Shown: one piece after another, positions 1 through 64,000 of the stretch
Layout: every line of letters starts with the position of its first letter
How positions within the stretch are numbered: position 1 is the first letter of the stretch
Position numbers and translations under genes: made by a program
Assembly: GCA_964453605.1 (NCBI GenBank)
Contig: CAYVOI010000001.1
Coordinates: forward strand, 21,182-85,181
Length of the DNA stretch: 64,000 nt
DNA from: an uncultured Gammaproteobacteria bacterium
Lineage (GTDB): Bacteria; Patescibacteriota; Patescibacteriia; Veblenbacterales; UBA10138
Reading direction: 5' to 3'
Notes under the pieces: model-generated
Told to the model about the DNA's origin: nothing
What the model saw: only the letters and a program-made list of their open reading frames with translations
Database searches by the model: none

Positions 1-1
1 C

Positions 2-637
2 AGTATCGAGGAGTTTCAAAGTTCAACGAGTGAAAAATCGTTCACCGCGAAGGGGAAAATCAAAAAGAAAGACTATGAGGAAGCGGGTATAGAATTTGAA
101 GACCCTTGGCAAGCGGTCGGAAAACCGAGCAACTCTGGCATTACCCTGTGGGGGGTATCGCGCCCGAAAGACGACGGTATCTTTTTCGTAAATACCAAAA
201 CGGGTGAACCAGAATTCACGGCGGCGAGCGATATCAACGAGGCGATAAAGAAATTCATCGCCAAGCACCTGACCGAGTACGAAGGTAAACGTGGCAGGGA
301 GCCTATAGTAATCAAACCGAAAAAGTACAGCGGGGCCCTGCATCGGTATGAAGGGGCGTGCCTCTGTCACCAGCTTATTAATCTTGGTGGCATAACTTTT
401 AACTGGGGAGAACACACCAAAGGAGAGTTTCCCTATAATTGTTTTGAGTGTAGCTGTGGGGAAAAGTGGTACCGCATTTCGCCGAAATACAAACGGTGGA
501 TTAGGGTTGCCGACGAGAACGCCTGGAAAATGCTCCTAGAATACGATGGAATAGCCATCCAGCCTTTGGGCATATACGAGGGGAAGGCGTACCTAGTCCA
601 AACTTTAAGGGATCAGGGGCTCATTCCATTGAGATAA
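2..637 (+). CDS. Hypothetical protein, C-terminal part (5' end lies outside the window). Cys/His-rich segment CHQ..CFECSCGEKW suggests a zinc-binding fold.
   Basis: Open frame from nt 2 to the TAA at 635-637, translated by hand. It is absent from the ORF track only because no start codon lies inside the window. The overlapping antisense ORFs are low-complexity. Confidence 0.5.
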   Translation, partial: SIEEFQSSTSEKSFTAKGKIKKKDYEEAGIEFEDPWQAVGKPSNSGITLWGVSRPKDDGIFFVNTKTGEPEFTAASDINEAIKKFIAKHLTEYEGKRGREPIVIKPKKYSGALHRYEGACLCHQLINLGGITFNWGEHTKGEFPYNCFECSCGEKWYRISPKYKRWIRVADENAWKMLLEYDGIAIQPLGIYEGKAYLVQTLRDQGLIPLR

Positions 638-639
638 GC

Positions 640-705
640 TGAAAGAAGTTTCGAAACAAAGACCGCCGAAGTAGCTTACGCTAAGGTGGTCTTTATTTAT
701 AGCCA
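640..705. terminator. Bidirectional stem-loop between convergent genes
   Basis: Inverted repeat AAGACCGCC...GGTGGTCTT followed by a T-rich tract, sitting between a plus-strand gene end and a minus-strand gene end. Confidence 0.4.
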
Positions 706-711
706 AAACCT

Positions 712-1077
712 CTAACTAATATCCCTATAATGTTTCAGATCGATTAACTCACCGTTGGGGGTCATGACCACCGCGACAACTTCAATCCGTGCCTGCTGCG
801 GCAACTGAGGATGAGCCGTGAGGTAAGCTTGCGTGGCACCACGCAACTTTTCCTGCTTTACCTTATTCACCGCATCCTCCGGATTACCAAAGCCAATGCC
901 GTGCCGGGTTTTCACCTCCACCACCACGAGCGTGCCCTGGTCTTCGGCCACAATATCAATTTCCCCGTACCGGCCAGCGTGCCAGTTGCGGGTAATTATT
1001 TGGTACCCCTTACTCACCAAGTACTGAGCTGCCAACTCTTCACCCGCACCGCCGAGCTGTTGCCGGGCGTGTGCCAT
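712..1077 (-). CDS. yraN: YraN-family (UPF0102) endonuclease
   Basis: 121 aa. Matches the YraN family pattern GEIDIVA...LVVVEVKTR. Confidence 0.8.
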   Translation of the reverse strand: MAHARQQLGGAGEELAAQYLVSKGYQIITRNWHAGRYGEIDIVAEDQGTLVVVEVKTRHGIGFGNPEDAVNKVKQEKLRGATQAYLTAHPQLPQQARIEVVAVVMTPNGELIDLKHYRDIS

Positions 1078-1493
1078 TAACGAGTTTTAGGCAAGTACTT
1101 TAGGTACTCTTGTTGTTTTTGCCGTTCAGCACGCTCCTTAGGCGCTTGCCTTATAGTGTAGCGAACAATTGACCACAGCCAGACTACCGCCACCGCGAAC
1201 CAGAGTAAAAACCAGAACCTACTCCCGAGGAGTGGTGTGTAGGTTTGGGTGAAGAAGAACGTTACCAGACTCAAGAACCCAACCGTAGCGAGCAGCTTCC
1301 CCAAGCGCACCGCCACACGGTGCCAGCCGGTGTCTTTCACTACTCGTGCACTAGCGGCCAGCAGCATACCAACCACAACCGCACCCCCCGACACGCCGAG
1401 CACCACCCAGTAGGCCGTACCTTGGAAGGCACCGGGGTAGTAGTCGAACCAGTAGGCCGGGTCGAGCAGAGGTTGTAGGAGCCCAAGCGACAT
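1077..1493 (-). CDS. Hypothetical membrane protein
   Basis: 138 aa with three or four hydrophobic helices. Start/stop overlap (ATGA) with yraN. Confidence 0.55.
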   Translation of the reverse strand: MSLGLLQPLLDPAYWFDYYPGAFQGTAYWVVLGVSGGAVVVGMLLAASARVVKDTGWHRVAVRLGKLLATVGFLSLVTFFFTQTYTPLLGSRFWFLLWFAVAVVWLWSIVRYTIRQAPKERAERQKQQEYLKYLPKTR

Positions 1494-1501
1494 AGCAGTC
1501 T

Positions 1502-2056
1502 CTACTTTACCAGTACAAACCCGTAGTGGTAGCTGCCAGCCTCAAACTGCTTATCGGCCGTAAGCCCAGCCTTACCAGCCAAGGTGGCGACTGCCTCTGG
1601 TTTGAGGCGCGACTCTAGGGGCGGCCCCAGCGGCGTGGGCTCTACTTTCCAGTCCACTACCAACAGCTTACCGCCAGATTTCAACAGGCGGTGTGCTTCT
1701 CTCAGAATGTTTTCGTTCTGGCGCGATTGGAACATGATATTGATAAGCAGTCCAAAGTCCAACGTCTCGGGTGGAACCTTAGCCGCCCCCACCCGCTCCA
1801 AGTCCGACCACACGGTTTCGATGTTGGTTAAGTTCTCAAGCTTAGCTTTGCTCGTCACACCTTCGAGTGCGGGCTTCAAAATATCTACCGCGTAAACCCT
1901 ACCCTTACTCCCCACCAGCCGCGCCGCGGGCAAAGTAAAGTAGCCAGCGCCGCCACAGCCAAAATCAGCGAGCTGCGCGCCCATGGTAACACCAAGTGTG
2001 TCTTTAAGAAGCACTTGTGGGTCGAGGAGCCTAACGCCCTGGGCTTCACCTTTCAT
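1502..2056 (-). CDS. Class I SAM-dependent methyltransferase
   Basis: Motif I DFGCGGAGY and overall Rossmann-fold methyltransferase organisation. Confidence 0.8.
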   Translation of the reverse strand: MKGEAQGVRLLDPQVLLKDTLGVTMGAQLADFGCGGAGYFTLPAARLVGSKGRVYAVDILKPALEGVTSKAKLENLTNIETVWSDLERVGAAKVPPETLDFGLLINIMFQSRQNENILREAHRLLKSGGKLLVVDWKVEPTPLGPPLESRLKPEAVATLAGKAGLTADKQFEAGSYHYGFVLVK

Positions 2057-2077
2057 ACCCGGTAGTAGAACTTTGAC

Positions 2078-2350
2078 TTAAGAGTTAGCGGTATACAGAT
2101 AATCTTTGATACGACGTTTGAGGAGCCGCCGGCCTTGGTTCGTCTTGAAATAGTGTTCGCGACGTTTAGCATCACTCTCAGACAAACAGGCTTCGTAGTA
2201 TATGAGCTCCCAGGGACGGTAGGGCCTGGTAGAAGTCACTAAACCTTGGTTATGTTCCCTAAGCCGTTTCTTGAGATCGGTAGTCTGCCCATGGTAGAGA
2301 ACTCCTTTGGCCGGGCCTCGAAGTACATATACGTAATGGAACGTAACCTG
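2078..2350 (-). CDS. GIY-YIG nuclease-family small protein (URI domain). No canonical start codon in frame, so it may be a pseudogene or use an unusual initiation.
   Basis: Hand translation of the minus strand gives QVTFHYVYVLRGPAKGVLYHGQTTDLKKRLREHNQGLVTSTRPYRPWELIYYEACLSESDAKRREHYFKTNQGRRLLKRRIKDYLYTANS*. The frame is bounded upstream by a TGA at 2351-2353, and there is no ATG, GTG or TTG in frame before the conserved YVYVLR block. Confidence 0.5.
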   Translation of the reverse strand, partial: QVTFHYVYVLRGPAKGVLYHGQTTDLKKRLREHNQGLVTSTRPYRPWELIYYEACLSESDAKRREHYFKTNQGRRLLKRRIKDYLYTANS

Positions 2351-2378
2351 TCAAAGTTTCACTACCGGGCATGCACAC

Positions 2379-3062
2379 CTAGTATACCAGGGCGTCAGCC
2401 ACTGGTCGATACGTACGCCGGTGAATAGGCGAAACGCCACGGTGCTTGAGGGCTTCGGCGTGACGGGCGGTACCGTAACCTTTGTGCTCCGCGAAAGCGT
2501 AACCACGGTACTTGCCTGCGTATGCCCTCATAAGTTGGTCGCGGTGTACCTTAGCAACTATAGATGCTAGGGCAATAGAAACTGATTTAGTGTCACCATC
2601 AACCAGCACCTCAGCCGGCACCCCAGCTACCACATTACCCAACCTAGCCACGTAATCCGCTAACACGTACCGAGGCCGCACCGTCAGGTTGGAAACTGCC
2701 AAAGCCACCGCCTCCCGATTGGCCGCGGCTATGCCGACCTTATCAATGTGCTTGCTACTCAACACCCCAACTGCCCACGGCACTACGGTTTTCAGTCCAG
2801 CAAAAACCTCCTCGCGAGCACGAGGTGTAAGCAGTTTGGAATCATTAACACACTTAAACCATGACAAGGGTCGAATCTGCTCCACAAGTTTGGCAGTGAG
2901 TACCACGGCACCGGCCACAATAGGCCCAGCCCAGGCACCACGCCCTACCTCATCCACACCTGCCACCATAGTATAAACACTGGCAAAGAGCCCTTGTTCG
3001 CGAGCCAGAGTTGGGCGCCGTGGAAAACTAACTCTTGACTTTTTCGCACGTTTAGCTACCAT
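2379..3062 (-). CDS. rnhB: Ribonuclease HII
   Basis: VAGVDEVGRG...DSKLL...SIALASIVAKVHRD...HKGYGT motifs. Confidence 0.9.
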   Translation of the reverse strand: MVAKRAKKSRVSFPRRPTLAREQGLFASVYTMVAGVDEVGRGAWAGPIVAGAVVLTAKLVEQIRPLSWFKCVNDSKLLTPRAREEVFAGLKTVVPWAVGVLSSKHIDKVGIAAANREAVALAVSNLTVRPRYVLADYVARLGNVVAGVPAEVLVDGDTKSVSIALASIVAKVHRDQLMRAYAGKYRGYAFAEHKGYGTARHAEALKHRGVSPIHRRTYRPVADALVY

Positions 3063-3097
3063 GTCACCGTTAGGTTACGTTCTTTAATAAACAATAG

Positions 3098-3178
3098 CAC
3101 GTGTTTCGGTTTCTGACGTCGGGCCCAGCAAGGTTACTCGCTAGTTCTAAGCTAGAAACCGAACACGCCGGCCTCGTG
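3098..3178. promoter_or_regulatory. Long imperfect stem-loop in the rnhB/3297 divergent intergenic region
   Basis: CACGTGTTTCGGTTTCT...(39 nt)...AGAAACCGAACACG forms a 14-bp stem with one bulge. The loop contains a smaller hairpin, TTCTAAGCTAGAA. Confidence 0.35.
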
Positions 3179-3296
3179 TAACCTACACAGGGATGGGCTA
3201 CAGCGCACCATATCTTCAGGTGCACCGCAGCATTTTGCTATGTTATATGTCTAGTCAACTAAAACACAAACCACTACAACCAATAAGGAGCAAACC

Positions 3297-3728
3297 ATGA
3301 GCACATCACCCGACCGCGTATGGCGGGGCATTAAGCTGGCCCTCTGCCTTATGGGGCTCCCCGTGTTCTACTTCGTTCCCGCGCTCGTGTTTCACTGGCC
3401 CCTCCCCACCTTTGCTGTCAACGTTCTCACTGGCCACCAAGCCGAGTACTGGTTCTTCATGGTGTACAGCACCGACAACATCCGGGGCTCTGCTGTCTTC
3501 ATCAGCTTGTGCCTTACCGCGAGCAGCTGCCTCATCATCTTCACGTACCCCAAGCTCGCCCATGAGCTCAAGAACAACTTCGCCAGCGTTTTCGCGCCAA
3601 AGGAAAAACCCGGGGCGCCCAGCTCCGCACCGCCGGTGGTGACCGCCGAACACCTTAACCCCCAACCCTGGTACCGCCGCACCGCCCGCACCACCGCTTC
3701 ACACCGGGTTCCTGAAACAAGCCCTTAG
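3297..3728 (+). CDS. Hypothetical membrane protein with a Pro/Ala-rich C-terminus
   Basis: AAGGAG Shine-Dalgarno 8 nt upstream of the ATG; three predicted TM helices. Confidence 0.6.
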   Translation: MSTSPDRVWRGIKLALCLMGLPVFYFVPALVFHWPLPTFAVNVLTGHQAEYWFFMVYSTDNIRGSAVFISLCLTASSCLIIFTYPKLAHELKNNFASVFAPKEKPGAPSSAPPVVTAEHLNPQPWYRRTARTTASHRVPETSP

Positions 3729-3782
3729 AGGGCGGATGGTTTCCAACAAACACCCATGCTCGCAACTAGCGTGGGTGTTTTT

Positions 3783-4277
3783 CTATGTCTCTACAACTTT
3801 CACTTCGTACGTTTCGCACGCCGAGGCGTCATCATTAAAGTAAAACTCGGCCTCGAGTTTTTTACCTTGGAGCACCTGTGGCAACCACAGCGGATCGTCC
3901 ACCCACATGTCAGCATAAGGAACATCACCAAGCGCAAACCACTGCGGTTTCATTTCTTCGCTTTCAACTGGCTCACCCTGCCAACGACGTAAGAGATACA
4001 CGTGGACTTCTTGGTTAAAGCTTGCGTCATGTTTAAAGTAGAACTGAAGCACGGCAACTTTTTCTAAGTCTGGTGCGGCTGCCGTAACACCACTTTCCTC
4101 TTGCAGCTCACGAAGCATCGCCTGTTCCAATGTCTCACCCGGCTGTACCTTGCCGCCGTACCCATTCCACTTACCTACCCCAAATCCACGCTTCTTCATA
4201 GCTAAGAGAAGTTCACCGGGGCGCACCAGGAAGCAGAGTGTCACTTGCCTGAGTGCCGCGTTAGCCATGAACCCCAA
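3783..4277 (-). CDS. NUDIX hydrolase (MutT-like)
   Basis: Nudix box GKWNGYGGKVQPGETLEQAMLRELQEESGV. Confidence 0.8.
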   Translation of the reverse strand: MGFMANAALRQVTLCFLVRPGELLLAMKKRGFGVGKWNGYGGKVQPGETLEQAMLRELQEESGVTAAAPDLEKVAVLQFYFKHDASFNQEVHVYLLRRWQGEPVESEEMKPQWFALGDVPYADMWVDDPLWLPQVLQGKKLEAEFYFNDDASACETYEVKVVET

Positions 4278-5513
4278 CTAGAACCTACCTCTGGCCTCGA
4301 TTGCCTGACCAATCCGCTCAATAGCTAGAACAAAAGCTGCAGTACGCAAGGGCACGTGGAGCTGCTCAGCCCGGTGCCACACCTGCTTAAATGAGGTAAC
4401 CATGATTGGTTTAAGTTTGGCCATAACCTCGCCCTCGTCCCAGTAGTACTGGGCTTGGTTCTGTACCAGTTCAAAGTACGACACGGTAACACCGCCAGCA
4501 TTTGCCAACACGTCGGGCACCACGACCACGCCACGTTTGTGGAGCTTGTCATCAGCCTCGGGCGTGGTTGGCCCGTTAGCCATTTCAAATACAATCCTAG
4601 CCTTCACCCGGCCAACGTTGGCTTTGGTAATCTGATTTTCGAGTGCGGCTGGCACTAAGACGGTCACCGGTAACTCTAAAAGTTTAGCGTTCGTAAGTTC
4701 TTTAGCGCCTGGGAAACCCTTGAGGCTGCCATGCTCTTTTTTGTAGTGTTCCACTGCCGAAACGTCTAAGCCCTTGGGGTTATAAATAGCACTCTGCGAG
4801 TCTGACATTGCTACCACCGTCATACCAGCTTGCGAGGCAAGCTGCGCCATGATGCCGCCGACATTCCCCATGCCCTGAACTGCCATAGTCACCTTCTTGG
4901 GTTGAAGTTTGAGCTTAGCCAAAAGCTCTTGGAGCACGTAGAGCCCGCCTTGGGCGGTGGCTGGTGTGCGGCCCTGGCTGCCGCCAGCTGAAAGCGGCTT
5001 GCCAGTGACCACACCTGGAACTTTTTTCCCAACGATGCGGCTGTATTCATCAGCAATCCAGGCCATGATCTCTGGTGTAGTGTTTACGTCTGGCGCGGGC
5101 ACATCTTGTTCAGGACCAATGAATGGCGCGAGCTTGCGCGCTAGTGCGCGTGACAACCGTTCAAGCTCTCCCTTAGAAAGTTTTTTAGGATCCACCGTAA
5201 TACCGCCCTTGCCGCCGCCCAAAGGTATGCCTACAACAGCACACTTAATAGCCATCCAAAACGCCAGCGCCTTCACCTCATCAAGGTTAGTCTTGGGGTG
5301 AAACCTAAGGCCGCCCTTGTAGGGCCCACGAGCTGAGGAGTACTGCACGCGGTAACCCTCAAACACTTTCACTGACCCGTTGTCCATGGTAACGGGCAAC
5401 GAAAACTGCAGCGTGCGCTCCGGCTGTTTTAAACTTTCTAGTACATAGCTCGGAAGTTTCAGATGAACGCTGGCTTTTTTAAGCTGAGCAAGGGCATTAC
5501 TGAATACAGACAT
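4278..5513 (-). CDS. gdhA: NAD(P)-specific glutamate dehydrogenase (Glu/Leu/Phe/Val dehydrogenase family)
   Basis: KGGLRFHP, GGGKGG and the glycine-rich dinucleotide motif GMGNVG. Confidence 0.9.
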   Translation of the reverse strand: MSVFSNALAQLKKASVHLKLPSYVLESLKQPERTLQFSLPVTMDNGSVKVFEGYRVQYSSARGPYKGGLRFHPKTNLDEVKALAFWMAIKCAVVGIPLGGGKGGITVDPKKLSKGELERLSRALARKLAPFIGPEQDVPAPDVNTTPEIMAWIADEYSRIVGKKVPGVVTGKPLSAGGSQGRTPATAQGGLYVLQELLAKLKLQPKKVTMAVQGMGNVGGIMAQLASQAGMTVVAMSDSQSAIYNPKGLDVSAVEHYKKEHGSLKGFPGAKELTNAKLLELPVTVLVPAALENQITKANVGRVKARIVFEMANGPTTPEADDKLHKRGVVVVPDVLANAGGVTVSYFELVQNQAQYYWDEGEVMAKLKPIMVTSFKQVWHRAEQLHVPLRTAAFVLAIERIGQAIEARGRF

Positions 5514-5527
5514 AGGTGTAGGTAAGA

Positions 5528-6553
5528 TTAAATTGGTTGCTTAACTGGCTCTATACGTGTGGCAATGGTAGTTGGTGCCTTAGCCAAACCCCAGTCGATA
5601 GACACGCCACGGAAACCTTTTACTTTTTGCAGGTACTCATAGGTCTTAAGCGCCGCCGTGGCGCCCCAACCAGCGGAAATAACAATCTGCTTGTAGGAGA
5701 TGGTGGTAATGTCACCGGCGGCAAAAATGCCAGGCTGGCTGGTTTCAGCATCAGGCGAAATCTTAATCTGCTTTCGGGCGTCGAGCTCAATAAGGCCCTC
5801 AATAAGCTTCGAGTTCACAATAAACCCCACCTCCACAAACACCCCCTCCACCGCGAGTTCGCGGGTTTTGCTCTGATCAGCGGCATCCATTACCACCAGG
5901 CCCCTAACCCTGGTATCACCCTTAATTTCTTTCACCTCGCTATTCAAAACTAGCTCAATACGCTCCTGCTTAAGCTGCTCCACCAGTACCGCCTCAGCCC
6001 GAAACTCTTCGCGGCGGTGTACCAGGTACACCTTGGGGCAGAGCTTAGCGAGGAGCAGCGCCGCATCAACCGCTGAGTTACCACCGCCGACCACGGCGAC
6101 AGATTTATTCTTAAATAGTGGTGCGTCGCAAGTAGCACAGTAGCTCACCCCTTTGGCGCCAAACTCTTTTTCACCAGGCACGCCTAAGTGTCGGTGCGTT
6201 AAGCCGTAGGCCAGAATAATGCTGTGGCCAGTGTAGGTCTCGGTATTCGTGGACACCGTAAACAAGGGGGTCTGTTTTTCGTCGTCCCCTTTCGTAATTC
6301 CGGTGACCTCAGCGTACACAATGTTGGCACCAAACTTTTCCGCCTGGTCTTTGAACTTATTCATGAGGTCGGGGCCCGTGACAAAATCCACCCCAGGGTA
6401 GTTCTCAATTTCATTGGTGGTCGCAGCTTGCCCGCCGATGTCTTGCGTGATCATGAGCACCCTCATAGCGCGGCGCGAAGCATAGAGCGCCGCGGTGAGT
6501 CCCGCCGCCCCCGCGCCGACAATTATAGTGTCGTAAATATTTTGCTCTGACAT
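5528..6553 (-). CDS. trxB: Thioredoxin-disulfide reductase
   Basis: FAD motif IVGAGAAG, redox-active CATC, NAD(P)H motif VVGGGNSA. Confidence 0.9.
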   Translation of the reverse strand: MSEQNIYDTIIVGAGAAGLTAALYASRRAMRVLMITQDIGGQAATTNEIENYPGVDFVTGPDLMNKFKDQAEKFGANIVYAEVTGITKGDDEKQTPLFTVSTNTETYTGHSIILAYGLTHRHLGVPGEKEFGAKGVSYCATCDAPLFKNKSVAVVGGGNSAVDAALLLAKLCPKVYLVHRREEFRAEAVLVEQLKQERIELVLNSEVKEIKGDTRVRGLVVMDAADQSKTRELAVEGVFVEVGFIVNSKLIEGLIELDARKQIKISPDAETSQPGIFAAGDITTISYKQIVISAGWGATAALKTYEYLQKVKGFRGVSIDWGLAKAPTTIATRIEPVKQPI

Positions 6554-6565
6554 CGCTGTTCCAGG

Positions 6566-6889
6566 CTACGCGTGCTTCTCAATAGCGAGCTTGAGCTTGT
6601 CTTTAGCTTGCACGCCCACAAACTGCTCCACCACCTGGCCGGCCTTAAAAATGAGGAGTGAGGGAATGCTCAACACGTTGTACTGGTTGGTGGTGGTGGG
6701 GTTCTCATCCACATTAAGCTTGGCGATTTTGCCTTTAGAAGCATCCACTTCTTTCGCCAGATCTTCCAGCATAGGCCCCTGCACGCGGCACGGCCCGCAC
6801 CACGGCGCCCAAAAATCAACGAGCACTGGCACATTACTCTTTAACACCTCGGACTCAAAGGTAGCGTCGGTAACAATAACTTCGTTCAT
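6566..6889 (-). CDS. trxA: Thioredoxin
   Basis: WAPWCGPCR active site. Confidence 0.9.
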   Translation of the reverse strand: MNEVIVTDATFESEVLKSNVPVLVDFWAPWCGPCRVQGPMLEDLAKEVDASKGKIAKLNVDENPTTTNQYNVLSIPSLLIFKAGQVVEQFVGVQAKDKLKLAIEKHA

Positions 6890-6901
6890 ACTAAATAAAA
6901 A

Positions 6902-7168
6902 TTAAGTAACTTTAAATAAACCAGAAACAATTTTTTCTAGATCCTTTACCTTGGCCTCGTTACTTCCGCTACCACCAAAGCAACCTTCCGCTTCAGCCTC
7001 CAGCAAAACCGTGGCCAGCTTCTGTAAGGAGGCACGAGCCGCCACAATCTGCTGGAGCACTTCAGAGCAGTCGCGCTTAGCCTCTATCATACGGCCAATG
7101 CCCGCAACCTGCCCCTCGGTTCGTTTTACCTGGTCGCTAATAGCTTGTGGATCACAACGGTCTTTCAT
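6902..7168 (-). CDS. CsoR/RcnR/FrmR-family metal- or formaldehyde-sensing transcriptional repressor
   Basis: 88 aa all-helical protein with a TEGQVxGIxRMIE...C...L...EGC pattern. Cys residues sit at the positions of the family ligand triad. Confidence 0.6.
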   Translation of the reverse strand: MKDRCDPQAISDQVKRTEGQVAGIGRMIEAKRDCSEVLQQIVAARASLQKLATVLLEAEAEGCFGGSGSNEAKVKDLEKIVSGLFKVT

Positions 7169-7199
7169 ATATTTAGTACTAGATACTGGTAGGTAGTAT

Positions 7200-7230
7200 A
7201 GCTGATAGATTAAATTAAGTCAATATCAGG
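7200..7230 (-). promoter_or_regulatory. Sigma70-like promoter for the CsoR-like gene
   Basis: Minus strand reads TTGACT, 17 nt, TATACT, about 35 nt upstream of the ATG at 7168. Confidence 0.45.
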
Positions 7231-7321
7231 CTAAATTAGTATTTTGCGACACTTAGTAAATTTTATAATCTTGTTCCACATGGAACAAAAACATACTACA
7301 TGATTTAATTGTATAGCTCCC

Positions 7322-7597
7322 CTATTGCTCTAAAAACCTATTTCTCAGGACGTCTATTTCATCTGGGGTTAAACGGAAATCATGACAAACTCTTACAAAA
7401 AGGTCATGAAACCATTTATGATTTCTAGGTATTTTTTGTGACACCTCAAAATTAGTCACCAAGGCTATCTCCTCGCTAGAAAATGAGTAGTGCGGGTTGG
7501 TTATCATGTCAGCCAACTCTTCTTTATACTTCTGTAGAAGGCTATTAACAAAAACTTCATCACTTGTTCGCTCGTGATGGTTTTCTCTGTTTTCCAT
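7322..7597 (-). CDS. Hypothetical small protein (92 aa), AT-rich
   Basis: The ORF track extends this to 7651, but that extension overlaps tRNA-Ala. The internal ATG at 7595-7597 (MENRENHH...) is the plausible start. GC is well below the genome background. Confidence 0.45.
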   Translation of the reverse strand: MENRENHHERTSDEVFVNSLLQKYKEELADMITNPHYSFSSEEIALVTNFEVSQKIPRNHKWFHDLFVRVCHDFRLTPDEIDVLRNRFLEQ

Positions 7598-7611
7598 ATG
7601 TAGATAAAAAT

Positions 7612-7687
7612 TGGTGGACCCAAGGAGACTCGAACTCCTGGCCTCTTCCATGCCATGGAAGCGCTCTACCAGCTGAGCTATGGGCCC
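7612..7687 (-). tRNA. tRNA-Ala(GGC), CCA encoded
   Basis: Manual cloverleaf fold: GGGCCCATAGCTCAGCTGGTAGAGCGCTTCCATGGCATGGAAGAGGCCAGGAGTTCGAGTCTCCTTGGGTCCACCA. Carries the G3:U70 Ala identity pair; anticodon GGC. Confidence 0.9.
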
Positions 7688-7756
7688 TGAAGTATGGGCC
7701 TAACCCAACTTCAGGGCAAGCCCAAAACCACTAAAAATCTATTAATAAGCAGAAGG

Positions 7757-7786
7757 TATTATATCGGCCTGAATAGCCTACGTCAA
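7757..7786 (-). promoter_or_regulatory. Near-consensus sigma70 promoter driving tRNA-Ala(GGC)
   Basis: Minus strand reads TTGACG, 17 nt, TATAAT. The predicted TSS is about 60 nt upstream of the tRNA 5' end. Confidence 0.6.
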
Positions 7787-7797
7787 CGCCCTATATT

Positions 7798-8585
7798 TTA
7801 CCTTTGTTCCACATGGAACATTTCTCCCAAAGAGTCCTTAATTAGATAAAAAGGGAAAGCTATGGTTGCAACCAAAATTCTCAAAAACCGCCTTGGCTCA
7901 ACTAATAATCTCCAAACCCATTCCAAACCCATTTTCCTAAATACCACGGGAGCCCTTTTTCTCTTCCCAGCAAAGTAATCAAATGTACCACCAACCCCTA
8001 TACCTACTTTTACCGGAAGTTGCGGCAAGTAGTAGTTAAGCCAAAGCTCTTGTTTGGGGTGGCCAAAACCAACTAAAAGTATGTCGGGTTTTTTTAATAT
8101 GATGTCATTAATTAGTCTCTGATTCTCCTGGCTTGTAAGCGGAAACTGGTCTTTTTCAGAAAAAATAGGACCAGTATCAAATCCAGAAATGTTAATTTTT
8201 GCGTATTTTAAGGTAAAATATTGTGTCGCTTTTTGTAAATCAGTATTACCAATAAAGTACAGGGAATACTCCTTAGCCACTGATTCTTGGACTAAAAGAC
8301 TAACCAAATCCACGCCAGTAACCCTCCCTTTTACGATTGGGGTTTTTGATAGGTAAGAAGCTAGGATCACACCTGTACCGTCCGGAGCCACTAAACTCGC
8401 CCGCTCTAAAATGGCCCGGTACTGAGGGTGCTGGCGGGCGTAAACTAATATCTCCGGGTTTGCGGTAACTACCAATTGCTTTTGGGGTAGACGAAGTGCG
8501 GCCTGAATAAGGTCGGCGGCCCCCCGCAAACCAGGATCGGCTATGGTTACACCAAAAGCTTTGTACATAAGGCGAGGTCTCCAGT
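7798..8585 (-). CDS. WecB/TagA/CpsF-family glycosyltransferase (UDP-N-acetyl-D-mannosaminuronic acid / ManNAc transferase family)
   Basis: Family-typical blocks FIGNTD...LVGFGHPKQELW...GVGGTFDYFAG. The start is ambiguous: ATG at 8583-8585 (MLNW...) or 8559-8561 (MYKAF...). The longer track ORF to 8790 looks like an N-terminal over-extension. Confidence 0.75.
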
Positions 8586-8674
8586 TTAGCATTTTGGATC
8601 CCTTTTGTGCTTCAATACAAGCAATTTTGCGAGTTTTCTTGAATCTGAGCCTCAAAAGAAGATATAATTTCAAT

Positions 8675-9178
8675 ATGGCTACAAAAGATGAACTCGAACA
8701 AAAACCCCTATTCCGTTTTGCAAAAGTTCTTTTTTCCCTGTCAGCCTTTATTGTTGCCACCCTAACAGTGTTTGTCTGGTACGGCGTCAAATCAAAGGAC
8801 TATGATACCAGTCGGTCATATTTCGTCTGCAATTCGTTCACTACACAACATGGGCTGACTGACGACGAAAAAGAGACTCTCAAAGTCTCTCAACCGCCTG
8901 CGTTTAATGCTGGCTCAGCAGCCCAAACACGTATAAACCAGGTGTGCTACCAAGAATATAGCGGTGGAAAGGATGCTGCTACACAGGCCAACATTGATTC
9001 TTTTCGTGCATTTCAGAGTGGCCCAGATGGACGAGTTTATACAATTCAAGGGACAAAAACATCAGATGATTGGCACTGGGACGGGCTGCTGATTGCCCTT
9101 GCTGTTGAGTACCTTGTCTTTTGGTTCCTAAAGCAAGCCGGCTTATACATTGCTGGCGGTAGAGACGCGTTGAAATAA
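8675..9178 (+). CDS. Hypothetical protein with N- and C-terminal TM helices, AT-rich
   Basis: ATG at 8675 (MATKDELEQ...). The upstream part of the track ORF overlaps the tagA-like gene on the opposite strand. Composition is low-GC. Confidence 0.5.
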   Translation: MATKDELEQKPLFRFAKVLFSLSAFIVATLTVFVWYGVKSKDYDTSRSYFVCNSFTTQHGLTDDEKETLKVSQPPAFNAGSAAQTRINQVCYQEYSGGKDAATQANIDSFRAFQSGPDGRVYTIQGTKTSDDWHWDGLLIALAVEYLVFWFLKQAGLYIAGGRDALK

Positions 9179-9245
9179 GCACATTTTATCGCTTCTGCGA
9201 GTAGAGTGATGATTCCCCATTGAGCAGTGGGGTGCTTTGGCCCTG

Positions 9246-9319
9246 TGGTGGACCCAGGGAGAATCGAACTCCCGCCTGCGCAATGCGAATGCGCTGTAAT
9301 ACCACTTTACTATGGGCCC
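9246..9319 (-). tRNA. tRNA-Ala(CGC), CCA encoded
   Basis: GGGCCCATAGTAAAGTGGTATTACAGCGCATTCGCATTGCGCAGGCGGGAGTTCGATTCTCCCTGGGTCCACCA. G3:U70 pair; anticodon CGC. Confidence 0.85.
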
Positions 9320-9497
9320 ACCACAGAGCCAACCTTTAGGCTACCAACTCCGACGAGCCTGCTGTCGGAGCCCCGACTTAGGCGTCGGGGCTGAGCTACT
9401 GGCCCCTGAAGTATGGGCCTCGCCCAACTCCAGGGCGAGCCTTTACTAAACTAGCATGCTCTGGCTGTGCCATAAACTGGCCCGAAGGCCTAAGGCC

Positions 9498-9572
9498 TGG
9501 TGCCCCCGGCAGGAATCGAACCTACATCTATCCCTTAGGACGGGACTGTTCTATCCATTGAACTACAGGGGC
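9498..9572 (-). tRNA. tRNA-Arg(CCT), CCA encoded
   Basis: GCCCCTGTAGTTCAATGGATAGAACAGTCCCGTCCTAAGGGATAGATGTAGGTTCGATTCCTGCCGGGGGCACCA. Acceptor GCCCCTG pairs with CGGGGGC; anticodon loop is GTCCTAA. Confidence 0.85.
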
Positions 9573-9600
9573 CCCTTGTACCACCCGAGTAGCCTAGGGG

Positions 9601-9789
9601 CTACTGGGGTTTGGAGTCAAGCAGGCGGCTGGCAAACTGGCTGAACCTGCCACCATGACTCTCAAGGTAGCCAAGAGCGCCGAGCACTCCCGCGATTATG
9701 ATACCCAAAGCCAGGAGTGTTAGCATATCCTGCTTCAGGTAGGTGTTGCTGTCGTTGGACATAGGCGTTGACGTTAGCACATCTACCAT
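9601..9789 (-). CDS. Possible small membrane protein (62 aa)
   Basis: Single TM helix. The ORF abuts the tRNA-Arg 5' end. There is no other support. Confidence 0.3.
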   Translation of the reverse strand: MVDVLTSTPMSNDSNTYLKQDMLTLLALGIIIAGVLGALGYLESHGGRFSQFASRLLDSKPQ

Positions 9790-9850
9790 ACTACAATAGC
9801 AATGATTTTTCTACCCACCTTCTAACTTCACCACTAACCTACACAACCCT

Positions 9851-10261
9851 ATGTTCAAAGGCGATAGCCACAGCGAAACTGATACCCTTATTGGCCCTTC
9901 GGTAAAAGTGGAAGGTGATTTTTCAAGCCAGGGGAACATACACATTGAGGGCGCGCTAAAGGGCACCATGGAAACCGCCGCGAACCTGACGGTGGGTGAA
10001 CACGCCCACCTGGTGGCTGACGTTAAAGCCCAGAATGCCTACGTGGCAGGCTATGTTAAGGGGAACTTGAACGTGGGTGAACGGCTCGAGCTTGCGCCCA
10101 CGAGCCACATCGAGGGTGATGTATCGGCCAAAGTGCTGGTGGTAACTGAGGGTGCTCGGCTCGACGGTAAGTGTCAGATGACAGCTGCGGCAGTGGCAAC
10201 ACCAGCAGGTACTACTCGCACCACGAGTAAAAAAACGGCCACGGTAGCACAAGTGGGCTAG
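9851..10261 (+). CDS. Bactofilin (polymer-forming cytoskeletal protein, DUF583)
   Basis: Repetitive beta-helical segments IHIEGALKG...AYVAGYVKGNLNVGERLEL...IEGDV, as in CcmA/BacA. Confidence 0.8.
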   Translation: MFKGDSHSETDTLIGPSVKVEGDFSSQGNIHIEGALKGTMETAANLTVGEHAHLVADVKAQNAYVAGYVKGNLNVGERLELAPTSHIEGDVSAKVLVVTEGARLDGKCQMTAAAVATPAGTTRTTSKKTATVAQVG

Positions 10262-10282
10262 TCGCCTGTCTCCCGGGCGCCT

Positions 10283-11056
10283 ATGCCCTACTTTTACCTT
10301 TACGATACCTACCTTGGGGACCGGTCATACGCCAGTCTCCTCATTAAGTTGGAAACAACGCTGACTGACCTGGGGCTCCAAGGGAAGATTGGCCGGTTAA
10401 CCTTGCTCAAGAGTGTCAGGGATTTGGTCACGGCAGCGATTCGCGACGGGGCTGATACAGTAGTAGCAGTAGGGAACGACACTACACTCTCACGGGTAGC
10501 TGAGGTGGTGGCTAAACACCCCAAAGTTAGCGTTGGGTTGATACCACTCGGAGCAGAGAGCCAAACCTGCGCCGAGCTCTTGGGTATACCCGTGGGGCTT
10601 TTGAGCTGCCACGTACTCTCAAGCCGGCTGGTAGAAACGGTAACCTTGGGGCAGGTTAATAACCAATACTTTCTCCAAGCCGTGGGTTGCAGCGGGCAGC
10701 CAGTCTTAGGCTGTGAGTATGGTGGCCGGGTCTACCGGGTAACGCTCGCTACGCCGCACCAGATTAAGGTTTGCAATCTTGACCGCGTACCAGAGCACCA
10801 CGGCCCAGGCAGCACAGGCCAGCTCGAGCATGCCCTAGCCACCGTGCTCGTACCCGCCAGTAAAAAGAACTGGTTTGGCTTTAGTGCTGCCAACAGTGCG
10901 GCTACCGTTATACCAACTGAGGTGGTGACTATAAGCTCACCCGATGATGAGCTGGCACTCACTGTAGATGGCTACCGTACCATAAAAACACCAGCCACGG
11001 TGCGGGTAGCTAAAGAGCGCCTCAAGCTCATTGTAGGCAAGAAACGCCTGTTCTAG
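10283..11056 (+). CDS. Diacylglycerol-kinase catalytic-domain-like lipid kinase (YegS/BmrU family), degenerate glycine motif
   Basis: VVAVGNDTTLSRV (in place of GGDGT) and GLIPLGAESQ, laid out as in the DAGK_cat domain. Confidence 0.55.
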   Translation: MPYFYLYDTYLGDRSYASLLIKLETTLTDLGLQGKIGRLTLLKSVRDLVTAAIRDGADTVVAVGNDTTLSRVAEVVAKHPKVSVGLIPLGAESQTCAELLGIPVGLLSCHVLSSRLVETVTLGQVNNQYFLQAVGCSGQPVLGCEYGGRVYRVTLATPHQIKVCNLDRVPEHHGPGSTGQLEHALATVLVPASKKNWFGFSAANSAATVIPTEVVTISSPDDELALTVDGYRTIKTPATVRVAKERLKLIVGKKRLF

Positions 11057-11075
11057 CTCAACCTAAGCAGCTGTC

Positions 11076-11351
11076 TTAGGATGATTGAGAAACAAGCCCT
11101 GGCGCTACGGGGGTCTCGGGTTTTGGTTTGAGATCCTCAACCACCATTGCGCGCGAGCTTACGCTTACCACCTGCGCGGGAGAAATGAGGAGCACCTTCT
11201 GCCAGAGCTTAAGGAATGAGAAGGGCGGCGCGACGTGGTAGAAGCAGACCTCGCGGGCGGTGGCGTCTACCTCAACATCAACCACGCGGCCTAAGAACAG
11301 CCCGCTCTTGGTGACCACGGGTAGGTTACGACAGGGCAGGCTTGGTCCCAT
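11076..11351 (-). CDS. PRC-barrel / YlmC-YmxH-like small protein
   Basis: 91 aa with a LFLGRVVDVEVD motif typical of PRC-barrel proteins. It overlaps the yidC start by 26 nt. Confidence 0.4.
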   Translation of the reverse strand: MGPSLPCRNLPVVTKSGLFLGRVVDVEVDATAREVCFYHVAPPFSFLKLWQKVLLISPAQVVSVSSRAMVVEDLKPKPETPVAPGLVSQSS

Positions 11352-12051
11352 GGTGCCTGAAGGTTAGGTACTGCTGCACAATGGTGAACACGATGTTTAC
11401 CAACCAGTACACAATGAGACCGCTCGGTAGCCGAAAACCAATGACCGCGGTTATGGCCGGCATAACGTAGAGCATTTGCTTGTTCATCATGGCTGCCTGG
11501 CTCTCGTCCTTAGAGCCGGGCGTGGCCACCGCAGGCTTGGTGGTCACCAGCATCTTGGACTGCCAGAACTGCGCCAGGCCAGCCGCCACAGCTAGGGGCC
11601 AGCTGGGTTTGAGTAAATCCCAAAACCCAAAGGCGACGTGGGACAACACCCCGGGGTTGTGCACGAAGGGGTAGAGGAGGGTAAGGCTGTTGGACGAAGC
11701 TAGCCCGCTGCGGAATACCTGGTACAGGGCGATGAGGAAGGGCAGCTGCACCAGGAGCGGCAAACACGAGGAGAAGGGGCTCACCTTTTCGGCCTGGTAG
11801 AGCTGCATGAGCTCGCGAGCCAGACGGTCTTTCTGGTCCTTAAACTTACCCTTCAGCGCCTCAACTTTTGGTTGCAGCTCTTGCAGCGCACGCTGGGACA
11901 CTACCGACTTGCGTGATAGTGGGTAGAGCACGAACTTGATGATGAGCGTGAGTATGACAATAGCCACACCCATGTCACCCACGGCATTGTAGACTGCCAC
12001 CAGCAGGTTAAACAGCGGCTGGTAGAAAATGGTAGTAAGTACGGCGCCCAC
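11326..12051 (-). CDS. yidC: Membrane protein insertase YidC (short Oxa1-type)
   Basis: Five-TM core with the conserved PLSRKS...MQLYQAEKVSP segment. Confidence 0.85.
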   Translation of the reverse strand: MGAVLTTIFYQPLFNLLVAVYNAVGDMGVAIVILTLIIKFVLYPLSRKSVVSQRALQELQPKVEALKGKFKDQKDRLARELMQLYQAEKVSPFSSCLPLLVQLPFLIALYQVFRSGLASSNSLTLLYPFVHNPGVLSHVAFGFWDLLKPSWPLAVAAGLAQFWQSKMLVTTKPAVATPGSKDESQAAMMNKQMLYVMPAITAVIGFRLPSGLIVYWLVNIVFTIVQQYLTFRHHGTKPALS

Positions 12052-12058
12052 AGGAAGC

Positions 12059-12313
12059 TCAGGTTACGGGATCAAGCCCACCCGACGACCAGGGGTGGCA
12101 GCGGGTCAGGCGCTTGGCCGCACGTACTATACCAAATAGCACCCCGTACCGCTCTAGGCTCTGGTAGGCGTACTCTGAGCAGGAAGGGTAAAAGTGGCAC
12201 CCCGCCCCAGGAAACAACGCCCTCCCCCAGCCGTGGTCGGGGGATATGGTCTTTTGGTAGCCACGTATAGCCAATAGAATTAAGGTTTTTATAAGCGTCG
12301 CACAATAGTTCAT
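12059..12313 (-). CDS. yidD: Membrane protein insertion efficiency factor YidD
   Basis: YQKTISP...CHFYPSCSEYA signature. Confidence 0.85.
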   Translation of the reverse strand: MNYCATLIKTLILLAIRGYQKTISPDHGWGRALFPGAGCHFYPSCSEYAYQSLERYGVLFGIVRAAKRLTRCHPWSSGGLDPVT

Positions 12314-12317
12314 AGAT

Positions 12318-12662
12318 CTAAGGCTTACGGCCTAACTGTTTTTTTATCGTAGTCTCTAGATCAGCTACCACCTGGTGGTAGGTTAAGTCGCGTATACCTG
12401 GAGCTACTATAAAAATGAGGTGGTAGCCGCGTGGTGGAAGGTTAGGTTTTAAGCTACGTAAGGCTGCCCACAACCACCGTCGGTAGTGATTACGCCTAGT
12501 GGCTTTGAGTGAAACTTTTTTGGAAACTACGACTCCAAAACGCGTGGCAGCAGGCTGAGCCACTACCACACAGCTAAAGCCGCGCGTTCGTAGGCGGCGG
12601 CCGTGGCGGTAGGTGGTAGCGTAGTCCTGAGCACTGGTTAACCGAAACTTACGCCTGAGCAT
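12318..12662 (-). CDS. rnpA: Ribonuclease P protein component
   Basis: Basic 114-aa protein with the RNR-like motif KATRRNHYRR, in the conserved position next to rpmH. Confidence 0.85.
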   Translation of the reverse strand: MLRRKFRLTSAQDYATTYRHGRRLRTRGFSCVVVAQPAATRFGVVVSKKVSLKATRRNHYRRWLWAALRSLKPNLPPRGYHLIFIVAPGIRDLTYHQVVADLETTIKKQLGRKP

Positions 12663-12809
12663 TTAGCGGGTTGACACGGTCAGGCGGCGGCGACCTTTCT
12701 GGCGGCGGCGGCTCAGTACCCGGCGGCCGGTGGGGCTAGCTTGGCGTGAGCGAAACCCATGACGGCGGCGGCGGCGAATTTTTTTAGGCTGGTACGTTCG
12801 CTTCGGCAT
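12663..12809 (-). CDS. rpmH: 50S ribosomal protein L34
   Basis: Not in the ORF track because it is shorter than 60 aa. Hand translation gives [48 protein letters not shown]. Confidence 0.9.
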
Positions 12810-12999
12810 AAAGCTAAGCAATAAAAATGCTTACCTACTATACCAAGCTCGGCCATAGTTGGTCAACGTAAGGGTATGGCCTAGCGCTATCCACATAGTA
12901 TCAACAGGTTATAAACACAGCTGGCCAGGTCGGCTATTTTAGTTAGCCCAGATTACCGCTATGATACGTAGGCTAGCCTAAATAGCTAAAACCAGTGCC
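12810..12999. promoter_or_regulatory. Putative oriC / dnaA promoter region with DnaA-box-like sites
   Basis: CTATCCACA at 12886-12894 and TTATAAACA at 12909-12917. A further TTATCCACC lies between dnaA and dnaN at 14438-14446. Confidence 0.45.
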
Positions 13000-14349
13000 A
13001 TGACCAACGAAGAGCTGTGGAGCTCAACCTTGGGCGAGCTTGAGCTCCTAATAAGCAAAGCGAATTTTACGACCTGGTTCAAGAACACCAGCATTGTGTC
13101 GGTGAACGAGGGGCAGGTGGTGGTGGCAGTACCAAACGCCTTTACCAAGGCGTGGTTGGAAAAAAAGTACCACAGCTTCATCGTCAAGGCCCTACAGAAT
13201 ATAGCTGGCAGCGGCATCAAACACATTGACTACCGGGTGGAGTTGGGCCAGGCGGGCACACAAAAACAGGAGCTCGCTGCCCCGCCGGCCCCAGCCACAG
13301 CTGTGCGCGAGGTGGGGGCCAGCTTTGGGCTCAACCCGCGCTACACCCTTGACGCCTTTATTGTGGGCAAGAACAATGAGCTGGCCCGGGCAGCGGCCCT
13401 GGCGGTGGCCCAGAACCCCGGCGGAACCTACAATCCACTCTTCATCTACGGCGGGGTGGGCTTAGGTAAGACCCACCTCATGCAAGCTATTGGGCATGAC
13501 ATTGTGGGGCGCACCCCGGGCAAGCACGTGCTCTACGTGCCGTGTGAAAAGTTTACCACCGAGTTCATCCAGGCCATTGGTAGTGGAAAAATAGAGCGGT
13601 TCAAGTCCACCTATCGATCGGTTGATGTACTCCTGGTTGACGATATCCAGTTCCTGGCCGGCAAAGAAGGGACGCAGGAAGAGTTCTTCCACACCTTTAA
13701 CACCTTACACCAAGCCAACAAGCAAATTGTTTTAACTTCAGACAGGCCCCCCAAAGCTATTCAAACTCTGGAGAATAGGCTTATTTCTCGATTTGAGTGG
13801 GGCATGATAGCTGATATCGCAAGCCCAGATCTTGAAACCAGAACGGCGATTTTAGAAACCAAATGCCGCGAGCGTGGCTACCACCTGGAGCCTGATATCA
13901 TCAACTACCTCGCCACCAACATCCAGCACAACGTCCGCGAGCTCGAGGGGGCCCTCAATCGTATTGTCGCCTACCACCAGCTCAACAACCGTGCCCCCTC
14001 ACTGGAATCGGTTAAAGAGCTCTTACACGGGCTGCAGAGTGGTGGCGGGCACAATAAGAGCCTGACCAGTAAGAAGATACTAGCTACCATTGCCCAGTAC
14101 TACGACGTTGGTGCTGACGACCTGCTGGGGGTTAGCCGCAAGAAGCACCTGGTTGAGCCGCGGCAGGTGGCTATGTACCTGATGCGCGAAGAGCTTAAGG
14201 CCTCGTTCCCTACCATTGGCCAAGAAATGGGTGGCCGGGACCACACCACCGCTATGCACTCGTGCCTCAAGGTGGCCAAAGAGCTTGAGACAAATGAGAA
14301 GGTTCGACAAGATATTCACAACTTACGACAGCAGTTGAGCGCACTCTAA
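13000..14349 (+). CDS. dnaA: Chromosomal replication initiator DnaA
   Basis: Walker A GGVGLGKTHL, the AAA+ core, and the C-terminal DNA-binding helix-turn-helix. Confidence 0.95.
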   Translation: MTNEELWSSTLGELELLISKANFTTWFKNTSIVSVNEGQVVVAVPNAFTKAWLEKKYHSFIVKALQNIAGSGIKHIDYRVELGQAGTQKQELAAPPAPATAVREVGASFGLNPRYTLDAFIVGKNNELARAAALAVAQNPGGTYNPLFIYGGVGLGKTHLMQAIGHDIVGRTPGKHVLYVPCEKFTTEFIQAIGSGKIERFKSTYRSVDVLLVDDIQFLAGKEGTQEEFFHTFNTLHQANKQIVLTSDRPPKAIQTLENRLISRFEWGMIADIASPDLETRTAILETKCRERGYHLEPDIINYLATNIQHNVRELEGALNRIVAYHQLNNRAPSLESVKELLHGLQSGGGHNKSLTSKKILATIAQYYDVGADDLLGVSRKKHLVEPRQVAMYLMREELKASFPTIGQEMGGRDHTTAMHSCLKVAKELETNEKVRQDIHNLRQQLSAL

Positions 14350-14466
14350 GTTTTCCACCGCGTGTCTCGGCCCCTCCCCACAAGTTGCCCCCAACCCCCT
14401 ACTATCATCTAAGCCCAAAAAGCTGGCCCCTAACCATTTATCCACCTTTCCCCACCACCTACTACT

Positions 14467-15576
14467 ATGAAATTCTCATGTACCCAAGAAAATTTTAATA
14501 CAGGGTTAAGCGCTGTGGCTCACGTAGCCAGTCGAAATGCTAACCTACCAATTTTAAGTAATATCTTACTCCGTACCAGCAAAACCGGACTAGAGCTAGT
14601 GGCGACCAACCTGGAGGTGGCGGTAGTAACCGTGGTTCGGGGCAAGGTAGATGGAGAAGGTGCCATAACTGTGAACAGTCGACTCTTAAGCGACGCGGTA
14701 GCGCTACTTCCCAGAGAGCGCATTGACCTTGAGCTCACCGGCACCGACCTTGCCCTACGCTGCGGCAAGCACCGCACCACCATACGGGGCCTGGCGGCGG
14801 ATGACTTTCCTGTTATACCTGAGGTGGTGGGCGCGGGCGGCATAACCTGTAGCGCGGCTGACCTTGAGGCGGCGCTTGGTAGTGTGGTGTTTGCAGTTAA
14901 CCCCGACGAGGGTAGGCCCGAGATAGCCGGCGTCTACTTTGAGCACAGTAGCCGAGGGTTGGTGGTGGCGGGGACCGACAGCTACCGCTTAGCTGAGTAC
15001 GTTATCTCTTCGGTAAAAGGTAAAACCACCCCAGATAAATTTATTTTACCCCTCAGGGCCGCCCAAGAAGTACTTCGCGTGGTAGCGGGGGTGAACGAAG
15101 AAGAAGTTCAGGTGCTTACTAGTGATAGCCAGGCGCTGTGGCAGCTGGGAGAAACAAGGATTATCTCCCGCCTGGTAGCTGGTCAGTACCCTGACTACCA
15201 GCAAATTATCCCCAAGGATTTTGCCACCCGGGCAGTAGCCGCGCGGGACGAGCTCTTGAGGGCGGTGCGCTCAGCCGCCCTGTTTGCTCGCTCTGGCATT
15301 AACGATGTGCGCTTAAGCTTAACCCCCGAGCAAAAAACCATTACCGTATCGTCAGCCAATAGCCAGTTGGGAGAGAATACCATCGAGCTCGCCACGCTAA
15401 GTAGTGAGGGTGAAGCGGCTGAGGTGGTGTTTAATTACCGCTACCTACTGGAGGGGTTGCAGGCTACCCCACAGAGCGAAGTTGTGCTCGAGGTGGTGGG
15501 GCCTAAGAATCCGGGGGTGCTTAAACCACAGGGCGCCTCGAGCTACCTCTACATCATCATGCCGATTCGGCAGTAA
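14467..15576 (+). CDS. dnaN: DNA polymerase III beta sliding clamp
   Basis: Three-domain clamp architecture, directly downstream of dnaA. Confidence 0.9.
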   Translation: MKFSCTQENFNTGLSAVAHVASRNANLPILSNILLRTSKTGLELVATNLEVAVVTVVRGKVDGEGAITVNSRLLSDAVALLPRERIDLELTGTDLALRCGKHRTTIRGLAADDFPVIPEVVGAGGITCSAADLEAALGSVVFAVNPDEGRPEIAGVYFEHSSRGLVVAGTDSYRLAEYVISSVKGKTTPDKFILPLRAAQEVLRVVAGVNEEEVQVLTSDSQALWQLGETRIISRLVAGQYPDYQQIIPKDFATRAVAARDELLRAVRSAALFARSGINDVRLSLTPEQKTITVSSANSQLGENTIELATLSSEGEAAEVVFNYRYLLEGLQATPQSEVVLEVVGPKNPGVLKPQGASSYLYIIMPIRQ

Positions 15577-16471
15577 TCCCCTTACAACAAAGAAGGTTGG
15601 TGTATTGTTTCTCAGTGAGGCGGTGGATTAAATCCGTTACGTTGGTTATGGGGCGAAGTACACCACCAACCTCATCAATTTCGGTTAGAGAGAAACCTAA
15701 ACTTGTTAGTTTTGATAAAAAACCAGCAGGCGAGTACCCGATCGCCTGTAAACCAGCCGGCCAAAACTCAGTAAAGAGTATTAGTTGATCTTGCTGCTTG
15801 ATAGTATCTACCATACCATCAAGTGCTAATCCCTCAGCCCCCTGGATATCCATTTTTATGAGGTTAGGCAACGGTAGGTTATGTGTAAACACTAAGGCGT
15901 CAAGCGAAGTTGCATTGATGTTTATAGATTCTCGATGAGCCCCCGGTAGTGGCGCGAGTCTGTGATCACCCTTATTCGTGGCGGAGAGGAAAAGCTCAGC
16001 TTTTCCCGTTACCCGAGATAGAGCTGTTTGGTAGCAGGAAATGTTGGTGGGGGAGGAGCAGGAGGCAGTCTTTTGTAGTAGGGTAAAATTTTCCGGCTCA
16101 GGCTCAATGGCGATTACACGACCTGTAGGCCCCACCGCACGAGCAGCTAGTGCTGTATAGTAACCAGTATTTGCGCCCACATCAACCACCACCCAGCCAG
16201 GTCGTATGTGGGAAGTAAAAAGTTTAGTTTCTAGTGGCTCATAGACCCCCAAGATAAGCGCCCCACTGATAACAGGATCGCTGGTATTGAGGGCTACGGT
16301 TACACCGTTTATGGTGAGGTAGGGTGGGAGTAGGCTTAATAGGGCCCAGTTTGTTAAGTGATTTAGTCCAGGAACCTTAGCCAAGCTTCTGTAGACAATA
16401 TGTGGGTAGCCGCGTGGCAGTAACTGAGTTAACCAGCGGATAATCTGGGTAATAGGTCGGCGGGGAGACAT
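15557..16471 (-). CDS. FkbM-family methyltransferase
   Basis: VVDVGANTGYYT motif. Convergent 20-nt overlap with the end of dnaN. Confidence 0.75.
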   Translation of the reverse strand: MSPRRPITQIIRWLTQLLPRGYPHIVYRSLAKVPGLNHLTNWALLSLLPPYLTINGVTVALNTSDPVISGALILGVYEPLETKLFTSHIRPGWVVVDVGANTGYYTALAARAVGPTGRVIAIEPEPENFTLLQKTASCSSPTNISCYQTALSRVTGKAELFLSATNKGDHRLAPLPGAHRESININATSLDALVFTHNLPLPNLIKMDIQGAEGLALDGMVDTIKQQDQLILFTEFWPAGLQAIGYSPAGFLSKLTSLGFSLTEIDEVGGVLRPITNVTDLIHRLTEKQYTNLLCCKGITAESA

Positions 16472-16482
16472 GAGGTTGGGTG

Positions 16483-18207
16483 TTAAGGGAGGCGCAGGTA
16501 TGCTGTGAGCTGGTCGTCGGGGTTAGCTGTGGTAGGTGTGGCGAATAAGTGTGGGTGGAAGTAGGCGAGCTCTGGTATGTTGTTGAAGTAGTAGTCAGTA
16601 ATGGGGAAGTGAATGAGCTGGTAGGGAGCTTGTTCGAGGAAGCGCGCAAATATATCACTGACTGGACGCCCAACTGATGTTTGGTACGCTACCTGCCCCC
16701 GCCGCTTGATGATGACATCGGGTGTAAGTTTAGCATCGACTGCTATGTTATTAAACACAAACCCAACAATCACTCGGCTCCGGAGGTAGTACATGTAGGC
16801 CGGCTCCTCGTAGTTCGTAGCAATCGTTAGGCTGGCGGGGTTAGCGTAGTGTTGCTGTAGGTAGGGTATCACAAAATCAAGGGGGCCCTCGTAGCGGTGG
16901 GTCAGTTCATGTAGGTGGCCATACCAAGCTTGAATTTTGGTTGGCAGGAATAAGAGGAGGCTGCCACAAAGTACTATGCTGGTCGCCAATCTGAGCCGTT
17001 GGCCGAGCTCGCCGCTGTAGTGGTTTTGTATCAGCCAGAGGGTAACTACAGCGTCTAAGCTTAGGGTAGTCGCCAAGAGTGGTTGTAGCATGATAACGTA
17101 GCGCTCAAACGTAGGGTAGGGAATAGTTGCTACTAAGAGTAGGTGGATGAGGCACAGGCCCATGAGAAAGCTTGAATACCAGCAGCAGTCTTTGGCCCAG
17201 CCGGTAAGCCGGCCGCGCTGCGACAGCGCGGTCCTGGTAACCCAAGTAGCCAGGGCGGCTGGCAGGAATTCGTAGCGGGTAAAAAATTTTACCGTTGAAC
17301 TGAGGTTGTAGATATAGAGCCCCAAACTAGGGTGGAAGTACAAACGAAAGGCGTAGTTGATGGTTAGGGTTTTAAAGAATACCGCACATGGTATGACGAG
17401 CGCGAGCGCTAGCACCACAGGCCAGAGCTGATACCAGAGCTTAGTGCGCACAGTAGGAGCAATGAGTGCCCACCACCAGCCGCCTAAGGCAGTTCCACGA
17501 CGGCCGGCCCCTACCATAGTGCTGAGTACTAGGCCCACACTGAGGCTTATGTAGCTGGGGTAAAAGGTATTGAAGAGTAGTATTAGCACACCAGCTAGCG
17601 CTAGTCCTGTACCAACGTTTCGCGCAGCGTCTTCAGGTTGACGCTTAACATAGAAGTATAGGGCTAGTGCAGTAAGTAGTATGGTTAAGCTGTAGTACCG
17701 GACCTCGCGGAGGTGAAGTACCAGTGATACCGATAGCAACTCAAGGAGCAAGAACAGGGCAATGAACCAGTACTTAGGTTGCTGCTCGATCTTAAAACTT
17801 AAGGGGATAAGTGTGAGTACTAAAAGGCCAGCAGCACCAGCCAGGGCGAATGGTAGCCGCATCCAAGCTGTTTTGAGGTAGAGGTCGCTGGTGAGGGTGG
17901 CCAAGGCTGCACCTGGAGCTGCAAAGTAGTACTGCACCCAACCCATACCAACAAAAGCATCTAGCTGTGGCCGTACCATGAGGCTCTGGTCGGGGTGGTC
18001 TAGGAGGTACAGTACGTTCTTGCCATCGTGAATTTTGGGGTAACCAAACTCGAGGATGCGGTTACCGAACTCAGCAGTTTCTGCCTCATCGTTCCAGAGT
18101 AGTGGGTAGGAGATGTTTTTGAGTAGGCTAAAACCGAAGAGTAGTGCCAGTAGGCTGATGGCAGCACCGGCCAGTACCTTTGACCAGGTGCCTCTAGAGC
18201 TCGCCAT
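16483..18207 (-). CDS. GT-C fold glycosyltransferase of the ArnT/PMT (GT39/GT83-like) type, 574 aa
   Basis: About 12 TM helices. A DE motif sits in the first extracytoplasmic loop: WNDEAETAEFGNRILEFGYP. Confidence 0.6.
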   Translation of the reverse strand: MASSRGTWSKVLAGAAISLLALLFGFSLLKNISYPLLWNDEAETAEFGNRILEFGYPKIHDGKNVLYLLDHPDQSLMVRPQLDAFVGMGWVQYYFAAPGAALATLTSDLYLKTAWMRLPFALAGAAGLLVLTLIPLSFKIEQQPKYWFIALFLLLELLSVSLVLHLREVRYYSLTILLTALALYFYVKRQPEDAARNVGTGLALAGVLILLFNTFYPSYISLSVGLVLSTMVGAGRRGTALGGWWWALIAPTVRTKLWYQLWPVVLALALVIPCAVFFKTLTINYAFRLYFHPSLGLYIYNLSSTVKFFTRYEFLPAALATWVTRTALSQRGRLTGWAKDCCWYSSFLMGLCLIHLLLVATIPYPTFERYVIMLQPLLATTLSLDAVVTLWLIQNHYSGELGQRLRLATSIVLCGSLLLFLPTKIQAWYGHLHELTHRYEGPLDFVIPYLQQHYANPASLTIATNYEEPAYMYYLRSRVIVGFVFNNIAVDAKLTPDVIIKRRGQVAYQTSVGRPVSDIFARFLEQAPYQLIHFPITDYYFNNIPELAYFHPHLFATPTTANPDDQLTAYLRLP

Positions 18208-18209
18208 AG

Positions 18210-21023
18210 CTAAGGGGTAACCTGTACTGTTACCTTAGGCCCAGGTTGACTACTACCATTTACGTCCGTACTGAGCAGCGAGAGGGTGTAGGTTCCTGGT
18301 GTAGCGGAGGCCCAGGTGAATTCGGCTTCAGGCCCTGGGTTTTGTACCACGCCAAGCCACTGCGATGGGCCATTCTCCGGCTTGAGGTAGAGGTCGAGTT
18401 GTTTAGTGCTGTTTGAGTTCTTCAGTGCCACTGTAATTTGCTTAGGAAATTCAGCCGCGCCGATTTGCTGGCCAGCCGTGAGGTTGCTGAACGACATTTG
18501 GTAGGTTGAAGGTAGTGGCGTGACGAGAAGGTTAAAGGTGGCGCTCGTGCTGCCGCTGTTGCCAATGTCGTCATACGCTACCGCGCGTATGGTGTGGAAG
18601 CCGTTAGCCCAATCCTCAGTTACCGGGAAGTTTAAGCTGAACGGGGCTTCCGAGACTGTGCCCAACTCCTGCTCGTCCATGAAGTAGGTTACCTTATCAA
18701 TCGGGCGCAGGCTCTGTAGGTTGACACTAAGACTGAGAGGGTTTTGGGTTACCGTTTGGTTTGGCAGTGGTGAGGTCAGCGTAACTTGTGGGCGGTTAGC
18801 CTCGGTGTGGATGTTATCGTAATCTTGCGGAAGAGGCTCATCTATCAAGCCGTGCGTTTGTGCCCAAGACCTAACTGCTGCTTCCCAAGTCGCATACTGT
18901 GGGTTAGCCTCGGGGTTTTGTGGCGCAGGTCCTAGCGGGTCGCCCGGCGTAACGTAGCGCAAGATAGTATGGTACTCGTGGAAAATTTTTGGGATGCGGT
19001 ACTCAGGTGGGGTGAGATCGGTGGCGCGTTTGCCCGAGAGTTTATCGAGTACTACCACCTCACCTAAGGTTCCGGCCAGCACTGGTTTGTCAGGTGAGGT
19101 GGCTGTGGGCGGGGTAAAGCTTTGCACCGGTAGGTCTTTGGTGGCAGCTTGCATGAACGCCTGCCAAATCGGCGCTGCCACCACTGAGCCATCAGCACCT
19201 TTCTTCATAGCTTCGTTGGCGCTATTCCCCACCCAAACCCCCGCGGCAATTTGCGGCGTGTAGCCCAAAGTCCAAGCATCATGGTAATCGTTCGTGGTGC
19301 CAGTCTTAGCGGCGACTGGTCGGTCAGGCAGAGTGAGGTGGTTAGCGCTGCCAAAAATGTAACTCCGAGCATCGTTGTCCGAGAGCACGCTGGTCAGGGT
19401 GCGCACTACGTTCGGGTCTACCACTTGGTTGCCTGGCGTGTCTTGGTACTGTTCTAGTGTTGTCCCCTTAGGGTCTTCTACCTTAAGTATACCGATGGTT
19501 GGTTTGGTAATACCCTCGCGCGCGAACGTGGCGTAGGTTGAGGTATGCTCAAGCAAGCTGACCTCGGCACCCCCCAGCACCAGCGATAAGCCGAAGCGGC
19601 TGCGGTCGGAGAGCGTGGTGTAGCCCAAAGCTTGGGCTAGGTCCAGCACCTTGCTAATGCCCGTAAGGTAGAGGAGCTTAACTGCTGGAATGTTGAGTGA
19701 GCCAGCCAGCGCTTGCCGCAGGGAAACGGGTCCGCGTTCTTTGCCATCGTAGTCATGTGGTGCGTAGTCTTTGGTGTCCGTTTTAAAGGTAGTAAAGACG
19801 TCGAAGAGTATGGTCTCGGGGGTAAACCCTTCGCTGAAGGCTTGGGTGTAGACCACAGGTTTGAACGAGGAGCCTGGCTGCCGCGGCTGCACGGCGACGT
19901 TCACCTGACCTTGGATAGCGTCGTCAAAGTAGTCGCGGCTCCCCACCATAGCGAGCACCTGGTTGGTGGGTACGTCGAGTGCGACCAGCGCCGCGTTGTT
20001 GGCGTTGTAGGCTTTGTTTTTCTGAGCACTCGCTGCCACAGCTGCCTCAGCTTGTTTTTGCTTATCAAGGTCGAGCGTGGTTATCACCTTGAGCCCGCCA
20101 CCCTCCGCGGTGCGCTCGCCGTAGGTGTTGGCTAGGAGCTCTTTAATGTAGAAGACAAAGTGAGGCGCGATAATACCCTCTCGTCGCGGCTGGAACTTGA
20201 CTTCTACCTTCTCGGCCGCTTTAGCCTCAGCCAAGGTAATGTACTTTTGGTCGGCCATGCCCTCTAAAATGTAGTGCTGCCGCGCAAACAGTTCGTCGCG
20301 GTGGTTGCCCCAAGGTGAGTAGTGGGTAGGAGCTTGGGCCATGGCTGCCAGAATAGCGCTCTCGGCCAAGGAGAGGTCTTTCACGCTCTTACCAAAGTAG
20401 GTTTGAGAAGCAGCCTCGGCGCCATAGGCATTACTCCCGTAAGGAATTTCATTAAGGTAGAGCTGCAAAATTTCATCTTTGGAAAACTTACGCTCGATTT
20501 CGTAAGCCAGGATAAGCTCCTTTACTTTGCGGAAGATGGATTTCTCATTGCCCAAGATGGCGTTCTTAATAAACTGCTGGGTGATAGTGGAGCCGCCCTG
20601 GGCTCGGCTACCTTTGACCAGGTCCACCAACATCGCGCGCAGTAAAGAGGTTAGCCTAAAACCGTGGTGTTCATAGAACTGCCGGTCTTCGGCGGTAAGC
20701 GTGGCCTCGATTAGTGTCTTGGGCACGTCTTTAAGTTCTACGGCCGTACGGCGCTCGGCGCCGTGGATGTCGTAGAGCACTACCTTGCCCGTGCGGTCGT
20801 AGATTTTGGTACTCTGGGCTACTATGCGGTGGGCTATGCCCTCCGGCGTGGGGAGGTCGCGGCTGGCCCAAGCAAATACTGCCACCAGGAGCAGTGTCCC
20901 GCTCCCCACCACAATGCCGGATAGTTTTAGCCACCACAGCCAGGTGCGTCGTGGCCGCACGCTGCGCTCGCGCCAACGCGTAGGACGGGGTTTGGTGACT
21001 CGGCGAAAATCGCGCAGGGGCAT
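18210..21023 (-). CDS. Class A penicillin-binding protein (PBP1a: transglycosylase plus transpeptidase) with a roughly 300-aa C-terminal beta-rich extension
   Basis: Transglycosylase GGSTITQQ, transpeptidase SSFKP, KTGTT. ATG at 21021-21023 is preferred over the GTG at 21080 because it avoids overlap with tyrS. Confidence 0.9.
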   Translation of the reverse strand: MPLRDFRRVTKPRPTRWRERSVRPRRTWLWWLKLSGIVVGSGTLLLVAVFAWASRDLPTPEGIAHRIVAQSTKIYDRTGKVVLYDIHGAERRTAVELKDVPKTLIEATLTAEDRQFYEHHGFRLTSLLRAMLVDLVKGSRAQGGSTITQQFIKNAILGNEKSIFRKVKELILAYEIERKFSKDEILQLYLNEIPYGSNAYGAEAASQTYFGKSVKDLSLAESAILAAMAQAPTHYSPWGNHRDELFARQHYILEGMADQKYITLAEAKAAEKVEVKFQPRREGIIAPHFVFYIKELLANTYGERTAEGGGLKVITTLDLDKQKQAEAAVAASAQKNKAYNANNAALVALDVPTNQVLAMVGSRDYFDDAIQGQVNVAVQPRQPGSSFKPVVYTQAFSEGFTPETILFDVFTTFKTDTKDYAPHDYDGKERGPVSLRQALAGSLNIPAVKLLYLTGISKVLDLAQALGYTTLSDRSRFGLSLVLGGAEVSLLEHTSTYATFAREGITKPTIGILKVEDPKGTTLEQYQDTPGNQVVDPNVVRTLTSVLSDNDARSYIFGSANHLTLPDRPVAAKTGTTNDYHDAWTLGYTPQIAAGVWVGNSANEAMKKGADGSVVAAPIWQAFMQAATKDLPVQSFTPPTATSPDKPVLAGTLGEVVVLDKLSGKRATDLTPPEYRIPKIFHEYHTILRYVTPGDPLGPAPQNPEANPQYATWEAAVRSWAQTHGLIDEPLPQDYDNIHTEANRPQVTLTSPLPNQTVTQNPLSLSVNLQSLRPIDKVTYFMDEQELGTVSEAPFSLNFPVTEDWANGFHTIRAVAYDDIGNSGSTSATFNLLVTPLPSTYQMSFSNLTAGQQIGAAEFPKQITVALKNSNSTKQLDLYLKPENGPSQWLGVVQNPGPEAEFTWASATPGTYTLSLLSTDVNGSSQPGPKVTVQVTP

Positions 21024-21063
21024 AGGTACTAGTGTAGTATATGGTACAATACAAAAACGAGCT

Positions 21064-22269
21064 ATGCGCAACGTGGCCACAACTCAACTCGAGACTATTG
21101 CTGAACTCCTCACGCGCGGCGTGGAAGAGGTGTTTGTGCGCAAGCACCTAGAAGAGCGACTCTTGAGGGGTGACAAGCTTAGGGTAAAGCTCGGCATAGA
21201 CCCCACTGGCCCCAGGGTTCACCTTGGGCGAGCCATACCTTTGTGGAAGCTTAAGGATTTTCAAACTCTCGGGCACCAGGTGGTTATTATCATCGGCGAC
21301 TTTACCGCTAAAATTGGTGACCCCTCAGATAAGCTTGCCAAGCGGCCGATGCTTAGTGATGCAGAAATAAAACAGAACCTCGCAACTTATAAAGAGCAGC
21401 TGGGGAAGATACTTGATCTGTCGAAAGTTGAGTGGCGCTACAACAGCGAGTGGTTGAGCACACTAACGTTTACCGAAACAGCCCAGTTGGCAGAGAGCTT
21501 TACGGTGCAGCAAATGCTCGCGCGCCGGAACTTTAAAGACCGCGTGAAGGCTGGGCAAGAGATAAGCCTACGCGAGCTTATGTACCCGCTGATGCAGGGG
21601 TATGATTCAGTAGCTGTTAAGGCTGACTTGGAGCTTGGAGGGGTTGACCAACTCTTTAACCTGCAGGCTGGCCGCGTTATTCAGGAGCAGTACGGCCAGA
21701 AACCGCAGGACATTTTAGTTACCGAAATGCTTGAGGGCACCGATGGCCGCAAAATGTCTACCACCTGGGGGAACGTAGTACTTATTACCGACCAGCCAGG
21801 GCAAATGTTTGGTAAGCTTATGTCGGTAAAAGATGAGCTTATAGAAAAGTACCTACTCCTCACAAGCCGGTTGCCGATGGCGCGCGTAAAAGAGCTCCAG
21901 GCCGACCTCAAGCGAGGCAAGAACTACCGTGATGTAAAAGCGGCTATGGCCAAAGCAGTTGTGGCACTCTACCACGGCACGGTAGCCGCCACTCAGGCCG
22001 AAGCTGAGTTTGGCCGGGTGCATAAAGAGGGCAAATTACCAGACGAAGTGCCAGCATTTCCAGTACCCAAGGGCAAAAAAGAAACACCCATTACTGATCT
22101 ACTGGTCTACCTTAAGTTGGCCTTATCTAAGAGTGAAGCCCGCCGTTTGGTAGAGCAAGGAGGAGTTAAGGTCGGTGGTAAGGTAGAAAAGCGGTGGCAG
22201 GCGAGCGTGAAGCTCGTCTCCGGTTTGGTAGTTCAGGTTGGCTCACGCAAGTTTGCAAGGCTCACCTAG
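21064..22269 (+). CDS. tyrS: Tyrosine--tRNA ligase
   Basis: HIGH-region GIDPTG..HLG, KMSKS variant KMSTT, and a C-terminal S4-like domain. The start is ATG at 21064 (MRNVATTQ); the longer track ORF is an upstream over-extension. Confidence 0.9.
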   Translation: MRNVATTQLETIAELLTRGVEEVFVRKHLEERLLRGDKLRVKLGIDPTGPRVHLGRAIPLWKLKDFQTLGHQVVIIIGDFTAKIGDPSDKLAKRPMLSDAEIKQNLATYKEQLGKILDLSKVEWRYNSEWLSTLTFTETAQLAESFTVQQMLARRNFKDRVKAGQEISLRELMYPLMQGYDSVAVKADLELGGVDQLFNLQAGRVIQEQYGQKPQDILVTEMLEGTDGRKMSTTWGNVVLITDQPGQMFGKLMSVKDELIEKYLLLTSRLPMARVKELQADLKRGKNYRDVKAAMAKAVVALYHGTVAATQAEAEFGRVHKEGKLPDEVPAFPVPKGKKETPITDLLVYLKLALSKSEARRLVEQGGVKVGGKVEKRWQASVKLVSGLVVQVGSRKFARLT

Positions 22270-22335
22270 GGTTTTGGGCATAAAAATAGACCCAACATAC
22301 AGGACGTATATTGGGTCAGTACTTTAGGTTGGTTT

Positions 22336-23502
22336 TCAGCGCGCGAATGGCTTGCAGACTTTAGCTTTAAGGTCGAGGTATCGTAGGTAAATAGTTTGCT
22401 TCTCCCGCGGTAGTGCATCGAGCCTTGGCACAACCGGACCATCGCATGCCACTACAGCATAGGATTTTTCCAGTTCCTGCAACCTTGTAGCTTGGGCCAG
22501 CTCCGCCTTGCGCTGTTGCTCAGCTTCTTTCTGCCGCCGCTTCGCGAGTTTTTTCTCGTCAATCGGTTTAGGGACCTTCACTTTTCTTGGCCACCAAACT
22601 CGCTCGAGCAGCGCATCTATCATGGAGACAGCCCAGAACCCGAACTCTACTAGGGCTACAATCCCAGGTGCTACGAAAGGGCTGGCGACAAGTAGGTAGT
22701 ACCACGGCGCGTAAATCTTGAATACGAAATTCAGGAGTTCCAGGACGCCGAATACGATTATGGTAAGAACCGGCACGCAGACCTGAACGATTAGCTGTCT
22801 CTCTTTACCATTTTTGTTTTCAGCAAAGAAGTTGTAAGCACGCTTTGCGTGATCCCAAACATCATCGTTGTCGTACCTGAACGGGTGGATAACAGCTTTC
22901 CAGCCAACTTCACGCTGCGCTAGTATAAAAGTCCATAAGAAAGCAGCGCAGAATCGGACCAGGGTTTTGGCGATCACCCAGAGTAGCACTAGCGGCGGCT
23001 GAATGGTGTATGCCAGGATGCGGCGACGCCGGAACTGGCACTGGTCCCGTGGGTAGGTTTCAAACCACAGGTTGACCCAGAATTTTTCCCAGCCAGCTGT
23101 CTCTTTGGCGAAGAACTCCCTTGCCACCTGAACCGTGATCCCAGTTTGGGCGTAGCCCACGGCCAGCCGATCACCTTCAAGTATATTAGATTCGTAGCCA
23201 CCGTGCCAGGTTTTGGACAGGTACAGTTTTTTTAGCTTCCGTATGCCCGTCGGGCTTGACACAATGCACGCCGCAATCCTCGTCTTGCCGGGTCGCGAGA
23301 ACGTGATGAAGGTGAGCATTTGATTGAGGGGGAGGAGCTGGCGGTCAACGTCCCGCCCGTTGTTGATGATAGCGAGCAGGATATATTGATTTTTTTCTTT
23401 CTCTTGTTTCAAGTGTTGCAGGTCTTCCTGTGTGATGCACCAGCGAACGGGGATGACAGGGCTGCCCGCGTCTTTACTGTTTACTATGAGTTTCATGCTC
23501 AC
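22336..23502 (-). CDS. Hypothetical protein (388 aa): N-terminal soluble domain, central TM helices, C-terminal K/E-rich coiled-coil
   Basis: Long ORF with coding-like composition. No recognisable family. Confidence 0.55.
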   Translation of the reverse strand: MSMKLIVNSKDAGSPVIPVRWCITQEDLQHLKQEKEKNQYILLAIINNGRDVDRQLLPLNQMLTFITFSRPGKTRIAACIVSSPTGIRKLKKLYLSKTWHGGYESNILEGDRLAVGYAQTGITVQVAREFFAKETAGWEKFWVNLWFETYPRDQCQFRRRRILAYTIQPPLVLLWVIAKTLVRFCAAFLWTFILAQREVGWKAVIHPFRYDNDDVWDHAKRAYNFFAENKNGKERQLIVQVCVPVLTIIVFGVLELLNFVFKIYAPWYYLLVASPFVAPGIVALVEFGFWAVSMIDALLERVWWPRKVKVPKPIDEKKLAKRRQKEAEQQRKAELAQATRLQELEKSYAVVACDGPVVPRLDALPREKQTIYLRYLDLKAKVCKPFAR

Positions 23503-23755
23503 TCCTCTTGGTTGTTTTACATAATGATTTATGGTTTACGGTTCTTCGCCAGGCATTCTTTGCATTAAAGTGTGCCCGCTGAAGCAGCGTAAACGTTTGT
23601 TAAATAACAATACACTATAGCTTATGCCCTTGCCGTTGTCAAGGGATAGCTTGTGTAACATTTTTCTTGTTACGCCGTTTTATATACCAGAGGGCGCCGG
23701 GCACGGTCCGCAGGAATGGGTCGTGTTTGGCGCCACTCTGCTATTTTGGCTTAGT

Positions 23756-24274
23756 TTACAAACCCCTTTGCTGGTGGGTTAAGCCGCAGAGCGCCACTGC
23801 TACAGCGTCAGCTGCGTCATCGGGCTTGGGTGCTTCTTTGAGCTTGAACATAAGCTTCAGCATCTTCTGCACCATGAGTTTATCAGCTCGGCCCTGGCCA
23901 GTGGCGGCAAGCTTTACCTCCTGCGGGCTAAACTCGTAGAGTGGACAGCCGAAGTGGGACACCGTGAGGGTAATAACCCCTCGGGCTTCTGCCACTGCCA
24001 TGGCGGTTTTGACGTTGGTAGAAAAGTACAGCCGCTCCAAGGCAACTCCGGTAGGTTGGTGTTGCTTCAAGAGTTTCTCTACTTCGTGTGTTAGCTCTAA
24101 GAGCCGTTCACTGTGGGGAAGTTTTTTGTCTGTTTCAATACAGCCGAAGGTTATAAGCTTCGGGCTGCTACCACTGCCCGTGAGTACAGCGTAGCCGGTG
24201 CGCCCAAGCCCAGGGTCAATACCCAGGATTCTAACATCAGGCCTGGTTGTCGAAGTGCCCCGTGACATCGTCAT
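23756..24274 (-). CDS. ruvC: Crossover junction endodeoxyribonuclease RuvC
   Basis: ILGIDPGLGRTGYAV and DAADAVAVAL catalytic motifs. Start ATG at 24272-24274 or 24266-24268. Overlaps the end of yebC. Confidence 0.85.
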   Translation of the reverse strand: MTMSRGTSTTRPDVRILGIDPGLGRTGYAVLTGSGSSPKLITFGCIETDKKLPHSERLLELTHEVEKLLKQHQPTGVALERLYFSTNVKTAMAVAEARGVITLTVSHFGCPLYEFSPQEVKLAATGQGRADKLMVQKMLKLMFKLKEAPKPDDAADAVAVALCGLTHQQRGL

Positions 24275-24953
24275 CTGCCTCCAAAGCTTCTCGGAGTTCA
24301 TCAAGCTTTGCCACCACCTTTTCATCCGCCACTTCTACCGTAGCTTTTGGAACCATTTCAAGGTCAGCATAGCCTGGAGTTAGGCCGCTTTGGGCTAACG
24401 CCGCCTTAACTGCCTCCAAGGCCTTAGGTTCACTAGTCACAATGAGCTGGCCTTCTTCGTCAGTGATGTCAGAAGCCCCAGCTTCAATGAGCGCTAGCTC
24501 CAACTCATCGCGACCATTTTGTGGAAGAGGCGCCTGCACAACGCCCTTGAGTTCAAACTGCCAAGCTACAGAGCCGGCTTCGGCCAGCCTCCCACCAGAA
24601 GTGTCGAGTAGGTGTTTGAGGTTGGAGTGGGTGCGGTTCTTGTTGTCGGTCAAGGTTTGAATGAGCATGGCCACACTACCTGGGCCGTAGGCTTCGTAGG
24701 TAATTTCTTCCACCTGTGTACCCTCGCCGCCGCCTGCACCACGCTTTACCGCGCGGTCAATGTTGTCTTTGGGCATGTTGACCTCGCGCGCGCGGTCTAT
24801 AGCGAGCCGGAGTTTGAAGTTCATGGAGGAATCGCCCCCACCTTTGGCCGCCACGGTAATAAGCTTGGCCATTTTCGTAAAGACCTGGCTGCGTTTAGCA
24901 TCAGCCACGCCCTTTTGCCGCTTAATTGTTGCCCACTTAGAGTGTCCGGACAT
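24237..24953 (-). CDS. yebC: YebC/PmpR-family DNA-binding regulator
   Basis: N-terminus MSGHSKWATIKRQKG. The track extension to 25037 is upstream read-through. Confidence 0.85.
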   Translation of the reverse strand: MSGHSKWATIKRQKGVADAKRSQVFTKMAKLITVAAKGGGDSSMNFKLRLAIDRAREVNMPKDNIDRAVKRGAGGGEGTQVEEITYEAYGPGSVAMLIQTLTDNKNRTHSNLKHLLDTSGGRLAEAGSVAWQFELKGVVQAPLPQNGRDELELALIEAGASDITDEEGQLIVTSEPKALEAVKAALAQSGLTPGYADLEMVPKATVEVADEKVVAKLDELREALEADDDVTGHFDNQA

Positions 24954-25035
24954 AAGCCCAGGTATTGTAGCAGCCGGCCCTGGTACTGTCAGCCTTGGCT
25001 TGGTTGGCTCCACTGCCCTTGGTATACTACTAACC

Positions 25036-26103
25036 ATGGCACAACCCTCCTACCTCGATACACCAGAAGCCGCGGCCAGCGTTGACTCAGTGGGCTTACA
25101 CAAAATTTTGCGTGAGTTCCCAGACCAGCTCGAGACGGCCACTCGGGAGTTTGCCAAACTCGAACTACCGAAAGCCTGGGCTGGGGTGACTTCAGTAGTC
25201 TTCTGCGGCATGGGCGGCAGCGCGATTGGCGCAGAGCTAGTGCGAACACTGCCTGCTGCCATGGTCCGCAAACCCTTGAGTGTGGTGCGTGACTACGAGT
25301 TGCCGGCGTACGTTGGGCCTGAAACACTTGTGGTGGTAGTAAGCTACTCAGGTGACACCGAAGAGGCGGTAGCGTGTTTTACTGAAGCTAAGAAACGTGG
25401 CTGCCCGCTGATGGTAGTAACCAGTGGAGGTAAGTTAGCCAAGCTGGCTCGTGAGGCGGACACCACCCTGTACCAGTTTACCTATCAAGCCCCGCCGCGC
25501 GACGCTTTGGGGTTTTTGTTTGCACCGCTGCCCCGGGTGCTTGAAGCAGCTGGCGTGCTGAGCCCAGGCGAGGGAGACCTCGCGAGCGCTATAGGGAGCC
25601 TTAAGGGACAGCAAGCCAGCCTGGCCCCCGAGGCGCCGAGTGCCAAGAACCCGGCCAAGCACTTAGCGTACCAGCTGCTTGACCACGTGCCGCTAGTTAT
25701 TGGTACTGAAGTAACCTCAGGCGTGGCGCGTCGGTGGAAGAACCAGTTTAACGAGCACGCCAAGAGCGCAAGCTTTAGCGAGGTGCTGCCCGAGGCAGAT
25801 CACAATATGGTGGAGGGATTCACTTTTCCCGTGCGTTTCCGTGACGATGTGGTGGTCGTTACCCTGCGCACAAGTTTTGACCAGCCTGACGTGGCGCGCC
25901 GGGTGGGGCTGCTCAAAGACTACCTCCATAAGCAGCACGTAGCTTGCGAGGAAATAACGGCGCCCAAAGGTGATGTGTGGGCGGAGAGGCTGTGTTTGGT
26001 AGCGTTAGGAGATTGGGCCAGTTACTACTTGGCACTCCTTAACCACACTGACCCCTCAGCTATTCCCGCCATAACAGAGCTCAAGGCGAAGCTCAGGGCG
26101 TAA
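25036..26103 (+). CDS. Bifunctional phosphoglucose/phosphomannose isomerase (SIS domain, archaeal-type PGI/PMI)
   Basis: SIS motif VVFCGMGGSAIG and a second SIS half. Start ATG at 25036 (MAQPSYLD). Confidence 0.7.
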   Translation: MAQPSYLDTPEAAASVDSVGLHKILREFPDQLETATREFAKLELPKAWAGVTSVVFCGMGGSAIGAELVRTLPAAMVRKPLSVVRDYELPAYVGPETLVVVVSYSGDTEEAVACFTEAKKRGCPLMVVTSGGKLAKLAREADTTLYQFTYQAPPRDALGFLFAPLPRVLEAAGVLSPGEGDLASAIGSLKGQQASLAPEAPSAKNPAKHLAYQLLDHVPLVIGTEVTSGVARRWKNQFNEHAKSASFSEVLPEADHNMVEGFTFPVRFRDDVVVVTLRTSFDQPDVARRVGLLKDYLHKQHVACEEITAPKGDVWAERLCLVALGDWASYYLALLNHTDPSAIPAITELKAKLRA

Positions 26104-26109
26104 GGCGTT

Positions 26110-27672
26110 ATGGGGTTGTTACAGTGGCTCAACGCGAAGCCTGGGCGGTGGCTGGTGGTGGTCGGCGTTTGTGCGCTGGCCGTGTTTGGGTACCTGCAGC
26201 CACCGGGTATATTTACTGATCCCGATTCCTTTTACCACCTGAGGCTTACGACCATGCTGCGGGATGGCGGTTTGGTTAGGGATTTTCCGTGGACCCAAGC
26301 CGCACTCTACAAAAACATTTTTATCGACCACCATTTTGGCTACCACCTCTTGCTCTTACCGTTTGTCAGTGTGCTGCCAGAGTTTGCCGGCATGCAGGTG
26401 GCCACGGTGGTATTTGCAACATTCTCGGTGCTGGTGGTGGCCTGGTGCCTCAAGCGCTGGAAGGTGCCGTACTGGGGTGTTGGGGTACTCGTGCTCCTAA
26501 CTTCGAGCCCGCTCCTGTTTCGCCTGTCACTGGCTAAAGCGCCGTCTATTGGTGTCGGGGTAGCATTTGTAGCGTACTACCTCATTATTGAGCGGCGTCT
26601 GGGGTGGTTGTTCTGGTGGACGTGGTTTTTTACCTGGCTCTACAGCGCCTGGCCCTTAACGATTGTTATGGCCGGCGTGTACCTTACCATTGATGCACTT
26701 AATGTTAATAAAGTAAGCTTTAGCGCGGCGTGGCAGAGGCTCTGGCGAGTGGAAAATGTAAAACTTATGGGCGTAGTGGCGGCAGGGTGTGTGGCTGGGC
26801 TTGTTATCAACCCGTACTTTCCCACCAACTTACTCTACTTAAAACAGCTTTTTACCATGGCGCTGGTAGCTTACCACAAGTTTATTGGCATTGGGGCCGA
26901 GTGGTACCCCTACGACCCGTTTGAGCTGCCGGCGCACGTTTCCTACCCGCTTCTGGTTTGGTTGCTCGCGACCGTAGCTGGCCTGTTTAGCCTCAAGCGC
27001 CAGAGCACTATGGCTCGCACCAGCTGGGCGATGACGCTTATATTTTTAGCTTACACGTTTCGGGCTCGGCGGCAGGTGGAGTACCTGGTGCCCTGGCTGG
27101 TGCTATCGAGCAGCCTGACCCTCAGGGATTGGGTAGGGAGTGACCTTAGAGCTGCCTGGGCTAGCCTTAAAGCCAAGGCCGACAGTTGGCAGCCAGACTG
27201 GCTTAAGCGGCGGGTGGTGCGCGGCGCTATCGGGCTCTACTTGCTTATTTTTATTCCCGTCGGGCTCTGGCATGGTGTGGAATCAACGCAAGAAGCACTA
27301 CGCGATGGGTTTACTTTTGGTACGCTCCGAGGTGCATCCACATGGCTCAAACAGAACACGCCAGCACATTCGATTGTGTTTCAAACTGACTGGGGAACGT
27401 TTCCCATGCTGTTCTACTACAACACCCACAACTATTACTTGACCGGCCTGGACCAGACATTCATGTACGAGCACAACCACGACCTGTACTGGGCCTGGGT
27501 GAACACCACCTCCGGCGACCGATCAGACGCCTACCACGTGGTGCACGACTTATTTGGTGCGTCCTATGTACTGGTGGAGAAGCGCGTCGGCATCATGCTC
27601 CGGGTGCTGCAGCACGACCCCAGGTTTCACAAGGTGTATGAGGACAAGGAGGCGCTGGTCTTTGCGCTCTAA
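26110..27672 (+). CDS. Polytopic membrane protein (520 aa, about 13 TM); putative GT-C glycosyltransferase
   Basis: First extracytoplasmic loop carries FTDPDSFYHLRLT, reminiscent of the DPxFxxR loop motif of STT3/ArnT-type GT-C enzymes. Embedded in the glycosylation cluster. Confidence 0.5.
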   Translation: MGLLQWLNAKPGRWLVVVGVCALAVFGYLQPPGIFTDPDSFYHLRLTTMLRDGGLVRDFPWTQAALYKNIFIDHHFGYHLLLLPFVSVLPEFAGMQVATVVFATFSVLVVAWCLKRWKVPYWGVGVLVLLTSSPLLFRLSLAKAPSIGVGVAFVAYYLIIERRLGWLFWWTWFFTWLYSAWPLTIVMAGVYLTIDALNVNKVSFSAAWQRLWRVENVKLMGVVAAGCVAGLVINPYFPTNLLYLKQLFTMALVAYHKFIGIGAEWYPYDPFELPAHVSYPLLVWLLATVAGLFSLKRQSTMARTSWAMTLIFLAYTFRARRQVEYLVPWLVLSSSLTLRDWVGSDLRAAWASLKAKADSWQPDWLKRRVVRGAIGLYLLIFIPVGLWHGVESTQEALRDGFTFGTLRGASTWLKQNTPAHSIVFQTDWGTFPMLFYYNTHNYYLTGLDQTFMYEHNHDLYWAWVNTTSGDRSDAYHVVHDLFGASYVLVEKRVGIMLRVLQHDPRFHKVYEDKEALVFAL

Positions 27673-27682
27673 ACCGCTAGCT

Positions 27683-28432
27683 ATGTCGGAAAAGTACCCT
27701 GGGGTTAAGGCGGTTGCGGTACTGCCCGCCTACCACGCCGTGCATACACTGGCCCAAACGCTGGCTGATGTACCAGGTGGCTGGATTGATGAAACAATTT
27801 TAGTTGACGACGCAAGTCACGACGGCACCGCTGAGCTCGCCCGGTCTTTGGGGCTCACGGTATTCGAGCACCCTAAGAACTTAGGCTATGGCGGCAATCA
27901 AAAAACCTGCTACCGTGAAGCGCTGAAGCGCGGGGCCGATATTGTCATCATGATTCACCCTGACCACCAGTACGATCCACGCCTTGTGCCCGAGCTGCTG
28001 CTCCCGCTCATTCGCGGCGATGCTGACGCGGTGTTTGGCTCGCGCATGATGCTCCCGGGCGGAGCCCGTAAAGGTGGCATGCCGTTCTGGAAGTATGTCG
28101 CCAACATTGCCCTCACCAAACTTGAGAACTTGGTCTTGGGGCTCCAGCTCACTGAGTACCACTCGGGGTTTCGCGCTTACTCGCGGCGAGCGCTCGAGGG
28201 CGTGAACTTTCAGGCCAATTCCGACGATTTTGTCTTCGACACCGAAATCATCATTGAGCTCAGGCTCAAGGGTTTTCGTATTCAAGAGGTACCCATTACT
28301 ACACGCTACTTCAAGGGCGCTTCTATGATCAGCTTCCGCCGTAGTGTGCAGTATGGGCTTTCTATTCTCCAAAACCTGGGGCAGTACCTGCTCTTTCGCC
28401 TCCACCTTAAGTCTTATGGCAAGTTCTGTTAG
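27683..28432 (+). CDS. GT2 glycosyltransferase, polyprenol-phosphate hexose synthase type (DPM1/GtrB-like)
   Basis: VDDASHDGT and a DxD-type catalytic core. ATG at 27683 (MSEKYPG). Confidence 0.8.
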   Translation: MSEKYPGVKAVAVLPAYHAVHTLAQTLADVPGGWIDETILVDDASHDGTAELARSLGLTVFEHPKNLGYGGNQKTCYREALKRGADIVIMIHPDHQYDPRLVPELLLPLIRGDADAVFGSRMMLPGGARKGGMPFWKYVANIALTKLENLVLGLQLTEYHSGFRAYSRRALEGVNFQANSDDFVFDTEIIIELRLKGFRIQEVPITTRYFKGASMISFRRSVQYGLSILQNLGQYLLFRLHLKSYGKFC

Positions 28433-28455
28433 CGTGCTATAGTGCGCTAAGGTTT

Positions 28456-29724
28456 ATGGCAGCTCTGTTCAGTCTTGTAACTCAGCTCAGGCGTGTGCCG
28501 CTTTCTCCCCGCCGCGCGTTCCTACCGGCTACGTTCGCCGTTCTAGTGTTGGTTATGCTTAGCTTGGCGGCCATGGCCAACTTTACCTTTACCCTGGCGC
28601 AGCACTTTACGTACCTAGCCGAGGCTCTACTCAAGGGTAAGCTCTACTACCTTGAGCTGCCCCTCCCGCGTTGGAATGATATCGCCTGGTACGGCGGCCA
28701 CGCCTACTGGCCCCTGGGACCCTTCCCCGCTGTACTGCTTACACCCTTTGTGTACCTGTTCAGTCTGGTCCACGCTCCGTTCTACCAGGGCTACCTCCAG
28801 TTCCCCCTCGTGCTCGTAACCCTGTACCTTGTGTACCGGCTGGCGCGGTTGGTGGGGTACCACCAAGGTGATGCTTGGTACCTGGGCTGTACATTCTTTT
28901 CCTCCGCGTTTTTCTTCTACGCCTGGGCGCCTACCAGTTACTACATGGCCCACGTGGTGGTCGCCGTCCTCTGGTTCGCTGCCCTCACCGAATACCTTAC
29001 CCGTAGGCGCTACTGGTTTCTAGGGTTACTCTGCGGTCTGGCGCTTACTACTCGCTTGCCAGCGGGTTTGGGCATCGCTTTCTTTGGGCTCGAGCTGTTG
29101 TTTGACAGAACCACCACCACAGGGTTACGCTGGCGCCGCCTAGGTGAACTCGCCACCCCGTTTGTAGTTATGGCCCTCCTCCTCTTGCTCTACAACTACG
29201 CCCGCTTTGGCAGCATCTTGGAGCAGGGGTACTCGTACCAAATCGCCCTAGTCTCGGCAGTTCGGCGTGCCCGTGACTACGGCCTCTTCAGCCTCATTCA
29301 CCTGCCTGGCAACCTCTACTACCTCTTCCTCGCAGCCCCCCAACCCGTATTTCGCGACGGCCTGTCCCATGTGTTGAAGTTCCCCTACCTGAAGCCTGAC
29401 CTCTGGGGTATGAGCATTTTTATCACCTCGCCCTACCTACTCTACCTCTTGGCTCGTCAGACCTGGGACAGAACAGCCACGTGCCTGCTCCTCAGCTGTG
29501 GTATCATCGCCCTCCCCATCCTCCTCTACTACGGCATTGGCTACCAGCAGTTTGGCTACCGCTACGCCCTGGACTTCATGCCCCTACTCTACTTCCTCTT
29601 CCTTAGGCAGTACCGCCTCCAGCACGCCAGGTTGTCGGAGGGGATGAAGGCACTCATGGTAGGGTCGGCCGTGCTCAACCTGTACCTGTTTGTGGGTGTT
29701 TACCTGACCCTGTTCGCGGTTTAG
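28456..29724 (+). CDS. Polytopic membrane protein, GT-C-like mannosyltransferase family, tandem paralogue A (422 aa)
   Basis: Multi-TM protein with the HAYWPLGPFP loop motif. Shares two 100%-identical nucleotide blocks with paralogue B. Confidence 0.6.
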   Translation: MAALFSLVTQLRRVPLSPRRAFLPATFAVLVLVMLSLAAMANFTFTLAQHFTYLAEALLKGKLYYLELPLPRWNDIAWYGGHAYWPLGPFPAVLLTPFVYLFSLVHAPFYQGYLQFPLVLVTLYLVYRLARLVGYHQGDAWYLGCTFFSSAFFFYAWAPTSYYMAHVVVAVLWFAALTEYLTRRRYWFLGLLCGLALTTRLPAGLGIAFFGLELLFDRTTTTGLRWRRLGELATPFVVMALLLLLYNYARFGSILEQGYSYQIALVSAVRRARDYGLFSLIHLPGNLYYLFLAAPQPVFRDGLSHVLKFPYLKPDLWGMSIFITSPYLLYLLARQTWDRTATCLLLSCGIIALPILLYYGIGYQQFGYRYALDFMPLLYFLFLRQYRLQHARLSEGMKALMVGSAVLNLYLFVGVYLTLFAV

Positions 29725-29742
29725 CCCTCTTAGTTTATTTGT

Positions 29743-30993
29743 ATGCAGCGCCTGCAGGATAGGATTCAGCTGGTAGCACAGGTAAGCTTACGCGAGCTTG
29801 CCCCCGTGTTCGTTGGTGGGGTGCTTCTGCTCGTTGTGGGCATACTGAATATGGTTTTGTCTGGGGGTGCACAGCAGTACTCGTACCTAGCCCAAGCTTT
29901 TCTCCGTGGTCAGCTGTATTTTTTGACTGACCCATGGTACCACTGGGTTGATACTGCAGCCTGGGCCGGCCACGCCTACTGGCCCCTGGGACCCTTCCCC
30001 GCTGTACTGCTTACACCCTTTGTGTACCTGTTCAGTCTGGTCCACGCTCCGTTCTACCAGGGCTACCTCCAGTTCCCCCTCGTGCTCGTAACCCTGTACC
30101 TTGTGTACCGGCTGGCGCGGCTCTTGCGGTTCTCTGGTTTAGATGCGCGTTGGCTCGTCCTGGCCTGGTTTACCTCGACCTACTTTTCTATAGCTAGTTT
30201 CCCGATCAGCTACTTTTTTGCCCATGTGGTGGCTGTTACCCTCTTGTTTGCAGCACTCTATGAGTACCTGACCTGGAGACGGCACTGGCTTTTAGGGGTT
30301 TTGTGTGGTTTACTGCTTGCCACGCGTGGGCCAGCTGGTTTAGCAGTCACCTTTTTTATGTTCGATGCCTTGCTCAAGAGTGACAAGTCGTGGCGCGAGT
30401 ATCTTGGACAAACCCTGGAACTGGTAGCACCGTTTGTAGTTATGGCCCTCCTCCTCTTGCTCTACAACTACGCCCGCTTTGGCAGCATCTTGGAGCAGGG
30501 GTACTCGTACCAAATCGCCCTAGTCTCGGCAGTTCGGCGTGCCCGTGACTACGGCCTCTTCAGCCTCATTCACCTGCCTGGCAACCTCTACTACCTCTTC
30601 CTCGCAGCCCCCCAACCCGTATTTCGCGACGGCCTGTCCCATGTGTTGAAGTTCCCCTACCTGAAGCCTGACCTCTGGGGTATGAGCATTTTTATCACCT
30701 CGCCCTACCTACTCTACCTCTTGGCTCGTCAGACCTGGGACAGAACAGCCACGTGCCTGCTCCTCAGCTGTGGTATCATCGCCCTCCCCATCCTCCTCTA
30801 CTACGGCATTGGCTACCAGCAGTTTGGCTACCGCTACGCCCTGGACTTCATGCCCCTACTCTACTTCCTCTTCCTTAGGCAGTACCGCCTCCAGCACGCC
30901 AGGTTGTCGGAGGGGATGAAGCTTTTACTGCTTGGCTCTGGGCTCGTGAACCTTTACCTCTTTGGTACTGTGTACCACATTTTACTCGGTTGA
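29743..30993 (+). CDS. Polytopic membrane protein, GT-C-like, tandem paralogue B (416 aa)
   Basis: Same architecture as paralogue A. The blocks at 29968-30120 and 30430-30921 are identical to 28696-28848 and 29158-29649. Confidence 0.6.
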   Translation: MQRLQDRIQLVAQVSLRELAPVFVGGVLLLVVGILNMVLSGGAQQYSYLAQAFLRGQLYFLTDPWYHWVDTAAWAGHAYWPLGPFPAVLLTPFVYLFSLVHAPFYQGYLQFPLVLVTLYLVYRLARLLRFSGLDARWLVLAWFTSTYFSIASFPISYFFAHVVAVTLLFAALYEYLTWRRHWLLGVLCGLLLATRGPAGLAVTFFMFDALLKSDKSWREYLGQTLELVAPFVVMALLLLLYNYARFGSILEQGYSYQIALVSAVRRARDYGLFSLIHLPGNLYYLFLAAPQPVFRDGLSHVLKFPYLKPDLWGMSIFITSPYLLYLLARQTWDRTATCLLLSCGIIALPILLYYGIGYQQFGYRYALDFMPLLYFLFLRQYRLQHARLSEGMKLLLLGSGLVNLYLFGTVYHILLG

Positions 30994-30999
30994 AATTGT

Positions 31000-32190
31000 A
31001 TGAAGTTGTTACCATACCATAACGTACCGGTTGGAACGCGGGTTGCCTACGTGGCTGTGGCTGGCCTAGTCTTATGGTCTGGCCTGAGCTACCTCTGGCC
31101 TACGGTACCTGCCTGGCACCACAATGCCATTAACGTATTTCGCGAAGATGTTGACTTTACCACCTACTTCTCTAACCTCGGCTGGCTACAACCAGGAGAG
31201 TTTTTGCTCCACCATGGCTATGCTGAGTATCCTGTGCTGGGTTTGCTCTACGTTAACTGGCCACACTACCTAACCCAGAGCTTTGAGGCCTACCACTGGC
31301 TACTGTGGTTCAGTAATGCTGCTCTACTCGTCCTGAGTATGTGGCTGTGGTTCGGTATAGCTAAGCAGCTCGAGCTCTCGCGCGGCGGCTGGTGGTTGTG
31401 GCTCTTGCCGTCGAGCTTGTACTTTAGCTTGAATCGGTTTGATATTTTCCCCGTCGCCTTAGTGCTCCTGAGTTTGTACTTGTTGGCAAAACGTCATGTG
31501 CGCTTGGCGTGGGTGGTGTACGGGTTAAGTATCATGGCTAAGGTGTACCCGGTGTTCTTGTTGCCGTTCATGTGGCAGCTTTCCCGTGAGCGTGGTGGTA
31601 CGTGGGGCGCCATGATTACCTACACCCTAAGCCCTATTGTTGGATTACTTTTTGGTTTGTACGCTGTGGGCGGGTTCGAAGCTGTAGTAGTGCCGTTCAT
31701 GCTCCAGTTCGGGCGGGCGGTAGACTACGGTAGCCTGCGTGGGGTAGCCGTACAGCTGGGGTTAGGGGTTTCACTGTGGTCGCTACTCTGGTCGTTTGGT
31801 CAGGTACTCTTGCCAGTGTGGTGGGGCTTACGCACGGTGTTTAGTCGCACGCCACTGCCATACCTGGCCGCCATCAGCCTGGCTGCGCTTAGCCTGCTGC
31901 TGCTTACTAACCTGTCCCCCTTCTACTCTAACCAGTGGTGGTTATGGGTCCTGCCATTTGTAGCCTGGGTACTGCCCGCGCCAGAACGAGTGCTGGCGCT
32001 GCTCTATGATTTGGTAAACTATGTACAGTTTCCCTTAGCGTTTGAGCTAGCTGGCAAAACAGGTGGGGTATTTGCTCTGGTGGTTGCTATTCGCGGGGCA
32101 CTCCTCGTTTGGTTACTGGTAGCGTTATGGCAACAGCTTCCTAAGGGTTGGTGGCGTATTGAACCTCTATGGGTACGGTTTGGATTGTAG
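31000..32190 (+). CDS. DUF2029/GT87-like polyprenol-phosphate-mannose-dependent mannosyltransferase-family membrane protein
   Basis: Multi-TM protein with a NRFDIFP...AKVYPVFLLP pattern typical of GT87/DUF2029. Confidence 0.5.
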   Translation: MKLLPYHNVPVGTRVAYVAVAGLVLWSGLSYLWPTVPAWHHNAINVFREDVDFTTYFSNLGWLQPGEFLLHHGYAEYPVLGLLYVNWPHYLTQSFEAYHWLLWFSNAALLVLSMWLWFGIAKQLELSRGGWWLWLLPSSLYFSLNRFDIFPVALVLLSLYLLAKRHVRLAWVVYGLSIMAKVYPVFLLPFMWQLSRERGGTWGAMITYTLSPIVGLLFGLYAVGGFEAVVVPFMLQFGRAVDYGSLRGVAVQLGLGVSLWSLLWSFGQVLLPVWWGLRTVFSRTPLPYLAAISLAALSLLLLTNLSPFYSNQWWLWVLPFVAWVLPAPERVLALLYDLVNYVQFPLAFELAGKTGGVFALVVAIRGALLVWLLVALWQQLPKGWWRIEPLWVRFGL

Positions 32191-32879
32191 TACCAACCTA
32201 CAACGAGCGATTGAACATTACTGAGCTTATAGCGCGAACTTTTGCTGCGCTGCCGATGTGTCAGCTCCTCATTGTTGATGATAACTCACCCGATGGCACA
32301 GGTGTGTTGGTTCGAGAGCTTCAGGCACAGCACCACAACTTGCACCTGCTTGAGCGTTCAGGAAAACAGGGCTTGGGTAGCGCCTACCGCGCCGGGTTCC
32401 GCTACGCCCTGGAACACGGGGCCGGGGTGGTTGGGGAGATGGACGCTGATTTGTCCCACAACCCAGCGGATTTACCAAGGTTATTGAATGCTGTTGAGCG
32501 TGGTGCTGATGTGGTCATAGGTTCGCGTCGTGTGCCAGGTGGTCGGGTGGTAGGTTGGAGTTGGCACCGCCACCTGATGAGCTGGGGGGCCATGGCTCTA
32601 GCTCGTGCGGCACTGGGGCTGACCACGCACGACGTTACCTCAGGCTTCCGTCTGTATACAAAAAAAGCCCTGACGGCTATTCCATGGGCAAAGGTGAAGA
32701 GTGATGGCTATGCCTGGCAGGAGGAGTTGCTGTTCTTGTGCGAGCGCGCAGGGCTAGGGGTGGCTGAGGTGCCGGTAGTATTCGTTGACCGTAGTAGTGG
32801 TGTCTCCAAGCTCAATATTGGTAATGTGATTGAATTCTTCGCCACGGTACTTAGACTCAAGCGTTCTCTTCAAAAATAG
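32169..32879 (+). CDS. Polyprenol monophosphomannose synthase (GT2, Ppm1/DPM1-like)
   Basis: VVPTYNE...VDDNSPDGT...GSR motifs. Overlaps the upstream gene by 22 nt. Confidence 0.8.
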   Translation: MGTVWIVVPTYNERLNITELIARTFAALPMCQLLIVDDNSPDGTGVLVRELQAQHHNLHLLERSGKQGLGSAYRAGFRYALEHGAGVVGEMDADLSHNPADLPRLLNAVERGADVVIGSRRVPGGRVVGWSWHRHLMSWGAMALARAALGLTTHDVTSGFRLYTKKALTAIPWAKVKSDGYAWQEELLFLCERAGLGVAEVPVVFVDRSSGVSKLNIGNVIEFFATVLRLKRSLQK

Positions 32880-32903
32880 CGGCGCTCAGTCCGCCATTTA
32901 TTT

Positions 32904-33308
32904 CTACTGGGGTGGCCCGGTGGCGGTGTAGAGGTTAGAGACGATGAAGTACGAAATAGCGTAGGCGGTAAAAATTATCGCCAGACCAATCACCGCGCCA
33001 GCCAACAACTTTTTAGCTTTACTAATTTTTTCTTCGTTACCAGCCGAGGTCATCCACATAGCACCAGCGTAGATAACAAGTACAACCGCCGCCACACCCG
33101 TGACGCTTAAGACTACGTTAATGATGTTGGCAGTGACAGCAGCTGGTGAGGGCTGGCTGGTGGGGAGCCCTGCCAGGTTGGCGGTTTCTGTGAGCCCATA
33201 GTCAGGTGGCAGATCAGCACTACTAGCGGCCAGCGCGAACGAGAACAGGAGCATGGCGCTGGCCGCTAGGAGACTGCCCAACCGCTGTCGGCGGTTTGGG
33301 GTTTGCAT
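32904..33308 (-). CDS. TrbC/VirB2-like pilin-fold small secreted membrane protein (134 aa)
   Basis: Signal peptide, then two hydrophobic helices separated by the SAGNEEKISKAKKLL loop. Confidence 0.6.
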   Translation of the reverse strand: MQTPNRRQRLGSLLAASAMLLFSFALAASSADLPPDYGLTETANLAGLPTSQPSPAAVTANIINVVLSVTGVAAVVLVIYAGAMWMTSAGNEEKISKAKKLLAGAVIGLAIIFTAYAISYFIVSNLYTATGPPQ

Positions 33309-33316
33309 ACGAAGAG

Positions 33317-33709
33317 TTAGCCTCTGGCTGAAGTTGCGTTGGCGAGCTGCGTGACGATGAAGTAGGCCAAAGCGTAGGCGACAAAGATAATAACCAGACC
33401 AACCACCCCAGCGCCCAAGAGCTTCTTGGCTTCGCCAATCTTTTCCTCATTACCCTGGCTTGTCATCCACTTGAAACCACCAATCAGAATAAGCACCACC
33501 GCAATAACACCGAGGAACCCCAGGAGGATGTTGATGATGTTGGCTACGGTCTGCACCACTGGTACGTTGGTACCGAGGTTAGTGGCAGCACCGAAGTTGT
33601 TAAAACCAAAGTTGGCTTCACCCTGGATACCGGCGGCCAAAACCATAGCGGGCACGGCGTACAGAGCAGTGGAGGCTGCTACTGTTAGGAATTTCTTCAT
33701 AACTTTCAC
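33317..33709 (-). CDS. TrbC/VirB2-like pilin-fold protein (130 aa)
   Basis: Signal peptide; loop motif TSQGNEEKIGEAKKLL between two TM helices. Confidence 0.6.
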   Translation of the reverse strand: MKVMKKFLTVAASTALYAVPAMVLAAGIQGEANFGFNNFGAATNLGTNVPVVQTVANIINILLGFLGVIAVVLILIGGFKWMTSQGNEEKIGEAKKLLGAGVVGLVIIFVAYALAYFIVTQLANATSARG

Positions 33710-33861
33710 CTCCTTTCTCTTGCTCCCAGACCTCGTTTGGTTACCTTGCGTAGCCAGATGAAGAATGGGTTAAGATGAACTGTTAAAATTATACTAACTT
33801 GGTATCTAACCGTCAAACAGTTGCCTGGCTCTAGCTATTGCTACCCAACCTGAGGCCTGGT

Positions 33862-34557
33862 TTAGCTTTGGGTGAGGATGTGGTAGAACGGTCCGTAGAC
33901 AAAGCTGATGAAGATGTACGAGCTCATGACCACTACCAGGCCGATGGTAGCGTAGAGCAGGGTCCGTTTGGCTTTGGCCACGCGTTCTTCGTTGCCAGCC
34001 GAGGTCAGCCAGAGCGTACCACCGTAGACGAACATCAGAATGCTTACGCCCGCCAAGCCCGACAGGATGAAGCCCAACAACCGCTGGCCAAAAAAGACAA
34101 AGCCAGCCTGCTTGGTTGGTAGCTGGTTGAGGTTGAGCGGGTCTATGAGCACGGTGTTGGTGCTGAAGGCTGGTGGCCCAGCGGTGCCGGTGAGTACGGT
34201 AATGGTGGTTGCGAGTATGGCGTAGCTGCCCACGGTTAAGATGAGCCCTAAGATGGCGTAGGTTATCATCTGCTTGCCTTTTTGGAAGTGCTCACTATTG
34301 CCGCCAGCGCTCAGAATGCGGTACCCGCCAAGGATAATAAAAAAGAGTGCCAGGGCGCCGGTTATAAAGTTAATGCCACTGGCTACGCGACCAAAAATTT
34401 CCCACACCGTGACCGTGCCCAGGGGGTTCTGGAGTGCTGTGGGTGGCGTGGCGGCATCATCTGCTCGCGCTGCCAGCGGTATGAGCTGTAAGCCCACAGC
34501 AGTTATAGTCGTGAGGGCTGTTCGTAGTAGGTGCTTCAAGTTCGGGTAGCTGAGCAT
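33862..34557 (-). CDS. Duplicated TrbC/VirB2-like protein (231 aa, two pilin modules)
   Basis: Two copies of the helix / AGGNxE..K.K loop / helix unit (SAGGNSEHFQKGKQ and TSAGNEERVAKAKR). Confidence 0.6.
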   Translation of the reverse strand: MLSYPNLKHLLRTALTTITAVGLQLIPLAARADDAATPPTALQNPLGTVTVWEIFGRVASGINFITGALALFFIILGGYRILSAGGNSEHFQKGKQMITYAILGLILTVGSYAILATTITVLTGTAGPPAFSTNTVLIDPLNLNQLPTKQAGFVFFGQRLLGFILSGLAGVSILMFVYGGTLWLTSAGNEERVAKAKRTLLYATIGLVVVMSSYIFISFVYGPFYHILTQS

Positions 34558-34560
34558 ACG

Positions 34561-35253
34561 TTAGTTGGTGTAGCAGCACTTCAGGTTGTTGGTACAGTAG
34601 CCTGCTTTTTCTGTGTAGGTGGTAGTTGGTGTGCAGTCTGGTAGGCAGGTGTAGGGGTGTGTGGGGTCGCTGGTTAGCGAGCTGCAGGCACGCTGGCCAC
34701 AGGTCTCATCAAAACAGACTAAATCTTCGCCGGTGTCGCCACACGGCGTGCCGTCAGCCTTACCGCGGCAGAACTCGGGGTTAGTTGGCGCCACCGTGCA
34801 CTGCGCCTCCCACCAGGAACTACCAAAGAGTTTTTTGCTTAGGGGCTGGCCTTGGGGGGTGATGAGTATGCCCACTACAACGTTTACAATGAAGTAGCCC
34901 CCCAGCACAATGGCCACACCTACGAGCGTGGCAGTAATGATGCCCTTACCCTTACTGACCCGTTCTTGGTTGCCAGCGGCGCGAATGATGCTCTGCCCGC
35001 CCCACACCAGCATGATGAGGGCTAGCCCGCCAAACAGGGACAGGATAACCTTTTGTAGTACCACCATAAGCCCCACGAAGTCGCACCAGGTACAGTTGCC
35101 GTTCTCGCGGCAATCTTTAGCTAAATTACCAACAATGCCGTTAGTGAGGTTGAAGGCTTGGGCCGAGTGGCTGGGGAGCAGTGGTAGGACTACCGCTGCT
35201 AGTATGGCGACACTAATGAGCGTGCCCAAGGTACGGCGGCGAGACGCGGTCAT
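34561..35253 (-). CDS. TrbC/VirB2-like module fused to a C-terminal Cys-rich (14 Cys) domain (230 aa)
   Basis: RAAGNQERVSKGKG loop module, followed by CTVAPTNPEFCRGKADGTPCGDTGEDLVCFDETCGQRACSS...CLPDC...CCYTN. Confidence 0.6.
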   Translation of the reverse strand: MTASRRRTLGTLISVAILAAVVLPLLPSHSAQAFNLTNGIVGNLAKDCRENGNCTWCDFVGLMVVLQKVILSLFGGLALIMLVWGGQSIIRAAGNQERVSKGKGIITATLVGVAIVLGGYFIVNVVVGILITPQGQPLSKKLFGSSWWEAQCTVAPTNPEFCRGKADGTPCGDTGEDLVCFDETCGQRACSSLTSDPTHPYTCLPDCTPTTTYTEKAGYCTNNLKCCYTN

Positions 35254-36626
35254 AGTGTTACCTTGGCTAAGGTTTGGGTAACCTGTTGGGCGGCAAAATC
35301 CAGCGCCTCGGTAAGGCTCGTACCACTGTCAACGCGGCGGATGAGGTCGAGCATGAACCCCTGGGCCGCCCCCGGGTTGTAGCCCCGGTACCAGGCGCGA
35401 GCGCTGAGGAGCTGCTTCGCTGGCACTGACAGGTCGGGGTCTTGCGTTTGCGCCTGGTACAGCTGGCGCTCGGCCGTGGGGAGCTTAGAATCTGCTACGT
35501 ACTTTTGAGCTTCTTCCGGGCGCACGGCAAAGTGCACAAACCCCCAGGCCTCATTTTGGTACTGGCTCTGCCGCGTAACCGCCGCCACGTTGTAGCTCGC
35601 CAGGTAGGCCGGTCGCACCGTGTTGTCAATCTGCGGGAAGTTGGCCACACCTACCGTAACGCGAGGTGAGCTCTGCTGTAAGCTCTGGTAGTCGCGCCAG
35701 TAGCCAAAGGTGAAGCCGACGCGACCCTCGGCAAAGGCCGTCCAGGCGGGGGGCTCGTCTTTGGACCAGCTGTAGGTTTCCTTGCTCGGGTTAGCAAAGT
35801 CGGTGTAGAACCGCACCGCATCTGCTCCTGGTGAGTAGGTTTCGCCGCCCACCGTGACCTGTTGGTTAAAGGTCGCGCGCGTACCACCGCTGTCCACCAT
35901 TGGCGTGTTGTTCTGTAGCATGAGGGCGGCTAGAATGTCAGCGGCGTAGGGTACGTTGTCAGCCTCACCTAAGCTCGTGCCGCTCTGTAAGAGCCGCCCC
36001 TGCTTGTCGATGCGGGTTATCTTCTGCGCCGCGTTTTTGAAGTCGGTCCAGTTTGCGGGCGGGGTGGCGAAGCCGGCGGCGTTGAGGAGGTCATGGTTGT
36101 AGAACATGACTAGACTGTCGAGGCTCAGGGGGAAGCCGTAGACCTTACCGTCTATCACCACGTCAGGCGGCACCGCGTCAACGAACAGGTCTTGCACAGC
36201 TCGGAGGTCCATGGTAGGCACGGTTTTGAGCGTAGCCGTAGGCTCTTTCTTAATCACACCTTTAAGCTCCAGGAACGGCAGCGTCAGGTTTGGCGGCAGG
36301 GGCAGCAGGTAATCTTGCCAGGCCCTTAGGGAAGTATTCGGTAGCGTGATGAGGTCAGGGCCCTGGGATGCCGCCAGGGCCCTGAGCAGGGTTTGCTCAA
36401 ACTCCTCCGGGCGTACCTGACGGTAGTGGATAGAGATGTTGGGGTGAACCGATTGGTAGTCTGCCAGCACGAGTTTTGTCCCAGCGGGCAGCGCCTCAGT
36501 CCCCCACCAGTTGAGCGCTACCGGCGGCGCGTTGAAGGGTTTCTTGCAGCCTAGGCCAGCCAGGCTTAGGGTGGCGAGGAGTAGGCCCAGGGCGTAACGG
36601 TGGGGGTGGCGAGGTTGGAAGCTCAT
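35250..36626 (-). CDS. Extracellular solute-binding lipoprotein (ABC-transporter family-1 substrate-binding protein, sugar type)
   Basis: Lipobox LSLAGLGC; SBP_bac_1-like length and composition. Confidence 0.65.
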   Translation of the reverse strand: MSFQPRHPHRYALGLLLATLSLAGLGCKKPFNAPPVALNWWGTEALPAGTKLVLADYQSVHPNISIHYRQVRPEEFEQTLLRALAASQGPDLITLPNTSLRAWQDYLLPLPPNLTLPFLELKGVIKKEPTATLKTVPTMDLRAVQDLFVDAVPPDVVIDGKVYGFPLSLDSLVMFYNHDLLNAAGFATPPANWTDFKNAAQKITRIDKQGRLLQSGTSLGEADNVPYAADILAALMLQNNTPMVDSGGTRATFNQQVTVGGETYSPGADAVRFYTDFANPSKETYSWSKDEPPAWTAFAEGRVGFTFGYWRDYQSLQQSSPRVTVGVANFPQIDNTVRPAYLASYNVAAVTRQSQYQNEAWGFVHFAVRPEEAQKYVADSKLPTAERQLYQAQTQDPDLSVPAKQLLSARAWYRGYNPGAAQGFMLDLIRRVDSGTSLTEALDFAAQQVTQTLAKVTL

Positions 36627-37489
36627 ACTACTGATTGTAGGTACTTAGCGAAGGCTTCGGCAAGTTCCGGGTGCCCGAGCCCTAAGGCTACATTGGCTTT
36701 GAGCCACCCCAGCTTACTGCCTAGGTCGTAGTAGGTACCTTCTATTTTACAGGCGTAGACTGGCCGCACCCCACTGAGTTTGGCAATAGCATCTACCAGC
36801 CAAACTTCACCGCCGCGGCCAGGGGTAGTGGCCGCTAGGTGGTCAAAGATGTCGGGCGTCAGTACGTAGCCTCCCAAAGACGCTAGCCGCGAGGGCGCCG
36901 CTCCCGGCCCTGGTTTTTCTATGATGCTATCAACCTGGTAGACGTTGTCCTCCAGCTGGTGCGACTTTATGATGCCGTACTTTTGTGTGCCTTCGTCATC
37001 CACCTCGTAGCCCGTGAGCACTGGCCCGTGGTAGCGTTCGTACACGTCAATCAGTTGTTTAAGCCTGGGCGTTGTACTAAAAATAGGCTCGTCACCCCAA
37101 ATAACGGCGAATGGTTCGTCGCCTATGAGGTGCCGCGCGTTCAGGATGGGCGTGCCGTTACCGTAGGGACCTTTCTGTCGGATGAAGATAAAGTTAGCTA
37201 TATCGGCAATCTGCTTTACCTCTTTGAGCGCGCCAGTCTTGCCCTGCTTCTCGAGCCACGCCTCAAGCTCGGTGGAGTGGTCGAAGTGGTCCTCCACTGC
37301 GCGCTTGGTGGCGCTCGTCACCATGATAATGTCCTCAATGCCGCTCGCCACCGCCTCTTCGACAATGTACTGCAGTATAGGCTTATCAACCACTGGTAGC
37401 ATTTCTTTAGGCTGCGCTTTGGTGGCGGGTAAAAAGCGCGTGCCGTAGCCCGCCACTGGGATGATGACTTTGCGAATTGGTTTTGGCAT
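36623..37489 (-). CDS. galU: UTP--glucose-1-phosphate uridylyltransferase
   Basis: IIPVAGYGTRFLPATKAQPKEMLPVVDKPILQY N-terminal signature. Confidence 0.9.
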   Translation of the reverse strand: MPKPIRKVIIPVAGYGTRFLPATKAQPKEMLPVVDKPILQYIVEEAVASGIEDIIMVTSATKRAVEDHFDHSTELEAWLEKQGKTGALKEVKQIADIANFIFIRQKGPYGNGTPILNARHLIGDEPFAVIWGDEPIFSTTPRLKQLIDVYERYHGPVLTGYEVDDEGTQKYGIIKSHQLEDNVYQVDSIIEKPGPGAAPSRLASLGGYVLTPDIFDHLAATTPGRGGEVWLVDAIAKLSGVRPVYACKIEGTYYDLGSKLGWLKANVALGLGHPELAEAFAKYLQSVV

Positions 37490-37594
37490 ACCAAATTACC
37501 TCTACCGTACCACGCTTACGGTAAAAATAAAAGCCAACGTAGCGGCTTCAACCTAAAAATACTAGTGGTGTCTGTTTGAAAATGTCTAAACCAA

Positions 37595-37628
37595 AACGTG
37601 CTCGCTCGCCGGGCGAGGGTCCTCCTCC
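37595..37628 (-). terminator. Rho-independent terminator after the 37670..38908 gene
   Basis: Minus strand reads CTCGCCCGGCGAG hairpin followed by TTTTGGTTT. Confidence 0.45.
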
Positions 37629-37669
37629 TGACCCCCCTTGCCCCTTGGCTGCCAACAGAATTTGTATCG

Positions 37670-38908
37670 TTATTGCAATAGTGACAGCAATGCTCTGAGC
37701 GCGGCTTGCTCGCTCGTTACATTCGGACTTACTGCCCGAAGTTCTCGCAAGACCGTATCAATCTTGCCGTCAATGGTTGTCCACATTGCCGGGTCTTTCG
37801 GCTTCAGCCGCGCCTGCGCGTTGTCCCATTCGTATTCCAAATCGCCAATACGTGTTGTAGCGGCAGCTTGGTTGCCGGCATGCAAGAGGTCAAGCGTATC
37901 TTGGGTAATAGTTCGGAACGCGGACAAGTCACCCAGGGGAGAGTTTTGTGACGACTTTGCCATGCCGTTTGGGTTGTTGGTTTGGCTAGTTGCGGCAGGG
38001 GCTTGCAGTGCTGACTGGCGAACATGGTAGCCAACCAGCCCGGCGATAGCAAGTACTGCCACCACCACGGCTGTTTGCCACAGACCATCTCGGCTCGCAT
38101 CTTCAGCGATTTCTGCCTTGATCTCCGCCTTGGGTTCCTTTTCAATAACGTCGCGCTTGGTTACGGAAAGGTATGCCACTATCGCCAGAATGCCGCCGAC
38201 GAAGATGAAGCTGGTGATAGTTGCGCCGAGCCCCAGGCCGCCGTACTTGTGGGGCTGTGAAAGGTAGTCGCCAATCGAAGCCCCGAGTGGTCTGGTTAAT
38301 ATATAAATCATCCAGAATGACAGAACTGGATTAAGCTTCAACCGCCAGCCAATGGTGAACACCGCAATAAGCCCGGCGATAATAAAGCCAGTTGTGGCGT
38401 AGCCGAGCGCCAGGCCCTCCGCCATGAGGTCGCCGGCAGCTGTGCCGAGTGCGAAAGTAAAGAGAATTGCAAGCCAGTAAAATGCTTCCCGCCGTGATGT
38501 AAAAATCGAGTGGATGGAAAGTGTTTTTTCAAAGTAGTACCAAATGAGGAACGTAGCGGCCAAAAGAATACTGAAAATAATCGTGCTCGTTTCCAGCGGC
38601 ACGCCGATTCTATCGGTCAGGTTGTCGGTTACCAGTGTGCCGAATACGCTAATGAGCATCACCGAAATCCAGTAGGTAGTGGGAATGTACTTTTTGGCTC
38701 GGAATTGGAAAAAGAGGGCCACGGCCAGCAATACTCCGGTTACTATGGACGTCCCCGTTAGCCCGAAGTTCAGGTTGACGTTCAGGAAGTCGGCGGCTGT
38801 TTCCCCGACGGTCGTGCACATAATTTTAATAAACCAAAACCAGAGTGTAATTTCTGGCACTTTGTTGAGCATGTGCCCGCCCAATGAGGCTGAATTTTCT
38901 TTTGTCAT
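37670..38908 (-). CDS. Hypothetical membrane protein with four internal ~50-aa repeats (each W..T.G...D.L...) and a ~150-aa C-terminal soluble domain
   Basis: Repeats contain GETAADFL / TDNLTD / GTAAGDLM / GASIGDYL. No family recognised. Confidence 0.55.
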   Translation of the reverse strand: MTKENSASLGGHMLNKVPEITLWFWFIKIMCTTVGETAADFLNVNLNFGLTGTSIVTGVLLAVALFFQFRAKKYIPTTYWISVMLISVFGTLVTDNLTDRIGVPLETSTIIFSILLAATFLIWYYFEKTLSIHSIFTSRREAFYWLAILFTFALGTAAGDLMAEGLALGYATTGFIIAGLIAVFTIGWRLKLNPVLSFWMIYILTRPLGASIGDYLSQPHKYGGLGLGATITSFIFVGGILAIVAYLSVTKRDVIEKEPKAEIKAEIAEDASRDGLWQTAVVVAVLAIAGLVGYHVRQSALQAPAATSQTNNPNGMAKSSQNSPLGDLSAFRTITQDTLDLLHAGNQAAATTRIGDLEYEWDNAQARLKPKDPAMWTTIDGKIDTVLRELRAVSPNVTSEQAALRALLSLLQ

Positions 38909-39009
38909 AGTATTTATTGTACCAGCTTCTTATTCCGACGTCATTTCCCAAAAGAAAGACCCAACATCGTGTGATGCTGGGTCAGATATGTATCTGCCAG
39001 AACGGTGGC

Positions 39010-39522
39010 TCATTGAGCCAGCAGCTTAGGGCCTGCACACTCGCCCTGGTCGGTGAGCGTGTAGATGCGATTCTGGTCTCCGTCCCACACGGTTGAGTAG
39101 TCGGACATCCAGTTAGTCACGTCGTGCTCGCTGAAAGCGAGGTAGCCCTGGTCGACCAGCTCTTGCACGCATTCGGGATGAGCCACTCGCGTGGCCTCAG
39201 TGTTGAGCCGGCCGTCCCAGTTGAAGGCTGGGCTGGGGATGACATAGAAAGCGCCGTGGCGCTCGCCCAGGCAGGTCTGCTTGCCCCACGGTCGCGTGTT
39301 GAGGTAGCCGAGCAAGATACGAGCATGGTCGGAGAGTGGCCCGGGTTGGCGAATCCACGTAGTCGTGCAGCCGGGTTGGAGGGTATTGCCCGCCGCCCAT
39401 CCAGCCGGACGCCACGTGCCGTCGGTAGATTCGTAGTTGTCATCTTGGCGGATGGTGCTGCCAGGAGGTAGCCGCACCCCCTCGATAGTTGTCCCACTGC
39501 GGGCATGAACATGAGTCTGCAT
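39010..39522 (-). CDS. Hypothetical protein (170 aa)
   Basis: ORF with coding-like composition. No recognisable motifs. Confidence 0.45.
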   Translation of the reverse strand: MQTHVHARSGTTIEGVRLPPGSTIRQDDNYESTDGTWRPAGWAAGNTLQPGCTTTWIRQPGPLSDHARILLGYLNTRPWGKQTCLGERHGAFYVIPSPAFNWDGRLNTEATRVAHPECVQELVDQGYLAFSEHDVTNWMSDYSTVWDGDQNRIYTLTDQGECAGPKLLAQ

Positions 39523-39738
39523 TTGTAGCTCCTTTCTTTGATTTTGGAATGTGCTGTTGGGTTAATAGCCTAGCATCAAGTTTAGCTAGGTGCCAAAGGA
39601 CAGTATAAACTATTTGAAATGCTAGCTAAGCGGCGGCACAGTCGCCGCGAACATTGCGTATTGCTCCGCGTCAAACTCCACTACATCAGAGTTTATGAAA
39701 CGGGCCGATCCAAGTAATAATTTTCTATTTCCCTAAGC

Positions 39739-40134
39739 CTATTTCGATTTATCCTTCATTGCCTTGAGACTGGCTTTAACAAGCTTCTTTACCAATGCCG
39801 CGGGAAGCTTTTTGTCCGCCGGGAAACTGACAGTAGCTATTGTTGTAGGGTAGCCCGCGAGTTCTTTTTTGTGGTTTTTGATAACCGGGGGCCACACATG
39901 CAAACGCACATACGGCTGTTTGAAGCTAAACCATGCGAACATACCGTTATAGACATAATCTCCTTCGTAAAAATAGCCCGGCATTTGAAAATAGCTCACC
40001 GTCTCTACGGCATCGGGCGCAACTTGGCGAATCGCCACGCGCGCGCTCTGCAATGCGCCCCGAGCCTCTTTCGGACACTTGGCGATGTATTCACCCACAC
40101 CGCCGGGTTTTATTTCAGATTTCTTCTTTGCCAT
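39739..40134 (-). CDS. DUF1801 (YdhG-like) domain protein
   Basis: VETVSYFQMPGYFYEG...FAWFSFKQPYVRLHV pattern characteristic of DUF1801. Confidence 0.5.
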   Translation of the reverse strand: MAKKKSEIKPGGVGEYIAKCPKEARGALQSARVAIRQVAPDAVETVSYFQMPGYFYEGDYVYNGMFAWFSFKQPYVRLHVWPPVIKNHKKELAGYPTTIATVSFPADKKLPAALVKKLVKASLKAMKDKSK

Positions 40135-40284
40135 AATTATTTCTCCAATATTTTTCTCTCTTATCTATTATGCAGGCACTCGGGTTATGCCGATAAAAAA
40201 TTGTCTTGGCGGTGTACGCGGATTAGATACTCCAACACTACAATGCGTTGAGAGCTTTTTCAAGGGTCAATCGGTGACGACATT

Positions 40285-40971
40285 TTAAGCACGTGGGTCA
40301 GACAATAGTGATGACGGGGGGATTGAATCACTTTGATTCGTGAGATTTACTTCAGCTACAATTTTACCCGACTGATTTGGTTGAACATCATCTAACCTTA
40401 AAGAAAATTTATTTTGTCTCTTGTATGTATCCCTACATTGAGGACAAATAGTGACAATGTATCTGAGCACACTTTCTAATTGGTTAAAGTCAATTGTAGT
40501 CCATAGGGTATGTATAAATTTATCAAGGAAATTCATGTCTAATACAGCAGTGATGTGTTTAGCTTTATCTTTGTCTTCAAAGTAGTTATCACCAGAACCC
40601 CAAACTATATGAAGTCCCTGGGGCCTACCATCGGGGTATCTCAAGGGATTTGTATCCCAATCATCTAATTGAGCTATAAACACATCAAATTTATTTAGAG
40701 AGAGGGCCGGGAAAGATTCTTTGAATATAGGCCAAAGTTTTGTTAGATCATGTTTGATCTTCCAGAGATCCTTTACAAATGTTGTGTCATATAAACTTGA
40801 AGTCTTCTTTTTAATAATGCCTGCTTTTAGCGCGAACTCGACGGAGTGGTGTAAATTATGAACAGAAACATAGGTCAAGCTCATAAAGTTTCCAGTTCTT
40901 CCGAGTAAATAATACTCGACTGAATAAGTACACCAGCTATTAAAAATTCCATGATTATAAGTGTATTCCAT
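40285..40971 (-). CDS. Hypothetical protein (228 aa), strongly AT-rich and likely horizontally acquired
   Basis: GC is roughly 33-35% against a ~55% background. Contains RPQGLH (Rx4H, HEPN-like spacing). Adjacent to tRNA-Ser and to a tRNA-derived direct repeat. Confidence 0.5.
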   Translation of the reverse strand: MEYTYNHGIFNSWCTYSVEYYLLGRTGNFMSLTYVSVHNLHHSVEFALKAGIIKKKTSSLYDTTFVKDLWKIKHDLTKLWPIFKESFPALSLNKFDVFIAQLDDWDTNPLRYPDGRPQGLHIVWGSGDNYFEDKDKAKHITAVLDMNFLDKFIHTLWTTIDFNQLESVLRYIVTICPQCRDTYKRQNKFSLRLDDVQPNQSGKIVAEVNLTNQSDSIPPSSLLSDPRA

Positions 40972-41225
40972 GATGCTGTCATTTTAGATCTTATTATTTA
41001 CGGAAAGACTCACCTAAGCAGGTGGGGCTTGTCCGATAAAAAGTTTGCCTGGCGGAGAGGGAGGGATTCGGCTTTACCTCTCGTCCGCCCGTCGGCGGAC
41101 TCGGGCTAGCCACCGCCTCGTGGTGCCACCTGGTGGTGGCACATCACTCCGGCGTTCTCACCCCACCGCACCACAAGCAGTTGTGGTGCTCCTCTCCGAA
41201 TGCTGTCCACGTGGTGGACCCCATT

Positions 41226-41312
41226 CGGAGAGGGAGGGATTCGAACCCTCGATAACCTTTCGGCTATACAGGTTTTCGAGACCTGCGCCTTCAACCACTC
41301 GGCCACCTCTCC
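41226..41312 (-). tRNA. tRNA-Ser(CGA), long variable arm, no encoded CCA
   Basis: GGAGAGGTGGCCGAGTGGTTGAAGGCGCAGGTCTCGAAAACCTGTATAGCCGAAAGGTTATCGAGGGTTCGAATCCCTCCCTCTCCG. Confidence 0.85.
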
Positions 41313-41368
41313 GTGAGCTCTACATCGTTTGTAGAGCGTTCACAGTATACGAACGGGGACTAGCTGTG

Positions 41369-42775
41369 TCAATGTAGGTCTGCTAGGACTGCAGTTAGTC
41401 TGTGGGGCACGAGGTTCAGCTTCCAAAGTGCGCCAAGGTACAACACTGCGCCCACTACTAGTTTGCCTACTAAGGGTAGTGGCAGTAGCAGCCCGAGGGC
41501 TAGCACCAGTGTGGCCAGTCCGATCTTCGGCCAACGAGCAGTAGAGAGTTTGAGTCCACGTCGCCAGAGAATGCTGAGCATAGCTAAGTTCACCGCCACC
41601 TCAAGCGCGACCGTGACCCAAGCCGCGCCCCAGTACGAGTAGCGTGGAATAAAGACCAGGTACCCCACTACCCCCCCGAGCGCCCCCCAGGCAAACACCG
41701 GTATGTTGCTCCGCTGGTACCCGAGCGCAAAAATGGCGTAGCCCGCAGCATTGCCGACGAATGAGGCTAGAATGGCGAGGCTGAGGATAGCTAGTATGTC
41801 ACCTGACACGGTAAAGTTAGCCCCAGCTATGGCGCCAATGAGCGAGTGGCCAACCAGCACCGAGCCCACTACCACAGCTAGCCCGGCAGCAAGCAAAGTG
41901 TCAGCTGCACCGATGTAGAGTGCTCGTATGGCGCCATGGTCCTGTTGCGTTTGGGCTTTTGCCAAGAGCGGGAGCAGCAGCCCACCGATAATGGCAGGCA
42001 GAGCCAAGAGCGCTTCGAGCATGCTGTAGGCTACACCGTAGAGCCCAACCTCGGCTGCTGGCCGCACTAGTGACAGCACCACCGTATCTCCCTTGAAGTA
42101 GATAACGTTTAGGGTAGTGGTCAGCGCCACTGGCCAGGTGGCGCGCCAGAGTTCAGCCCAGACCGCGGAGTCAATCCGCCAACCAAAGGGTACTAGGCGG
42201 CGGGCGGCCACCAAGTTCACCGCGGTAATGGTTAGATTGGCCACGATGAGTACAAGGAGGTACGCAGTGGGATTAGCCTTACCACTCCAGGCTACTGCCA
42301 TAGTGCCGCCTAGGAGGAGTGCGCGGCTGCCAAGTTCAAGCCAGGCTAGTGTAGTGCTCCTGAGCTTAGCCTGGTATATGCTGGTGAGCATTTGCCCAAT
42401 GCACGCGGCCCAAAACGCTACGGTGGTGAGCGTGATGCCGGACACTATAACGCTAGGGTACCCTAAGATCACCGCTACCAGTGGTGCCATAGCAAAGGCA
42501 GCGGTGGCTGTGGTTACGCGAAAGCTTAGGGCGTTACTGAGTAGTACCTCGGGCGGCAGTTTGCCGCTCCCCAGTTCCCGCGACACCGTCATGCTAAACC
42601 CTAAGCCCACGAGCAGTGCCACCAGCTGCAGGAACGCTACCACGGTGGTGTACTGGCCATAGCCAGCGGGACCTAAGGTCCTCGTCATCAGTCCCACTAC
42701 CACAATGCCTACAGCGAGGCTGACGGCACGGCTCATGAGCTGAATGCTGGTTTGGCGAGCAAGAACGTTGAACAT
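41369..42775 (-). CDS. Oligosaccharide/lipid-II flippase-family protein (Wzx/MurJ-like MOP superfamily), about 14 TM
   Basis: Polysaccharide-biosynthesis-protein-like polytopic architecture. Start ATG at 42773-42775 (MFNVLARQ). Confidence 0.6.
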   Translation of the reverse strand: MFNVLARQTSIQLMSRAVSLAVGIVVVGLMTRTLGPAGYGQYTTVVAFLQLVALLVGLGFSMTVSRELGSGKLPPEVLLSNALSFRVTTATAAFAMAPLVAVILGYPSVIVSGITLTTVAFWAACIGQMLTSIYQAKLRSTTLAWLELGSRALLLGGTMAVAWSGKANPTAYLLVLIVANLTITAVNLVAARRLVPFGWRIDSAVWAELWRATWPVALTTTLNVIYFKGDTVVLSLVRPAAEVGLYGVAYSMLEALLALPAIIGGLLLPLLAKAQTQQDHGAIRALYIGAADTLLAAGLAVVVGSVLVGHSLIGAIAGANFTVSGDILAILSLAILASFVGNAAGYAIFALGYQRSNIPVFAWGALGGVVGYLVFIPRYSYWGAAWVTVALEVAVNLAMLSILWRRGLKLSTARWPKIGLATLVLALGLLLPLPLVGKLVVGAVLYLGALWKLNLVPHRLTAVLADLH

Positions 42776-42782
42776 AGTGCGG

Positions 42783-43112
42783 TTAGGTTGTGTTGCTGGT
42801 CGGGTGCCAGAGGTAGCGGGTGAGGTCAACCCCAAAATTACCATCGCGTCCGCTGACCTCAACACCTTCGGCCGTAAGCAGTGCGGCTTGCTCCTCTTTT
42901 GTAGCGCGCCTGTTTTCAATCGAGATCATGCCCTCACGGTTGACTACCCGTTGCCAGGGGACATCTGCGGGACAAACGTTCAGGGCCCAGCCCACCAGCC
43001 GCGCCCCGCGTGGTTTGCCTAACAGTGCTGCCACTTGGCCGTAGGTTGCAACTTTGCCTTGTGGAATGGCACGCACCAGCTGGTAGACTGCTTGGTAAAA
43101 ATCATTCCCCAT
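42783..43112 (-). CDS. Alkyltransferase-like protein (ATL; O6-alkylguanine-DNA alkyltransferase DNA-binding-domain homologue without the catalytic Cys)
   Basis: Helix-turn-helix YGQVAALLG, followed by VPWQRVV where Ogt/Ada proteins have PCHRV. Trp replaces the acceptor Cys, as in ATL proteins. Confidence 0.7.
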   Translation of the reverse strand: MGNDFYQAVYQLVRAIPQGKVATYGQVAALLGKPRGARLVGWALNVCPADVPWQRVVNREGMISIENRRATKEEQAALLTAEGVEVSGRDGNFGVDLTRYLWHPTSNTT

Positions 43113-43167
43113 TAACCGTAAGTATAGCAAACCCCCGCCTTTTGAGGCGGAGGCAGCGTGCGTTCAG

Positions 43168-43238
43168 AGCGGGTAGCGGGAGTCGAACCCGCCTCATCAG
43201 CTTGGAAAGCTGAGGTAATACCGCTATACCATACCCGC
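43168..43238 (-). tRNA. tRNA-Gly(TCC), no encoded CCA
   Basis: GCGGGTATGGTATAGCGGTATTACCTCAGCTTTCCAAGCTGATGAGGCGGGTTCGACTCCCGCTACCCGCT. Confidence 0.8.
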
Positions 43239-43240
43239 TC

Positions 43241-43450
43241 TCAGGGCACGCGCTTGCCAGAGGTGGTGCCGTGCAGAGCGTTTTCTTTTTTCGCCAGGTC
43301 TACTCTCAGCGCTTGCCAGAACCCGCCCTGGCTCGGCGGCGTATTAGTAGAGAGCACTTGGTTGTAGAGCCAGAGCCCGTAGATGGTAGCCATGGCCAGT
43401 ACGGTGGCGAGGAGTACAAGTACGGTGTCACGGCCGCGGTGTTCCAGCAT
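43241..43450 (-). CDS. Possible small membrane protein (69 aa)
   Basis: One TM helix, tightly packed between the secreted-protein gene and tRNA-Gly. Weak support. Confidence 0.3.
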   Translation of the reverse strand: MLEHRGRDTVLVLLATVLAMATIYGLWLYNQVLSTNTPPSQGGFWQALRVDLAKKENALHGTTSGKRVP

Positions 43451-43455
43451 AGGCT

Positions 43456-43851
43456 CTAGCGAACTCCCCTAGGCTTGGCTGGGTTCGTGCGCGTGAGGGC
43501 GATGTTTACCCTGCCCGTCAGGATGTCGATGCGTGCAGCGGTGATGATGTCGCCCTCTCTAACCCCCGTTACCTTGAGGTACTGCTTGAGCCTTAAGCTT
43601 TTGGCGCTCACCTGTTTTTTGCCGAGCCAAATTTGGGTTTGGTCATCTACCAACACAGGGTCATCAACTTGTCGCTTCCCCTCGGGGTGGATGATGGTGA
43701 CAATTTGCCCACTAATACCGGTTACCTTGCCGCGCGGTACAACTACCGTGTAGCTGCTTCCCGCCGTGTCAGTAGGTAGCTGGGCATAGGCTGGGCTCAG
43801 GCCCTGCAGCAGTAGCACGGTGCTTAGGGCAAGTGTACTATAGAGTTTCAT
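43456..43851 (-). CDS. Hypothetical secreted protein (131 aa) with an N-terminal signal peptide
   Basis: MKLYSTLALSTVLLLQGLSPAYA signal, then a beta-rich region. Confidence 0.5.
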   Translation of the reverse strand: MKLYSTLALSTVLLLQGLSPAYAQLPTDTAGSSYTVVVPRGKVTGISGQIVTIIHPEGKRQVDDPVLVDDQTQIWLGKKQVSAKSLRLKQYLKVTGVREGDIITAARIDILTGRVNIALTRTNPAKPRGVR

Positions 43852-43947
43852 ACGAACGTTCGTTAGGAGTGACTATGGTGCCGAGGGCCACCCCGAAGTG
43901 GAGCTAAGCTCACTTCGGGGCAGGGAATCGGACACTACTCTACAGTG

Positions 43948-44019
43948 TGCCTGGGGTCAGAATCGAACTGACGACGCCAGCCTCTTCAGGGCTGCGCTCT
44001 ACCACTGAGCTACCCAGGC
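43948..44019 (-). tRNA. tRNA-Phe(GAA), no encoded CCA
   Basis: GCCTGGGTAGCTCAGTGGTAGAGCGCAGCCCTGAAGAGGCTGGCGTCGTCAGTTCGATTCTGACCCCAGGCA. Confidence 0.85.
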
Positions 44020-44113
44020 ACACTGTAGAGTATGATTGTTGTGAAATGTCTACTACTGCGCTAACGCCGTGCTCCTTGCCCCGTAGGGAACGAGCCTAAG
44101 CGAGTTCTCCTTC

Positions 44114-44137
44114 GGGGTACCACTGAGCTACCTCGGC
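44114..44137 (-). other. Truncated tRNA 5' fragment (acceptor plus D-arm only) upstream of tRNA-Phe
   Basis: Minus strand reads GCCGAGGTAGCTCAGTGGTA, then diverges into an unrelated hairpin. Compare the tRNA-Phe 5' end GCCTGGGTAGCTCAGTGGTAGAGC. Confidence 0.5.
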
Positions 44138-44148
44138 CTGTGGAAGTA

Positions 44149-44490
44149 TTAGCGATAAATAACTGAAATGATAAAGGCAATAACAATGAGCGGGAAGGCG
44201 ATGAGTGTACCACGTTCTGGCAGCTCGCGGAAGAACACGTAGTTGAGTATTGGTTCCGCTACGAGGATCGAGGCCATCGAAGCAATGCTGACAATCCAAA
44301 TTTTTTCAAAGCTCCGGTAGCCTAGGCCATACCCCACGAGCAGTAGTACGCCCGATACCAGGAATACACCGAGTAGGGCAGCGAGGTCGCGTGCCGCAAT
44401 GCCGTGCTTACCTTGGCGCGCCTGCATGAGCTCGGCGCTAATAGCTACTGCTTCGCCCACAAAAATGCTAAATACAGCAATGAGTTTCAT
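44149..44490 (-). CDS. Small polytopic membrane protein (113 aa, 4 TM)
   Basis: Start ATG at 44488-44490 (MKLIAVFS). The track's upstream extension overlaps tRNA-Pro. Confidence 0.5.
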   Translation of the reverse strand: MKLIAVFSIFVGEAVAISAELMQARQGKHGIAARDLAALLGVFLVSGVLLLVGYGLGYRSFEKIWIVSIASMASILVAEPILNYVFFRELPERGTLIAFPLIVIAFIISVIYR

Positions 44491-44592
44491 GGTTCGTATT
44501 GTTAATCGTCGGGGTACTGGGGTTTGTCGCCCCTTCGGGAGATCACCCGTAGGGTGAAACCCAGGACCTGCCCGTAGAATTTTGGTCGGGGA

Positions 44593-44668
44593 TGCGAGAC
44601 TCGAACTCGCGACCTCCTGCTCCCAAAGCAGGCGCGCTACCAACTGCGCTAATCCCCGGTAGGGTTTA
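44593..44668 (-). tRNA. tRNA-Pro(TGG), CCA encoded
   Basis: CGGGGATTAGCGCAGTTGGTAGCGCGCCTGCTTTGGGAGCAGGAGGTCGCGAGTTCGAGTCTCGCATCCCCGACCA. Confidence 0.85.
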
Positions 44669-44917
44669 CGGACCGCGCTAGCCAGCTGCGCGCTATACCC
44701 GGGTGGTGTGCCCCTCGACTACGCTCGGGGCATTCGCCTCGTCCATGGTTTACCATGAGCGAGCGGAGCGAGTCGAATGGTGGGTCGGGTGGGACTCTGT
44801 CCTGGGCAGCGCCGAATGTTGCGCTTGCTCACATTCGGCGGATGCTCCCCCGCCCTTCCCGAAGGACGAGGTCGCTCCTGCCCTTCTCGTCCCCCTACCT
44901 ATCACCTTGGTGGGTCG

Positions 44918-44993
44918 GGTGGGACTCGAACCCACGACCAATTGCTTAAGAGGCAACTGCTCTACCAGCTGAGCTACCGACCCATGAAGTATG
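44918..44993 (-). tRNA. tRNA-Lys(CTT), CCA encoded
   Basis: GGGTCGGTAGCTCAGCTGGTAGAGCAGTTGCCTCTTAAGCAATTGGTCGTGGGTTCGAGTCCCACCCGACCCACCA. Confidence 0.85.
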
Positions 44994-45075
44994 AACTCCG
45001 CTCAACTTCAGGGCAAGCCCTGAAGTTTGTGGCTGTGCCATGAACTCAAGCGAGCGTGTAGTTCATGGTGCCCCC

Positions 45076-45150
45076 GGAGGGATTCGAACCCCCAATAGCT
45101 GGTCCGAAGCCAGCCGTGATATCCATTTCACCACGAGGGCCGAAGCTTAC
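45076..45150 (-). tRNA. tRNA-Arg(TCG), CCA encoded
   Basis: GCCCTCGTGGTGAAATGGATATCACGGCTGGCTTCGGACCAGCTATTGGGGGTTCGAATCCCTCCGGGGGCACCA. Confidence 0.8.
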
Positions 45151-45240
45151 CGTAAGCTTGAGGGCTCACAAATTTAGCCCCCTCACCATAGCATAAACCC
45201 GCTCTCGGTTCAAGCCTACCGTGAGGTATGAGCAAAACCC

Positions 45241-46293
45241 TCAGTTTAAGGTTTCGGCTGACGTAACGTGGGAGAGTGCCGCCTCGCGGGTAATGGCACC
45301 TTCTTGGAGCAAGCGCTTGATGTGTTGGTCGATAGTAATCATGCCCTCTTCAGCGCTCGTTTGAATGACAGATTTTATCTGCGCGTGCTTGTTCTCACGG
45401 ATTAAGTTAGCCACCGCCGGGTTGTTGATGAGCAGCTCGCGGGCAGCCACCCGGCCACTGCCATCGGCCCTGGGCAGCAGTCGCTGTGAGATGACGGCTT
45501 TGAGCGAGAACGACAGCTGCAGCCGGACTTGGGTTTGCTGGTAGGGGGGGAAGACGTCGATAATGCGGTCAATGGTTTCCACGGCGTTGTTGGTGTGGAG
45601 GGTGGCGAGCACCAGGTGCCCAGTCTCCGCCAAGGTGAGCGTGGTGCTGATGGTGTCGAGGTCGCGCATTTCGCCAACCATAACTACGTCCGGGTCTTGC
45701 CGCAAGGTGTGCTTTAAACCCTCGGCAAATGAAGTTATGTCGGTCCCGAGTTGGCGCTGTTTGATGATGCTCTTGCCCCCAGGGAAAATAAATTCAATCG
45801 GGTCTTCCAGGGTAATAATGTTCACTGCCCGCTGCTGGTTGATGAGGTTGATCATGGCGGCAAGCGAGGTGGATTTACCAGCACCGGTGGGGCCGGTGAC
45901 CAGCACCAAGCCGTAGTCGAGCTGCGTCAGGCGGTAGACCACCTGGGGCATGGTGATGTCCTCTAGAGAGGGAATGGTGGTAGGAATAACGCGCGCTACC
46001 AGACCAATATTGTCTTTTTCGAAGTGCAGGTTAATACGGAACCGCGTACCGTCTTTTATTTGGTACGAGAGGTCAAGGTCCCGGCGCTCTAAGAACTGGG
46101 CGCGTTGCCCAGGCGCTAGAATCCCCAGCGCCAGGTCCTGGAGTTTTTTAGGAGTGAGCTCGGGGTAGCCCAAGGCCCTGAGGTCGCCGTGGAGCCGTAT
46201 GGTCGGAGGTTTGCCAACGGCCAGGTGTAAATCAGAGGCGCCTTGCTGGCTAGCTTCGTTGAACAGTACTTCGAGTGATGCTAATTCAGGCAT
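45241..46293 (-). CDS. pilT: Type IV pilus retraction ATPase PilT (twitching motility protein)
   Basis: Walker A GPTGAGKST, and the PilT-type N-terminal and His-box regions. Confidence 0.85.
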   Translation of the reverse strand: MPELASLEVLFNEASQQGASDLHLAVGKPPTIRLHGDLRALGYPELTPKKLQDLALGILAPGQRAQFLERRDLDLSYQIKDGTRFRINLHFEKDNIGLVARVIPTTIPSLEDITMPQVVYRLTQLDYGLVLVTGPTGAGKSTSLAAMINLINQQRAVNIITLEDPIEFIFPGGKSIIKQRQLGTDITSFAEGLKHTLRQDPDVVMVGEMRDLDTISTTLTLAETGHLVLATLHTNNAVETIDRIIDVFPPYQQTQVRLQLSFSLKAVISQRLLPRADGSGRVAARELLINNPAVANLIRENKHAQIKSVIQTSAEEGMITIDQHIKRLLQEGAITREAALSHVTSAETLN

Positions 46294-46325
46294 AGGTGTA
46301 CATAGGTAGCGTATGGGAGGCTGGG

Positions 46326-46700
46326 TCAGTTGTCAAAAGCCTCTGCCTCAGCGCCAAAGTACAGTTCGCGCAAACCCTCAATAATGAGTTTGGTCGGTGG
46401 CGCCGAACTAGCCTGCCCAGCGTAGAAGTACGGCCGCCCGCTGCCCAAAGCCCGCCGGCTCACGCGCCGACCTTTAGGGTCTATGTCTATACCATTAACG
46501 TGTATAGTCGGTGAGGCAAAGAACTGGTAGGCATGGGCTTGGTCCAGCGTGTCTATGGTAACAAGTCTCGGCTCTTCAGCCAGCCCAAGTTTTTTAAGCG
46601 CGGCTGCAAGGTTCTTGAGTGCCTCTGGCCAGGCACGGCAATCGCGGGTGTGGAGCAGCTCTATACCCTGGTTGGGTTCGTAGGTAGGTGTTGGTTGCAT
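46326..46700 (-). CDS. Hypothetical small protein, possibly thioredoxin-like fold
   Basis: 124 aa, no clear motif. Function unassigned. Confidence 0.4.
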   Translation of the reverse strand: MQPTPTYEPNQGIELLHTRDCRAWPEALKNLAAALKKLGLAEEPRLVTIDTLDQAHAYQFFASPTIHVNGIDIDPKGRRVSRRALGSGRPYFYAGQASSAPPTKLIIEGLRELYFGAEAEAFDN

Positions 46701-46712
46701 GGCGCGGCCGGC

Positions 46713-47738
46713 TTAAGGTTTGGCTTGGAGCGCCGCGGCAGTGTAGGTATTGTGGGGGTTCCAGAGCATCCAGCCGTTCGCAAAGCCAGCATCGGTTACA
46801 CCCTTGAACTCAGCGTGAACGAGGTCGGCAGTGTAGCGTGCGCCGAGGTTAAAGTCTTGCAGCCATGGCCGCACGATGGTGCGTGGCGTGGCGGCGAGCT
46901 GAGGCTTGCCCTGCTCTAGGGTTTGGCGCACTACCTCGTAGGGGTGCTCGGCTGGGTTGGTAAAGCCGAAGTTACCCGCGCGGTAGTGGGAGGGGTACAC
47001 CATGGGCGCTACCACGTCGAGCGTGGGTGCGAGCAGCCTAAGGTCTTGGCCTATGTTTAGGTGGTTGCGAGGTAAGAAGCTGTAGGCAAACACGTCGGCT
47101 GAGAGCACAGCCCCAGGGTGTGAAGCCTGGAGCTCGCGGTGGAGCCAGCCGACAAAGTCAGCTATGGTTTGCGCTTTGCTGACCTTGGGTTGCCAAATGG
47201 GGTAGTGAATGCTGCTCACCGCACCATCAGTAGGGAAGCGTACGTAGTCGAGGTTTACCTCGTCGAACCCGGCATCGAGTGCCGCCCGGGCCGCTTTAAG
47301 GTTGTACTCCCAGACTTCTCGCGAGCTGGCGTCCACCCACGTTTTGCCACCGCCGTCATGCCACACGCTGCCGTCGGCACGCTTCAGCGCCAGGTCGGGG
47401 CGGTGGCGTGCTAGGTCATCGTCCTGGAACACCACCTGCCGCGCAATGGTCCACATGCCCTGTGCCTTAAGCTCGGCCACCAGGTCTTTCACATGCTGAT
47501 CGAGTTTCACTCCCGAGGGTTCCTTGGTATTAATAACTATAGCGTTGAGCTCGGAGGAGGCAATTAACTGTTCTAAGTCTTTGATGTGTGCCGTGTGCGC
47601 GGTTGATGAAGTAGCGTAGATAGCTTTTACTACTGCCGGCATCGGCCGCCGTATCACGTGGGCCGCGGTGGGAGCTGGCTCGGGCTGAGGTAGCAGTTGG
47701 GTGGCGAGCAGGCTTAGAAGTGACAGCATTTTCAGCAT
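46713..47738 (-). CDS. Putative secreted TIM-barrel glycoside-hydrolase-like protein (DUF4015/GHL-type)
   Basis: Signal peptide and the NLDYVRFP motif typical of the putative glycoside-hydrolase DUF4015 family. Confidence 0.45.
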   Translation of the reverse strand: MLKMLSLLSLLATQLLPQPEPAPTAAHVIRRPMPAVVKAIYATSSTAHTAHIKDLEQLIASSELNAIVINTKEPSGVKLDQHVKDLVAELKAQGMWTIARQVVFQDDDLARHRPDLALKRADGSVWHDGGGKTWVDASSREVWEYNLKAARAALDAGFDEVNLDYVRFPTDGAVSSIHYPIWQPKVSKAQTIADFVGWLHRELQASHPGAVLSADVFAYSFLPRNHLNIGQDLRLLAPTLDVVAPMVYPSHYRAGNFGFTNPAEHPYEVVRQTLEQGKPQLAATPRTIVRPWLQDFNLGARYTADLVHAEFKGVTDAGFANGWMLWNPHNTYTAAALQAKP

Positions 47739-47787
47739 GTCAAAAGTGTACTATGGTTTGACACCCTTAGCTATCGCGTACTAAAAA

Positions 47788-47816
47788 AAGCGGGGCCCTT
47801 AGGCCCCGCTTGGGTA
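47788..47816. terminator. Bidirectional rho-independent terminator
   Basis: AAAAAAAGCGGGGCCCTTAGGCCCCGCTT: a perfect GC hairpin flanked by an A-run on one strand and a T-run on the other. Confidence 0.6.
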
Positions 47817-47821
47817 CTCTT

Positions 47822-48295
47822 CTAGCGTCCTGGGTCGTCGGCCGAGGGGCCGTAGATAGAAGGCACCTTGCCGCCGGCCATCCGGACGTACACCGAGAGC
47901 TGGCCGCGGTGGTGAATGTTGTCCCGGCTCATGCCCCACAGCCCATCCATAATCCTCTTTCCTGGGCCCCAGTCGGCAAAGGGCTGGTTCAGTTGTTCTT
48001 CAGACGTAGCGGCTATGGCAGCGCTGGTTTTAGTAAACGCGTCGTCATAGGCTTTGAGTATAGCGTCGAGCGTTGGCGGTACATCTTTAGGCAGGTTCAT
48101 CCAGTCCACCTTACCCGTTAGCATTTCTTCACTAGCTATTTCCTCTTTGGCAAAGTTGAACGCCAGCTCGCCGGCTGAGCGCGAGCGCTCGTGTGGCTTG
48201 AAGCTCAACTTATCAGCGGGGTACGCTTTCAACACCTTCATCGTAAGTTTGAACTCTTCCTGCCGTGAGGCAAGGAGCATATCTTTTTCTGACAT
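47822..48295 (-). CDS. DinB/YfiT-like (DinB_2) damage-inducible-family protein
   Basis: Four-helix-bundle DinB-superfamily pattern, including the conserved His (DNIHHRGQ). Start ATG at 48293-48295 (MSEKDML). Confidence 0.6.
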   Translation of the reverse strand: MSEKDMLLASRQEEFKLTMKVLKAYPADKLSFKPHERSRSAGELAFNFAKEEIASEEMLTGKVDWMNLPKDVPPTLDAILKAYDDAFTKTSAAIAATSEEQLNQPFADWGPGKRIMDGLWGMSRDNIHHRGQLSVYVRMAGGKVPSIYGPSADDPGR

Positions 48296-48374
48296 AGCTT
48301 TATAGTGCAGAATAGTTAGTGGGGTAAGTATAGCACAGAACACAAAACCCTCGTTTCAAGCGAGGGTTTTGTTA

Positions 48375-48449
48375 TGGGGTGACTAGAGGGAGTCGGACCC
48401 TCACTAAGGGCTCCACAAGCCCCTGTGCTACCGCTACACCATAGTCACC
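48375..48449 (-). tRNA. tRNA-His(GTG) with genome-encoded G-1 and CCA
   Basis: G-GTGACTATGGTGTAGCGGTAGCACAGGGGCTTGTGGAGCCCTTAGTGAGGGTCCGACTCCCTCTAGTCACCCCA. The extra 5' G pairs with C73. The T-loop is non-standard (TCCGACT). Confidence 0.75.
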
Positions 48450-48492
48450 ACGTGCGCACTCTCCTTATGAGAGCTGCCTTACGATAGCACAG

Positions 48493-49716
48493 CTAGTGGC
48501 TTGGTTCAAGCGTGAGTTTGGGCTGCTGGCTTAAGGCTTTTTCGGTAGCGTGATCAATAACCGATATCCAACTGTTGCCCGGGGCAAAGGCCAAGGGGTT
48601 GCCAGCAGCGTCGGTGAAGAGGAGTGGGTCACCGAGCGTGGGTTTAGACCAGCGACCTTCGAAGTGCTGCCCGTTGCGGAGCAGTATCGCCCTACCTGAA
48701 CCCAAGGTGGTAACAGTTACCTTTAGTAGTGGGTCGTTTGGTACAGGTACAATATCGGCTACCATGATAACCACATTTTTAGCCGTGAGCACGTTACCCG
48801 TGGCCCCATCCAGGTGTGGTTTGCCACCTACTGAACGTTCGTAGCTCTGTGAGGTTTGGTTCCAGTCGTAGCGTACGGCGTACTCTTTGGGGTCGTAGGG
48901 AATAGTGAAATTGGTAGCCTCTACTCCTTGAGCTGGCGTGGCGCCAAAGACAAACGGGATAAAGCCTTTAAAGTTTAGCCACTGGTGGGCTGTGATGTAG
49001 TCCCAAAATTTCTGCGCTCCCGTGAACAGGTTGTGGGGCGCTTTCTTACTCGCGTCACGTTCGTAGGCAGCGCCGTTAAAGAACTCGTTCACGTCTTGTA
49101 GGTTGCCGTACGGTTTTTTAAGCTGCTCCAATGCTTCCGTGCTCCCACCTGAGTGGCTGTAGAGCGCGCTAAAGTTAGCAGCCCAGTCGTTAAAGTACGC
49201 CCGGGCACTCCTCACCGGCCCCACGCGTTCTGGTAGCTCTGACTGGTACACAGCCATGAGCCGCGTTATGCCGGCCTCAGCCGGCGCCTCAAACACTACA
49301 TCGGCCTGTCCGAGGCCCACCTGTGGGCGTGAGGCCGCCAAGTTACTAATCATAACCGCCCAGGGACGTCGCGCGGCTAGCTCTGGGCTCACGGCTAGGC
49401 CAGTCAGAGGTGCCGTGGTGACAGGGGGTGTAGGTGTGGAGGGGGCCTCAGTTCTGGTTGTGCCGTACTGTGCCTGCAGTGAGAGTATGACGGCGCTCGA
49501 GCCAATGACCAGTACCCCTAAGGCCACCGCGCTCAGGTGTGCGAGCCACCACCAGTAGCGCCCATGCGCCTGCGGCGGGGTGCGAAAGTGTGCAGTCTTT
49601 GGTGCTAGGAGCTCAGCGTGAACTAGCCCCGTGTGCCGGCTTACCGTAGGACGGCGGGGTGCTCGTGGTTTTCTGGGGGTTGCGGCACGTTTGGTGGGTG
49701 TGTTTTTGGTTGGCAT
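48493..49716 (-). CDS. DUF3048 (YerB-like) secreted/lipoprotein-family protein
   Basis: AVMISNLAASRPQVGLGQADVVFEAPAEAGITRLMAVYQS matches the conserved DUF3048 N-domain. N-terminal basic/Pro-rich region plus a TM anchor. Confidence 0.55.
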   Translation of the reverse strand: MPTKNTPTKRAATPRKPRAPRRPTVSRHTGLVHAELLAPKTAHFRTPPQAHGRYWWWLAHLSAVALGVLVIGSSAVILSLQAQYGTTRTEAPSTPTPPVTTAPLTGLAVSPELAARRPWAVMISNLAASRPQVGLGQADVVFEAPAEAGITRLMAVYQSELPERVGPVRSARAYFNDWAANFSALYSHSGGSTEALEQLKKPYGNLQDVNEFFNGAAYERDASKKAPHNLFTGAQKFWDYITAHQWLNFKGFIPFVFGATPAQGVEATNFTIPYDPKEYAVRYDWNQTSQSYERSVGGKPHLDGATGNVLTAKNVVIMVADIVPVPNDPLLKVTVTTLGSGRAILLRNGQHFEGRWSKPTLGDPLLFTDAAGNPLAFAPGNSWISVIDHATEKALSQQPKLTLEPSH

Positions 49717-49810
49717 AGGTTTAGGTTTTAGAGGTTTTGTAGACGTAGCTTAGTATAGCAGCTCGGGCAAAATTTTTGAACTCTGGCGAACTATGGGCAG
49801 TTCACACCCT

Positions 49811-49882
49811 TGCCCCCGAGAGGAATCGAACCTCTATAACCGGCTTAGAAGTCCGGTGTTCTATCCATTGAACTACAGGGGC
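49811..49882 (-). tRNA. tRNA-Arg(TCT), no encoded CCA
   Basis: GCCCCTGTAGTTCAATGGATAGAACACCGGACTTCTAAGCCGGTTATAGAGGTTCGATTCCTCTCGGGGGCA. Confidence 0.85.
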
Positions 49883-49909
49883 ACGGGTGTGAACTGAGGC
49901 ACCACTAGG

Positions 49910-50830
49910 CTAGGTTGTTTTAGCTTCCTGGTCAACGCCTGCTGACGCTTCCGGACGTAGGTAACGGTAGAGCTTTAACGTGCTCTGGCTTTGGTGCCCA
50001 AGCGTTTGGCTGATGGTAGCAGCTGGTACTCCTTGTTTGAGAAGCCTGGCTGCAAAGGTGTGGCGGAGTGTGCCTGGTGTGAGGCGGCTGGTGATGTTAG
50101 CTGCTTTTCGGTAGTGCTCGAGTATGCGCTGCACGCTGCGCGGGGTGAGTGGTTGGTTGGCGCTACCACGCGCCCGGTCGTGCCGTACAAACAGGGCAGG
50201 GCTACTGTCGTCGCGGGCACTGAGGTACTGTTGCAGGTCGGCCAGACACTCTTTAGGTAGTGTAACAAGTTCGGGTCTTAAGCCTCGTGCTCCTAGGCGC
50301 AGTTCACCTGCGGTACTCAACTGGTCACGCGTGAGCGCGGCAGCCTCTGCCGTTTTCAGTCCAGTAGTAAGAAGGAGTGAGAGTAGGGCGCGGTCTCGGA
50401 GTTGCACCAACTGGGGCTCGCTGCTCTGAAGCGGTGCCTGGACTAGGCGTTCTACCTCTTGGGCTGAGAGTACCGTTACCGTTTCTCTGGTCAGGTGCTT
50501 AAGGTGTACCATGCCGGGCTCGAGTACCTGTTCACCTTGGGCTCTTAGGTACTTCAAGAACGACCGCAGGGCCGAGAGGTGGTAGTTCTGGGCCGCACCA
50601 GAGAGTGCTTTACCGTTCTGTTGGTTGGTTCGGGCGAGCCATCTTGTAAAAGCGCGAACTCGTTCAGTGGTGAGTTGCTCCAAGTTTGGTTCACTAAGGC
50701 TCGTTGCTTGCTTCAGCCAAATTACAAATCGCGCCAGGCTACGGCGGTAGCTTTTGAGCGTGGCTTGTCGGCGCTCTGGTTCCCGGAGCGACCCAAGGTA
50801 GGCTTCGGTGAGTTCGGTTAGATTTGGCAT
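49910..50830 (-). CDS. Tyrosine site-specific recombinase (XerC/XerD/phage-integrase family)
   Basis: Core-binding plus catalytic domain, with R..(H)..LRHTFA..LGHQSQSTLKLY (R-H-R-Y residues). It lies immediately beside tRNA-Arg(TCT). Confidence 0.8.
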   Translation of the reverse strand: MPNLTELTEAYLGSLREPERRQATLKSYRRSLARFVIWLKQATSLSEPNLEQLTTERVRAFTRWLARTNQQNGKALSGAAQNYHLSALRSFLKYLRAQGEQVLEPGMVHLKHLTRETVTVLSAQEVERLVQAPLQSSEPQLVQLRDRALLSLLLTTGLKTAEAAALTRDQLSTAGELRLGARGLRPELVTLPKECLADLQQYLSARDDSSPALFVRHDRARGSANQPLTPRSVQRILEHYRKAANITSRLTPGTLRHTFAARLLKQGVPAATISQTLGHQSQSTLKLYRYLRPEASAGVDQEAKTT

Positions 50831-50883
50831 AAGACAGGGCCAAGCTATTTTACGACACTTGTTGCGCTTAGGCCAATAGCCCT

Positions 50884-50912
50884 TGACAAATTTTAGTTAA
50901 TGGTATATGATA
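50884..50912 (+). promoter_or_regulatory. Consensus-like sigma70 promoter for the SPFH gene
   Basis: TTGACA, 17 nt, TATGAT. Confidence 0.55.
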
Positions 50913-50930
50913 GATTGTTCTTTAAAATAT

Positions 50931-50993
50931 AATTTACAGCTTCTCTTGGGCGCAGTTGTCTGTAATAGCTGTGCTGAAGAGAAGCTGTAAATT
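50931..50993 (+). promoter_or_regulatory. 17-bp perfect inverted repeat (hairpin with a 29-nt loop) in the 5' leader of the SPFH gene
   Basis: AATTTACAGCTTCTCTT...AAGAGAAGCTGTAAATT. Confidence 0.5.
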
Positions 50994-51204
50994 TATATAA
51001 CTAAATACCAAATCAACCAAACAACCACTATATAGGAGATACTCCCATATCGGATGGGGCGTGTTCAACTTCGGTTTGCAACTGATGAGCACCCCGAGTG
51101 ATGGGGCAGTCTACGCCGGCATCGGTATCATGATCTTGTACGTCGTTCTGGCGTTTTACATCGTTCGGTACGTGTTTCGTCGCGCGAAAGCCAAGGTAAA
51201 AGAA

Positions 51205-52092
51205 ATGCATACGAATCATATGCATACCATTGCTTTGGTGCTTGTATTAGGGGCCGCTTCATTGCTTACCACTGGCTGCTATACTGTTGTTCCTCCGGGC
51301 CACGTCGGTATTCTGGTCGAACAAACCGGTACAGATCGGGGAGTGCAAGACATTCCCGTTAAAACAGGGCGTGTATTCTACAATCCCTGGAATGAAAATG
51401 TACTTAGCTATCCGACTAGCGTGCAGCGCGTCATCTGGACTGTCAATAAAAGCGAAGGCAAAGAAATCAACGAAGAAATCAACTACAATTCAAAGGACCA
51501 GTTGGTTTTTACCGGCGATTTTACCGTCGCATACGAGCTCGTTGCAGAAAAGGTGCCGCACTTCTATGTCAAGTTTCGGAACGATGATATCGACGCCTTC
51601 ACGCACGGATTTTTCCGCGACCAAGTTCGTGATGCACTGAACGAGGCGGCTGTTCAGTATACAGCCGACGATTTGTATGGATCGAAGAAAGAAGAATTTC
51701 GTGACAAGGCGCTGGAAAGAGTAAGATCCAAGGTATTACCGTTCGGTGTTAACGTAATTTCGCTTGGCTACGCGAGTTCTCCGCGGCCACCGCAACAGGT
51801 AGCCGATGCCATCAACAGCAAAATTGCCGCGATTCAGAAGGCAACACAAACTGAGAATGAGATCCGGCAGACAGAAGCTGAGGCCAGAAAGAAAGTCGCA
51901 GATGCTGAGGGTACTGCCAAATCGAATGACATTGTCACTAAGTCTATCAGTCCCCAGATGATGGCCTGGCAGCAATTAAAAGTGCAGCAGTCGGCAATCG
52001 AAAAATGGGACGGGCACATGCCCCAGTATAGCGGCGGCGGTGCACTACCATTCATTCAGATTCCGATGAAACAGCAACAACAGCAACAGTGA
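51205..52092 (+). CDS. SPFH/Band-7 (stomatin/prohibitin-like) membrane-associated protein with a poly-Gln tail. The alternative upstream GTG start at 51061 would add an extra TM segment.
   Basis: Band-7 core with a coiled-coil region. ATG at 51205 is preceded by AAGGT and gives a lipoprotein-like signal ending LLTTGC. Confidence 0.7.
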   Translation: MHTNHMHTIALVLVLGAASLLTTGCYTVVPPGHVGILVEQTGTDRGVQDIPVKTGRVFYNPWNENVLSYPTSVQRVIWTVNKSEGKEINEEINYNSKDQLVFTGDFTVAYELVAEKVPHFYVKFRNDDIDAFTHGFFRDQVRDALNEAAVQYTADDLYGSKKEEFRDKALERVRSKVLPFGVNVISLGYASSPRPPQQVADAINSKIAAIQKATQTENEIRQTEAEARKKVADAEGTAKSNDIVTKSISPQMMAWQQLKVQQSAIEKWDGHMPQYSGGGALPFIQIPMKQQQQQQ

Positions 52093-52099
52093 AATAGAT

Positions 52100-52160
52100 A
52101 GTTCATCAACAAGCCGTTGAAACAATATATTGATCAAGCCCTGCTCCTTTTGAGTGGGGC
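52100..52160 (+). terminator. Rho-independent terminator after the SPFH gene
   Basis: AAGCCCTGCTCCTTTTGAGTGGGGCTTGTTTATT. Confidence 0.45.
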
Positions 52161-52298
52161 TTGTTTATTGTAACTTAAGCTCTTGCCAAGGCCAGTTACC
52201 TGTGGTAGAGTAGGTTCGCTTATTATTTGGCGCAGCCTTGGGTCTCGGGGATCTATCCGCCCTTCACTCGACCTGCCGCTTAAAGGAAAGGACATTGT

Positions 52299-52637
52299 AT
52301 GCTCGATAAAGAGAGCAAGGATAAGATAATCAAGAAGTTCAAAACTCACGAGGCCGACACGGGCAGCGCGGAGGTGCAGATAGCTATCCTCTCCGAGGAG
52401 ATTAAGCGCCTCACCGAGCACCTTGAGGGTCATAAGAAAGACTTTTCCTCGCGCCGCGGGCTTATCCGCAAGGTGAACCAGCGCCGCAGGCTTTTGAAGT
52501 TTCTGCAGCGCGAGAACCAAGTGGCATTTGAGGGCTTAACCCACAAACTTAAGCTCAAGATTAAAATTTCAGCCGTACCCCAGAGCCTGCCGGAGATAAT
52601 CGAAGAGGCCGCAGGTGAGGAGCGCGCGGCCGCCTAA
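52299..52637 (+). CDS. rpsO: 30S ribosomal protein S15 with a C-terminal extension
   Basis: [30 protein letters not shown]...[18 protein letters not shown]. Confidence 0.9.
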
Positions 52638-52643
52638 GCTTTC

Positions 52644-53183
52644 ATGCTCAAGCACCAGGACCAACGCATCGGCCTGTTTGTCGACGTACAGAACATGTAC
52701 TACTCGGCCCGTAACCTGTACGGTGCCCGAGCGAACTTTGGTAAGATTTTGGAGCAAGCTGTTGGTGACCGTAAGCTCATTCGCGCCGTGGCGTACGTTA
52801 TTAAAGCCGAGGCGCCAGAGGAGGCTAAGTTCTTTGAGGCGCTTGAGAGCCAGGGGTTTGAGCTCAAAATGAAAGACCTGCAGGTGTTCGCGGGTGGGGC
52901 GAAGAAGGGCGACTGGGACGTCGGGCTTGCTATCGACGCCATTTCCATGGCCCCTAAGCTCGACGTGGTGGTGCTTGCCACGGGGGATGGTGATTTTGTA
53001 CCGCTGGTGCAGTTCCTGCAGCTCCAGGGCGTCAGGGTAGAGGTGATAGCATTTGCCGAAACTGCTTCAGCAAAACTCAGGGAGCAGGCCGATGACTTCT
53101 TTGACCTGTCGACCGAGCGCGCTAAGTTCTTAATTCGTTCCAAAGTGCTCTCTGGTCGGCCGCCGCGTCGGTCAGAGCGCTAG
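52644..53183 (+). CDS. NYN-domain (LabA-like) protein
   Basis: IGLFVDVQNMYYSA...DVVVLATGDGDFVPLV, the NYN/PIN-like nuclease fold signature. Confidence 0.7.
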   Translation: MLKHQDQRIGLFVDVQNMYYSARNLYGARANFGKILEQAVGDRKLIRAVAYVIKAEAPEEAKFFEALESQGFELKMKDLQVFAGGAKKGDWDVGLAIDAISMAPKLDVVVLATGDGDFVPLVQFLQLQGVRVEVIAFAETASAKLREQADDFFDLSTERAKFLIRSKVLSGRPPRRSER

Positions 53184-53326
53184 GTAGTACTTATTTATTT
53201 AAGGTAGACGTTAGCGCACGGGCACGTTATTTGAAGCGAGGTTCAGCCCCGCCACGGCGGGCCGGAAGCTCCGTTCAAATAACCCCTACGCCTTGAGCTC
53301 GCCTACCCCAGAAGGAGTAGCCAGGT

Positions 53327-55552
53327 ATGGTAGAGGTAAAACGGTTTGAGACAGAGGTTGCCGGCCGCAAGCTGATGGTCGAAGTCGGCAAGCTTGCCGG
53401 CCAGGCCCATGGCGCGTGTACTGTGCAGTACGGTGACACGGTTATTTTAGCTACAGCCGTGCAGGCTGAAGCCCCTCGGGAAGGCATAGACTACTTTCCC
53501 CTCATGGTGGACTACGAAGAGCGGCTCTACGCCGCTGGCAAAATAAAAGGCTCGCGCTTCATTAAGCGCGAGGGCAGGCCTTCGGATGAAGCCATTCTGA
53601 CCGCGCGTGTTATTGACCGCTCCATTAGGCCGCTATTCAAAGACACTGAACGCCGGGACGTGCAGGTGATAGTGACGGTGCTCTCTTGGGACCAAGAGAA
53701 CGACCCCGACGTACCAGCGCTCATTGGGGCCTCGTTGGCTTTGGGCATGTCGCCTATCCCCTGGGGTGGGCCACTGGCTGCTGCTCGCGTGGGGCGCATC
53801 AACGGAGAGTGGGTGTTAAATCCCAGTTACGAAGCACGTGGCAAGAGCGACCTCGAAATCTACGTCAGTGGTACTGCCGAGCAGGTAGTTATGATAGAGG
53901 CAGCTGCCAAGCAAATTCCCGAAGAGGTGATGGCCGAGGCCATTAGCTTCGGGCACAAGCACCTGGGGAAGCTGCTGCCGTTTATTGAGAAGGTTATTGC
54001 TGATTGTGGCCACCCGAAGCGCGCTGCGTTTGAAATTGACTCTGAGACTCAAGCAGCCGAGGGTGCCCTACGTACTAAGGTGGCCGCTTATCTCGACGGC
54101 AAATTTGAGCCTGTCTTCAGCGCCAAGGGTAAAGTTGCCCGCCGCGATGCCATTGCCAAGGTAAAGGCCGAGCTCGACGAGGCTTTGAAGGCCGACAACG
54201 ACGTTTCCAAAGAAGCCAGGGCTCAAGGCCTTACCTTTATGGATGAAATGCTCGACCTTGCCGCTCGTCGCTTAGTGCTCGACCAAGGTACCCGCATCGA
54301 TGGCCGGAAGGTTGATGAAGTCCGCTCACTCTCGTGCGAAGTCGGGGTGCTGCCGCGCACGCACGGGTCGGGCCTGTTCCAGCGCGGCGAAACGCAGGTG
54401 CTCTCTGTGGTCACCTTGGGTAGCCCAGGCGCCGAGCAGACACTCGACGGTATGGAAGAGGAGGGCAAGAAGCGCTTCATGCACCACTACAATTTCCCCG
54501 GCTTTTCCGTGGGTGAAGCTAAACCAGTGCGCTCGCCTGGGCGTCGTGAAATTGGCCACGGTGCACTGGCCGAGAAAGCGCTCGAGCCGGTGATTCCTCA
54601 GGACAAAGAAAAGTTCCCCTACACCATTCGCATTGTGTCTGAGGTGTTAGGCTCCAACGGTTCGTCATCACAAGCTTCAACCTGCGGCTCATCCCTGGCG
54701 CTCATGGACGCTGGTGTGCCCATTCTGGCGCCGGTGGCAGGGGTTGCTATGGGTATTGTTTGCGACCCTAAAGACAAGTCGCGCTATAGCATTATCACCG
54801 ATGTGCAAGACATTGAGGACCACGCCGACAGCATGGACTTTAAAGTGGCGGGCACGCGCACCGGCGTTACCGCTATTCAGCTCGACATAAAACTTCCAGG
54901 GATAAGCCAGGAGATAGTGCGGAAGACCTTGCAGCAGGCGCGTACTGCTCGCCTAAAGATTCTGGACGCCATGGACGCCGTGCTGCCCGCGCCTCGGCCT
55001 GAGCTCAGCCAGTACGCCCCACGGATTGTCTCCTTCTACATTCCCGTGGACCGGATTCGCGATGTCATTGGCCCTGGCGGCAAGATCATCAACGAGATCA
55101 TCGACGCTACCGGCGTTACTATCGACATTGAGGACGACGGCTTAGTCATGGTGACCTCGGTGTCAGCGGAAGCCAGCGCTAAGGCCGTGGACTGGATCAA
55201 GAACCTGACCCGCGAGGTGGTAGTTGGCGAAACGTTCCAAGGCAAGGTGACTCGGCTCATGAACTTTGGCGCCTTTGTGGAAATTCTCCCCAAGCAAGAG
55301 GGCTTGGTACACATTTCTGAGCTCGCTTGGCACCACGTGCCGAGTGTGCAAGACGCGGTTAAGGTAGGTGACACCCTGAACGTGAAGGTGATAGAGATTG
55401 ACGAGATGGGTCGCATCAACCTTTCCCACCGACAAACCTTGCCTCGGCCGGACGGCTACGTAGAGCGCCCACCTATGCCGCGAGGGAACGGTGGCGGGCA
55501 CCACGGTAACGGGGGCCCTAGGCACAATGGGCGCAACGGCTTTAGGCACTAG
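53327..55552 (+). CDS. pnp: Polyribonucleotide nucleotidyltransferase (PNPase) with a Gly-rich C-terminal tail
   Basis: Two RNase PH domains, a KH domain and an S1 domain; FMHHYNFPGFSVGE motif. Confidence 0.95.
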   Translation: MVEVKRFETEVAGRKLMVEVGKLAGQAHGACTVQYGDTVILATAVQAEAPREGIDYFPLMVDYEERLYAAGKIKGSRFIKREGRPSDEAILTARVIDRSIRPLFKDTERRDVQVIVTVLSWDQENDPDVPALIGASLALGMSPIPWGGPLAAARVGRINGEWVLNPSYEARGKSDLEIYVSGTAEQVVMIEAAAKQIPEEVMAEAISFGHKHLGKLLPFIEKVIADCGHPKRAAFEIDSETQAAEGALRTKVAAYLDGKFEPVFSAKGKVARRDAIAKVKAELDEALKADNDVSKEARAQGLTFMDEMLDLAARRLVLDQGTRIDGRKVDEVRSLSCEVGVLPRTHGSGLFQRGETQVLSVVTLGSPGAEQTLDGMEEEGKKRFMHHYNFPGFSVGEAKPVRSPGRREIGHGALAEKALEPVIPQDKEKFPYTIRIVSEVLGSNGSSSQASTCGSSLALMDAGVPILAPVAGVAMGIVCDPKDKSRYSIITDVQDIEDHADSMDFKVAGTRTGVTAIQLDIKLPGISQEIVRKTLQQARTARLKILDAMDAVLPAPRPELSQYAPRIVSFYIPVDRIRDVIGPGGKIINEIIDATGVTIDIEDDGLVMVTSVSAEASAKAVDWIKNLTREVVVGETFQGKVTRLMNFGAFVEILPKQEGLVHISELAWHHVPSVQDAVKVGDTLNVKVIEIDEMGRINLSHRQTLPRPDGYVERPPMPRGNGGGHHGNGGPRHNGRNGFRH

Positions 55553-55577
55553 AATACAGCACTCGTTTGGTATAAAA

Positions 55578-55607
55578 AAGGATGAGCAAGCTCATCCTTT
55601 TTTGTTT
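55578..55607. terminator. Bidirectional terminator between pnp and the convergent gene
   Basis: AAAAAAGGATGAGCAAGCTCATCCTTTTTTG. Confidence 0.6.
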
Positions 55608-55625
55608 GTGAAACTTCACCATATC

Positions 55626-56117
55626 TCAGCGTGCAGCAGCTACTGCATTCTCACACGTGTCCACCAGCGTACTGTGTATGACGATATCTGAGCATTCCTG
55701 TGCGAGCCGGTGTCGAATGTAACGCTCCCCGCTGAAACCAGGTTCAATACCTAGCACGAGTTGTGCCGCACTGCGACGGTGTCGCTCTTTCCATTCAGCG
55801 AGCTCGAACCTCGAGGTCTGGGCATAGGCCCTGTCGGGATGGTGTAGCTGCTCCTTGGCCAACCAAAACAGTATCACTCCTTGTGCTGCGGCTCGGTTCA
55901 GGTAGCGCGTTTCCCAGTCGACCTGTTTGGTATAGGTCCAGCCGGGTATATCTTTATTCAGGCTACGTGGGGAGGCAATGTACAAGGAACTGTCTAAGCT
56001 GCGTAGTATAGTAATGGCCTCTTCCTGCCACGGCGCTGCTCCCTGGATTGGTCCAGCTAGAAATAGTAATGGACTGCCCACCTGAGTTTCTTCAATTGCT
56101 CGTATGACGTTGTTCAT
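55626..56117 (-). CDS. Nucleoside 2-deoxyribosyltransferase-like Rossmann-fold protein
   Basis: LFLAGPIQGA near the N-terminus, as in the Nuc_deoxyrib_tr / YtoQ-type families. Confidence 0.4.
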   Translation of the reverse strand: MNNVIRAIEETQVGSPLLFLAGPIQGAAPWQEEAITILRSLDSSLYIASPRSLNKDIPGWTYTKQVDWETRYLNRAAAQGVILFWLAKEQLHHPDRAYAQTSRFELAEWKERHRRSAAQLVLGIEPGFSGERYIRHRLAQECSDIVIHSTLVDTCENAVAAAR

Positions 56118-56307
56118 TTTTTCCTCTCGTCTTTAGGTTTGGTTTGCGTGTAGCGACCTTAGTATTAAAGGCTTAGGAAGTCAAACTTTGCCTGTTGTTA
56201 TTTTGATTAGTATTTGTGGATAAGTTGTTAATCTTGTGGATAATGAGCACTTAAAGTGCTCAGGGGTACAACAGATTTTTTAGCTTAATGTAGCAAAATA
56301 AGTACTA

Positions 56308-56336
56308 TTGACCAATTCAAAAAAGTATGCTATATT
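56308..56336 (+). promoter_or_regulatory. Sigma70-like promoter for the candidate ncRNA
   Basis: TTGACC, 17 nt, TATATT. Confidence 0.5.
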
Positions 56337-56342
56337 GTACTT

Positions 56343-56722
56343 GTTGATAGTTCGTTGTAAGCTTTAGGCAGAGGGTAGAGGAGGTTTGGACACCCAACTA
56401 CAGCGTCTAAGCCCTCTCTACTGTCCGGAGTCTGCTCGCAAGCTTTCGGGCGGGCCACAAAAATAACTTTTGAAATAAATACAAAACAGGCCGTGTACCC
56501 TTTCGGGGGTGCTCAGGACCATGAGGATGGTAGAGATAACTTGGCGTAACTTTACACCGTTAGCAGTTACGCGCCTAAGGCGCTTGTTGATACATCTTGT
56601 GATGTGCTACCTGCATCGTCAGGTAGTCGCTCAAGTAGTACAAGCGTCGCACGGGGCGCCGTTTACGCCAATAATTCAATTTTCCTAATTGGAAAGGGCG
56701 CCTAAACGGCGCCTTTTCTTTT
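56343..56722 (+). ncRNA. Candidate structured ncRNA (~380 nt) of unknown class
   Basis: A 670-bp stretch with no ORF of at least 60 aa. It is bounded by a consensus promoter and a strong GGCGCC-TAAAC-GGCGCC + T-run terminator at 56695-56725. No tmRNA, RNase P or SRP signature motifs were recognised. Confidence 0.4.
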
Positions 56723-56791
56723 TACCAACATTTGATTTGGCCAATGTGATAACCCCTTCGTTATCCGGTAGGCTTACGGTATGCTGACCAT

Positions 56792-57355
56792 ATGTATAGC
56801 ATATATATTGTACGTCATGGGCAGGACGAGGATAACGCGCAGGGTATTTTGAATGGCCACCGCGATCAAAGCCTCACAGCTTTGGGTAGGTCGCAGGCAA
56901 TACAGCTCGCTAAGAAGTTACAAGGTAAAGCTATTGGTGCAGTCTACTGCGGTCCTCTGCGGCGGCACCGAGAAACTGCCAACATTATTCTTGAAGTGCT
57001 GGGTACAATACCAGTTACTATAAACGAAAGCCTTATTGAGAGAGACTTTGGCGTCTTAACTGGTAAGCCCGTAGATGATATTCCTAAGTACGCCAAGGAG
57101 ATTCTGGCAGGTGACCGCGTAAACTATTTTCTTAGTGTTGAGGGTTCGGAGAGTTTCCCGGCAGTGTATGAGCGAGCCAGCACCTTTTTGCGAAACCTTA
57201 GGTCTCAGGCTCAAGATAAGAACGTGCTGGTAGTGACTTCGAGTGATACTGGTAAGATGATTCGCGCAGCCTTCATGGGTTGGCCGTGGCAAGAAGGTTT
57301 GATGACGTCATACTTTGATAATGCTGATAGTATTGAACTAGTGGTGCCTGACTAA
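56792..57355 (+). CDS. Histidine-phosphatase-family protein (phosphoglycerate-mutase-like)
   Basis: N-terminal IVRHGQ (RHG catalytic motif). Confidence 0.8.
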   Translation: MYSIYIVRHGQDEDNAQGILNGHRDQSLTALGRSQAIQLAKKLQGKAIGAVYCGPLRRHRETANIILEVLGTIPVTINESLIERDFGVLTGKPVDDIPKYAKEILAGDRVNYFLSVEGSESFPAVYERASTFLRNLRSQAQDKNVLVVTSSDTGKMIRAAFMGWPWQEGLMTSYFDNADSIELVVPD

Positions 57356-57412
57356 CCTAGCTTGCCGTAAGCCTTGATTGGTCTTGGACCTCGTGCTATA
57401 CTGCCCTCCGCT

Positions 57413-57784
57413 ATGGAAAAAGCATTCATTGCTGAAATGAAGCAGGCGCTTGAGCAAGAGCGCGAGCGGCTGGAGGCTGAGCTCAAGGGCTTTGCGCACC
57501 GCGACAGCCACACCGGCGCTACCTACAACGCTGACTTCCCGAGCTACGGCGACAAGGAAGAGGACAACGCTACCGAAGTTGCCACCTACACCGACAACCT
57601 CTCCCTCAGCCGTACCCTAGAGGCTAAGCTTGAGGATGTGATAAGCGCGTTGGAGCGTATGGCTAAGCGCACCTACGGTACGTGTAAGTACTGCGGTAAA
57701 GAAATTGACGAGCGCCGGCTCCGCGCTCGGCCTGAGTCAGCCAGTTGCGTAAAGTGCAAACAAGAACGCCTCCAGCGCATATAG
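57413..57784 (+). CDS. dksA: DksA/TraR-family C4 zinc-finger regulator
   Basis: Coiled-coil region followed by CKYCGKEIDERRLRARPESASCVKCK. ATG at 57413 (MEKAFIAEM). Confidence 0.75.
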   Translation: MEKAFIAEMKQALEQERERLEAELKGFAHRDSHTGATYNADFPSYGDKEEDNATEVATYTDNLSLSRTLEAKLEDVISALERMAKRTYGTCKYCGKEIDERRLRARPESASCVKCKQERLQRI

Positions 57785-58194
57785 GGCTCGCGCACAGTGC
57801 GCTACTTGCTGCTGGCACGCTGGCGCTGTTTGTAGTTGATAGGGTAGTAAAATTTTCGGCCGCGCAGGCACACCCGAGCCAAGGTGCGTTACTTTCGTTT
57901 GGTTATGTTCCGAATTCCGGCGGCGTATTCAGCGTGCCGCTACCGCACTGGCTCTTGCTGACTGCTTCCACTGTCGCGCTCACCTGTTTGGCAGTTGCGG
58001 CTAGAGGTGCTCGGCGCAAGGGGCGACTCGTGAGGCTGGTGGGGCTGGCGTTTATGCTTATAGGTGGAGCCAGTAACGTGCTGGACCGGCTCCAACTTGG
58101 TAGCGTCACCGATGTATTTACCACCATCGGCGGTTTGTCGTTCAACCTCAGTGACCTGTACCTGGTGTCTGGTTTAGTGCTCCTTTTGCTCTAG
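57745..58194 (+). CDS. lspA: Lipoprotein signal peptidase II
   Basis: GGASNVLDR, GSVTDVF and FNLSD motifs. Start uncertain: TTG at 57745 or GTG at 57754, either overlapping the dksA 3' end. Confidence 0.8.
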   Translation: MRKVQTRTPPAHIGLAHSALLAAGTLALFVVDRVVKFSAAQAHPSQGALLSFGYVPNSGGVFSVPLPHWLLLTASTVALTCLAVAARGARRKGRLVRLVGLAFMLIGGASNVLDRLQLGSVTDVFTTIGGLSFNLSDLYLVSGLVLLLL

Positions 58195-58254
58195 AGCTGC
58201 TCTAGGAGGTTGACGTTTTGTGGGTACCCCGCTAAGGTAGGGGCGTATAAAACT

Positions 58255-59781
58255 ATGTCAGCCAAAGTCTTTACCTGCGGCGTGTTTGGCCTAACCGCTC
58301 TCCCGATTGAGGTCGAGGCGGACGTTTCTTCGCAACTACCTGGGATTTTTATCGTAGGCTTGCCTGACAAGGCCGTGGAGGAAGCGAGGGAGCGGGTGCG
58401 GGCAGCGCTTAAAAATTCGGGCTGCGAATTTCCGCGCACCAAGGTGACGGTGAACCTGGCCCCGGCCGATGTAAAGAAAGAAGGTTCAAGCTACGACTTG
58501 CCGTTGGCACTTGCCGTGCTGGTAGCCTCACGCCAGCTCGAACCAGCCATGCCGCCTGATCGCACACTCTTTTTAGGCGAGCTTAGCTTGGAGGGCAAGC
58601 TCCGCGCTGTACCTGGAGTTTTGGTGGTAGCGCGGGCGGCCAAGCGATTAGGGTTCAGTACACTCTTTGTGCCGCCGGCCAATGCCGCCGAGGCTGCACT
58701 GGTGCCTGGGGTAGAGGTGTTTGCGCCACAAACACTGAGCGAGCTCTTGGCACACCTCAGTGGTCGTGCTGCACTTTCTGCACAACCTGCCACGCAGCTT
58801 GGCGAGCTTATGGCTAGTGGCGCAACTGAGGACGATTTGCAGCATGTCAGGGGCCAAGAGCAGGCCAAGCGCGCATTGGAAATCGCCGCGGCTGGCGGGC
58901 ACAACTTGCTTATGTCTGGTCCGCCAGGGAGCGGCAAGACGTTGCTGGCACGCGCACTGGCTGGTGTGTTGCCGCCATTGACACACGACGAGGTGTTGGA
59001 GGTAACCGAGCTCTACAGTGTGGCTGGGCTATTAACTTCCGCTCACCCGCTGGTGCGTGAGCGGCCGTTCCGCAGTCCACACCACACTGCCTCAGAAGTC
59101 TCACTGGTGGGCGGTGGCACAACCGTGCGCCCGGGTGAAATTTCCCTAGCCCACCGTGGTGTGTTGTTCCTGGACGAGCTGCCTGAGTTTCCGCGTGGCG
59201 TGTTGGAAAGTCTTCGGCAGCCGCTGGAGGACGGTACTATCACCGTCTCACGTGCAGCGGGCACCACCATTTTCCCTGCGCGGTTCATTCTAGTTAGCGC
59301 TATGAACCCATGCCCCTGTGGTTTCGCTGGCGACCCCGTGAAGCCATGTACGTGTACACCGGGACAAATCTACCGCTACCAACGTAAGCTGTCGGGCCCA
59401 CTCCTCGACAGGTTTGACCTGCACGTGGAAGTGCCCAGACTGCCGTTTGAGAAACTGGAACTGCCAGTAGGCGAGCCCTCGACTGCAGTGCAGGTGCGCG
59501 TGAGCGCGGCTAGGGAACAACAGCGCCGGCGCTTCCCCGGCAACGTACCGAAGCTCAACGCTGCTATGCGGGTGCCAGACCTAAAACACCACGTGGCGCT
59601 GCCACCTGAAGCGGTGGAGCTTCTGCGTTCAGCGGTAGACAGGTTCCACCTCTCGGGCAGGGTGTACCACCGCGTGCTCAAAGTTGCCCGCACCATTGCT
59701 GACCTGGCGGGTGAAGCAAACGTTCAGACAGCCCACGTGGCTGAGGCGCTGCAGTACCGCCCGCGGGCCAACGAGCGGTAG
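58255..59781 (+). CDS. comM: YifB/ComM-family Mg-chelatase-like AAA+ ATPase
   Basis: N-terminal Lon-like domain, Walker A GPPGSGKT, and a C-terminal Mg-chelatase ChlI-like domain. ATG at 58255. Confidence 0.85.
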   Translation: MSAKVFTCGVFGLTALPIEVEADVSSQLPGIFIVGLPDKAVEEARERVRAALKNSGCEFPRTKVTVNLAPADVKKEGSSYDLPLALAVLVASRQLEPAMPPDRTLFLGELSLEGKLRAVPGVLVVARAAKRLGFSTLFVPPANAAEAALVPGVEVFAPQTLSELLAHLSGRAALSAQPATQLGELMASGATEDDLQHVRGQEQAKRALEIAAAGGHNLLMSGPPGSGKTLLARALAGVLPPLTHDEVLEVTELYSVAGLLTSAHPLVRERPFRSPHHTASEVSLVGGGTTVRPGEISLAHRGVLFLDELPEFPRGVLESLRQPLEDGTITVSRAAGTTIFPARFILVSAMNPCPCGFAGDPVKPCTCTPGQIYRYQRKLSGPLLDRFDLHVEVPRLPFEKLELPVGEPSTAVQVRVSAAREQQRRRFPGNVPKLNAAMRVPDLKHHVALPPEAVELLRSAVDRFHLSGRVYHRVLKVARTIADLAGEANVQTAHVAEALQYRPRANER

Positions 59782-59909
59782 TATTAACTTTTTTTAGCGC
59801 AGTTCTCTGGTGCGGCTGTTTTAGTGTTGGAACTTGACTAGTATAGTTGGGCATGATAGAGATTAGTTAAATAAAAATAGTATCAAAAACTAAAATATAA
59901 GAGGTAGTT

Positions 59910-60323
59910 ATGAATAACATTGTACATGTATTTGCAGCGTTCGCTTTGGCTGTTTTAGCTGGATTTGTAGGCTATACTATCAGCCACGAACCATTGTTCC
60001 CGCTGGCTTGTATTGGCGGTATTACCTTTATCGCCATGATGGCTGTGCTCTATCAAAGTCAAAAAACGTCAGGAGAAGAAGCAAAAAAAGTTCTACCACG
60101 AGAACTCATCGCTTATAGTATAGTTGAATTGTTAGTTGTGGCTGGGTGGTTTTTAGGAGTATTTGCGGGCCTGATTAAGCCACCCCATAAACCGCCGGGG
60201 CTTGAGACCCCCTTGACTTTCTTAGTTTTGTTTTTTTGCTTCGGATTAGCACTCGGGATTACGTTCTTTGTTTCCAGGTCCTGGAAATCCAAAAACGGCA
60301 GAGCATGCCCAAGTGGGAGCTAG
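59910..60323 (+). CDS. Hypothetical membrane protein (137 aa, 4 TM)
   Basis: Good GAGG Shine-Dalgarno. AT-rich upstream region. Confidence 0.55.
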   Translation: MNNIVHVFAAFALAVLAGFVGYTISHEPLFPLACIGGITFIAMMAVLYQSQKTSGEEAKKVLPRELIAYSIVELLVVAGWFLGVFAGLIKPPHKPPGLETPLTFLVLFFCFGLALGITFFVSRSWKSKNGRACPSGS

Positions 60324-60391
60324 AAGTTTTCACGGTATAGTACAAGGTAAGTTTAGATATAGCGCCCGGCTAGCAGACACTAAGCCGGGCA

Positions 60392-61621
60392 TTACCTTAT
60401 ATAGATGAGCGGATTAGTACGGCGGCCGTTAACTCTTACTTCAAAGTGTACGTGCGGTCCGGTAGAGTGGCCAGTGGAGCCCATCTCGGCAATTTGCTGA
60501 CCCCTCACCACGTGGTCGCCGGCTTTAACGTACATTTTGCTGGTGTGGCCGTAGAGTGTCTGCAGCCCTTGGCCGTGGTCAATAATAATGTAAAAGCCGT
60601 AGCCGCCGCGGTTCCAGCCGGCGGTTACCACTACGCCCTCTTCAGCGGCGTAGATGGGGGTGCCGATGGAGTCGGCAATGTCTACGCCGGTGTGGCGCCA
60701 GCTAAAGTACTGGGTGATGCGGCGGTGCACCGTGGGCCAGAGCAACCTGGAGCTGCTGCCAGAGCTTACTATGGTGGGTTGCTGCACCGCAACGTACGGT
60801 GTGGTGGGTTGGGGTTTGGGTACTACCGGTGGCGCTACGTAGAGCGGCCGCCCGCCGGGTACCATGATAGTTTGCCCGGGCTGGAAGTTGCCACTAGGGT
60901 TAAACGCTAGCACATCGTCAACGTCAACGTGGAACGCGCGGGCTACCTTAGCTGGTGTGTCGCCCCTCCTAACCTTGTAGGTTACGCCGTCAGTAGGGAG
61001 AATGGTGAGCTTTTGCCCTAGGCGCAAGATGCTCCGAGCGGTGAGGTTGTTCTCCCATAGCACGGTCGTCATTTGCAGGTTGAAGCGGTTGGCAATGCTA
61101 GAGATGCTATCGCCGGGCTGTACCTCGTAGTACTCGGTGCGGTCACGGCCCACCACACCCGGCGCGGTAGTAACTAAGAGCGGTTCCAGCAGCGCGCCGT
61201 CCTCATCGCTCAGGCTCATGGGCCCGGTACTGCGAACTAGCGGTCCGCTCTCCGTTTCGGTGGTGCCAAGGTCGTTGGTGGCGTTCTGCTGGATGAATGG
61301 AAACAGCAGGTTGTGCTGGCCAAAGTCCTCGGTGGTAGCGTTGGCTATTTTGAGGCTGTTTACGGTTATGGCTACCGCCGAGAGCACCACCAGGTAGAGC
61401 ACGGTGTGGTGCCGCCGGAGTAGGTCGAGCAAGTCTGAACTCTCGAACAGCCGGTAGAAGCGTCGTTTGAGCCGGAGCGCTGTAGCGTAAGGTTTAAGCA
61501 CCAGCCACCTCAGAGCCACCCGCCCCACTGGCTCAGCCACTCCCGCTATAACCAAAATCAGAGACCGCACTGGTCTCCACATGGCTCTGCCGAGGCGCAA
61601 GAGCCCGAGCAGTAGGCGCAA
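60392..61621 (-). CDS. LysM-domain M23-family metallopeptidase (peptidoglycan endopeptidase)
   Basis: Two LysM repeats (YEVQPGDSISSIA, YKVRRGDTPAKVA) and M23 catalytic motifs HTGVD...GSTGHSTGPHVHFE. Confidence 0.85.
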   Translation of the reverse strand: MRLLLGLLRLGRAMWRPVRSLILVIAGVAEPVGRVALRWLVLKPYATALRLKRRFYRLFESSDLLDLLRRHHTVLYLVVLSAVAITVNSLKIANATTEDFGQHNLLFPFIQQNATNDLGTTETESGPLVRSTGPMSLSDEDGALLEPLLVTTAPGVVGRDRTEYYEVQPGDSISSIANRFNLQMTTVLWENNLTARSILRLGQKLTILPTDGVTYKVRRGDTPAKVARAFHVDVDDVLAFNPSGNFQPGQTIMVPGGRPLYVAPPVVPKPQPTTPYVAVQQPTIVSSGSSSRLLWPTVHRRITQYFSWRHTGVDIADSIGTPIYAAEEGVVVTAGWNRGGYGFYIIIDHGQGLQTLYGHTSKMYVKAGDHVVRGQQIAEMGSTGHSTGPHVHFEVRVNGRRTNPLIYIR

Positions 61622-62154
61622 ACCTAAAATTTTAAGCTTCTTGGGAATAAGTGGTAGTTCCGTGCTCAGGGTGAGGGCGTGTGCGCTATAGCGTACCGGT
61701 GGTGGTCAGCGTACCTGCTCTGCACTCTGCTTAACGTATATACGAGCGTTTGTTAGGCTACCATGTTTAGCACACTACGGTCAACGCGTTTACATGGTTC
61801 TGCCGAGCGCAAAATGCGTTTGAATTTGGGTTCCCGAGGTGCTAGCATACCCCAAGGGCATTACCCCATTTTTTCTTGACCTAAACAAGCTGAGCTATGC
61901 CCGGATATACAACTTCGCTAGCGCCCGCCCCGCACCAGAGCGGAGCACGGTACGGGGCTTCGCCTCGTACTACTACCGTGGTATTGGTGCAAGAGGGAGC
62001 AACGGCAGTACCCAATAAGTCCGGGCTCTTGGTGCGTGGGCTCGTTCCGACCACTATATTCACAAGTTTATGTTTTTCCTAAGGTACTTTAATCGTAAGC
62101 AGGCTCCCGTCCATCCTCGCGCTGAGGTGGGTACGCCTCGTTGATATACCGGGT

Positions 62155-64000
62155 ATGGCGCGGTACGACCACAAGGGAGTAGAGCAGAAGTGGCAAAAAT
62201 TTTGGCACGACGGTGCAACGTGGCAGGCTGCGGAAAAACCAGGCGCAAAAAAGTCCTACGTGCTCGACATGTTCCCGTACCCTTCGGCGGCCGGTCTCCA
62301 TGTTGGCCACCCCGAGGGCTACACTGCTACCGACATCTACTGCCGCTACTTGCGCATGAAGGGTGTGAACGTTTTACATCCTATGGGCTGGGACGCGTTT
62401 GGTTTGCCAGCCGAAAACTATGCTATCAAAACCGGCCGGCACCCCAAGGAGGTCACGTGGGAGAACATTGCAAACTTTAGGCGGCAGATACAGTCACTTG
62501 GCTTTTCCTACGACTGGAGCCGCGAGGTGAACACGGCCGACCCTTCCTATTATAAGTGGACGCAGTGGTTGTTCCTGAAGCTCTACGAGAAGGGCTTGGC
62601 CTACCGCAAAGAAGCGCCGGCGAACTGGTGCCCCAACGATCAAACTGTGCTGGCCAATGAGCAAGTGGTAGAAGGTTGCTGCGAGCGCTGCGGCGCTAAA
62701 GTGGAACAGCGCAACATGCAACAGTGGTTTTTTAAGACCACAGCTTACGCCGATGCCCTCCTCAATGATTTGGAAGGTTTGGATTGGCCAGTGCCGATTG
62801 TGGAAATGCAGAAGAACTGGATAGGGAAGAGTGAGGGGGCAGAGGTGGAATTCGTTTTACATTTTAAGAAGCACTCGGCAGATAATGATCGACGTGGTCC
62901 TGATGGTAAGCCGGCGCATTTGACTGTGTTTACCACCCGGCTCGACACTATTTTTGGTGCGACGTATTTGGTTTTAGCACCTGAACATCCGTGGGTGAGG
63001 TTAGCGACAGATGATAATCATGATGTCCTGTTAAATAAAGAAGAGGTCAGGGCATACATCGAGCTGACAAAAAAGAAATCAGAACTGCAGCGCGCGCAAT
63101 TGCAAAAAGAAAAGACCGGCGTTGAGTTAAGGGGTGTTAAGGCCGTAAACCCAGCAACTAAAGAAGAAATCCCGGTGTGGGTGGCGGACTACGTGCTCGG
63201 CAGCTACGGTACGGGTGCCATTATGGCCGTACCCGCGCACGATGAGCGGGATTTAGAATTTGCATTCGCACATAATCTACCGGCCAAAACAGTTGTTGTG
63301 CCAAAGAATGCAAATTGTGTAGTTGTGCATGGCTGTCCTAACTACGCTGAAGATAACCCCGACAAGAGTACATACGACAAGCACTGGATGAAGTGGCTGG
63401 GCAGAGAATTGTCTAAATTAGGAATAGTGGGAAGTTTCCCTGTCATGCCCACGCCCTGGGAGCCGAACTATGAGGCTTGGAAGAAGGAGTTTGAGAAGAA
63501 TAAAATTGACGAAAACAGTATTCTCATTGGCCACAGCTGTGGCTGCGCTTTTTTGGCGCGGTGGTTGGCGGAGACTAAAGAGGTAGTTAAACATTTAATT
63601 TTCGTAGCGCCCTGGAAAGTTGCTGATGCCAGCATGAGCCAACAAAAGGTTGATTGGTATAGTCATGATATTGATAAGTCGATAAGGTTTCGCGCCAAGT
63701 ATATGACTATTTTTACTTCAGATGACGAAGAGCTAGGCGGGAAACAAAGTGCCGCTCTCTTTGAAGAAGCGTGGGGCATTGAACCTATACTATTACACAA
63801 GCACGGCCATTATACTTTGAATGATATGGGAACTGAGGAGTTCCCCGAGCTTCTTTCTGCTATATTAAATACTTTTGTTGGCAGTATCGAAGAAGGTGTA
63901 CTAGTGCAATCAGCTGATTTTAATTGGTTAACTTCTGTTGAGGCGAAGGTACGGATCGCAAAAAAAATCGGCGCTGAGCTTAAAACACAATATCGCCTCA
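62155..64000 (+). CDS. leuS: Leucine--tRNA ligase, 5' partial. The CDS continues past the window end and carries an in-frame alpha/beta-hydrolase-like domain insertion.
   Basis: Translated by hand from ATG 62155 to the window end with no stop codons. HIGH region HVGHPEGY; editing-domain motifs TVFTTRLDT and [15 protein letters not shown]. An inserted segment with GHSCG follows, then LeuS sequence resumes at KTQYRL (compare E. coli KVNYRLRDWG). Confidence 0.85.

Follow-up and report, generated by a model that had tools for sequence, protein, structure and literature searches.

Results

Genes of the window

The analysed stretch of DNA (64,000 nt, hereafter the window) comes from the chromosome of an uncultured Patescibacteria (CPR) bacterium and surrounds dnaA (13000-14349) and dnaN. 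The closest named relatives by protein match are 'Kerfeldbacteria' and 'Patescibacteria group' MAGs. It contains 11 tRNA genes, all on the minus strand. Seven of them are resident genes, 97-100% identical to their orthologs, and the other four have been replaced. A phage or a tRNA island was considered and rejected, as the window is chromosome with housekeeping genes and its matches to phage records are tRNAs only. The single recombinase in the window is an Xer-like gene (49910-50830), which is syntenic in all relatives and adjoins no copy of the motif described here. In the loci examined, these reduced genomes carry one copy per tRNA.

A short palindromic module abuts tRNA sequences

The first-pass annotation of this DNA reported a hairpin motif with three copies, each immediately upstream of a tRNA gene. 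All three copies are real. They lie at 7685-7723 (copy 1, located as a 39-mer), 9400-9441 (copy 2, 88% identical to copy 1 over 42 nt) and 44978-45019 (copy 3, 74% identical to copy 1), but copy 2 stands beside a tRNA relic. Their 13-nt core, CCCTGRAGTTGRG, occurs three times against 0.33 expected. All three were recovered with 0 mismatches in independent Logan short-read assemblies of the same sample (SRR12313479/80).

The length of the module, 36 nt, is bounded by alignment with relatives. Copy 1 occupies 7688..7723 on the minus strand (GGGCTTGCCCTGAAGTTGGGTTAGGCCCATACTTCA), directly followed on the tRNA strand by the start of the resident tRNA-Ala(GGC), GGGCCCATAGC (7612..7687, minus strand, 74/76 identical to the ortholog of a relative). 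The hairpin proper (7685-7716) borrows G1-G3 of this tRNA. A promoter-like TTGACG-17-TATAAT (7758..7786, minus strand, 11/12 consensus match) is predicted further upstream and would put copy 1 in the 5' leader. The annotation had called this promoter mapped. The match exists and its hexamers are invariant in three relatives (L010, L030 and L031), but it is a consensus prediction. The proposed leader position holds for tRNA-Ala(GGC), with copy 1 downstream of this conserved promoter-like site, and for tRNA-Lys.

Copy 2 occupies 9407..9442 on the minus strand (AGGCTCGCCCTGGAGTTGGGCGAGGCCCATACTTCA; hairpin 9404-9435). Immediate adjacency to a tRNA gene fails here: copy 2 adjoins a 15-nt relic of the ancestral tRNA-Ala(CGC) (GGGCCAGTAGCTCAG, 9405..9391), and the working tRNA-Ala(CGC), of a different sequence type, begins 72 nt beyond that relic. 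On the tRNA strand the module AGGCTCGCCCTGGAGTTGGGCGAGGCCCATACTTCAG runs into the relic start GGGCCAGTAGC. Copy 3 has an extra upstream arm and spans 44984..45026 on the minus strand, in the order ACTTCAGGG (45026..45018), CTTG loop, CCCTGAAGT (45013..45005), loop and ACTTCAT. It precedes the resident tRNA-Lys(CTT) (44908..44983, minus strand, 76/76 identical to the L025 ortholog), the junction reading GGGCTTGCCCTGAAGTTGAGCGGAGTTCATACTTCAT and then GGGTCGGTAGC, and the hairpin that borrows G1-G3 of tRNA-Lys is 44981-45013. Copies 2 and 3 also have ATGGCACAGCCA upstream in common, plus a preceding tRNA-Arg.

Copies 1 and 3 stop exactly at +1 of tRNA-Ala(GGC) and tRNA-Lys(CTT), and in all three copies the final GGG of the stem is G1-G3 of the downstream tRNA sequence. 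Because the tRNA itself starts with GGG, its G1-G3 serve as the end of the module, and the gene stays intact. By our own arithmetic (11 tRNAs, 128,000 strand positions), about 1e-7 cases of two intact-tRNA abutments within 1 nt would be expected by chance. A repeat without a genuine link to tRNAs, whether a product of chance or a generic low-copy sequence, would agree with there being three copies only, in a census that covers 64 kb of the 876-kb genome of the source organism (about 7%). Against this reading, 0/100 shuffles reached three core matches, and all three copies, together with every further member found by a covariance model, lie at or in tRNA sequences. We consider it hardly credible, and the motif is specifically tied to tRNAs, at least within the window.

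No intrinsic terminator was called at the motif; downstream of it come the tRNA on one strand and CAAGCCCAAAACC on the other. The Rfam 15 covariance models gave only tRNA matches at the gathering threshold, and no match touched the motif with E relaxed to 10. Other candidate identities were tried and set aside. An integron attC site was rejected: GTTAGGC of copy 1 fits GTTRRRY, but copy 2 has GCGAGGC. The similarity to a degenerate tRNA (collapsed T arm and acceptor) is too short for a judgement on such an origin. Group I intron remnants had no Rfam match in the window or in six relatives.

Fold and covariation of the stem

The hairpin that the annotation had placed on the tRNA strand agrees with the predicted fold. 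On this strand, copies 1 and 2 form a 14-bp hairpin of 32 nt that carries a triloop and a single bulged U, at -21.0 kcal/mol (z = -2.9) and -21.9 kcal/mol (z = -3.2), respectively. The upstream arm of copy 3, ACUUCAGGG-CUUG-CCCUGAAGU, is a perfect 9-bp hairpin with a CUUG tetraloop, and it competes with the tRNA-proximal hairpin in the predicted fold.

Structural covariation was detected over eight hairpins of the family. Their 9-bp stem comprises 70 Watson-Crick pairs, 2 G·U pairs and 0 mismatches, with double-sided changes at positions 3, 4, 5 and 8, and an inner-stem pair that is G-C in copy 1 is A-U in copy 3. In shuffle controls, 22-55 of 500 shuffles equalled the observed values, a weak statistic from few and related sequences. 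The two compensatory changes previously counted between copies 1 and 2 did not survive this analysis. The differences are A-U to G·U, U·G to C-G, one in the loop and one outside the stem, with no pair-to-pair compensation; double-sided changes appear only against copy 3 and the wider family. An alternative pairing, GGCTYGCCC/GGGYRAGGCC, accounts for the earlier 'compensatory' changes, but it is the predicted fold in no copy. Judged by the compensatory changes across the family, the shape of the hairpin would have been maintained.

The 3' half of the motif had been described as resembling the 5' end of tRNA-Ala. This holds for copies 1 and 2 (12/14) and fails for copy 3 and the family member in L029. 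The tRNA-like stretch, GGCCCATA, is simply the inner-stem partner of UGGG(U/C), and in copy 3 it has been replaced via compensatory change.

A palindromic protein-binding site (operator) on DNA, controlling tRNA transcription, would account for 9-bp inverted half-sites about two helical turns apart, and copy 1 lies just downstream of the promoter-like site. However, the segment between the half-sites is self-complementary and covaries, as in a hairpin and unlike the spacer of an operator. Copies 2 and 3 lie in inter-tRNA spacers without an adjacent promoter match, and some copies lie within dead tRNA fragments. We regard an operator as very improbable.

The module may instead act in the RNA. 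It would then be a functional pre-tRNA element, pairing with the first 3 nt of the tRNA (or with CCA) and timing or guiding folding and RNase P cleavage or 3' trimming. In one variant the hairpins would separate tRNAs in polycistronic precursors; in a three-arm version (arm, CUUG, arm, loop, arm) the upstream arm would act as a decoy that releases the tRNA end during transcription. Several features agree with such a role. The stem always ends at the mature end with the terminal triplet, GGG in copies 1-3 and CCA in three trailer copies. In the predicted minimum-energy fold of pre-tRNA-Ala(GGC), the hairpin captures G1-G3 and the acceptor stem is disturbed, whereas in that of pre-tRNA-Lys the upstream CUUG hairpin (ACUUCAGGG-CUUG-CCCUGAAGU) forms instead and the cloverleaf is intact. 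In the leader-type copies, the transcribed, tRNA-sense strand accounts for every G·U pair (4/4, with 0 antisense), and compensatory change keeps the stem. On the other hand, the loop and any sequence signal are not conserved. The distribution of the module, given below, also bears on this reading.

The module is absent from orthologous sites

The sites of the three copies were compared with those of relatives. Against L010, L030 and L031, copy 1 is a clean 35-36-nt insertion beside +1, found in the window only, with promoter hexamers and tRNA conserved. At the site of copy 2, the Arg-Ala spacer of the same three relatives measures 16-17 nt and lacks the motif; L032, which covers this locus only, has an unrelated 79-nt spacer, also without it. 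For copy 3, the Arg(TCG)-Lys-Pro-Phe-Gly cluster was retrieved via PilT homologues (L025/L026 93%, L027/L028 87%, L029 81%, L034 79%, L035 75%), and the Arg-Lys spacers of all of these lacked the motif. The tRNA-Lys of L025 is 100% identical to that of the window, yet no motif precedes it.

Judged from these alignments, the three window copies are recent, lineage-specific insertions rather than a conserved leader signal. The earlier suggestion of a processing or regulatory mimic is not supported as a conserved feature, since the element is absent from the orthologous leaders in all relatives fetched. The same absence, beside tRNAs that are 97-100% identical, counts against the pre-tRNA element, and the hairpin is therefore dispensable. 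In addition, what follows one copy is a dead fragment, and two family members sit within T arms that are themselves dead; at such places a role in processing is impossible. With this evidence on both sides, a functional pre-tRNA element is the main rival to the reading that we favour, though rather unlikely.

We also scanned sequence collections with a pattern that all three copies match (CCCTGRAGTTG-N6-12-CATACTTCA) and with a looser version. In 185,579 species genomes, the JGI metagenomes and IMG/VR, which evidently do not contain the source genome, only chance-like matches were obtained (7, 12 and 0 in the separate scans), none beside a tRNA and all in unrelated organisms. Two of them were ordinary hairpins, and the match in a Patescibacteria MAG (L008) sits within a membrane-protein gene.

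Members of a wider family at tRNA 5' ends, 3' ends and relics

A covariance model (R1) was built from the three copies and two look-alikes and run with filters off on the window and the relatives. The further members found in this search were in tRNA contexts only. The family consensus is (G/T)GG-CTTG-CC(C/A)TGAA(G/C)T, a loop of 12-22 nt and A(C/G)TTCA(G/T)GG, about 36 nt in all. Two members lie in dead tRNA sequence. One (CCCCGAAGTGAGCTTAGCTCCACTTCGGGG, 43891..43920, minus strand, stem CCCCGAAGU..ACUUCGGGG) is inserted in the T arm of what remains of the 3' part of the ancestral tRNA-Phe and folds at -25.7 kcal/mol (z = -5.0). The other (CCCUAAAGU..ACUUUGGGG, L029:209-242) is inserted in a relic tRNA-Arg(TCT), at the T loop. 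Weaker R1 matches at 44810-44840, 44079-44117 and 9371-9390 are hairpins likewise within tRNA loci.

Inverted members were found at tRNA 3' ends. In the window, the 3'-trailer hairpin of tRNA-Arg(TCG) is one of them (45038..45068, plus strand, CCATGAACT..AGTTCATGG, E = 3e-4 to 7e-4). In L029, two more (7979-8018 and 8118-8157, opposite the tRNA strand, E ~5e-3) are trailers after the CCA of tRNA-Arg(TCG) and tRNA-Lys. The opening three bases of the three trailer hairpins (CCAUGAACU..AGUUCAUGG) are the CCA of the tRNA, and TGG/CCA here takes the role that GGG has in the leader copies. The two L029 trailer copies are nearly identical though they stand behind two different tRNAs, which points to a recent duplication onto a second tRNA. 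The 7 nt before the stem, which lie outside the model, read GGGCTTG in the leader type and TGGCTTG in the trailer type; because these stretches agree outside the model, the two types are homologous.

These results show that modules arrived recently, at different tRNAs and in separate lineages, each time independently. With regard to target-site duplication, GGG (or CCA) is present on both sides at live tRNA ends, and the copies in relic T loops (L029:209-242 and 43891-43920) are without such a flank. No copy was seen to have a transposase or RAYT-type gene nearby, and the ORFs scanned contained no transposase domain.

Foreign tRNA genes replace resident ones in the same loci

The loci that hold the module are unusually rich in insertion scars and replaced tRNA genes. 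Four tRNAs of the window have low identity to their orthologs: Ala-CGC (58/78), Phe (65/75), Pro (66/78) and His (66/74). For the first three, remnants of the ancestral gene survive on either side. The locus of copy 2 provides an example. Probing with the L010 tRNA-Ala(CGC), which begins GGGCCAGTAGCTCAGTTGGTAGAGC, revealed the ancestral relic at 9341..9405 (minus strand), with nt 1-15 at 9405..9391 and nt 14-22 at 9349..9341, interrupted by two inserted hairpins (9350-9390). The replacement tRNA-Ala(CGC) lies at 9246..9319 (minus strand), and the same type is found in L032. In the syntenic locus of L010 (WecG 77% identical), tRNA-Arg(CCT), a 16-nt spacer and tRNA-Ala(CGC) are directly followed by wecG. 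In the window, about 680 nt, including a 167-aa ORF without a Pfam match, lie between the replacement tRNA-Ala(CGC) and wecG.

A nested layout, consisting of the old 5' piece, a complete foreign tRNA and the old 3' piece, was also found elsewhere: for Arg-TCT, Arg-TCG, Gly and Ser in L027, for Arg-TCT and Ser in L029 and for Phe in L035. In several cases an 11-12-bp helix of leader and trailer encloses the foreign tRNA. L025 and L010 are clean of nested replacement. Displaced 3' ends were found as well: the last 20-21 nt of tRNA-Lys recur at 44797..44778 and those of tRNA-Ser at 41070..41050, beyond inserts of 111 and 155 nt, respectively, and related inserts stand behind tRNA-Lys and tRNA-Pro in L027, L029 and L035.

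Such scars bear on the suggestion, made in the first-pass annotation, that the motif is a remnant of tRNA-targeted integration. Insertion at tRNA genes stands, and the same loci do hold scars of the integration type (the displaced ends of tRNA-Lys and tRNA-Ser and an insertion of ~800 nt with an ORF at tRNA-Ala(CGC)); the motif itself lacks a duplicated tRNA segment, an integrase and cargo. If it were the att-site scar of an integrative element that used the tRNA gene, its tRNA-like 3' half would be the duplicated target, and GGCCCATACTTCAG in copies 1 and 2 does match the 5' end of tRNA-Ala at 12/14. However, the sequence after copy 2 is GGGCCAGTAG and that after copy 3 is GGGTCGGTAG, which makes the supposed duplicate unlike its neighbour, and in copy 3 and L029 the tRNA-like stretch has been replaced with the pairing kept. 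The supposed repeats also enclose nothing. Copies 2 and 3 share only GGG with the neighbouring tRNA, the 12/14 of copy 1 brackets nothing, and no integrase or cargo stands next to any copy. Known tRNA integrases target the 3' part of the tRNA and not +1. An att scar is thus quite improbable.

Discussion

Comparison with known systems

Small palindromic repeats are common in bacteria. The module is like the REP/BIME sequences and REPINs (RAYT transposases) of Proteobacteria, which are also bulged, imperfect palindromes of 20-40 nt, multi-copy, extragenic and co-transcribed; both are lineage-variable, with stems kept through compensatory change. It differs in lacking the paired (REPIN) arrangement, in having few copies and in that no RAYT was seen in the window. 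Modules are strictly at tRNA gene ends or in tRNA relics, whereas REPs follow ORFs. A conserved GTAG or CGTC tetranucleotide at one end is the end tag of a REP (PMC3733652). The ends of the module are GGGCTTG... and ...ACTTCAGGG, and neither GTAG nor CGTC flanks the palindrome.

MITEs (Correia/NEMIS, RUP, Rickettsia palindromic elements) are likewise short non-autonomous repeats that form RNA hairpins in transcripts and even in stable-RNA genes. They are 100-400 bp in length with terminal inverted repeats and fixed target duplications, whereas the module is 36 nt, all hairpin and without a consistent duplication. The att scars of tyrosine integrases and integrase-less CIME-type remnants are also tRNA-associated, with the gene regenerated by insert-borne sequence, but integrase elements insert between the T loop and the 3' end, with a duplication of about 15-50 nt, whereas the motif is at +1, shares GGG only and has no cargo.

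In eukaryotes, the Ty3 and Dictyostelium TRE5-A/DGLT-A retrotransposons insert a few bases upstream of tRNA genes, a 'safe haven'. These are kilobase retroelements guided by RNA polymerase III factors, and their likeness to the module is analogy only. The tRNA introns of Patescibacteria belong to the same phylum, in which tRNA genes are unusually prone to inserted RNA elements; they are self-splicing, 200-400 nt long and placed at anticodon-loop position 35/36, and no intron model matched here. A recent survey of these introns does not mention hairpins, relics, duplications or tRNA replacement.

A proposed duplicative module settling at tRNA gene ends

The reading that we favour, with about even confidence, is that of a small palindromic module of a REP- or MITE-like kind, which duplicates, settles at tRNA gene ends and is co-transcribed with the tRNA. 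In one clade of CPR (Patescibacteria) bacteria, palindromic modules of ~36 nt would have been copied to tRNA gene ends and dead tRNA fragments. The spread would have occurred by a duplicative process at the DNA level, which may resemble transposition, or else be ectopic recombination between tRNA loci or template switching mediated by microhomology. The Arg-Ala locus of L032 and the Arg-Lys locus of L027 have an unrelated 65-nt spacer module in common. Together with the ATGGCACAGCCA and the preceding tRNA-Arg shared by copies 2 and 3, this makes recombination between tRNA loci a serious candidate. A simple ectopic gene conversion anchored on the D-arm TAGCTCAGYTGGTAGAGC, which is present in all three neighbours, was rejected: the acceptor bases 4-7, which separate this anchor from the module, are not homogenised.

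Where the tRNA gene is live, a placement would survive only if it regenerates the gene end. Leader copies would be part of the tRNA transcript until RNase P cleavage at +1 removes them, and the modules would be tolerated passengers rather than required signals. Two observations point in another direction. The restriction of G·U pairs to the sense strand hints at selection on RNA, which a purely selfish DNA element would not need, and the exact use of the terminal triplet of the tRNA by the stem, at both ends, could reflect function rather than targeting.

The nested replacements raise a separate proposal, which we put forward tentatively and with low confidence. The hairpin modules may be one part of an undescribed mobile-DNA system of CPR bacteria, in which cassettes with a complete foreign tRNA enter the D loop or anticodon region of the resident gene with the same anticodon. 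Each foreign tRNA would be wrapped in a leader/trailer helix of 11-12 bp, the old gene would be left as 5' and 3' relics, and small palindromic modules would then colonise the gene ends and relics. The nested replacements at Ala(CGC), Pro and Phe in the window and at the L027 and L029 loci given above fit recurrent, cognate-specific replacement better than random decay. The replacement of tRNAs by foreign copies may be a bigger finding than the motif.

Significance

To our knowledge, a family of small palindromic repeats that lands exactly on tRNA gene ends has not been described to date, and our literature searches found no published description of such modules or of nested tRNA replacement. 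The module shares the terminal GGG or CCA with the tRNA, in both orientations, and in this way the gene survives. If the pattern is genome-wide, it would be a bacterial counterpart of the eukaryotic parking of mobile DNA at tRNA genes, and it would offer natural substrates for the effect on RNase P of a structured leader that abuts +1. The nested foreign tRNAs bear on the horizontal exchange of essential single-copy RNA genes.

Nested replacement of tRNA genes and the helices around them

In several lineages, tRNA genes were found in a nested layout, in which an intact, divergent tRNA of the same anticodon lies between a 5' relic and a 3' relic of the ancestral gene. This layout was observed in the window for tRNA-Ala(CGC) (9246-9405), tRNA-Pro (44508-44700) and tRNA-Phe (43876-44137). 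It recurs in three of the relatives' loci recovered through PilT homologues, L027 (2110-2381, 11149-11362 and 12828-13012), L029 (47-258 and 11377-11713) and L035 (6440-6630), and the relatives' tRNAs involved are Arg-TCT, Arg-TCG, Gly, Ser and Phe. No nested replacement is seen in the closest relative (L025/L010). This recurrent distribution does not track PilT relatedness.

The acceptor stems of tRNA-Phe and tRNA-Arg(TCT), both of which are CCA-less, are directly prolonged by 12-bp leader/trailer helices (44020-44031 paired with 43935-43946, and 49885-49896 paired with 49797-49808, respectively). Similar helices enclose the inner tRNAs of the nested loci in L027, L029 and L035. Helices extending the acceptor stem in this way are unusual for substrates of bacterial RNase P and RNase Z. 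At tRNA-Arg(TCT), a further TGAACT..AGTTCA hairpin lies 6 nt 3' of the gene (49777-49804) and is followed by AAAAATTTT; its 5' arm is able to pair alternatively with the leader. This hairpin was missed when the window was scanned with the covariance model of the hairpin modules.

Inserts and leader modules beside tRNA genes

Downstream of both tRNA-Lys and tRNA-Ser, an insert of 110-155 nt separates the gene from a second, displaced copy of its own 3' end, which comprises the last 20-21 nt, from the T loop to CCA; insert and copy together occupy 44778-44907 at tRNA-Lys and 41050-41224 at tRNA-Ser. The tRNA-Lys insert is common to the window and L027, and the hairpin changes between them are compensatory. 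Related inserts were also found 3' of tRNA-Lys and tRNA-Pro in L027, L029 and L035. In appearance these inserts resemble integrase-type (CIME-like) elements in miniature, or else an unknown structured RNA.

A second leader module, a spacer of ~65 nt (AGCACATAGCACAT..AGCTATAGGCCATTTRCCAAC), immediately precedes tRNA-Ala(CGC) in one lineage (179-257 of L032, a related tRNA-Ala(CGC) locus) and tRNA-Lys in another (11363-11429 of L027). It is unrelated to the hairpin of copies 1-3, but the two kinds of locus that share it are those in which copies 2 and 3 lie.

An insertion of ~800 nt has parted the ancestral tRNA-Ala(CGC) from wecG. It contains a 167-aa ORF on the plus strand (8675-9178), whose product has no Pfam match and is probably membrane-anchored; the ORF is not present in the related tRNA-Ala loci L010, L030 and L031. 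Relative to L010, the interval that separates tRNA-Ala(GGC) from the CsoR-like gene (7322-7611) is ~260 nt longer in the window, and the additional sequence contains a small ORF; a search of this stretch for a duplicated tRNA 3' end found none.

Wider features of the window

Two neighbouring paralogous genes, each of ~420 aa, occupy 28456-30993 and share DNA stretches that are 92-98% identical and spaced 1272 nt apart (repeat families D1, D2, D7 and D16).

The sign of the GC skew flips near 10 kb, beside dnaA (1-12000 versus 12000-64000), which is consistent with a replication origin there. The tRNA cluster at 41-50 kb is on the minus strand and would therefore be transcribed head-on to replication, which might promote rearrangement in this cluster.

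Follow-up and report, generated by a model that had tools for sequence, protein, structure and literature searches.

A mosaic of recently exchanged and ancient segments in a tandem pair of GT-C-like membrane protein genes from a patescibacterium, probably formed by gene conversion

The window (the whole stretch of DNA that was analysed, 64,000 nucleotides) contains two adjacent genes for glycosyltransferase-like membrane proteins, here called A and B. Very probably the two are ancient tandem paralogues, and two segments of B were recently replaced by A through gene conversion. Segments of 154 and 492 bp of B would very recently have received the matching sequence of A by non-reciprocal homologous recombination between the adjacent copies, i.e., by intrachromosomal gene conversion, presumably through a pathway of the RecA/RuvABC type, in keeping with the RuvC resolvase gene at 23756-24325. 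B would have kept its old sequence in the N-terminal part with TM1 and the first loop, in the central 103 amino acids and in the last helix. The genes, the compared segments and the neighbouring genes are located as follows.

23756-24325, RuvC resolvase gene
26110-27672, plus strand, intact ORF, polytopic membrane protein of 520 aa, part of the operon-like cluster
27683-28432, plus strand, GT2 gene, polyprenyl-phosphate hexose synthase-like (Pfam Glycos_transf_2, 6e-18)
28456-29724, plus strand, gene A, GT-C-fold membrane glycosyltransferase-like, putative tract donor, intact ORF of 422 aa
28456-28694, plus strand, unconverted N-terminal segment of A, TM1 and first outer loop with Asp75 (B counterpart 29743-29966)
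28695-28848, plus strand, tract 1, A copy, 154 bp, amino acids 80-131, exactly equal to 29967-30120
28849-29157, plus strand, unconverted central segment of A, 309 bp, amino acids 132-234 (B counterpart 30121-30429)
29158-29649, plus strand, tract 2, A copy, 492 bp, amino acids 235-398, exactly equal to 30430-30921
29725-29742, plus strand, A-B spacer of 18 bp (spacer of equal length at 2338-2355 in the syntenic pair L001)
29743-30993, plus strand, gene B, paralogue of A and putative mosaic recipient, intact ORF of 416 aa
29967-30120, plus strand, tract 1, B copy, presumably overwritten
30430-30921, plus strand, tract 2, B copy, presumably overwritten
31000-32190, plus strand, PIG-M/GT87-like GT-C gene, mannosyltransferase-like, directly downstream of B
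32169-32879, plus strand, second GT2 gene, polyprenyl-phosphate sugar synthase-like (Pfam Glycos_transf_2, 2.4e-30)
36623-37489, nucleotidyl transferase
41369-42919, Wzx-like protein

The open reading frames of A and B are both intact, and the genes lie in tandem and in the same orientation. Comparison of the two sequences confirmed that, as described in the original prediction, two blocks recur exactly with a shift of 1272 bp. The second block has the predicted position and length; the first is identical as predicted, with a start at 28695 and a length of 154 bp instead of 153 bp. Tract 1 encodes the last part of the first outer loop, including the motif WPLGPFPA, and the next two predicted TM helices, and tract 2 encodes the LYNYARFG helix, a long low-confidence loop, and helices with the motif YYGIG..QFGYRYALDF. 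The stretch between the blocks, which had been predicted to be diverged and of equal length, comprises 309 bp in both genes and shows 52.8% identity at the nucleotide level and 44% at the protein level (pS 0.75 and pN 0.38 by the Nei-Gojobori method). The N-terminal regions are diverged as well, again as predicted, with 29% identity over 80 amino acids and an indel of 5 codons, and the C-terminal 24 amino acids are 48% identical. Outside the exact blocks the two genes are about 53-55% identical and synonymous sites are saturated. The dN/dS ratio of A versus B is uninformative, as dS is saturated.

When compared in register, A and B differed at 221 of 1119 sites. Shuffling the positions of these differences gave a longest identical run of 27 on average and of 56 at most, while the observed run is 492. 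All 216 third codon positions inside the blocks are identical, compared with 35% outside. None of the approximately 160 synonymous sites inside the blocks differs (0 of about 117 in tract 2), whereas pS by the Nei-Gojobori method is 0.73-0.84 outside. The edges of the tracts are sharp, with identity falling from 100% to roughly 50% over a few bases. Tracts identical even at synonymous sites, with sharp edges and in an otherwise diverged pair, are the pattern by which gene conversion is recognised. Recent exchange between the tandem copies, by recombination or gene conversion as the original prediction had proposed, gives the best fit to the lack of synonymous differences, the sharp edges and the recurrence in other loci. 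Tandem Repeats Finder reported nothing over A and B, because the period of 1272 bp exceeds its longest period of 500.

Exact tracts, at differing positions, also occur in five further tandem pairs of the family; four belong to other genomes and the fifth to another assembly. Family pairs from different genomes with 50-70% amino acid identity served as background; the median of their longest exact nucleotide runs was 14-15 and the 99th percentile 26-27. The longest exact runs in the tandem pairs were 492 bp in the window, 275 and 147 bp in L032, 93 bp in L001, 57 bp in L117 and 39 bp in L090, and the run in the tandem pair of L086 is at least 99 bp, the contig ending inside the tract. The 93-bp tract of L001 was found again in L002, from a second sample. 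The homogenised part of L032 is the central region (275 bp, positions 166-258 of A), while L001 is homogenised only at positions 87-117. Comparison of orthologous loci, which had been suggested as a check, revealed variation in copy number. Over 1728 bp the L003 locus, which has a single A/B hybrid gene, matches the L086 locus with its tandem pair at 99.4% identity, and the L003 gene has an A-type 5' region of 480 bp where L086 gene 2 has a B-type 5' region of 460 bp. Recombination between copies also alters the copy number.

Along its whole length, gene A shares 65-72% identity with P0002, L001_1 and L003_1 from other assemblies, with P0002 as the closest orthologue found (72%). Outside the tracts A sides with these three genes (59-74%; 74% to P0002 in the central segment), and EL1 of B (amino acids 46-80) sides with L086 gene 2, to which it is 66% identical compared with 43% to A. 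No sequence found is more than 50% identical to the central segment of B. Inside the tracts there is no difference between A and B (100% identity), and the shared sequence is of the A type. The two blocks are 84% and 76% identical to P0002 and 58-63% identical to B-type copies. For the protein encoded by tract 1 the values are 84% to P0002 and 80% to L003_1 versus 59-63% to B-type copies, and for amino acids 321-398 in tract 2 they are 72-73% to P0002 and L086_1 versus 56-58% to L001_2 and L086_2. The segments of B are thus phylogenetically incongruent, as read from identity comparisons without formal trees. As both blocks are of the A type, B would recently have been overwritten by A in two segments, and the comparisons show a direction of conversion from A to B. 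A is of the A type in every segment, with the short C-terminal segment barely discriminating, and this would be consistent with A as the unchanged donor.

The duplication that gave rise to A and B is old, as is shown by the orthologues of A, by the match of EL1 of B and by the layout shared with L001, in which the tandem copies are 48-50% identical at the amino acid level and are also separated by 18 bp. EL1 is the only segment of B for which an old, trans-specific type is demonstrable. A search with the N-terminal half of B gave a best match of 47%, in a word index that missed even B and L086_2. No contig other than this one was found to encode A in an exact look-up, and both proteins are singletons in a collection of 15 billion proteins. 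In a scan of GTDB representatives, the top match among the best 80 loci kept was 50% identical.

The two tracts are split by 309 bp at about 53% identity, which suggests at least two separate conversion events or a more complex history. The mean pairwise amino acid identity within the family is 0.42 and 0.44 for the converted blocks and 0.23, 0.34 and 0.36 for the spared segments, and the left edges of the tracts lie at the strongly conserved motifs WPLGPFPA and LYNYARFG. The tracts would occupy the parts in which members of the family are most alike because recombination starts and resolves only where paralogues share enough nucleotide identity.

The same end state could have resulted from cycles of unequal crossing-over, in which three copies including hybrids were formed and then reduced by deletion. 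A single genome cannot separate this mechanism from conversion, and the single hybrid of L003 and the pair of L086, which belong to a 99.4%-identical population, speak in its favour. Nevertheless, it is improbable. A gene B of the A-B-A-B-A type beside an intact A in 1272-bp register would need at least four precise crossovers, so that two short conversion tracts are more economical, and the tracts of 39-93 bp that stand alone in L001, L117 and L090 resemble conversion tracts rather than the outcome of crossing-over. Although gene conversion is the preferred reading of how the tracts arose, the spared segments might also reflect selection that guards a central and/or N-terminal specificity cassette, with A and B keeping distinct donor or acceptor specificities but having the remainder of the protein in common. 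The old EL1 type that B has in common with L086 gene 2 would agree with this, as would the position of the first 75 or so amino acids, including the invariant Asp75, outside every tract in six pairs, and the intact frame of B with all invariant residues kept. We doubt this explanation, since tract positions vary by lineage, conservation in the family is lowest in the spared segments and N-terminal sparing is not statistically compelling with so few tracts. The limited homology of these segments suffices to explain why they were spared. The protected central cassette of the original prediction found no support, as the centre of L032 is itself converted and the central segment of B lacks a close orthologue that could show its conservation.

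The mosaic could also have been made during assembly or polishing, either by joining strain alleles in tandem or by homogenising paralogue segments through consensus formation or bubble-popping, in which case the exact identity, or even the second copy, would be spurious. The genome is metagenome-derived, exact repeats of 154 and 492 bp are difficult for short-read assemblers, and the contig end inside the tract of L086 shows that assemblers break there; near-identity could have been turned into identity by an assembler or polisher. This is nonetheless very unlikely. Reads must contain the A-B junction, in which the unique 3' end of A is joined through the 18-bp spacer to the unique 5' end of B, and the same tandem layout occurs in L001, L002 and L086. 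Gene A is coherently of the A type in its N-terminal and central parts and matches the independently assembled P0002 and L001_1, the abrupt change from 100% to about 50% identity is unlike polishing, and independent assemblies contain equivalent mosaics (L001 and L002, which come from two samples, and L032, L086, L117 and L090). The collapse that the original prediction had raised as an alternative would have reduced the copy number, not raised it, and is also hard to reconcile with the tandem layout and spacer conserved in L001. Extremely unlikely, finally, is a recent duplication of the whole of A, followed in three segments of the new copy by rapid divergence or by the uptake of foreign DNA. 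Identical blocks fill roughly half of the gene, and the N-terminal and central segments of B have no close relative in the databases, as such an origin would have it. However, the old, diverged tandem pair is ancestral, as seen in L001 (48-50%) and L086, EL1 of B and EL1 of L086 gene 2 are orthologous, and the saturation of synonymous sites excludes divergence in place after a recent event.

Two other candidates were rejected. A diversity-generating retroelement was ruled out by the lack of an adenine-specific pattern, by synonymous saturation, by indels and by divergent segments orthologous to those of other species. A mobile insertion common to A and B was ruled out, as the blocks encode the conserved core of the family in frame.

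The contig carrying A and B is a single piece of 876,493 bp. Upstream of A, the GT2 gene with its ATG at 27683 encodes 249 amino acids, as do its counterparts in L001 and L003, and gave sub-threshold NCBIfam matches to AglJ, PpgS and dolichyl-phosphate hexose transferase. Its product probably makes the lipid-linked sugar donor. The 520-aa membrane protein encoded before it had no match in Pfam or NCBIfam; it has a syntenic 521-aa gene in L083 and shares about 26% identity with A and B. The gene downstream of B matched Pfam Mannosyl_trans (PIG-M) above the cutoff (1.3e-7) and GT87 (5.7e-5), and the second GT2 gene, with NCBIfam matches to AglJ, PpgS and ArnC-like proteins, closes the plus strand cluster. 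Promoter and terminator scans between 25.5 and 33.5 kb gave background levels, and an Rfam scan found tRNAs only.

The family of A and B comprises proteins of about 420 amino acids with about 10 TM helices and is common in Patescibacteria. It is abundant and unnamed, its homologues number in the hundreds, no Pfam model covers it, and it often occurs as tandem pairs beside lipid-sugar synthase genes and pilin-like genes. Its members have a polytopic membrane fold with the GT-C transmembrane module. All 25 family members compared have Asp75 in the first outer loop. In the model this residue, a candidate equivalent of the catalytic Asp of Pmt, ArnT or PglB, lies in the loop after TM1 between the helix 50-59 and the strand 77-79. 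All 35 invariant family residues are retained in B. In Pfam, gene A had no match and gene B reached 12.5 bits with DUF2079 (cutoff 28.2); NCBIfam NF047440 gave sub-threshold scores of 19-20 bits with A and B (cutoff 200). A and B fall outside the named GT-C families PMT, GT87, PIG-M Mannosyl_trans, DUF2079 and LA_3751/LA_3752. Among PDB sequences, a profile search gave no relevant match, only a spurious one to SecG, and a literature search on this family or on GT-C proteins in Patescibacteria found nothing. The fold and the gene context, with the two GT2 genes, the nucleotidyl transferase and the Wzx-like protein, suggest that A and B act as outer-face glycosyltransferases dependent on polyprenyl-phosphate sugars, and they may belong to a surface-glycan or glycoconjugate operon.

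Compared with the GT-C superfamily (Pmt1/2/4, ALG3/9/12, AglB/STT3/PglB, ArnT, PIG-M, PimE, AftA/B/D and Emb), A and B are only 9-15% identical to the PDB matches, are only about 420 amino acids long and lack a large soluble domain. Their best matches, although weak, are NF047440 (LA_3751/LA_3752) and DUF2079, which are likewise polytopic putative glycosyltransferases; by their scores, A and B are to be regarded as members of neither. The name of NF047440 presumably derives from two consecutively numbered locus tags (LA_3751/LA_3752).

Mosaics made by recombination are well known from surface loci, such as pilE/pilS and opa of Neisseria and the glycosyltransferases of capsule and O-antigen loci. 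The pair A/B resembles these in the segmental exchange among related copies and in a presumed cell-surface role. Unlike them, it has neither silent cassettes nor a dedicated recombination sequence, and no sign of programmed or high-frequency switching was seen in what are two expressed-looking copies in one operon. Examples of conversion between bacterial paralogues include tufA/tufB and the rRNA operons (Santoyo and Romero 2005, as cited in PMC6053082). As in the cases of PMC6053082, the paralogues within one genome are closer to each other than to their orthologues, synonymous sites included, and the transfer would be non-reciprocal and dependent on homologous recombination. In contrast to the 26 cases of that study, which are full-length and long-lasting, the conversion of A/B is segmental, with two tracts in a saturated pair, and affects directly adjacent genes of an uncharacterised GT-C-like family in CPR bacteria. 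The mosaic of A and B is best seen as a clear-cut, if unexceptional, example of gene conversion, a known process in a new gene family, and reveals no new mechanism.

If confirmed by reads, the pair would be a clean and datable example of segmental gene conversion in CPR/Patescibacteria. To our knowledge, recombination within the tiny genomes of Patescibacteria is little documented. Contigs that break inside the tracts call for caution in annotation and binning. The finding also draws attention to an abundant, unnamed GT-C-fold family whose copies exchange segments and fuse between close strains. It is rather unlikely, although conceivable, that these exchanges are adaptive, either because conversion and unequal crossing-over between tandem GT-C genes amount to a recurrent shuffling of modules, or because A and B form a heterodimer whose parts are kept alike. 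A heterodimer, as in Pmt1-Pmt2, would imply that the interacting parts are kept identical by selection for conversion ('paralogue interference'). Shuffling would create new pairings of an A- or B-type EL1 catalytic-loop module with a shared C-terminal module, and would diversify surface glycans between strains of episymbiotic CPR bacteria. The exchange of segments between copies bears on cell-surface variation in these episymbionts.

Genes A and B, the two adjacent GT-C-like membrane protein genes, were compared position by position. They are co-oriented and separated by a spacer of 18 bp, and share two exact stretches:

28456-29724, + strand: gene A, intact ORF of 422 aa
29743-30993, + strand: gene B, intact ORF of 416 aa
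28695-28848, equal to 29967-30120: block 1, perfect run of 154 bp, offset 1272 bp
29158-29649, equal to 30430-30921: block 2, perfect run of 492 bp, offset 1272 bp

The original prediction had given block 1 as 153 bp; its offset was exact, while its true length was 154 bp. Block 2 was reproduced exactly. The middle segment, described as diverged and of equal length, was 309 bp long in both genes and 52.8% identical, and the N-terminal regions were as divergent as had been stated, with 29% protein identity over 80 codons and a 5-codon indel. The final 66 in-register bases were 54.5% identical. At the block edges identity dropped from 100% to about 50% over a few bases. The 1119 in-register sites contained 221 differences, and shuffling the positions of these differences gave longest runs that averaged 27 and never exceeded 56, which excludes chance as the origin of the blocks.

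Third codon positions were identical at 216 of 216 sites in the blocks and at 35% of sites outside. Nei-Gojobori counts gave no synonymous difference at about 160 sites in the blocks, while pS in the diverged parts was 0.73-0.84 and thus saturated. This pattern rules out purifying selection on the protein as the cause of the blocks; solely recent copying of DNA can explain it.

The age of the duplication was assessed with syntenic loci from other assemblies. Loci L001 and L002, from two JGI samples, have the order GT2, copy 1, 18-bp spacer, copy 2, PIG-M-like gene, GT2 and pilins. Their two copies are 48-50% identical overall, so the tandem pair is older than these lineages. That the duplication is recent and was followed by import or divergence is extremely improbable. 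Segment by segment, A was of the copy-1 type along its full length; its identity to the closest orthologue, P0002, was 59% (N-terminus), 84% (block 1), 74% (central segment) and 76% (block 2). The first-loop segment of B (aa 46-80) was closest to gene 2 of locus L086 (66%) and only 43% identical to A. Both blocks were A-type: over residues 321-398 they matched P0002 and L086 gene 1 at 72-73%, whereas L001 copy 2 and L086 gene 2 reached 56-58%. The sequence of A has therefore replaced that of B at two places.

The predicted conversion or recombination between the tandem copies is thus supported by the synonymous identity in the blocks and by A-type blocks lying inside B. Between these ancient tandem paralogues, sequence very probably passed from A to B at least twice in recent times, non-reciprocally and by a homology-dependent route. 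An ancient tandem duplication would have given A and B, which would have diverged to synonymous saturation before recent homologous recombination would have copied two A segments into B and left A unchanged. A RuvC gene is present in the window. Multi-step unequal crossing-over as the source of the mosaic is unlikely.

Exact runs were examined in 165 family loci from genome and metagenome collections. Between genomes, pairs at 50-70% amino acid identity had a longest exact nucleotide run of 14-15 (median) and 26-27 (99th percentile).

Exact tracts in tandem pairs (residues in gene A numbering)
Window: 80-131 and 235-398
L032 (CAWCCP010000009.1): 275 and 147 bp, 166-258 and 365-412
L001: 93 bp, the same in L002, 87-117
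L086: at least 99 bp, running to the contig end, up to 252
L117: 57 bp, 388-407
L090: 39 bp

About 12 other tandem pairs among the 165 loci had no such tract. That the L086 tract reaches the contig end is expected if assemblers break there; the contig start falls exactly inside the shared tract.

The identity of the blocks is known at the assembly level, and an assembly or polishing artefact could in principle have made the mosaic. The assembly collapse originally offered as an alternative is unlikely, because collapse lowers copy number and cannot make an extra copy. Against any artefact, the sequence across the A-spacer-B junction is unique, and L001, L002 and L086 are arranged in the same way. 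The phasing is also coherent: in its N-terminal and central segments A is A-type, like orthologues from independent assemblies, and the short C-terminal segment hardly tells A from B. The edges are sharp, and the same phenomenon was found in other assemblies of the family (L032, L001/L002, L086, L117, L090). An artefact is accordingly very unlikely.

The idea that a central cassette is protected was not borne out, since in L032 it is the central region that is homogenised. Tract positions vary between the lineages (window, L001, L032, L086, L117). Within the family, conservation is lowest in the segments spared in the window (mean pairwise amino acid identity 0.23, 0.34 and 0.36) and highest in the blocks (0.42 and 0.44), and left tract edges fall at conservation peaks (WPLGPFPA, LYNYARFG, QFGYRY). 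Homology-limited recombination therefore suffices without selection on a cassette. Selection protecting specificity modules, which could overlie conversion, is rather doubtful. The first-loop types of A and B are old and survive in two lineages, which favours it, as does the position of the first 75 or so residues outside all tracts seen, but the tracts are too few for this to be compelling.

A change in copy number was seen between L086 and L003. Positions 1074-2800 of L086 and 3691-5417 of L003 are 99.4% identical over 1728 bp, which places both in one population. L086 (compared span 1-2800) has a tandem pair, in which the 5' part of gene 2 (460 bp) is B-type. L003 (compared span 3211-5417) has a single gene with an A-type 5' part of 480 bp and the same 3' part as L086 gene 2. 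Judged from sequence, this difference looks like the product of a crossover between tandem copies; the history may also have been the reverse, with L086 derived from L003 through duplication.

Neither A nor B matched a Pfam or NCBIfam model at threshold. The best NCBIfam match, NF047440 (LA_3751/LA_3752 putative glycosyltransferase), scored 19-20 bits where the cutoff is 200, and the best Pfam match, DUF2079, scored 12.5 bits. The label GT-C-like nevertheless held at the fold level; we infer enzymatic activity, donor and acceptor from fold and gene context alone. The frame of B is intact, and 35 of 35 invariant family residues are kept. A search of 5.8 billion proteins found 521 homologues, nearly all without a name; those named were mostly from Patescibacteria (Woesebacteria, Moranbacteria, Kuenenbacteria and others). 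A and B were singletons, both on one 876,493-bp NCBI contig. Some genomes hold 3-5 family members or fragments inside 7 kb (L014/L097 from Woesebacteria RIFCSPLOWO2_01_FULL_39_61, L036, L021), and L014 2432-2887 and 3005-3700 resemble copies that were split or truncated. The family apparently tends to expand and decay locally.

The + strand cluster 26110-32879, which includes A and B, reads like an operon. The opposite strand carries four T4SS-pilin-like genes, a nucleotidyl transferase gene and the gene of a solute-binding protein:

16483-18207, - strand: polytopic membrane protein, 574 aa, no Pfam/NCBIfam family
26110-27672, + strand: polytopic protein, 520 aa, no Pfam/NCBIfam family, syntenic in L083 and L003
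27683-28432, + strand: GT2, polyprenyl-phosphate hexose synthase-like
31000-32190, + strand: PIG-M/GT87-like GT-C gene
32169-32879, + strand: second GT2 gene
32904-35253, - strand: four consecutive small membrane proteins, Pfam T4SS_pilin/TrbC matches (PF18895, PF04956)

The 574-aa and 520-aa proteins may be additional GT-C-like enzymes. The pilin-like genes directly adjoin the glycosylation cluster, an adjacency kept in L001, L003 and L083, and the GT-C enzymes could use their products as acceptors. The corresponding island of L083, a relative at 57% identity, is bounded by the 521-aa membrane protein and the pilin genes (3092-9272) and differs in content: it carries GT2, an MptA/B-like protein of 412 aa, a methyltransferase, a protein of 387 aa, GT2 and a single family member. 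The glycosylation island therefore varies among lineages. The mechanical ORF of the upstream GT2 (27554-28432) has a TTG start and overlaps the preceding gene. ATG at 27683 gives a 249-aa GT2, the length of the L001, L003 and L083 orthologues, and is likely the true start. ORF 24760-26103 (bacterial PGI-like protein) likewise overlaps an opposite-strand gene, of the YebC family (24237-25037), and the true start of this ORF is therefore probably farther downstream.

Elsewhere in the window, G+C was 0.47-0.49 at 6000-10000 and 40000-42000, compared with about 0.55 in the remainder, and both stretches could be islands. The former lies near tRNA-Ala, tRNA-Ala and tRNA-Arg (7.6-9.6 kb); the latter lies near tRNA-Ser (41.2 kb) and holds a 228-aa ORF (40285-40971, - strand). 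Within 2 kb, 43167-45140 on the - strand holds five clustered tRNA genes, for Gly, Phe, Pro, Lys and Arg; all 11 tRNAs of the window lie on that strand. A 412-aa membrane protein (37670-38908, - strand) combines four DUF347 repeats (E-value 2e-60) with a soluble C-terminal extension.

Among prokaryotic paralogues, gene conversion and concerted evolution are established, for example for tuf, rRNA operons and 26 genes (PMC6053082), so the process itself is already known. That study concerned genes homogenised over their full length and expressly deferred partial cases to future work, whereas the conversion of A and B is segmental. New here is segmental conversion in an uncharacterised GT-C-fold family of the CPR, which is recurrent and accompanied by strain-level hybrids.

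Follow-up and report, generated by a model that had tools for sequence, protein, structure and literature searches.

Ultra-small Patescibacteria use arrays of VirB2-like pilin genes with a type IV secretion system (T4SS). Such arrays are already known and were published in 2020, 2023 and 2025 (PMC12102498, PMC10633639, PMC7427843). Quinonero-Coronel et al. 2025 counted 441 of them in Patescibacteria, and arrays of 2-11 genes are present in 383 assemblies (PMC12102498). VirB4 was found in about 80% of Patescibacteria assemblies (2,417/3,035), and in 813 of the 1,948 assemblies with both genes the pilin genes are located apart from virB4 (PMC12102498). In S. epibionticum, the pilin array lies within the T4SS cluster and is essential (PMC10633639).

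We found that an operon in the window (the whole 64-kb stretch of DNA analyzed) is such an array. Six minus-strand ORFs occupy exactly positions 32904-37489, as in the preliminary description, in the transcription order galU (36623..37489), a gene for a MalE-like family 1 solute-binding lipoprotein (SBP; 35250..36626), pilA (34561..35253), pilB (33862..34557), pilC (33317..33709) and pilD (32904..33308). The products of the last four genes are 230, 231, 130 (probably 127) and 134 aa long, respectively. The operon had been described as packed with overlaps of 3-4 nt. This holds for the first four genes, with 4-nt overlaps at galU/SBP and SBP/pilA and a 3-nt gap at pilA/pilB, but not for the last two, as 152 bp separate pilB from pilC and 8 bp separate pilC from pilD. 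A terminator-like hairpin and T-run (32880..32896, minus strand), a consensus match from a pattern scan, directly follows the pilD stop. The reported spacing of 24 bp to a convergent gene cluster was also correct, with the nearest convergent gene ending at 32879. The operon is ~19 kb from dnaA.

The four small proteins together carry five units of the T4SS_pilin family (PF18895). pilB (57.5 bits), pilC (34.4 bits) and pilD (32.2 bits) exceed the PF18895 gathering score of 26.6. pilA is below it (18.8 bits) and matches a CPR pilin profile built without pilA (E=2.8e-16). Matches to TrbC (PF04956) are just under the gathering score of 27.9 (pilC, 23.9 bits; pilD, 20.7 bits). The best NCBIfam match of pilB, pilC and pilD is NF045849, a pilin-like family of Mycoplasma ICEs, at 29-37 bits (pilC, 37.3) with a cut-off of 40. 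With these scores, and with zero matches of a pilin-unit HMM among the other ORFs of the window, the motif is not a chance occurrence. In all four proteins, an N-terminal hydrophobic stretch with AXA at its end is followed by a hydrophobic helix, a loop of the form (S/A)(A/G/Q)GNxE, and a second hydrophobic helix. The signal peptide and helix/loop/helix unit that had been proposed are thus present in all four, and the assignment to TrbC/VirB2-type pilins agrees with the profile matches, above threshold to PF18895 for three proteins and just below it to TrbC. These matches support placing pilA-pilD in the VirB2/TrbC-like pilin superfamily.

The paralogues differ in what is attached to the pilin unit. 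pilA has a signal peptide, an N-terminal segment with three cysteines, one pilin unit, and a Cys-rich tail. Its 14 cysteines had been assigned to a single domain; the number is correct, but three (C48, C54 and C57) precede helix 1 and 11 are in the C-terminal ~95 residues. Cysteine positions are conserved among 27 pilA homologues. An AF2 model of pilA (pLDDT 79.8) has a helical hairpin (56-91/96-131) and a small beta-rich C-domain. The C-domain alone, used as a query, had only four relatives among 1.84 billion representatives, all of them pilA-like. pilB is a fused tandem of two diverged units, and its PF18895 match covers two stretches. In comparisons with the pilB proteins of three related loci (L002, L005 and L035), corresponding units (1 with 1, 2 with 2) paired at 79-110 bits, whereas cross pairs gave 32-55 bits. 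Of the two internal duplications proposed earlier, that in pilB is therefore real, but pilA contains a single unit plus the Cys-rich tail. pilC and pilD are single-unit pilins, and the pilD orthologues of L002, L005 and L035 have C-terminal tails with 4-6 cysteines. The GTG at 33709 falls within the ribosome binding site (RBS), so pilC probably starts at the ATG at 33700 and encodes 127 aa, the length that an independent gene call also gave.

The gap between pilB and pilC (161 bp if pilC begins at the ATG) contains a predicted sigma-70-like promoter, TTGACG-17-TATAAT (33788..33816, minus strand), that matches 11 of 12 consensus positions and is followed by the RBS AAGGAGGTGA. The corresponding gap of L002 (10/12), L005 (11/12) and L035 (9/12) also contains a promoter-like site.

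We found that the array is conserved in relatives as a unit. In related genomes, the galU-SBP-pilin order recurs and the paralogues keep the order A-B-C-D; this positional orthology persists even between relatives with SBP identity of only about 50%. The paralogues are therefore old, and this does not fit the suggestion that they are a lineage-specific elaboration.

The two genes at the head of the operon were identified correctly in the preliminary description. GalU, a UTP--glucose-1-phosphate uridylyltransferase, matches TIGR01099 at 333.1 bits (cut-off, 326.8) and also PF00483. The SBP matches SBP_bac_1 and SBP_bac_8 (E about 1e-25) and has a lipobox-like sequence (...LAGLGC) in which Cys27 is invariant among 45 homologues. 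All SBP homologues bearing a source name are patescibacterial, and the closest genome is that of a Ca. Veblenbacteria MAG. The AF2 model of the SBP (pLDDT 93.5) contains an extra beta-hairpin at residues 113-137. Its best Foldseek matches are gluco-oligosaccharide SBPs (target-normalized TM 0.75-0.81; 16-19% identity), and hhalign gave 95.9% probability for a match to E. coli MalE.

The canonical oligosaccharide-SBP fold, the synthesis of UDP-glucose by GalU, and the many glycan-synthesis genes in the neighborhood are what might be expected if galU and the SBP gene formed an operon for sugar uptake and UDP-glucose metabolism, next to which the pilin genes lie by chance. We consider this highly improbable. 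Among those window ORFs that were scanned, and in the +-10 kb around the array in L035-L037, L040 and L041, there was no gene for an ABC permease or ATPase. Twenty loci have a true SBP orthologue and include DNA downstream of it. In 19 of them the pilin array immediately follows the SBP gene on the same strand; in the exception (L041), the array is inverted and 3.6 kb away. A galU orthologue is directly upstream of the SBP gene in 18 of 20 related loci with upstream DNA. The SBP-array junction, with 4-nt overlaps, is retained down to 25-33% SBP identity. In contrast, a pilin array is absent from all 15 loci whose SBP similarity is only weak (L020-L034, ordinary SBP loci). We regard the genes for GalU and the MalE-like lipoprotein as conserved accessories of the pilin module. 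We found no published mention of a link between SBP or galU and CPR pilin arrays; their position at the head of the array across many CPR lineages is apparently unreported and possibly new. The lipoprotein would most likely be a surface receptor for a glycan or oligosaccharide, or an adhesin, and GalU would most likely supply UDP-glucose for glycosylation of the envelope or of the pilins.

Glycosylation of the pilins had been suggested from the convergent cluster. The gene that ends 24 bp from the operon encodes a Dpm1-like GT2 of the polyprenol-phosphate sugar synthase type (32169..32879, plus strand; PF00535, E=2.4e-30). A Dpm1-like GT2 adjoins the array in six loci, and its homologues are convergent with the array in L002, L005 and L035 and on the same strand in L037 and L040. 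A second recurrent neighbor (26110..27672, plus strand) encodes a 520-aa polytopic membrane protein with six predicted hydrophobic segments and no match in a Pfam search. In L035 a homologue (E=6e-151) is located past the GT2 gene; the one in L040 (E=4e-40) separates that gene from the array. The GT2 is possibly linked to the array in function. The recurrence of GT2 at six loci, together with galU as almost always the first gene, hints that the pilins could be glycosylated.

The operon is separated from T4SS core genes. Pfam scans of most of the larger ORFs, with a check of the window ends, revealed no VirB4, VirB6, PrgI or VirD4 in the window, and tblastn with VirB6 proteins had zero matches there. 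A VirB6-profile search, of low sensitivity, did not retrieve any protein of the 876,493-bp contig. Similarly, there is no T4SS core gene within +-10 kb of the array in L035, L036, L037 and L040. From the missing components, the preliminary description had concluded that the proteins form a lineage-specific surface filament or adhesion system, which would be autonomous and need no T4SS machinery. The absence from the window is real, but the conclusion fails. In L038 and L039, the co-directional gene order is Hsp20, galU, SBP, 6-7 pilins, two TrbL/VirB6 genes, PrgI (PrgI/VirB3), TraC-like, VirB4 (with DUF87/AAA_10/P-loop_TraG matches) and Peptidase_M23, so that the orthologous operon runs directly into the core. 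A VirB6-like gene is also 3' of the array in L004 and L007. Furthermore, the paralogue types are widely shared, the operon is linked to no alternative assembly ATPase, and both the prevalence of VirB4 in Patescibacteria and the frequent separation of pilin genes from virB4 argue against an autonomous filament, which we regard as very unlikely. Because orthologous operons are contiguous with a T4SS core, we think that the operon likely supplies the pilins of the known patescibacterial (CPR) T4SS, as a module located here apart from that core.

We propose that a Sec-type signal peptide would direct the export of each pilin and be cleaved off after AXA. The mature protein would sit in the membrane as a helical hairpin, its two ends facing outward and its short charged loop, GNxE(K/R)..K.K, on the cytoplasmic side. 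This topology is consistent with the signal peptide and two hydrophobic helices of all four proteins and with the AF2 hairpin of pilA. A VirB4/VirB6/PrgI machine, presumably encoded elsewhere in the 876-kb genome, would extract the hairpins and build from them, by stacking, either a pilus or a conduit spanning the cell wall. We take the paralogues to be specialized. The short length of pilC and pilD, and the strong predicted promoter and RBS dedicated to them, make these two the likely major subunits. pilA would display a disulfide-rich ectodomain outside the cell and pilB would be a covalently fused heterodimer of two pilin units; this makes both of them likely minor, tip or adaptor subunits, perhaps expressed less strongly, from the galU promoter.

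The products might also be T4SS-associated without forming a pilus, either as channel or stator subunits of the membrane or cell wall or as a Sec-exported surface or effector-like set, as in the earlier 'Sec-secreted array, Ptx-like' view of TM7x. McLean et al. took the array to be small secreted proteins, analogues of Ptx. According to reviews, pili are normally absent from monoderm, Gram-positive-type (MPF-FATA) T4SSs, and pilus formation by patescibacterial T4SSs is only a possibility. Neither a sequence nor a fold match to solved pilins was detected for the pilins of the operon. Cys-rich array members in relatives reach 527 aa (29 Cys) in L003 and 390 aa (25 Cys) in L040, and ectodomains so bulky and variable would fit poorly within a tightly packed helical pilus. 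We nevertheless think a non-pilus role unlikely: the family is related by profile to TrbC/VirB2, the short members (101-134 aa) share the exact hairpin architecture of conjugative pilins, and a dedicated strong predicted promoter before the shortest members suits an abundant polymerizing subunit.

Like TrbC/VirB2 pilins (PF04956; T-pilus VirB2, RP4 TrbC, F TraA), the pilins of the operon have a signal peptide, two hydrophobic helices and a short basic loop. They differ in their weak, sub-threshold profile similarity, a longer mature N-terminal segment (about 40 aa), a monoderm host, and the presence of several paralogues rather than one major pilin. The Mbov_0395 family (NF045849) also consists of small two-helix proteins and comes from a monoderm MPF-FATA-type conjugation system, but it is single-copy in its ICE, with no array, and all scores of the operon are below its 40-bit cut-off. 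The VirB2 arrays of Bartonella, Anaplasma and Rickettsia are likewise tandem sets of highly diverged paralogues in host-dependent bacteria, although these are diderm MPF-T systems of a different Pfam family with no SBP or galU partner. Their paralogues have been proposed, in work as cited in PMC12102498, to diversify surface interactions.

The SBP shares its two-lobe fold with MalE-like importer SBPs (5YSD sophoro-oligosaccharide SBP, 7X0K CbpB, 2ZYO) and is a lipoprotein, as monoderm importer SBPs are. It is unlike them in its low identity, its extra hairpin, its fixed position heading a pilin array, and the lack of a cognate permease or ATPase gene found nearby. PrgZ and TraC are orphan SBP lipoproteins of enterococcal conjugative plasmids that are encoded with a monoderm T4SS, without their own permease, and act as receptors for an external cue. 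The SBP of the operon resembles them as an SBP lipoprotein that is encoded with genes of a probable monoderm T4SS and has no permease gene of its own found nearby. In contrast, PrgZ and TraC are members of SBP family 5 (OppA-like) with a peptide pheromone as ligand, whereas the SBP of the operon belongs to family 1.

The arrays of Patescibacteria (S. epibionticum SEML1_0014-0019; TM7x) and the operon share PF18895, a set of highly diverged paralogues that all carry a signal peptide, and a chromosomal location near the replication origin with no relaxase in the context. We found no description, in the literature on patescibacterial arrays, of members with Cys-rich ectodomains or of a fused two-unit member. 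The operon differs from these arrays in its location away from the VirB4/VirB6 core and in being headed by galU and an SBP lipoprotein gene, whereas in S. epibionticum the array adjoins VirB6 and galU (SEML1_0181) is elsewhere.

The preliminary description had placed six minus-strand genes at window positions 32904-37489, and we found all six open reading frames exactly there. The first, galU (36623-37489), scored 333.1 bits against the GalU equivalog model TIGR01099 (curated cut-off 326.8). It is followed by the gene for a family 1, MalE-like solute-binding lipoprotein (SBP; 35250-36626; matches to SBP_bac_1 and SBP_bac_8) and by genes for four small proteins of the pilin family: pilA (34561-35253; 230 aa), pilB (33862-34557; 231 aa), pilC (33317-33709; a single pilin unit) and pilD (32904-33308; 134 aa). 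The tight packing described for the operon applies to its first part, where galU, SBP, pilA and pilB are joined by 4-nt overlaps and one 3-nt gap, but it does not extend beyond pilB. For pilC, the ATG at 33700 (product of 127 aa) is a likelier start codon than the GTG at 33709, because the GTG falls within the ribosome-binding site AAGGAGGTGA and an independent gene call also gave 127 aa. The gap of 152-161 bp ahead of pilC contains a near-consensus promoter, TTGACG-17-TATAAT (11/12 positions matched), and promoter-like sites (9-11 of 12 positions) are present in the equivalent gap in three relatives. A terminator-like hairpin with a T-run lies 3' of pilD, within the 24 bp that, as described, separate the operon from the convergent GT2 gene of the glycosylation cluster. 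Immediately 5' of galU, a further minus-strand gene encodes a DUF347 membrane protein (37670-38908) with four repeats and a soluble C-terminal extension of ~130 aa. This position is occupied instead by Hsp20 in three loci (L004, L038 and L039; L numbers denote loci in other genomes or metagenomes that were matched by SBP).

The four small proteins contain five units of a hydrophobic helix, an (S/A)(A/G/Q)GNxE loop and a second hydrophobic helix. No further open reading frame in the window matched an HMM of this unit. A hydropathy scan revealed an N-terminal hydrophobic segment ending in AXA in each protein, and the AF2 model of pilA (pLDDT 79.8) has a long helical hairpin (helices at residues 56-91 and 96-131) and a small, beta-rich C-terminal domain. 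These features bear out the signal peptide and the helix/charged loop/helix topology proposed previously.

On profile scores, we assign pilA-pilD to PF18895 (T4SS_pilin), a sister family of TrbC, and not to TrbC proper. Three of the proteins exceeded the PF18895 gathering score of 26.6 bits: pilB (57.5 bits, in two stretches), pilC (34.4 bits) and pilD (32.2 bits). pilA scored 18.8 bits, below this threshold. It matched a profile of 26 CPR (Patescibacteria) pilins, built without pilA, at E=2.8e-16, and precomputed PF18895 matches exist for many of its 27 homologues. We did not file the proteins under TrbC because their scores against PF04956 (TrbC/VirB2) were below the gathering score of 27.9: 23.9 bits for pilC (E=4.9e-5) and 20.7 bits for pilD (E=4.9e-4), with no match for pilA or pilB in the Pfam scan. 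PF04956 and the Mycoplasma ICE pilin-like family NF045849 were the next-best families after PF18895, both just under their cut-offs. The PF18895 matches and the sub-threshold PF04956 scores thus support the original claim of similarity to VirB2/TrbC-type pilins. Fold searches against solved pilins (VirB2, TraA, TrwL) did not discriminate, and a search of PDB sequences with the profile of 26 CPR pilins returned no pilin among its matches. Kinship to classical VirB2 therefore rests on profile similarity and not on structure. Type IV pilins (T4P, with a class III signal peptide) were also considered and rejected, as pilA-pilD had no match at E<=1 to N_methyl (PF07963), the profile for the prepilin G|F(E) motif, and their signal peptides end in AXA.

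Two of the small proteins had been described as tandem duplications of the unit. We found two units in pilB only; pilA consists of one unit and a cysteine-rich tail. There are 14 cysteines in pilA, as reported, but they do not form a single domain: three precede helix 1 and 11 lie in the last ~95 residues. Both segments would be extracytoplasmic by the expected topology, and up to seven disulfides are possible. A search with the pilA C-terminal domain alone against 1.84 billion representatives yielded only four relatives, all of them pilA-like orthologues and none with another architecture. In the short pilins, pilC and pilD, the mature N-termini carry a loose motif, (N/D)(F/Y/L)GL..x..(T/A/G)(N/G)(L/F)G(T/S/N), ~10 residues ahead of helix 1 (examples are DYGLTETANLAGLPT and NFGFNNFGAATNLGTN). 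This motif could be a site for processing, glycosylation or packing.

We found that the array is composed of diverged paralogues. Scores between the products of the four genes (five units) were 17-87 bits, compared to 250-527 bits for each against itself. The window and three other loci (L002, L005 and L035) have their pilin genes in the order A-B-C-D, and the orthology between them is clearly one to one. This order is partly kept in L036, and in more distant loci the A type tends to stand first. The two units of pilB are very unlike each other and are orthologous unit for unit across the window, L002, L005 and L035. In L004, the pilin with two units appears to stem from an independent, more recent fusion. 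This shared positional orthology indicates that pilA-pilD are old, specialised paralogues and argues against the lineage-specific elaboration that had been suggested.

The cysteine-rich ectodomains are modular. Orthologues of pilB reach 477-506 aa with 18 cysteines (L005 9068-10588; L035 12123-13556), and the tails of pilD orthologues have 4-6 cysteines. Giant members of the family have 527 aa and 29 cysteines (L003 2823-4406) or 390 aa and 25 cysteines (L040 13137-14309). Evidently, the PF18895 hairpin is an anchor for large, variable, disulfide-rich ectodomains.

The preliminary description had noted that no other T4SS components are nearby. This was correct for the 64-kb window. Pfam scans of most of the larger open reading frames detected no VirB4, VirB6, PrgI or VirD4, and tblastn with CPR VirB6 proteins was negative for a hidden VirB6. 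We found no T4SS genes at the ends of the window, the 3' end being leuS. The proteins of the window are recorded on an NCBI contig of 876,493 bp, and a search with a VirB6 alignment gave no match from a contig of this length, probably because such sequences have diverged beyond the reach of the word filter.

The autonomous, lineage-specific filament that had been proposed on these grounds is not supported by the comparative data. In L038 (GCA_016294905.1) and L039, the orthologous operon runs co-directionally into a T4SS core, in the order Hsp20, galU, SBP, 6-7 pilins, two TrbL/VirB6 genes, a gene of unknown function, PrgI, a TraC-like gene, VirB4 (identified by DUF87/AAA_10/P-loop_TraG) and Peptidase_M23. 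A VirB6-like gene is also located 3' of the array in L004 and L007. In four other loci (L035, L036, L037 and L040) the array is, like that of the window, detached from the T4SS core within +-10 kb. From the continuity in L038 and L039 we infer that the window operon is the pilin module of a patescibacterial T4SS and that, in this lineage, the module is separated from the core genes. In these genomes, the lack of neighbouring T4SS genes should not be taken as the mark of a new system. The window does contain a gene for a LysM and Peptidase_M23 protein (60392-61621), next to leuS, which runs past the window end. In contrast to the M23 peptidase gene that follows virB4 in L038 and L039, it stands alone.

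The SBP lipoprotein resembles oligosaccharide-binding proteins in fold. Profile matches were 88.4 bits for PF01547 and 89.2 bits for PF13416, and the AF2 model (pLDDT 93.5) has a two-lobe binding-protein fold. Foldseek matches were to oligosaccharide SBPs (E ~1e-22). The closest in fold were gluco-oligosaccharide SBPs (TM 0.75-0.81 normalised to the target, 16-19% identity). The lipobox cysteine is invariant among the homologues, and all homologues with a source name are patescibacterial. The subfamily has a conserved insertion of ~25-35 aa (…LTLPFLELKGVIKKEPTATLKTVPT…), modelled by AF2 as a protruding beta-hairpin at residues 113-137, that neither MalE nor the L004-type orthologue has. Alignment to MalE gave an hhalign probability of 95.9%. 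Many aromatic residues are invariant, as is the motif LM(L/M)QN, which aligns to the E153-Y155 segment of MalE. The aromatics and this alignment are only a hint that SBP may bind sugar.

We found no BPD_transp or ABC_tran among the window open reading frames scanned, and no ABC permease or ATPase within +-10 kb of SBP in the five loci with precomputed annotation (L035-L037, L040 and L041). A cognate partner may be encoded elsewhere. We rejected a pure sugar-uptake operon because no permease gene was found in these regions and the linkage to the pilin array is fixed across lineages.

This linkage was evident in loci gathered by an SBP scan of genome and metagenome collections, together with SBP homologues on long contigs. 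The nearest genome by SBP was a Ca. Veblenbacteria MAG (54% SBP identity). Among loci that have a true SBP orthologue and sequence 3' of it, 19/20 (near-duplicates counted) had 3-8 PF18895 genes directly 3' and on the same strand. In the exception, L041, the pilin array is inverted and 3.6 kb from SBP. As a negative control, none of 15 loci with merely weak similarity to SBP had pilin genes. galU was immediately 5' of SBP in 18/20 loci, and a SAM-dependent methyltransferase gene takes its place in L008 (6385-6969) and L010 (222-806). Divergent genes for large secreted peptidoglycan hydrolases (with Amidase_2 and/or SpoIID, plus an N_BRCA1_IG Ig-like domain) are a recurrent feature on the upstream side of the Hsp20-galU-SBP-pilin cluster (L007 1841-4501, L011 1213-4770, L038 1-3874, L039 1184-3691, L036 1-34 and L041 316-2136). 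These enzymes could open the cell wall in the manner of VirB1, a function that is otherwise missing. We saw no such hydrolase gene adjoining the operon of the window.

Glycosylation of the pilins had been suggested from the neighbouring glycan genes. This plus-strand cluster (26110-32879), which is preceded by bact-PGI (24760-26103), encodes two GT2 proteins, a GT87/PIG-M-like protein and three polytopic membrane proteins of 520, 422 and 416 aa without a family match. Pfam searches at a threshold as loose as E<=1 gave no usable match for these three or for a further large membrane protein of 574 aa. A Dpm1-like GT2 gene adjoins the array in six loci: it is convergent with the array in four (the window, L002, L005 and L035) and shares its strand in two (L037 and L040). 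L040 also has a homologue of the 520-aa membrane protein between the array and GT2, and in L035 such a homologue is found just beyond GT2. These recurrent neighbours, together with galU as the first gene of the operon, lend modest comparative support to the glycosylation idea.

The following mechanism would accommodate these findings. Each pilin would be exported by the Sec pathway, its signal peptide cleaved, and kept in the membrane as a hairpin until a VirB4/VirB6/PrgI machine encoded elsewhere pulls out and stacks the subunits. pilC and pilD, preceded by a putative promoter and a strong ribosome-binding site, would be the abundant subunits. pilA, with its disulfide-rich ectodomain, and pilB, a fused heterodimer, would be minor subunits, tip subunits or adaptors, co-produced with the lipoprotein. 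SBP would be a glycan receptor, an adhesin or an assembly factor, and GalU would supply UDP-glucose. The leading alternative is that pilA-pilD serve a T4SS and form no true pilus. Reviews regard pilus formation by the patescibacterial T4SS as a possibility only, and a 2025 review also describes these systems as unique among monoderms in their potential to build conjugative pili (PMC12857230).

A more far-reaching proposal, which we consider rather unlikely, is that SBP and GalU are working parts of the patescibacterial T4SS/pilus and not mere neighbours. SBP would be a glycan-recognising receptor, adhesin or assembly factor acting with pilA, and UDP-glucose would be used, via the Dpm1-like GT2 and GT-C-like membrane proteins, to glycosylate the pilins or the pilus-associated envelope. 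If true, the secretion system on which the epibiotic lifestyle depends would gain two widely conserved components that have so far gone unrecognised. In the only species in which this has been tested, epibiotic growth requires the T4SS and its pilin array. A permease-less lipoprotein of oligosaccharide-binding type and GalU head the array in many CPR lineages, and the whole T4SS cluster in some. Their linkage is thus a testable lead to glycan recognition or glycosylation in how these ultra-small bacteria engage their hosts.

The window is part of a patescibacterial chromosome near the replication origin (11326-15576), with yidC on the minus strand, dnaA (13000-14349) and dnaN (14467-15576). 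It also contains a solitary gene for a PilT/T2SSE-type ATPase of 350 aa (45241-46293), without other type IV pilus genes beside it; a T2SSE ATPase gene is convergent on the end of the pilin array in L013 and L016. Eight minus-strand tRNA genes (Ser, Gly, Phe, Pro, Lys, Arg, His, Arg) are interspersed with small open reading frames at 41225-49883. A tyrosine recombinase gene (Phage_integrase; 49910-50830) abuts tRNA-Arg(tct); it either encodes XerC/D or marks where an integrated element ends. GC content falls to 0.49 at 40-42 kb.

Patescibacterial pilin arrays are of a kind already known, and the window locus adds little on the pilins themselves. In 2020, Saccharibacteria were reported to have arrays of small proteins with Sec signals beside VirB4 and VirB6 (PMC7427843), and in 2023 these were reinterpreted as essential predicted pilins within the T4SS cluster of S. 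epibionticum (PMC10633639). In 2025, a survey of 3,035 genomes with PF18895 and PF04956 found 441 arrays, defined as having 2-11 genes with a mean identity of ~25%; VirB4 was present in 2,417/3,035 assemblies and pilin genes were near virB4 in 1,135/1,948 (PMC12102498). In the running text of papers on these arrays, in two supplementary files of the 2025 survey and in targeted full-text searches, we found no mention of SBP, galU or NTP_transferase with an array. The galU-SBP head, conserved across many CPR lineages, may be a new element, a modest and testable addition, and this comparative result may be more useful than the pilin findings at this locus. The position of the operon, ~19 kb from the yidC/dnaA/dnaN region, fits the published trend for patescibacterial T4SS genes, which are often near dnaA (PMC12102498).
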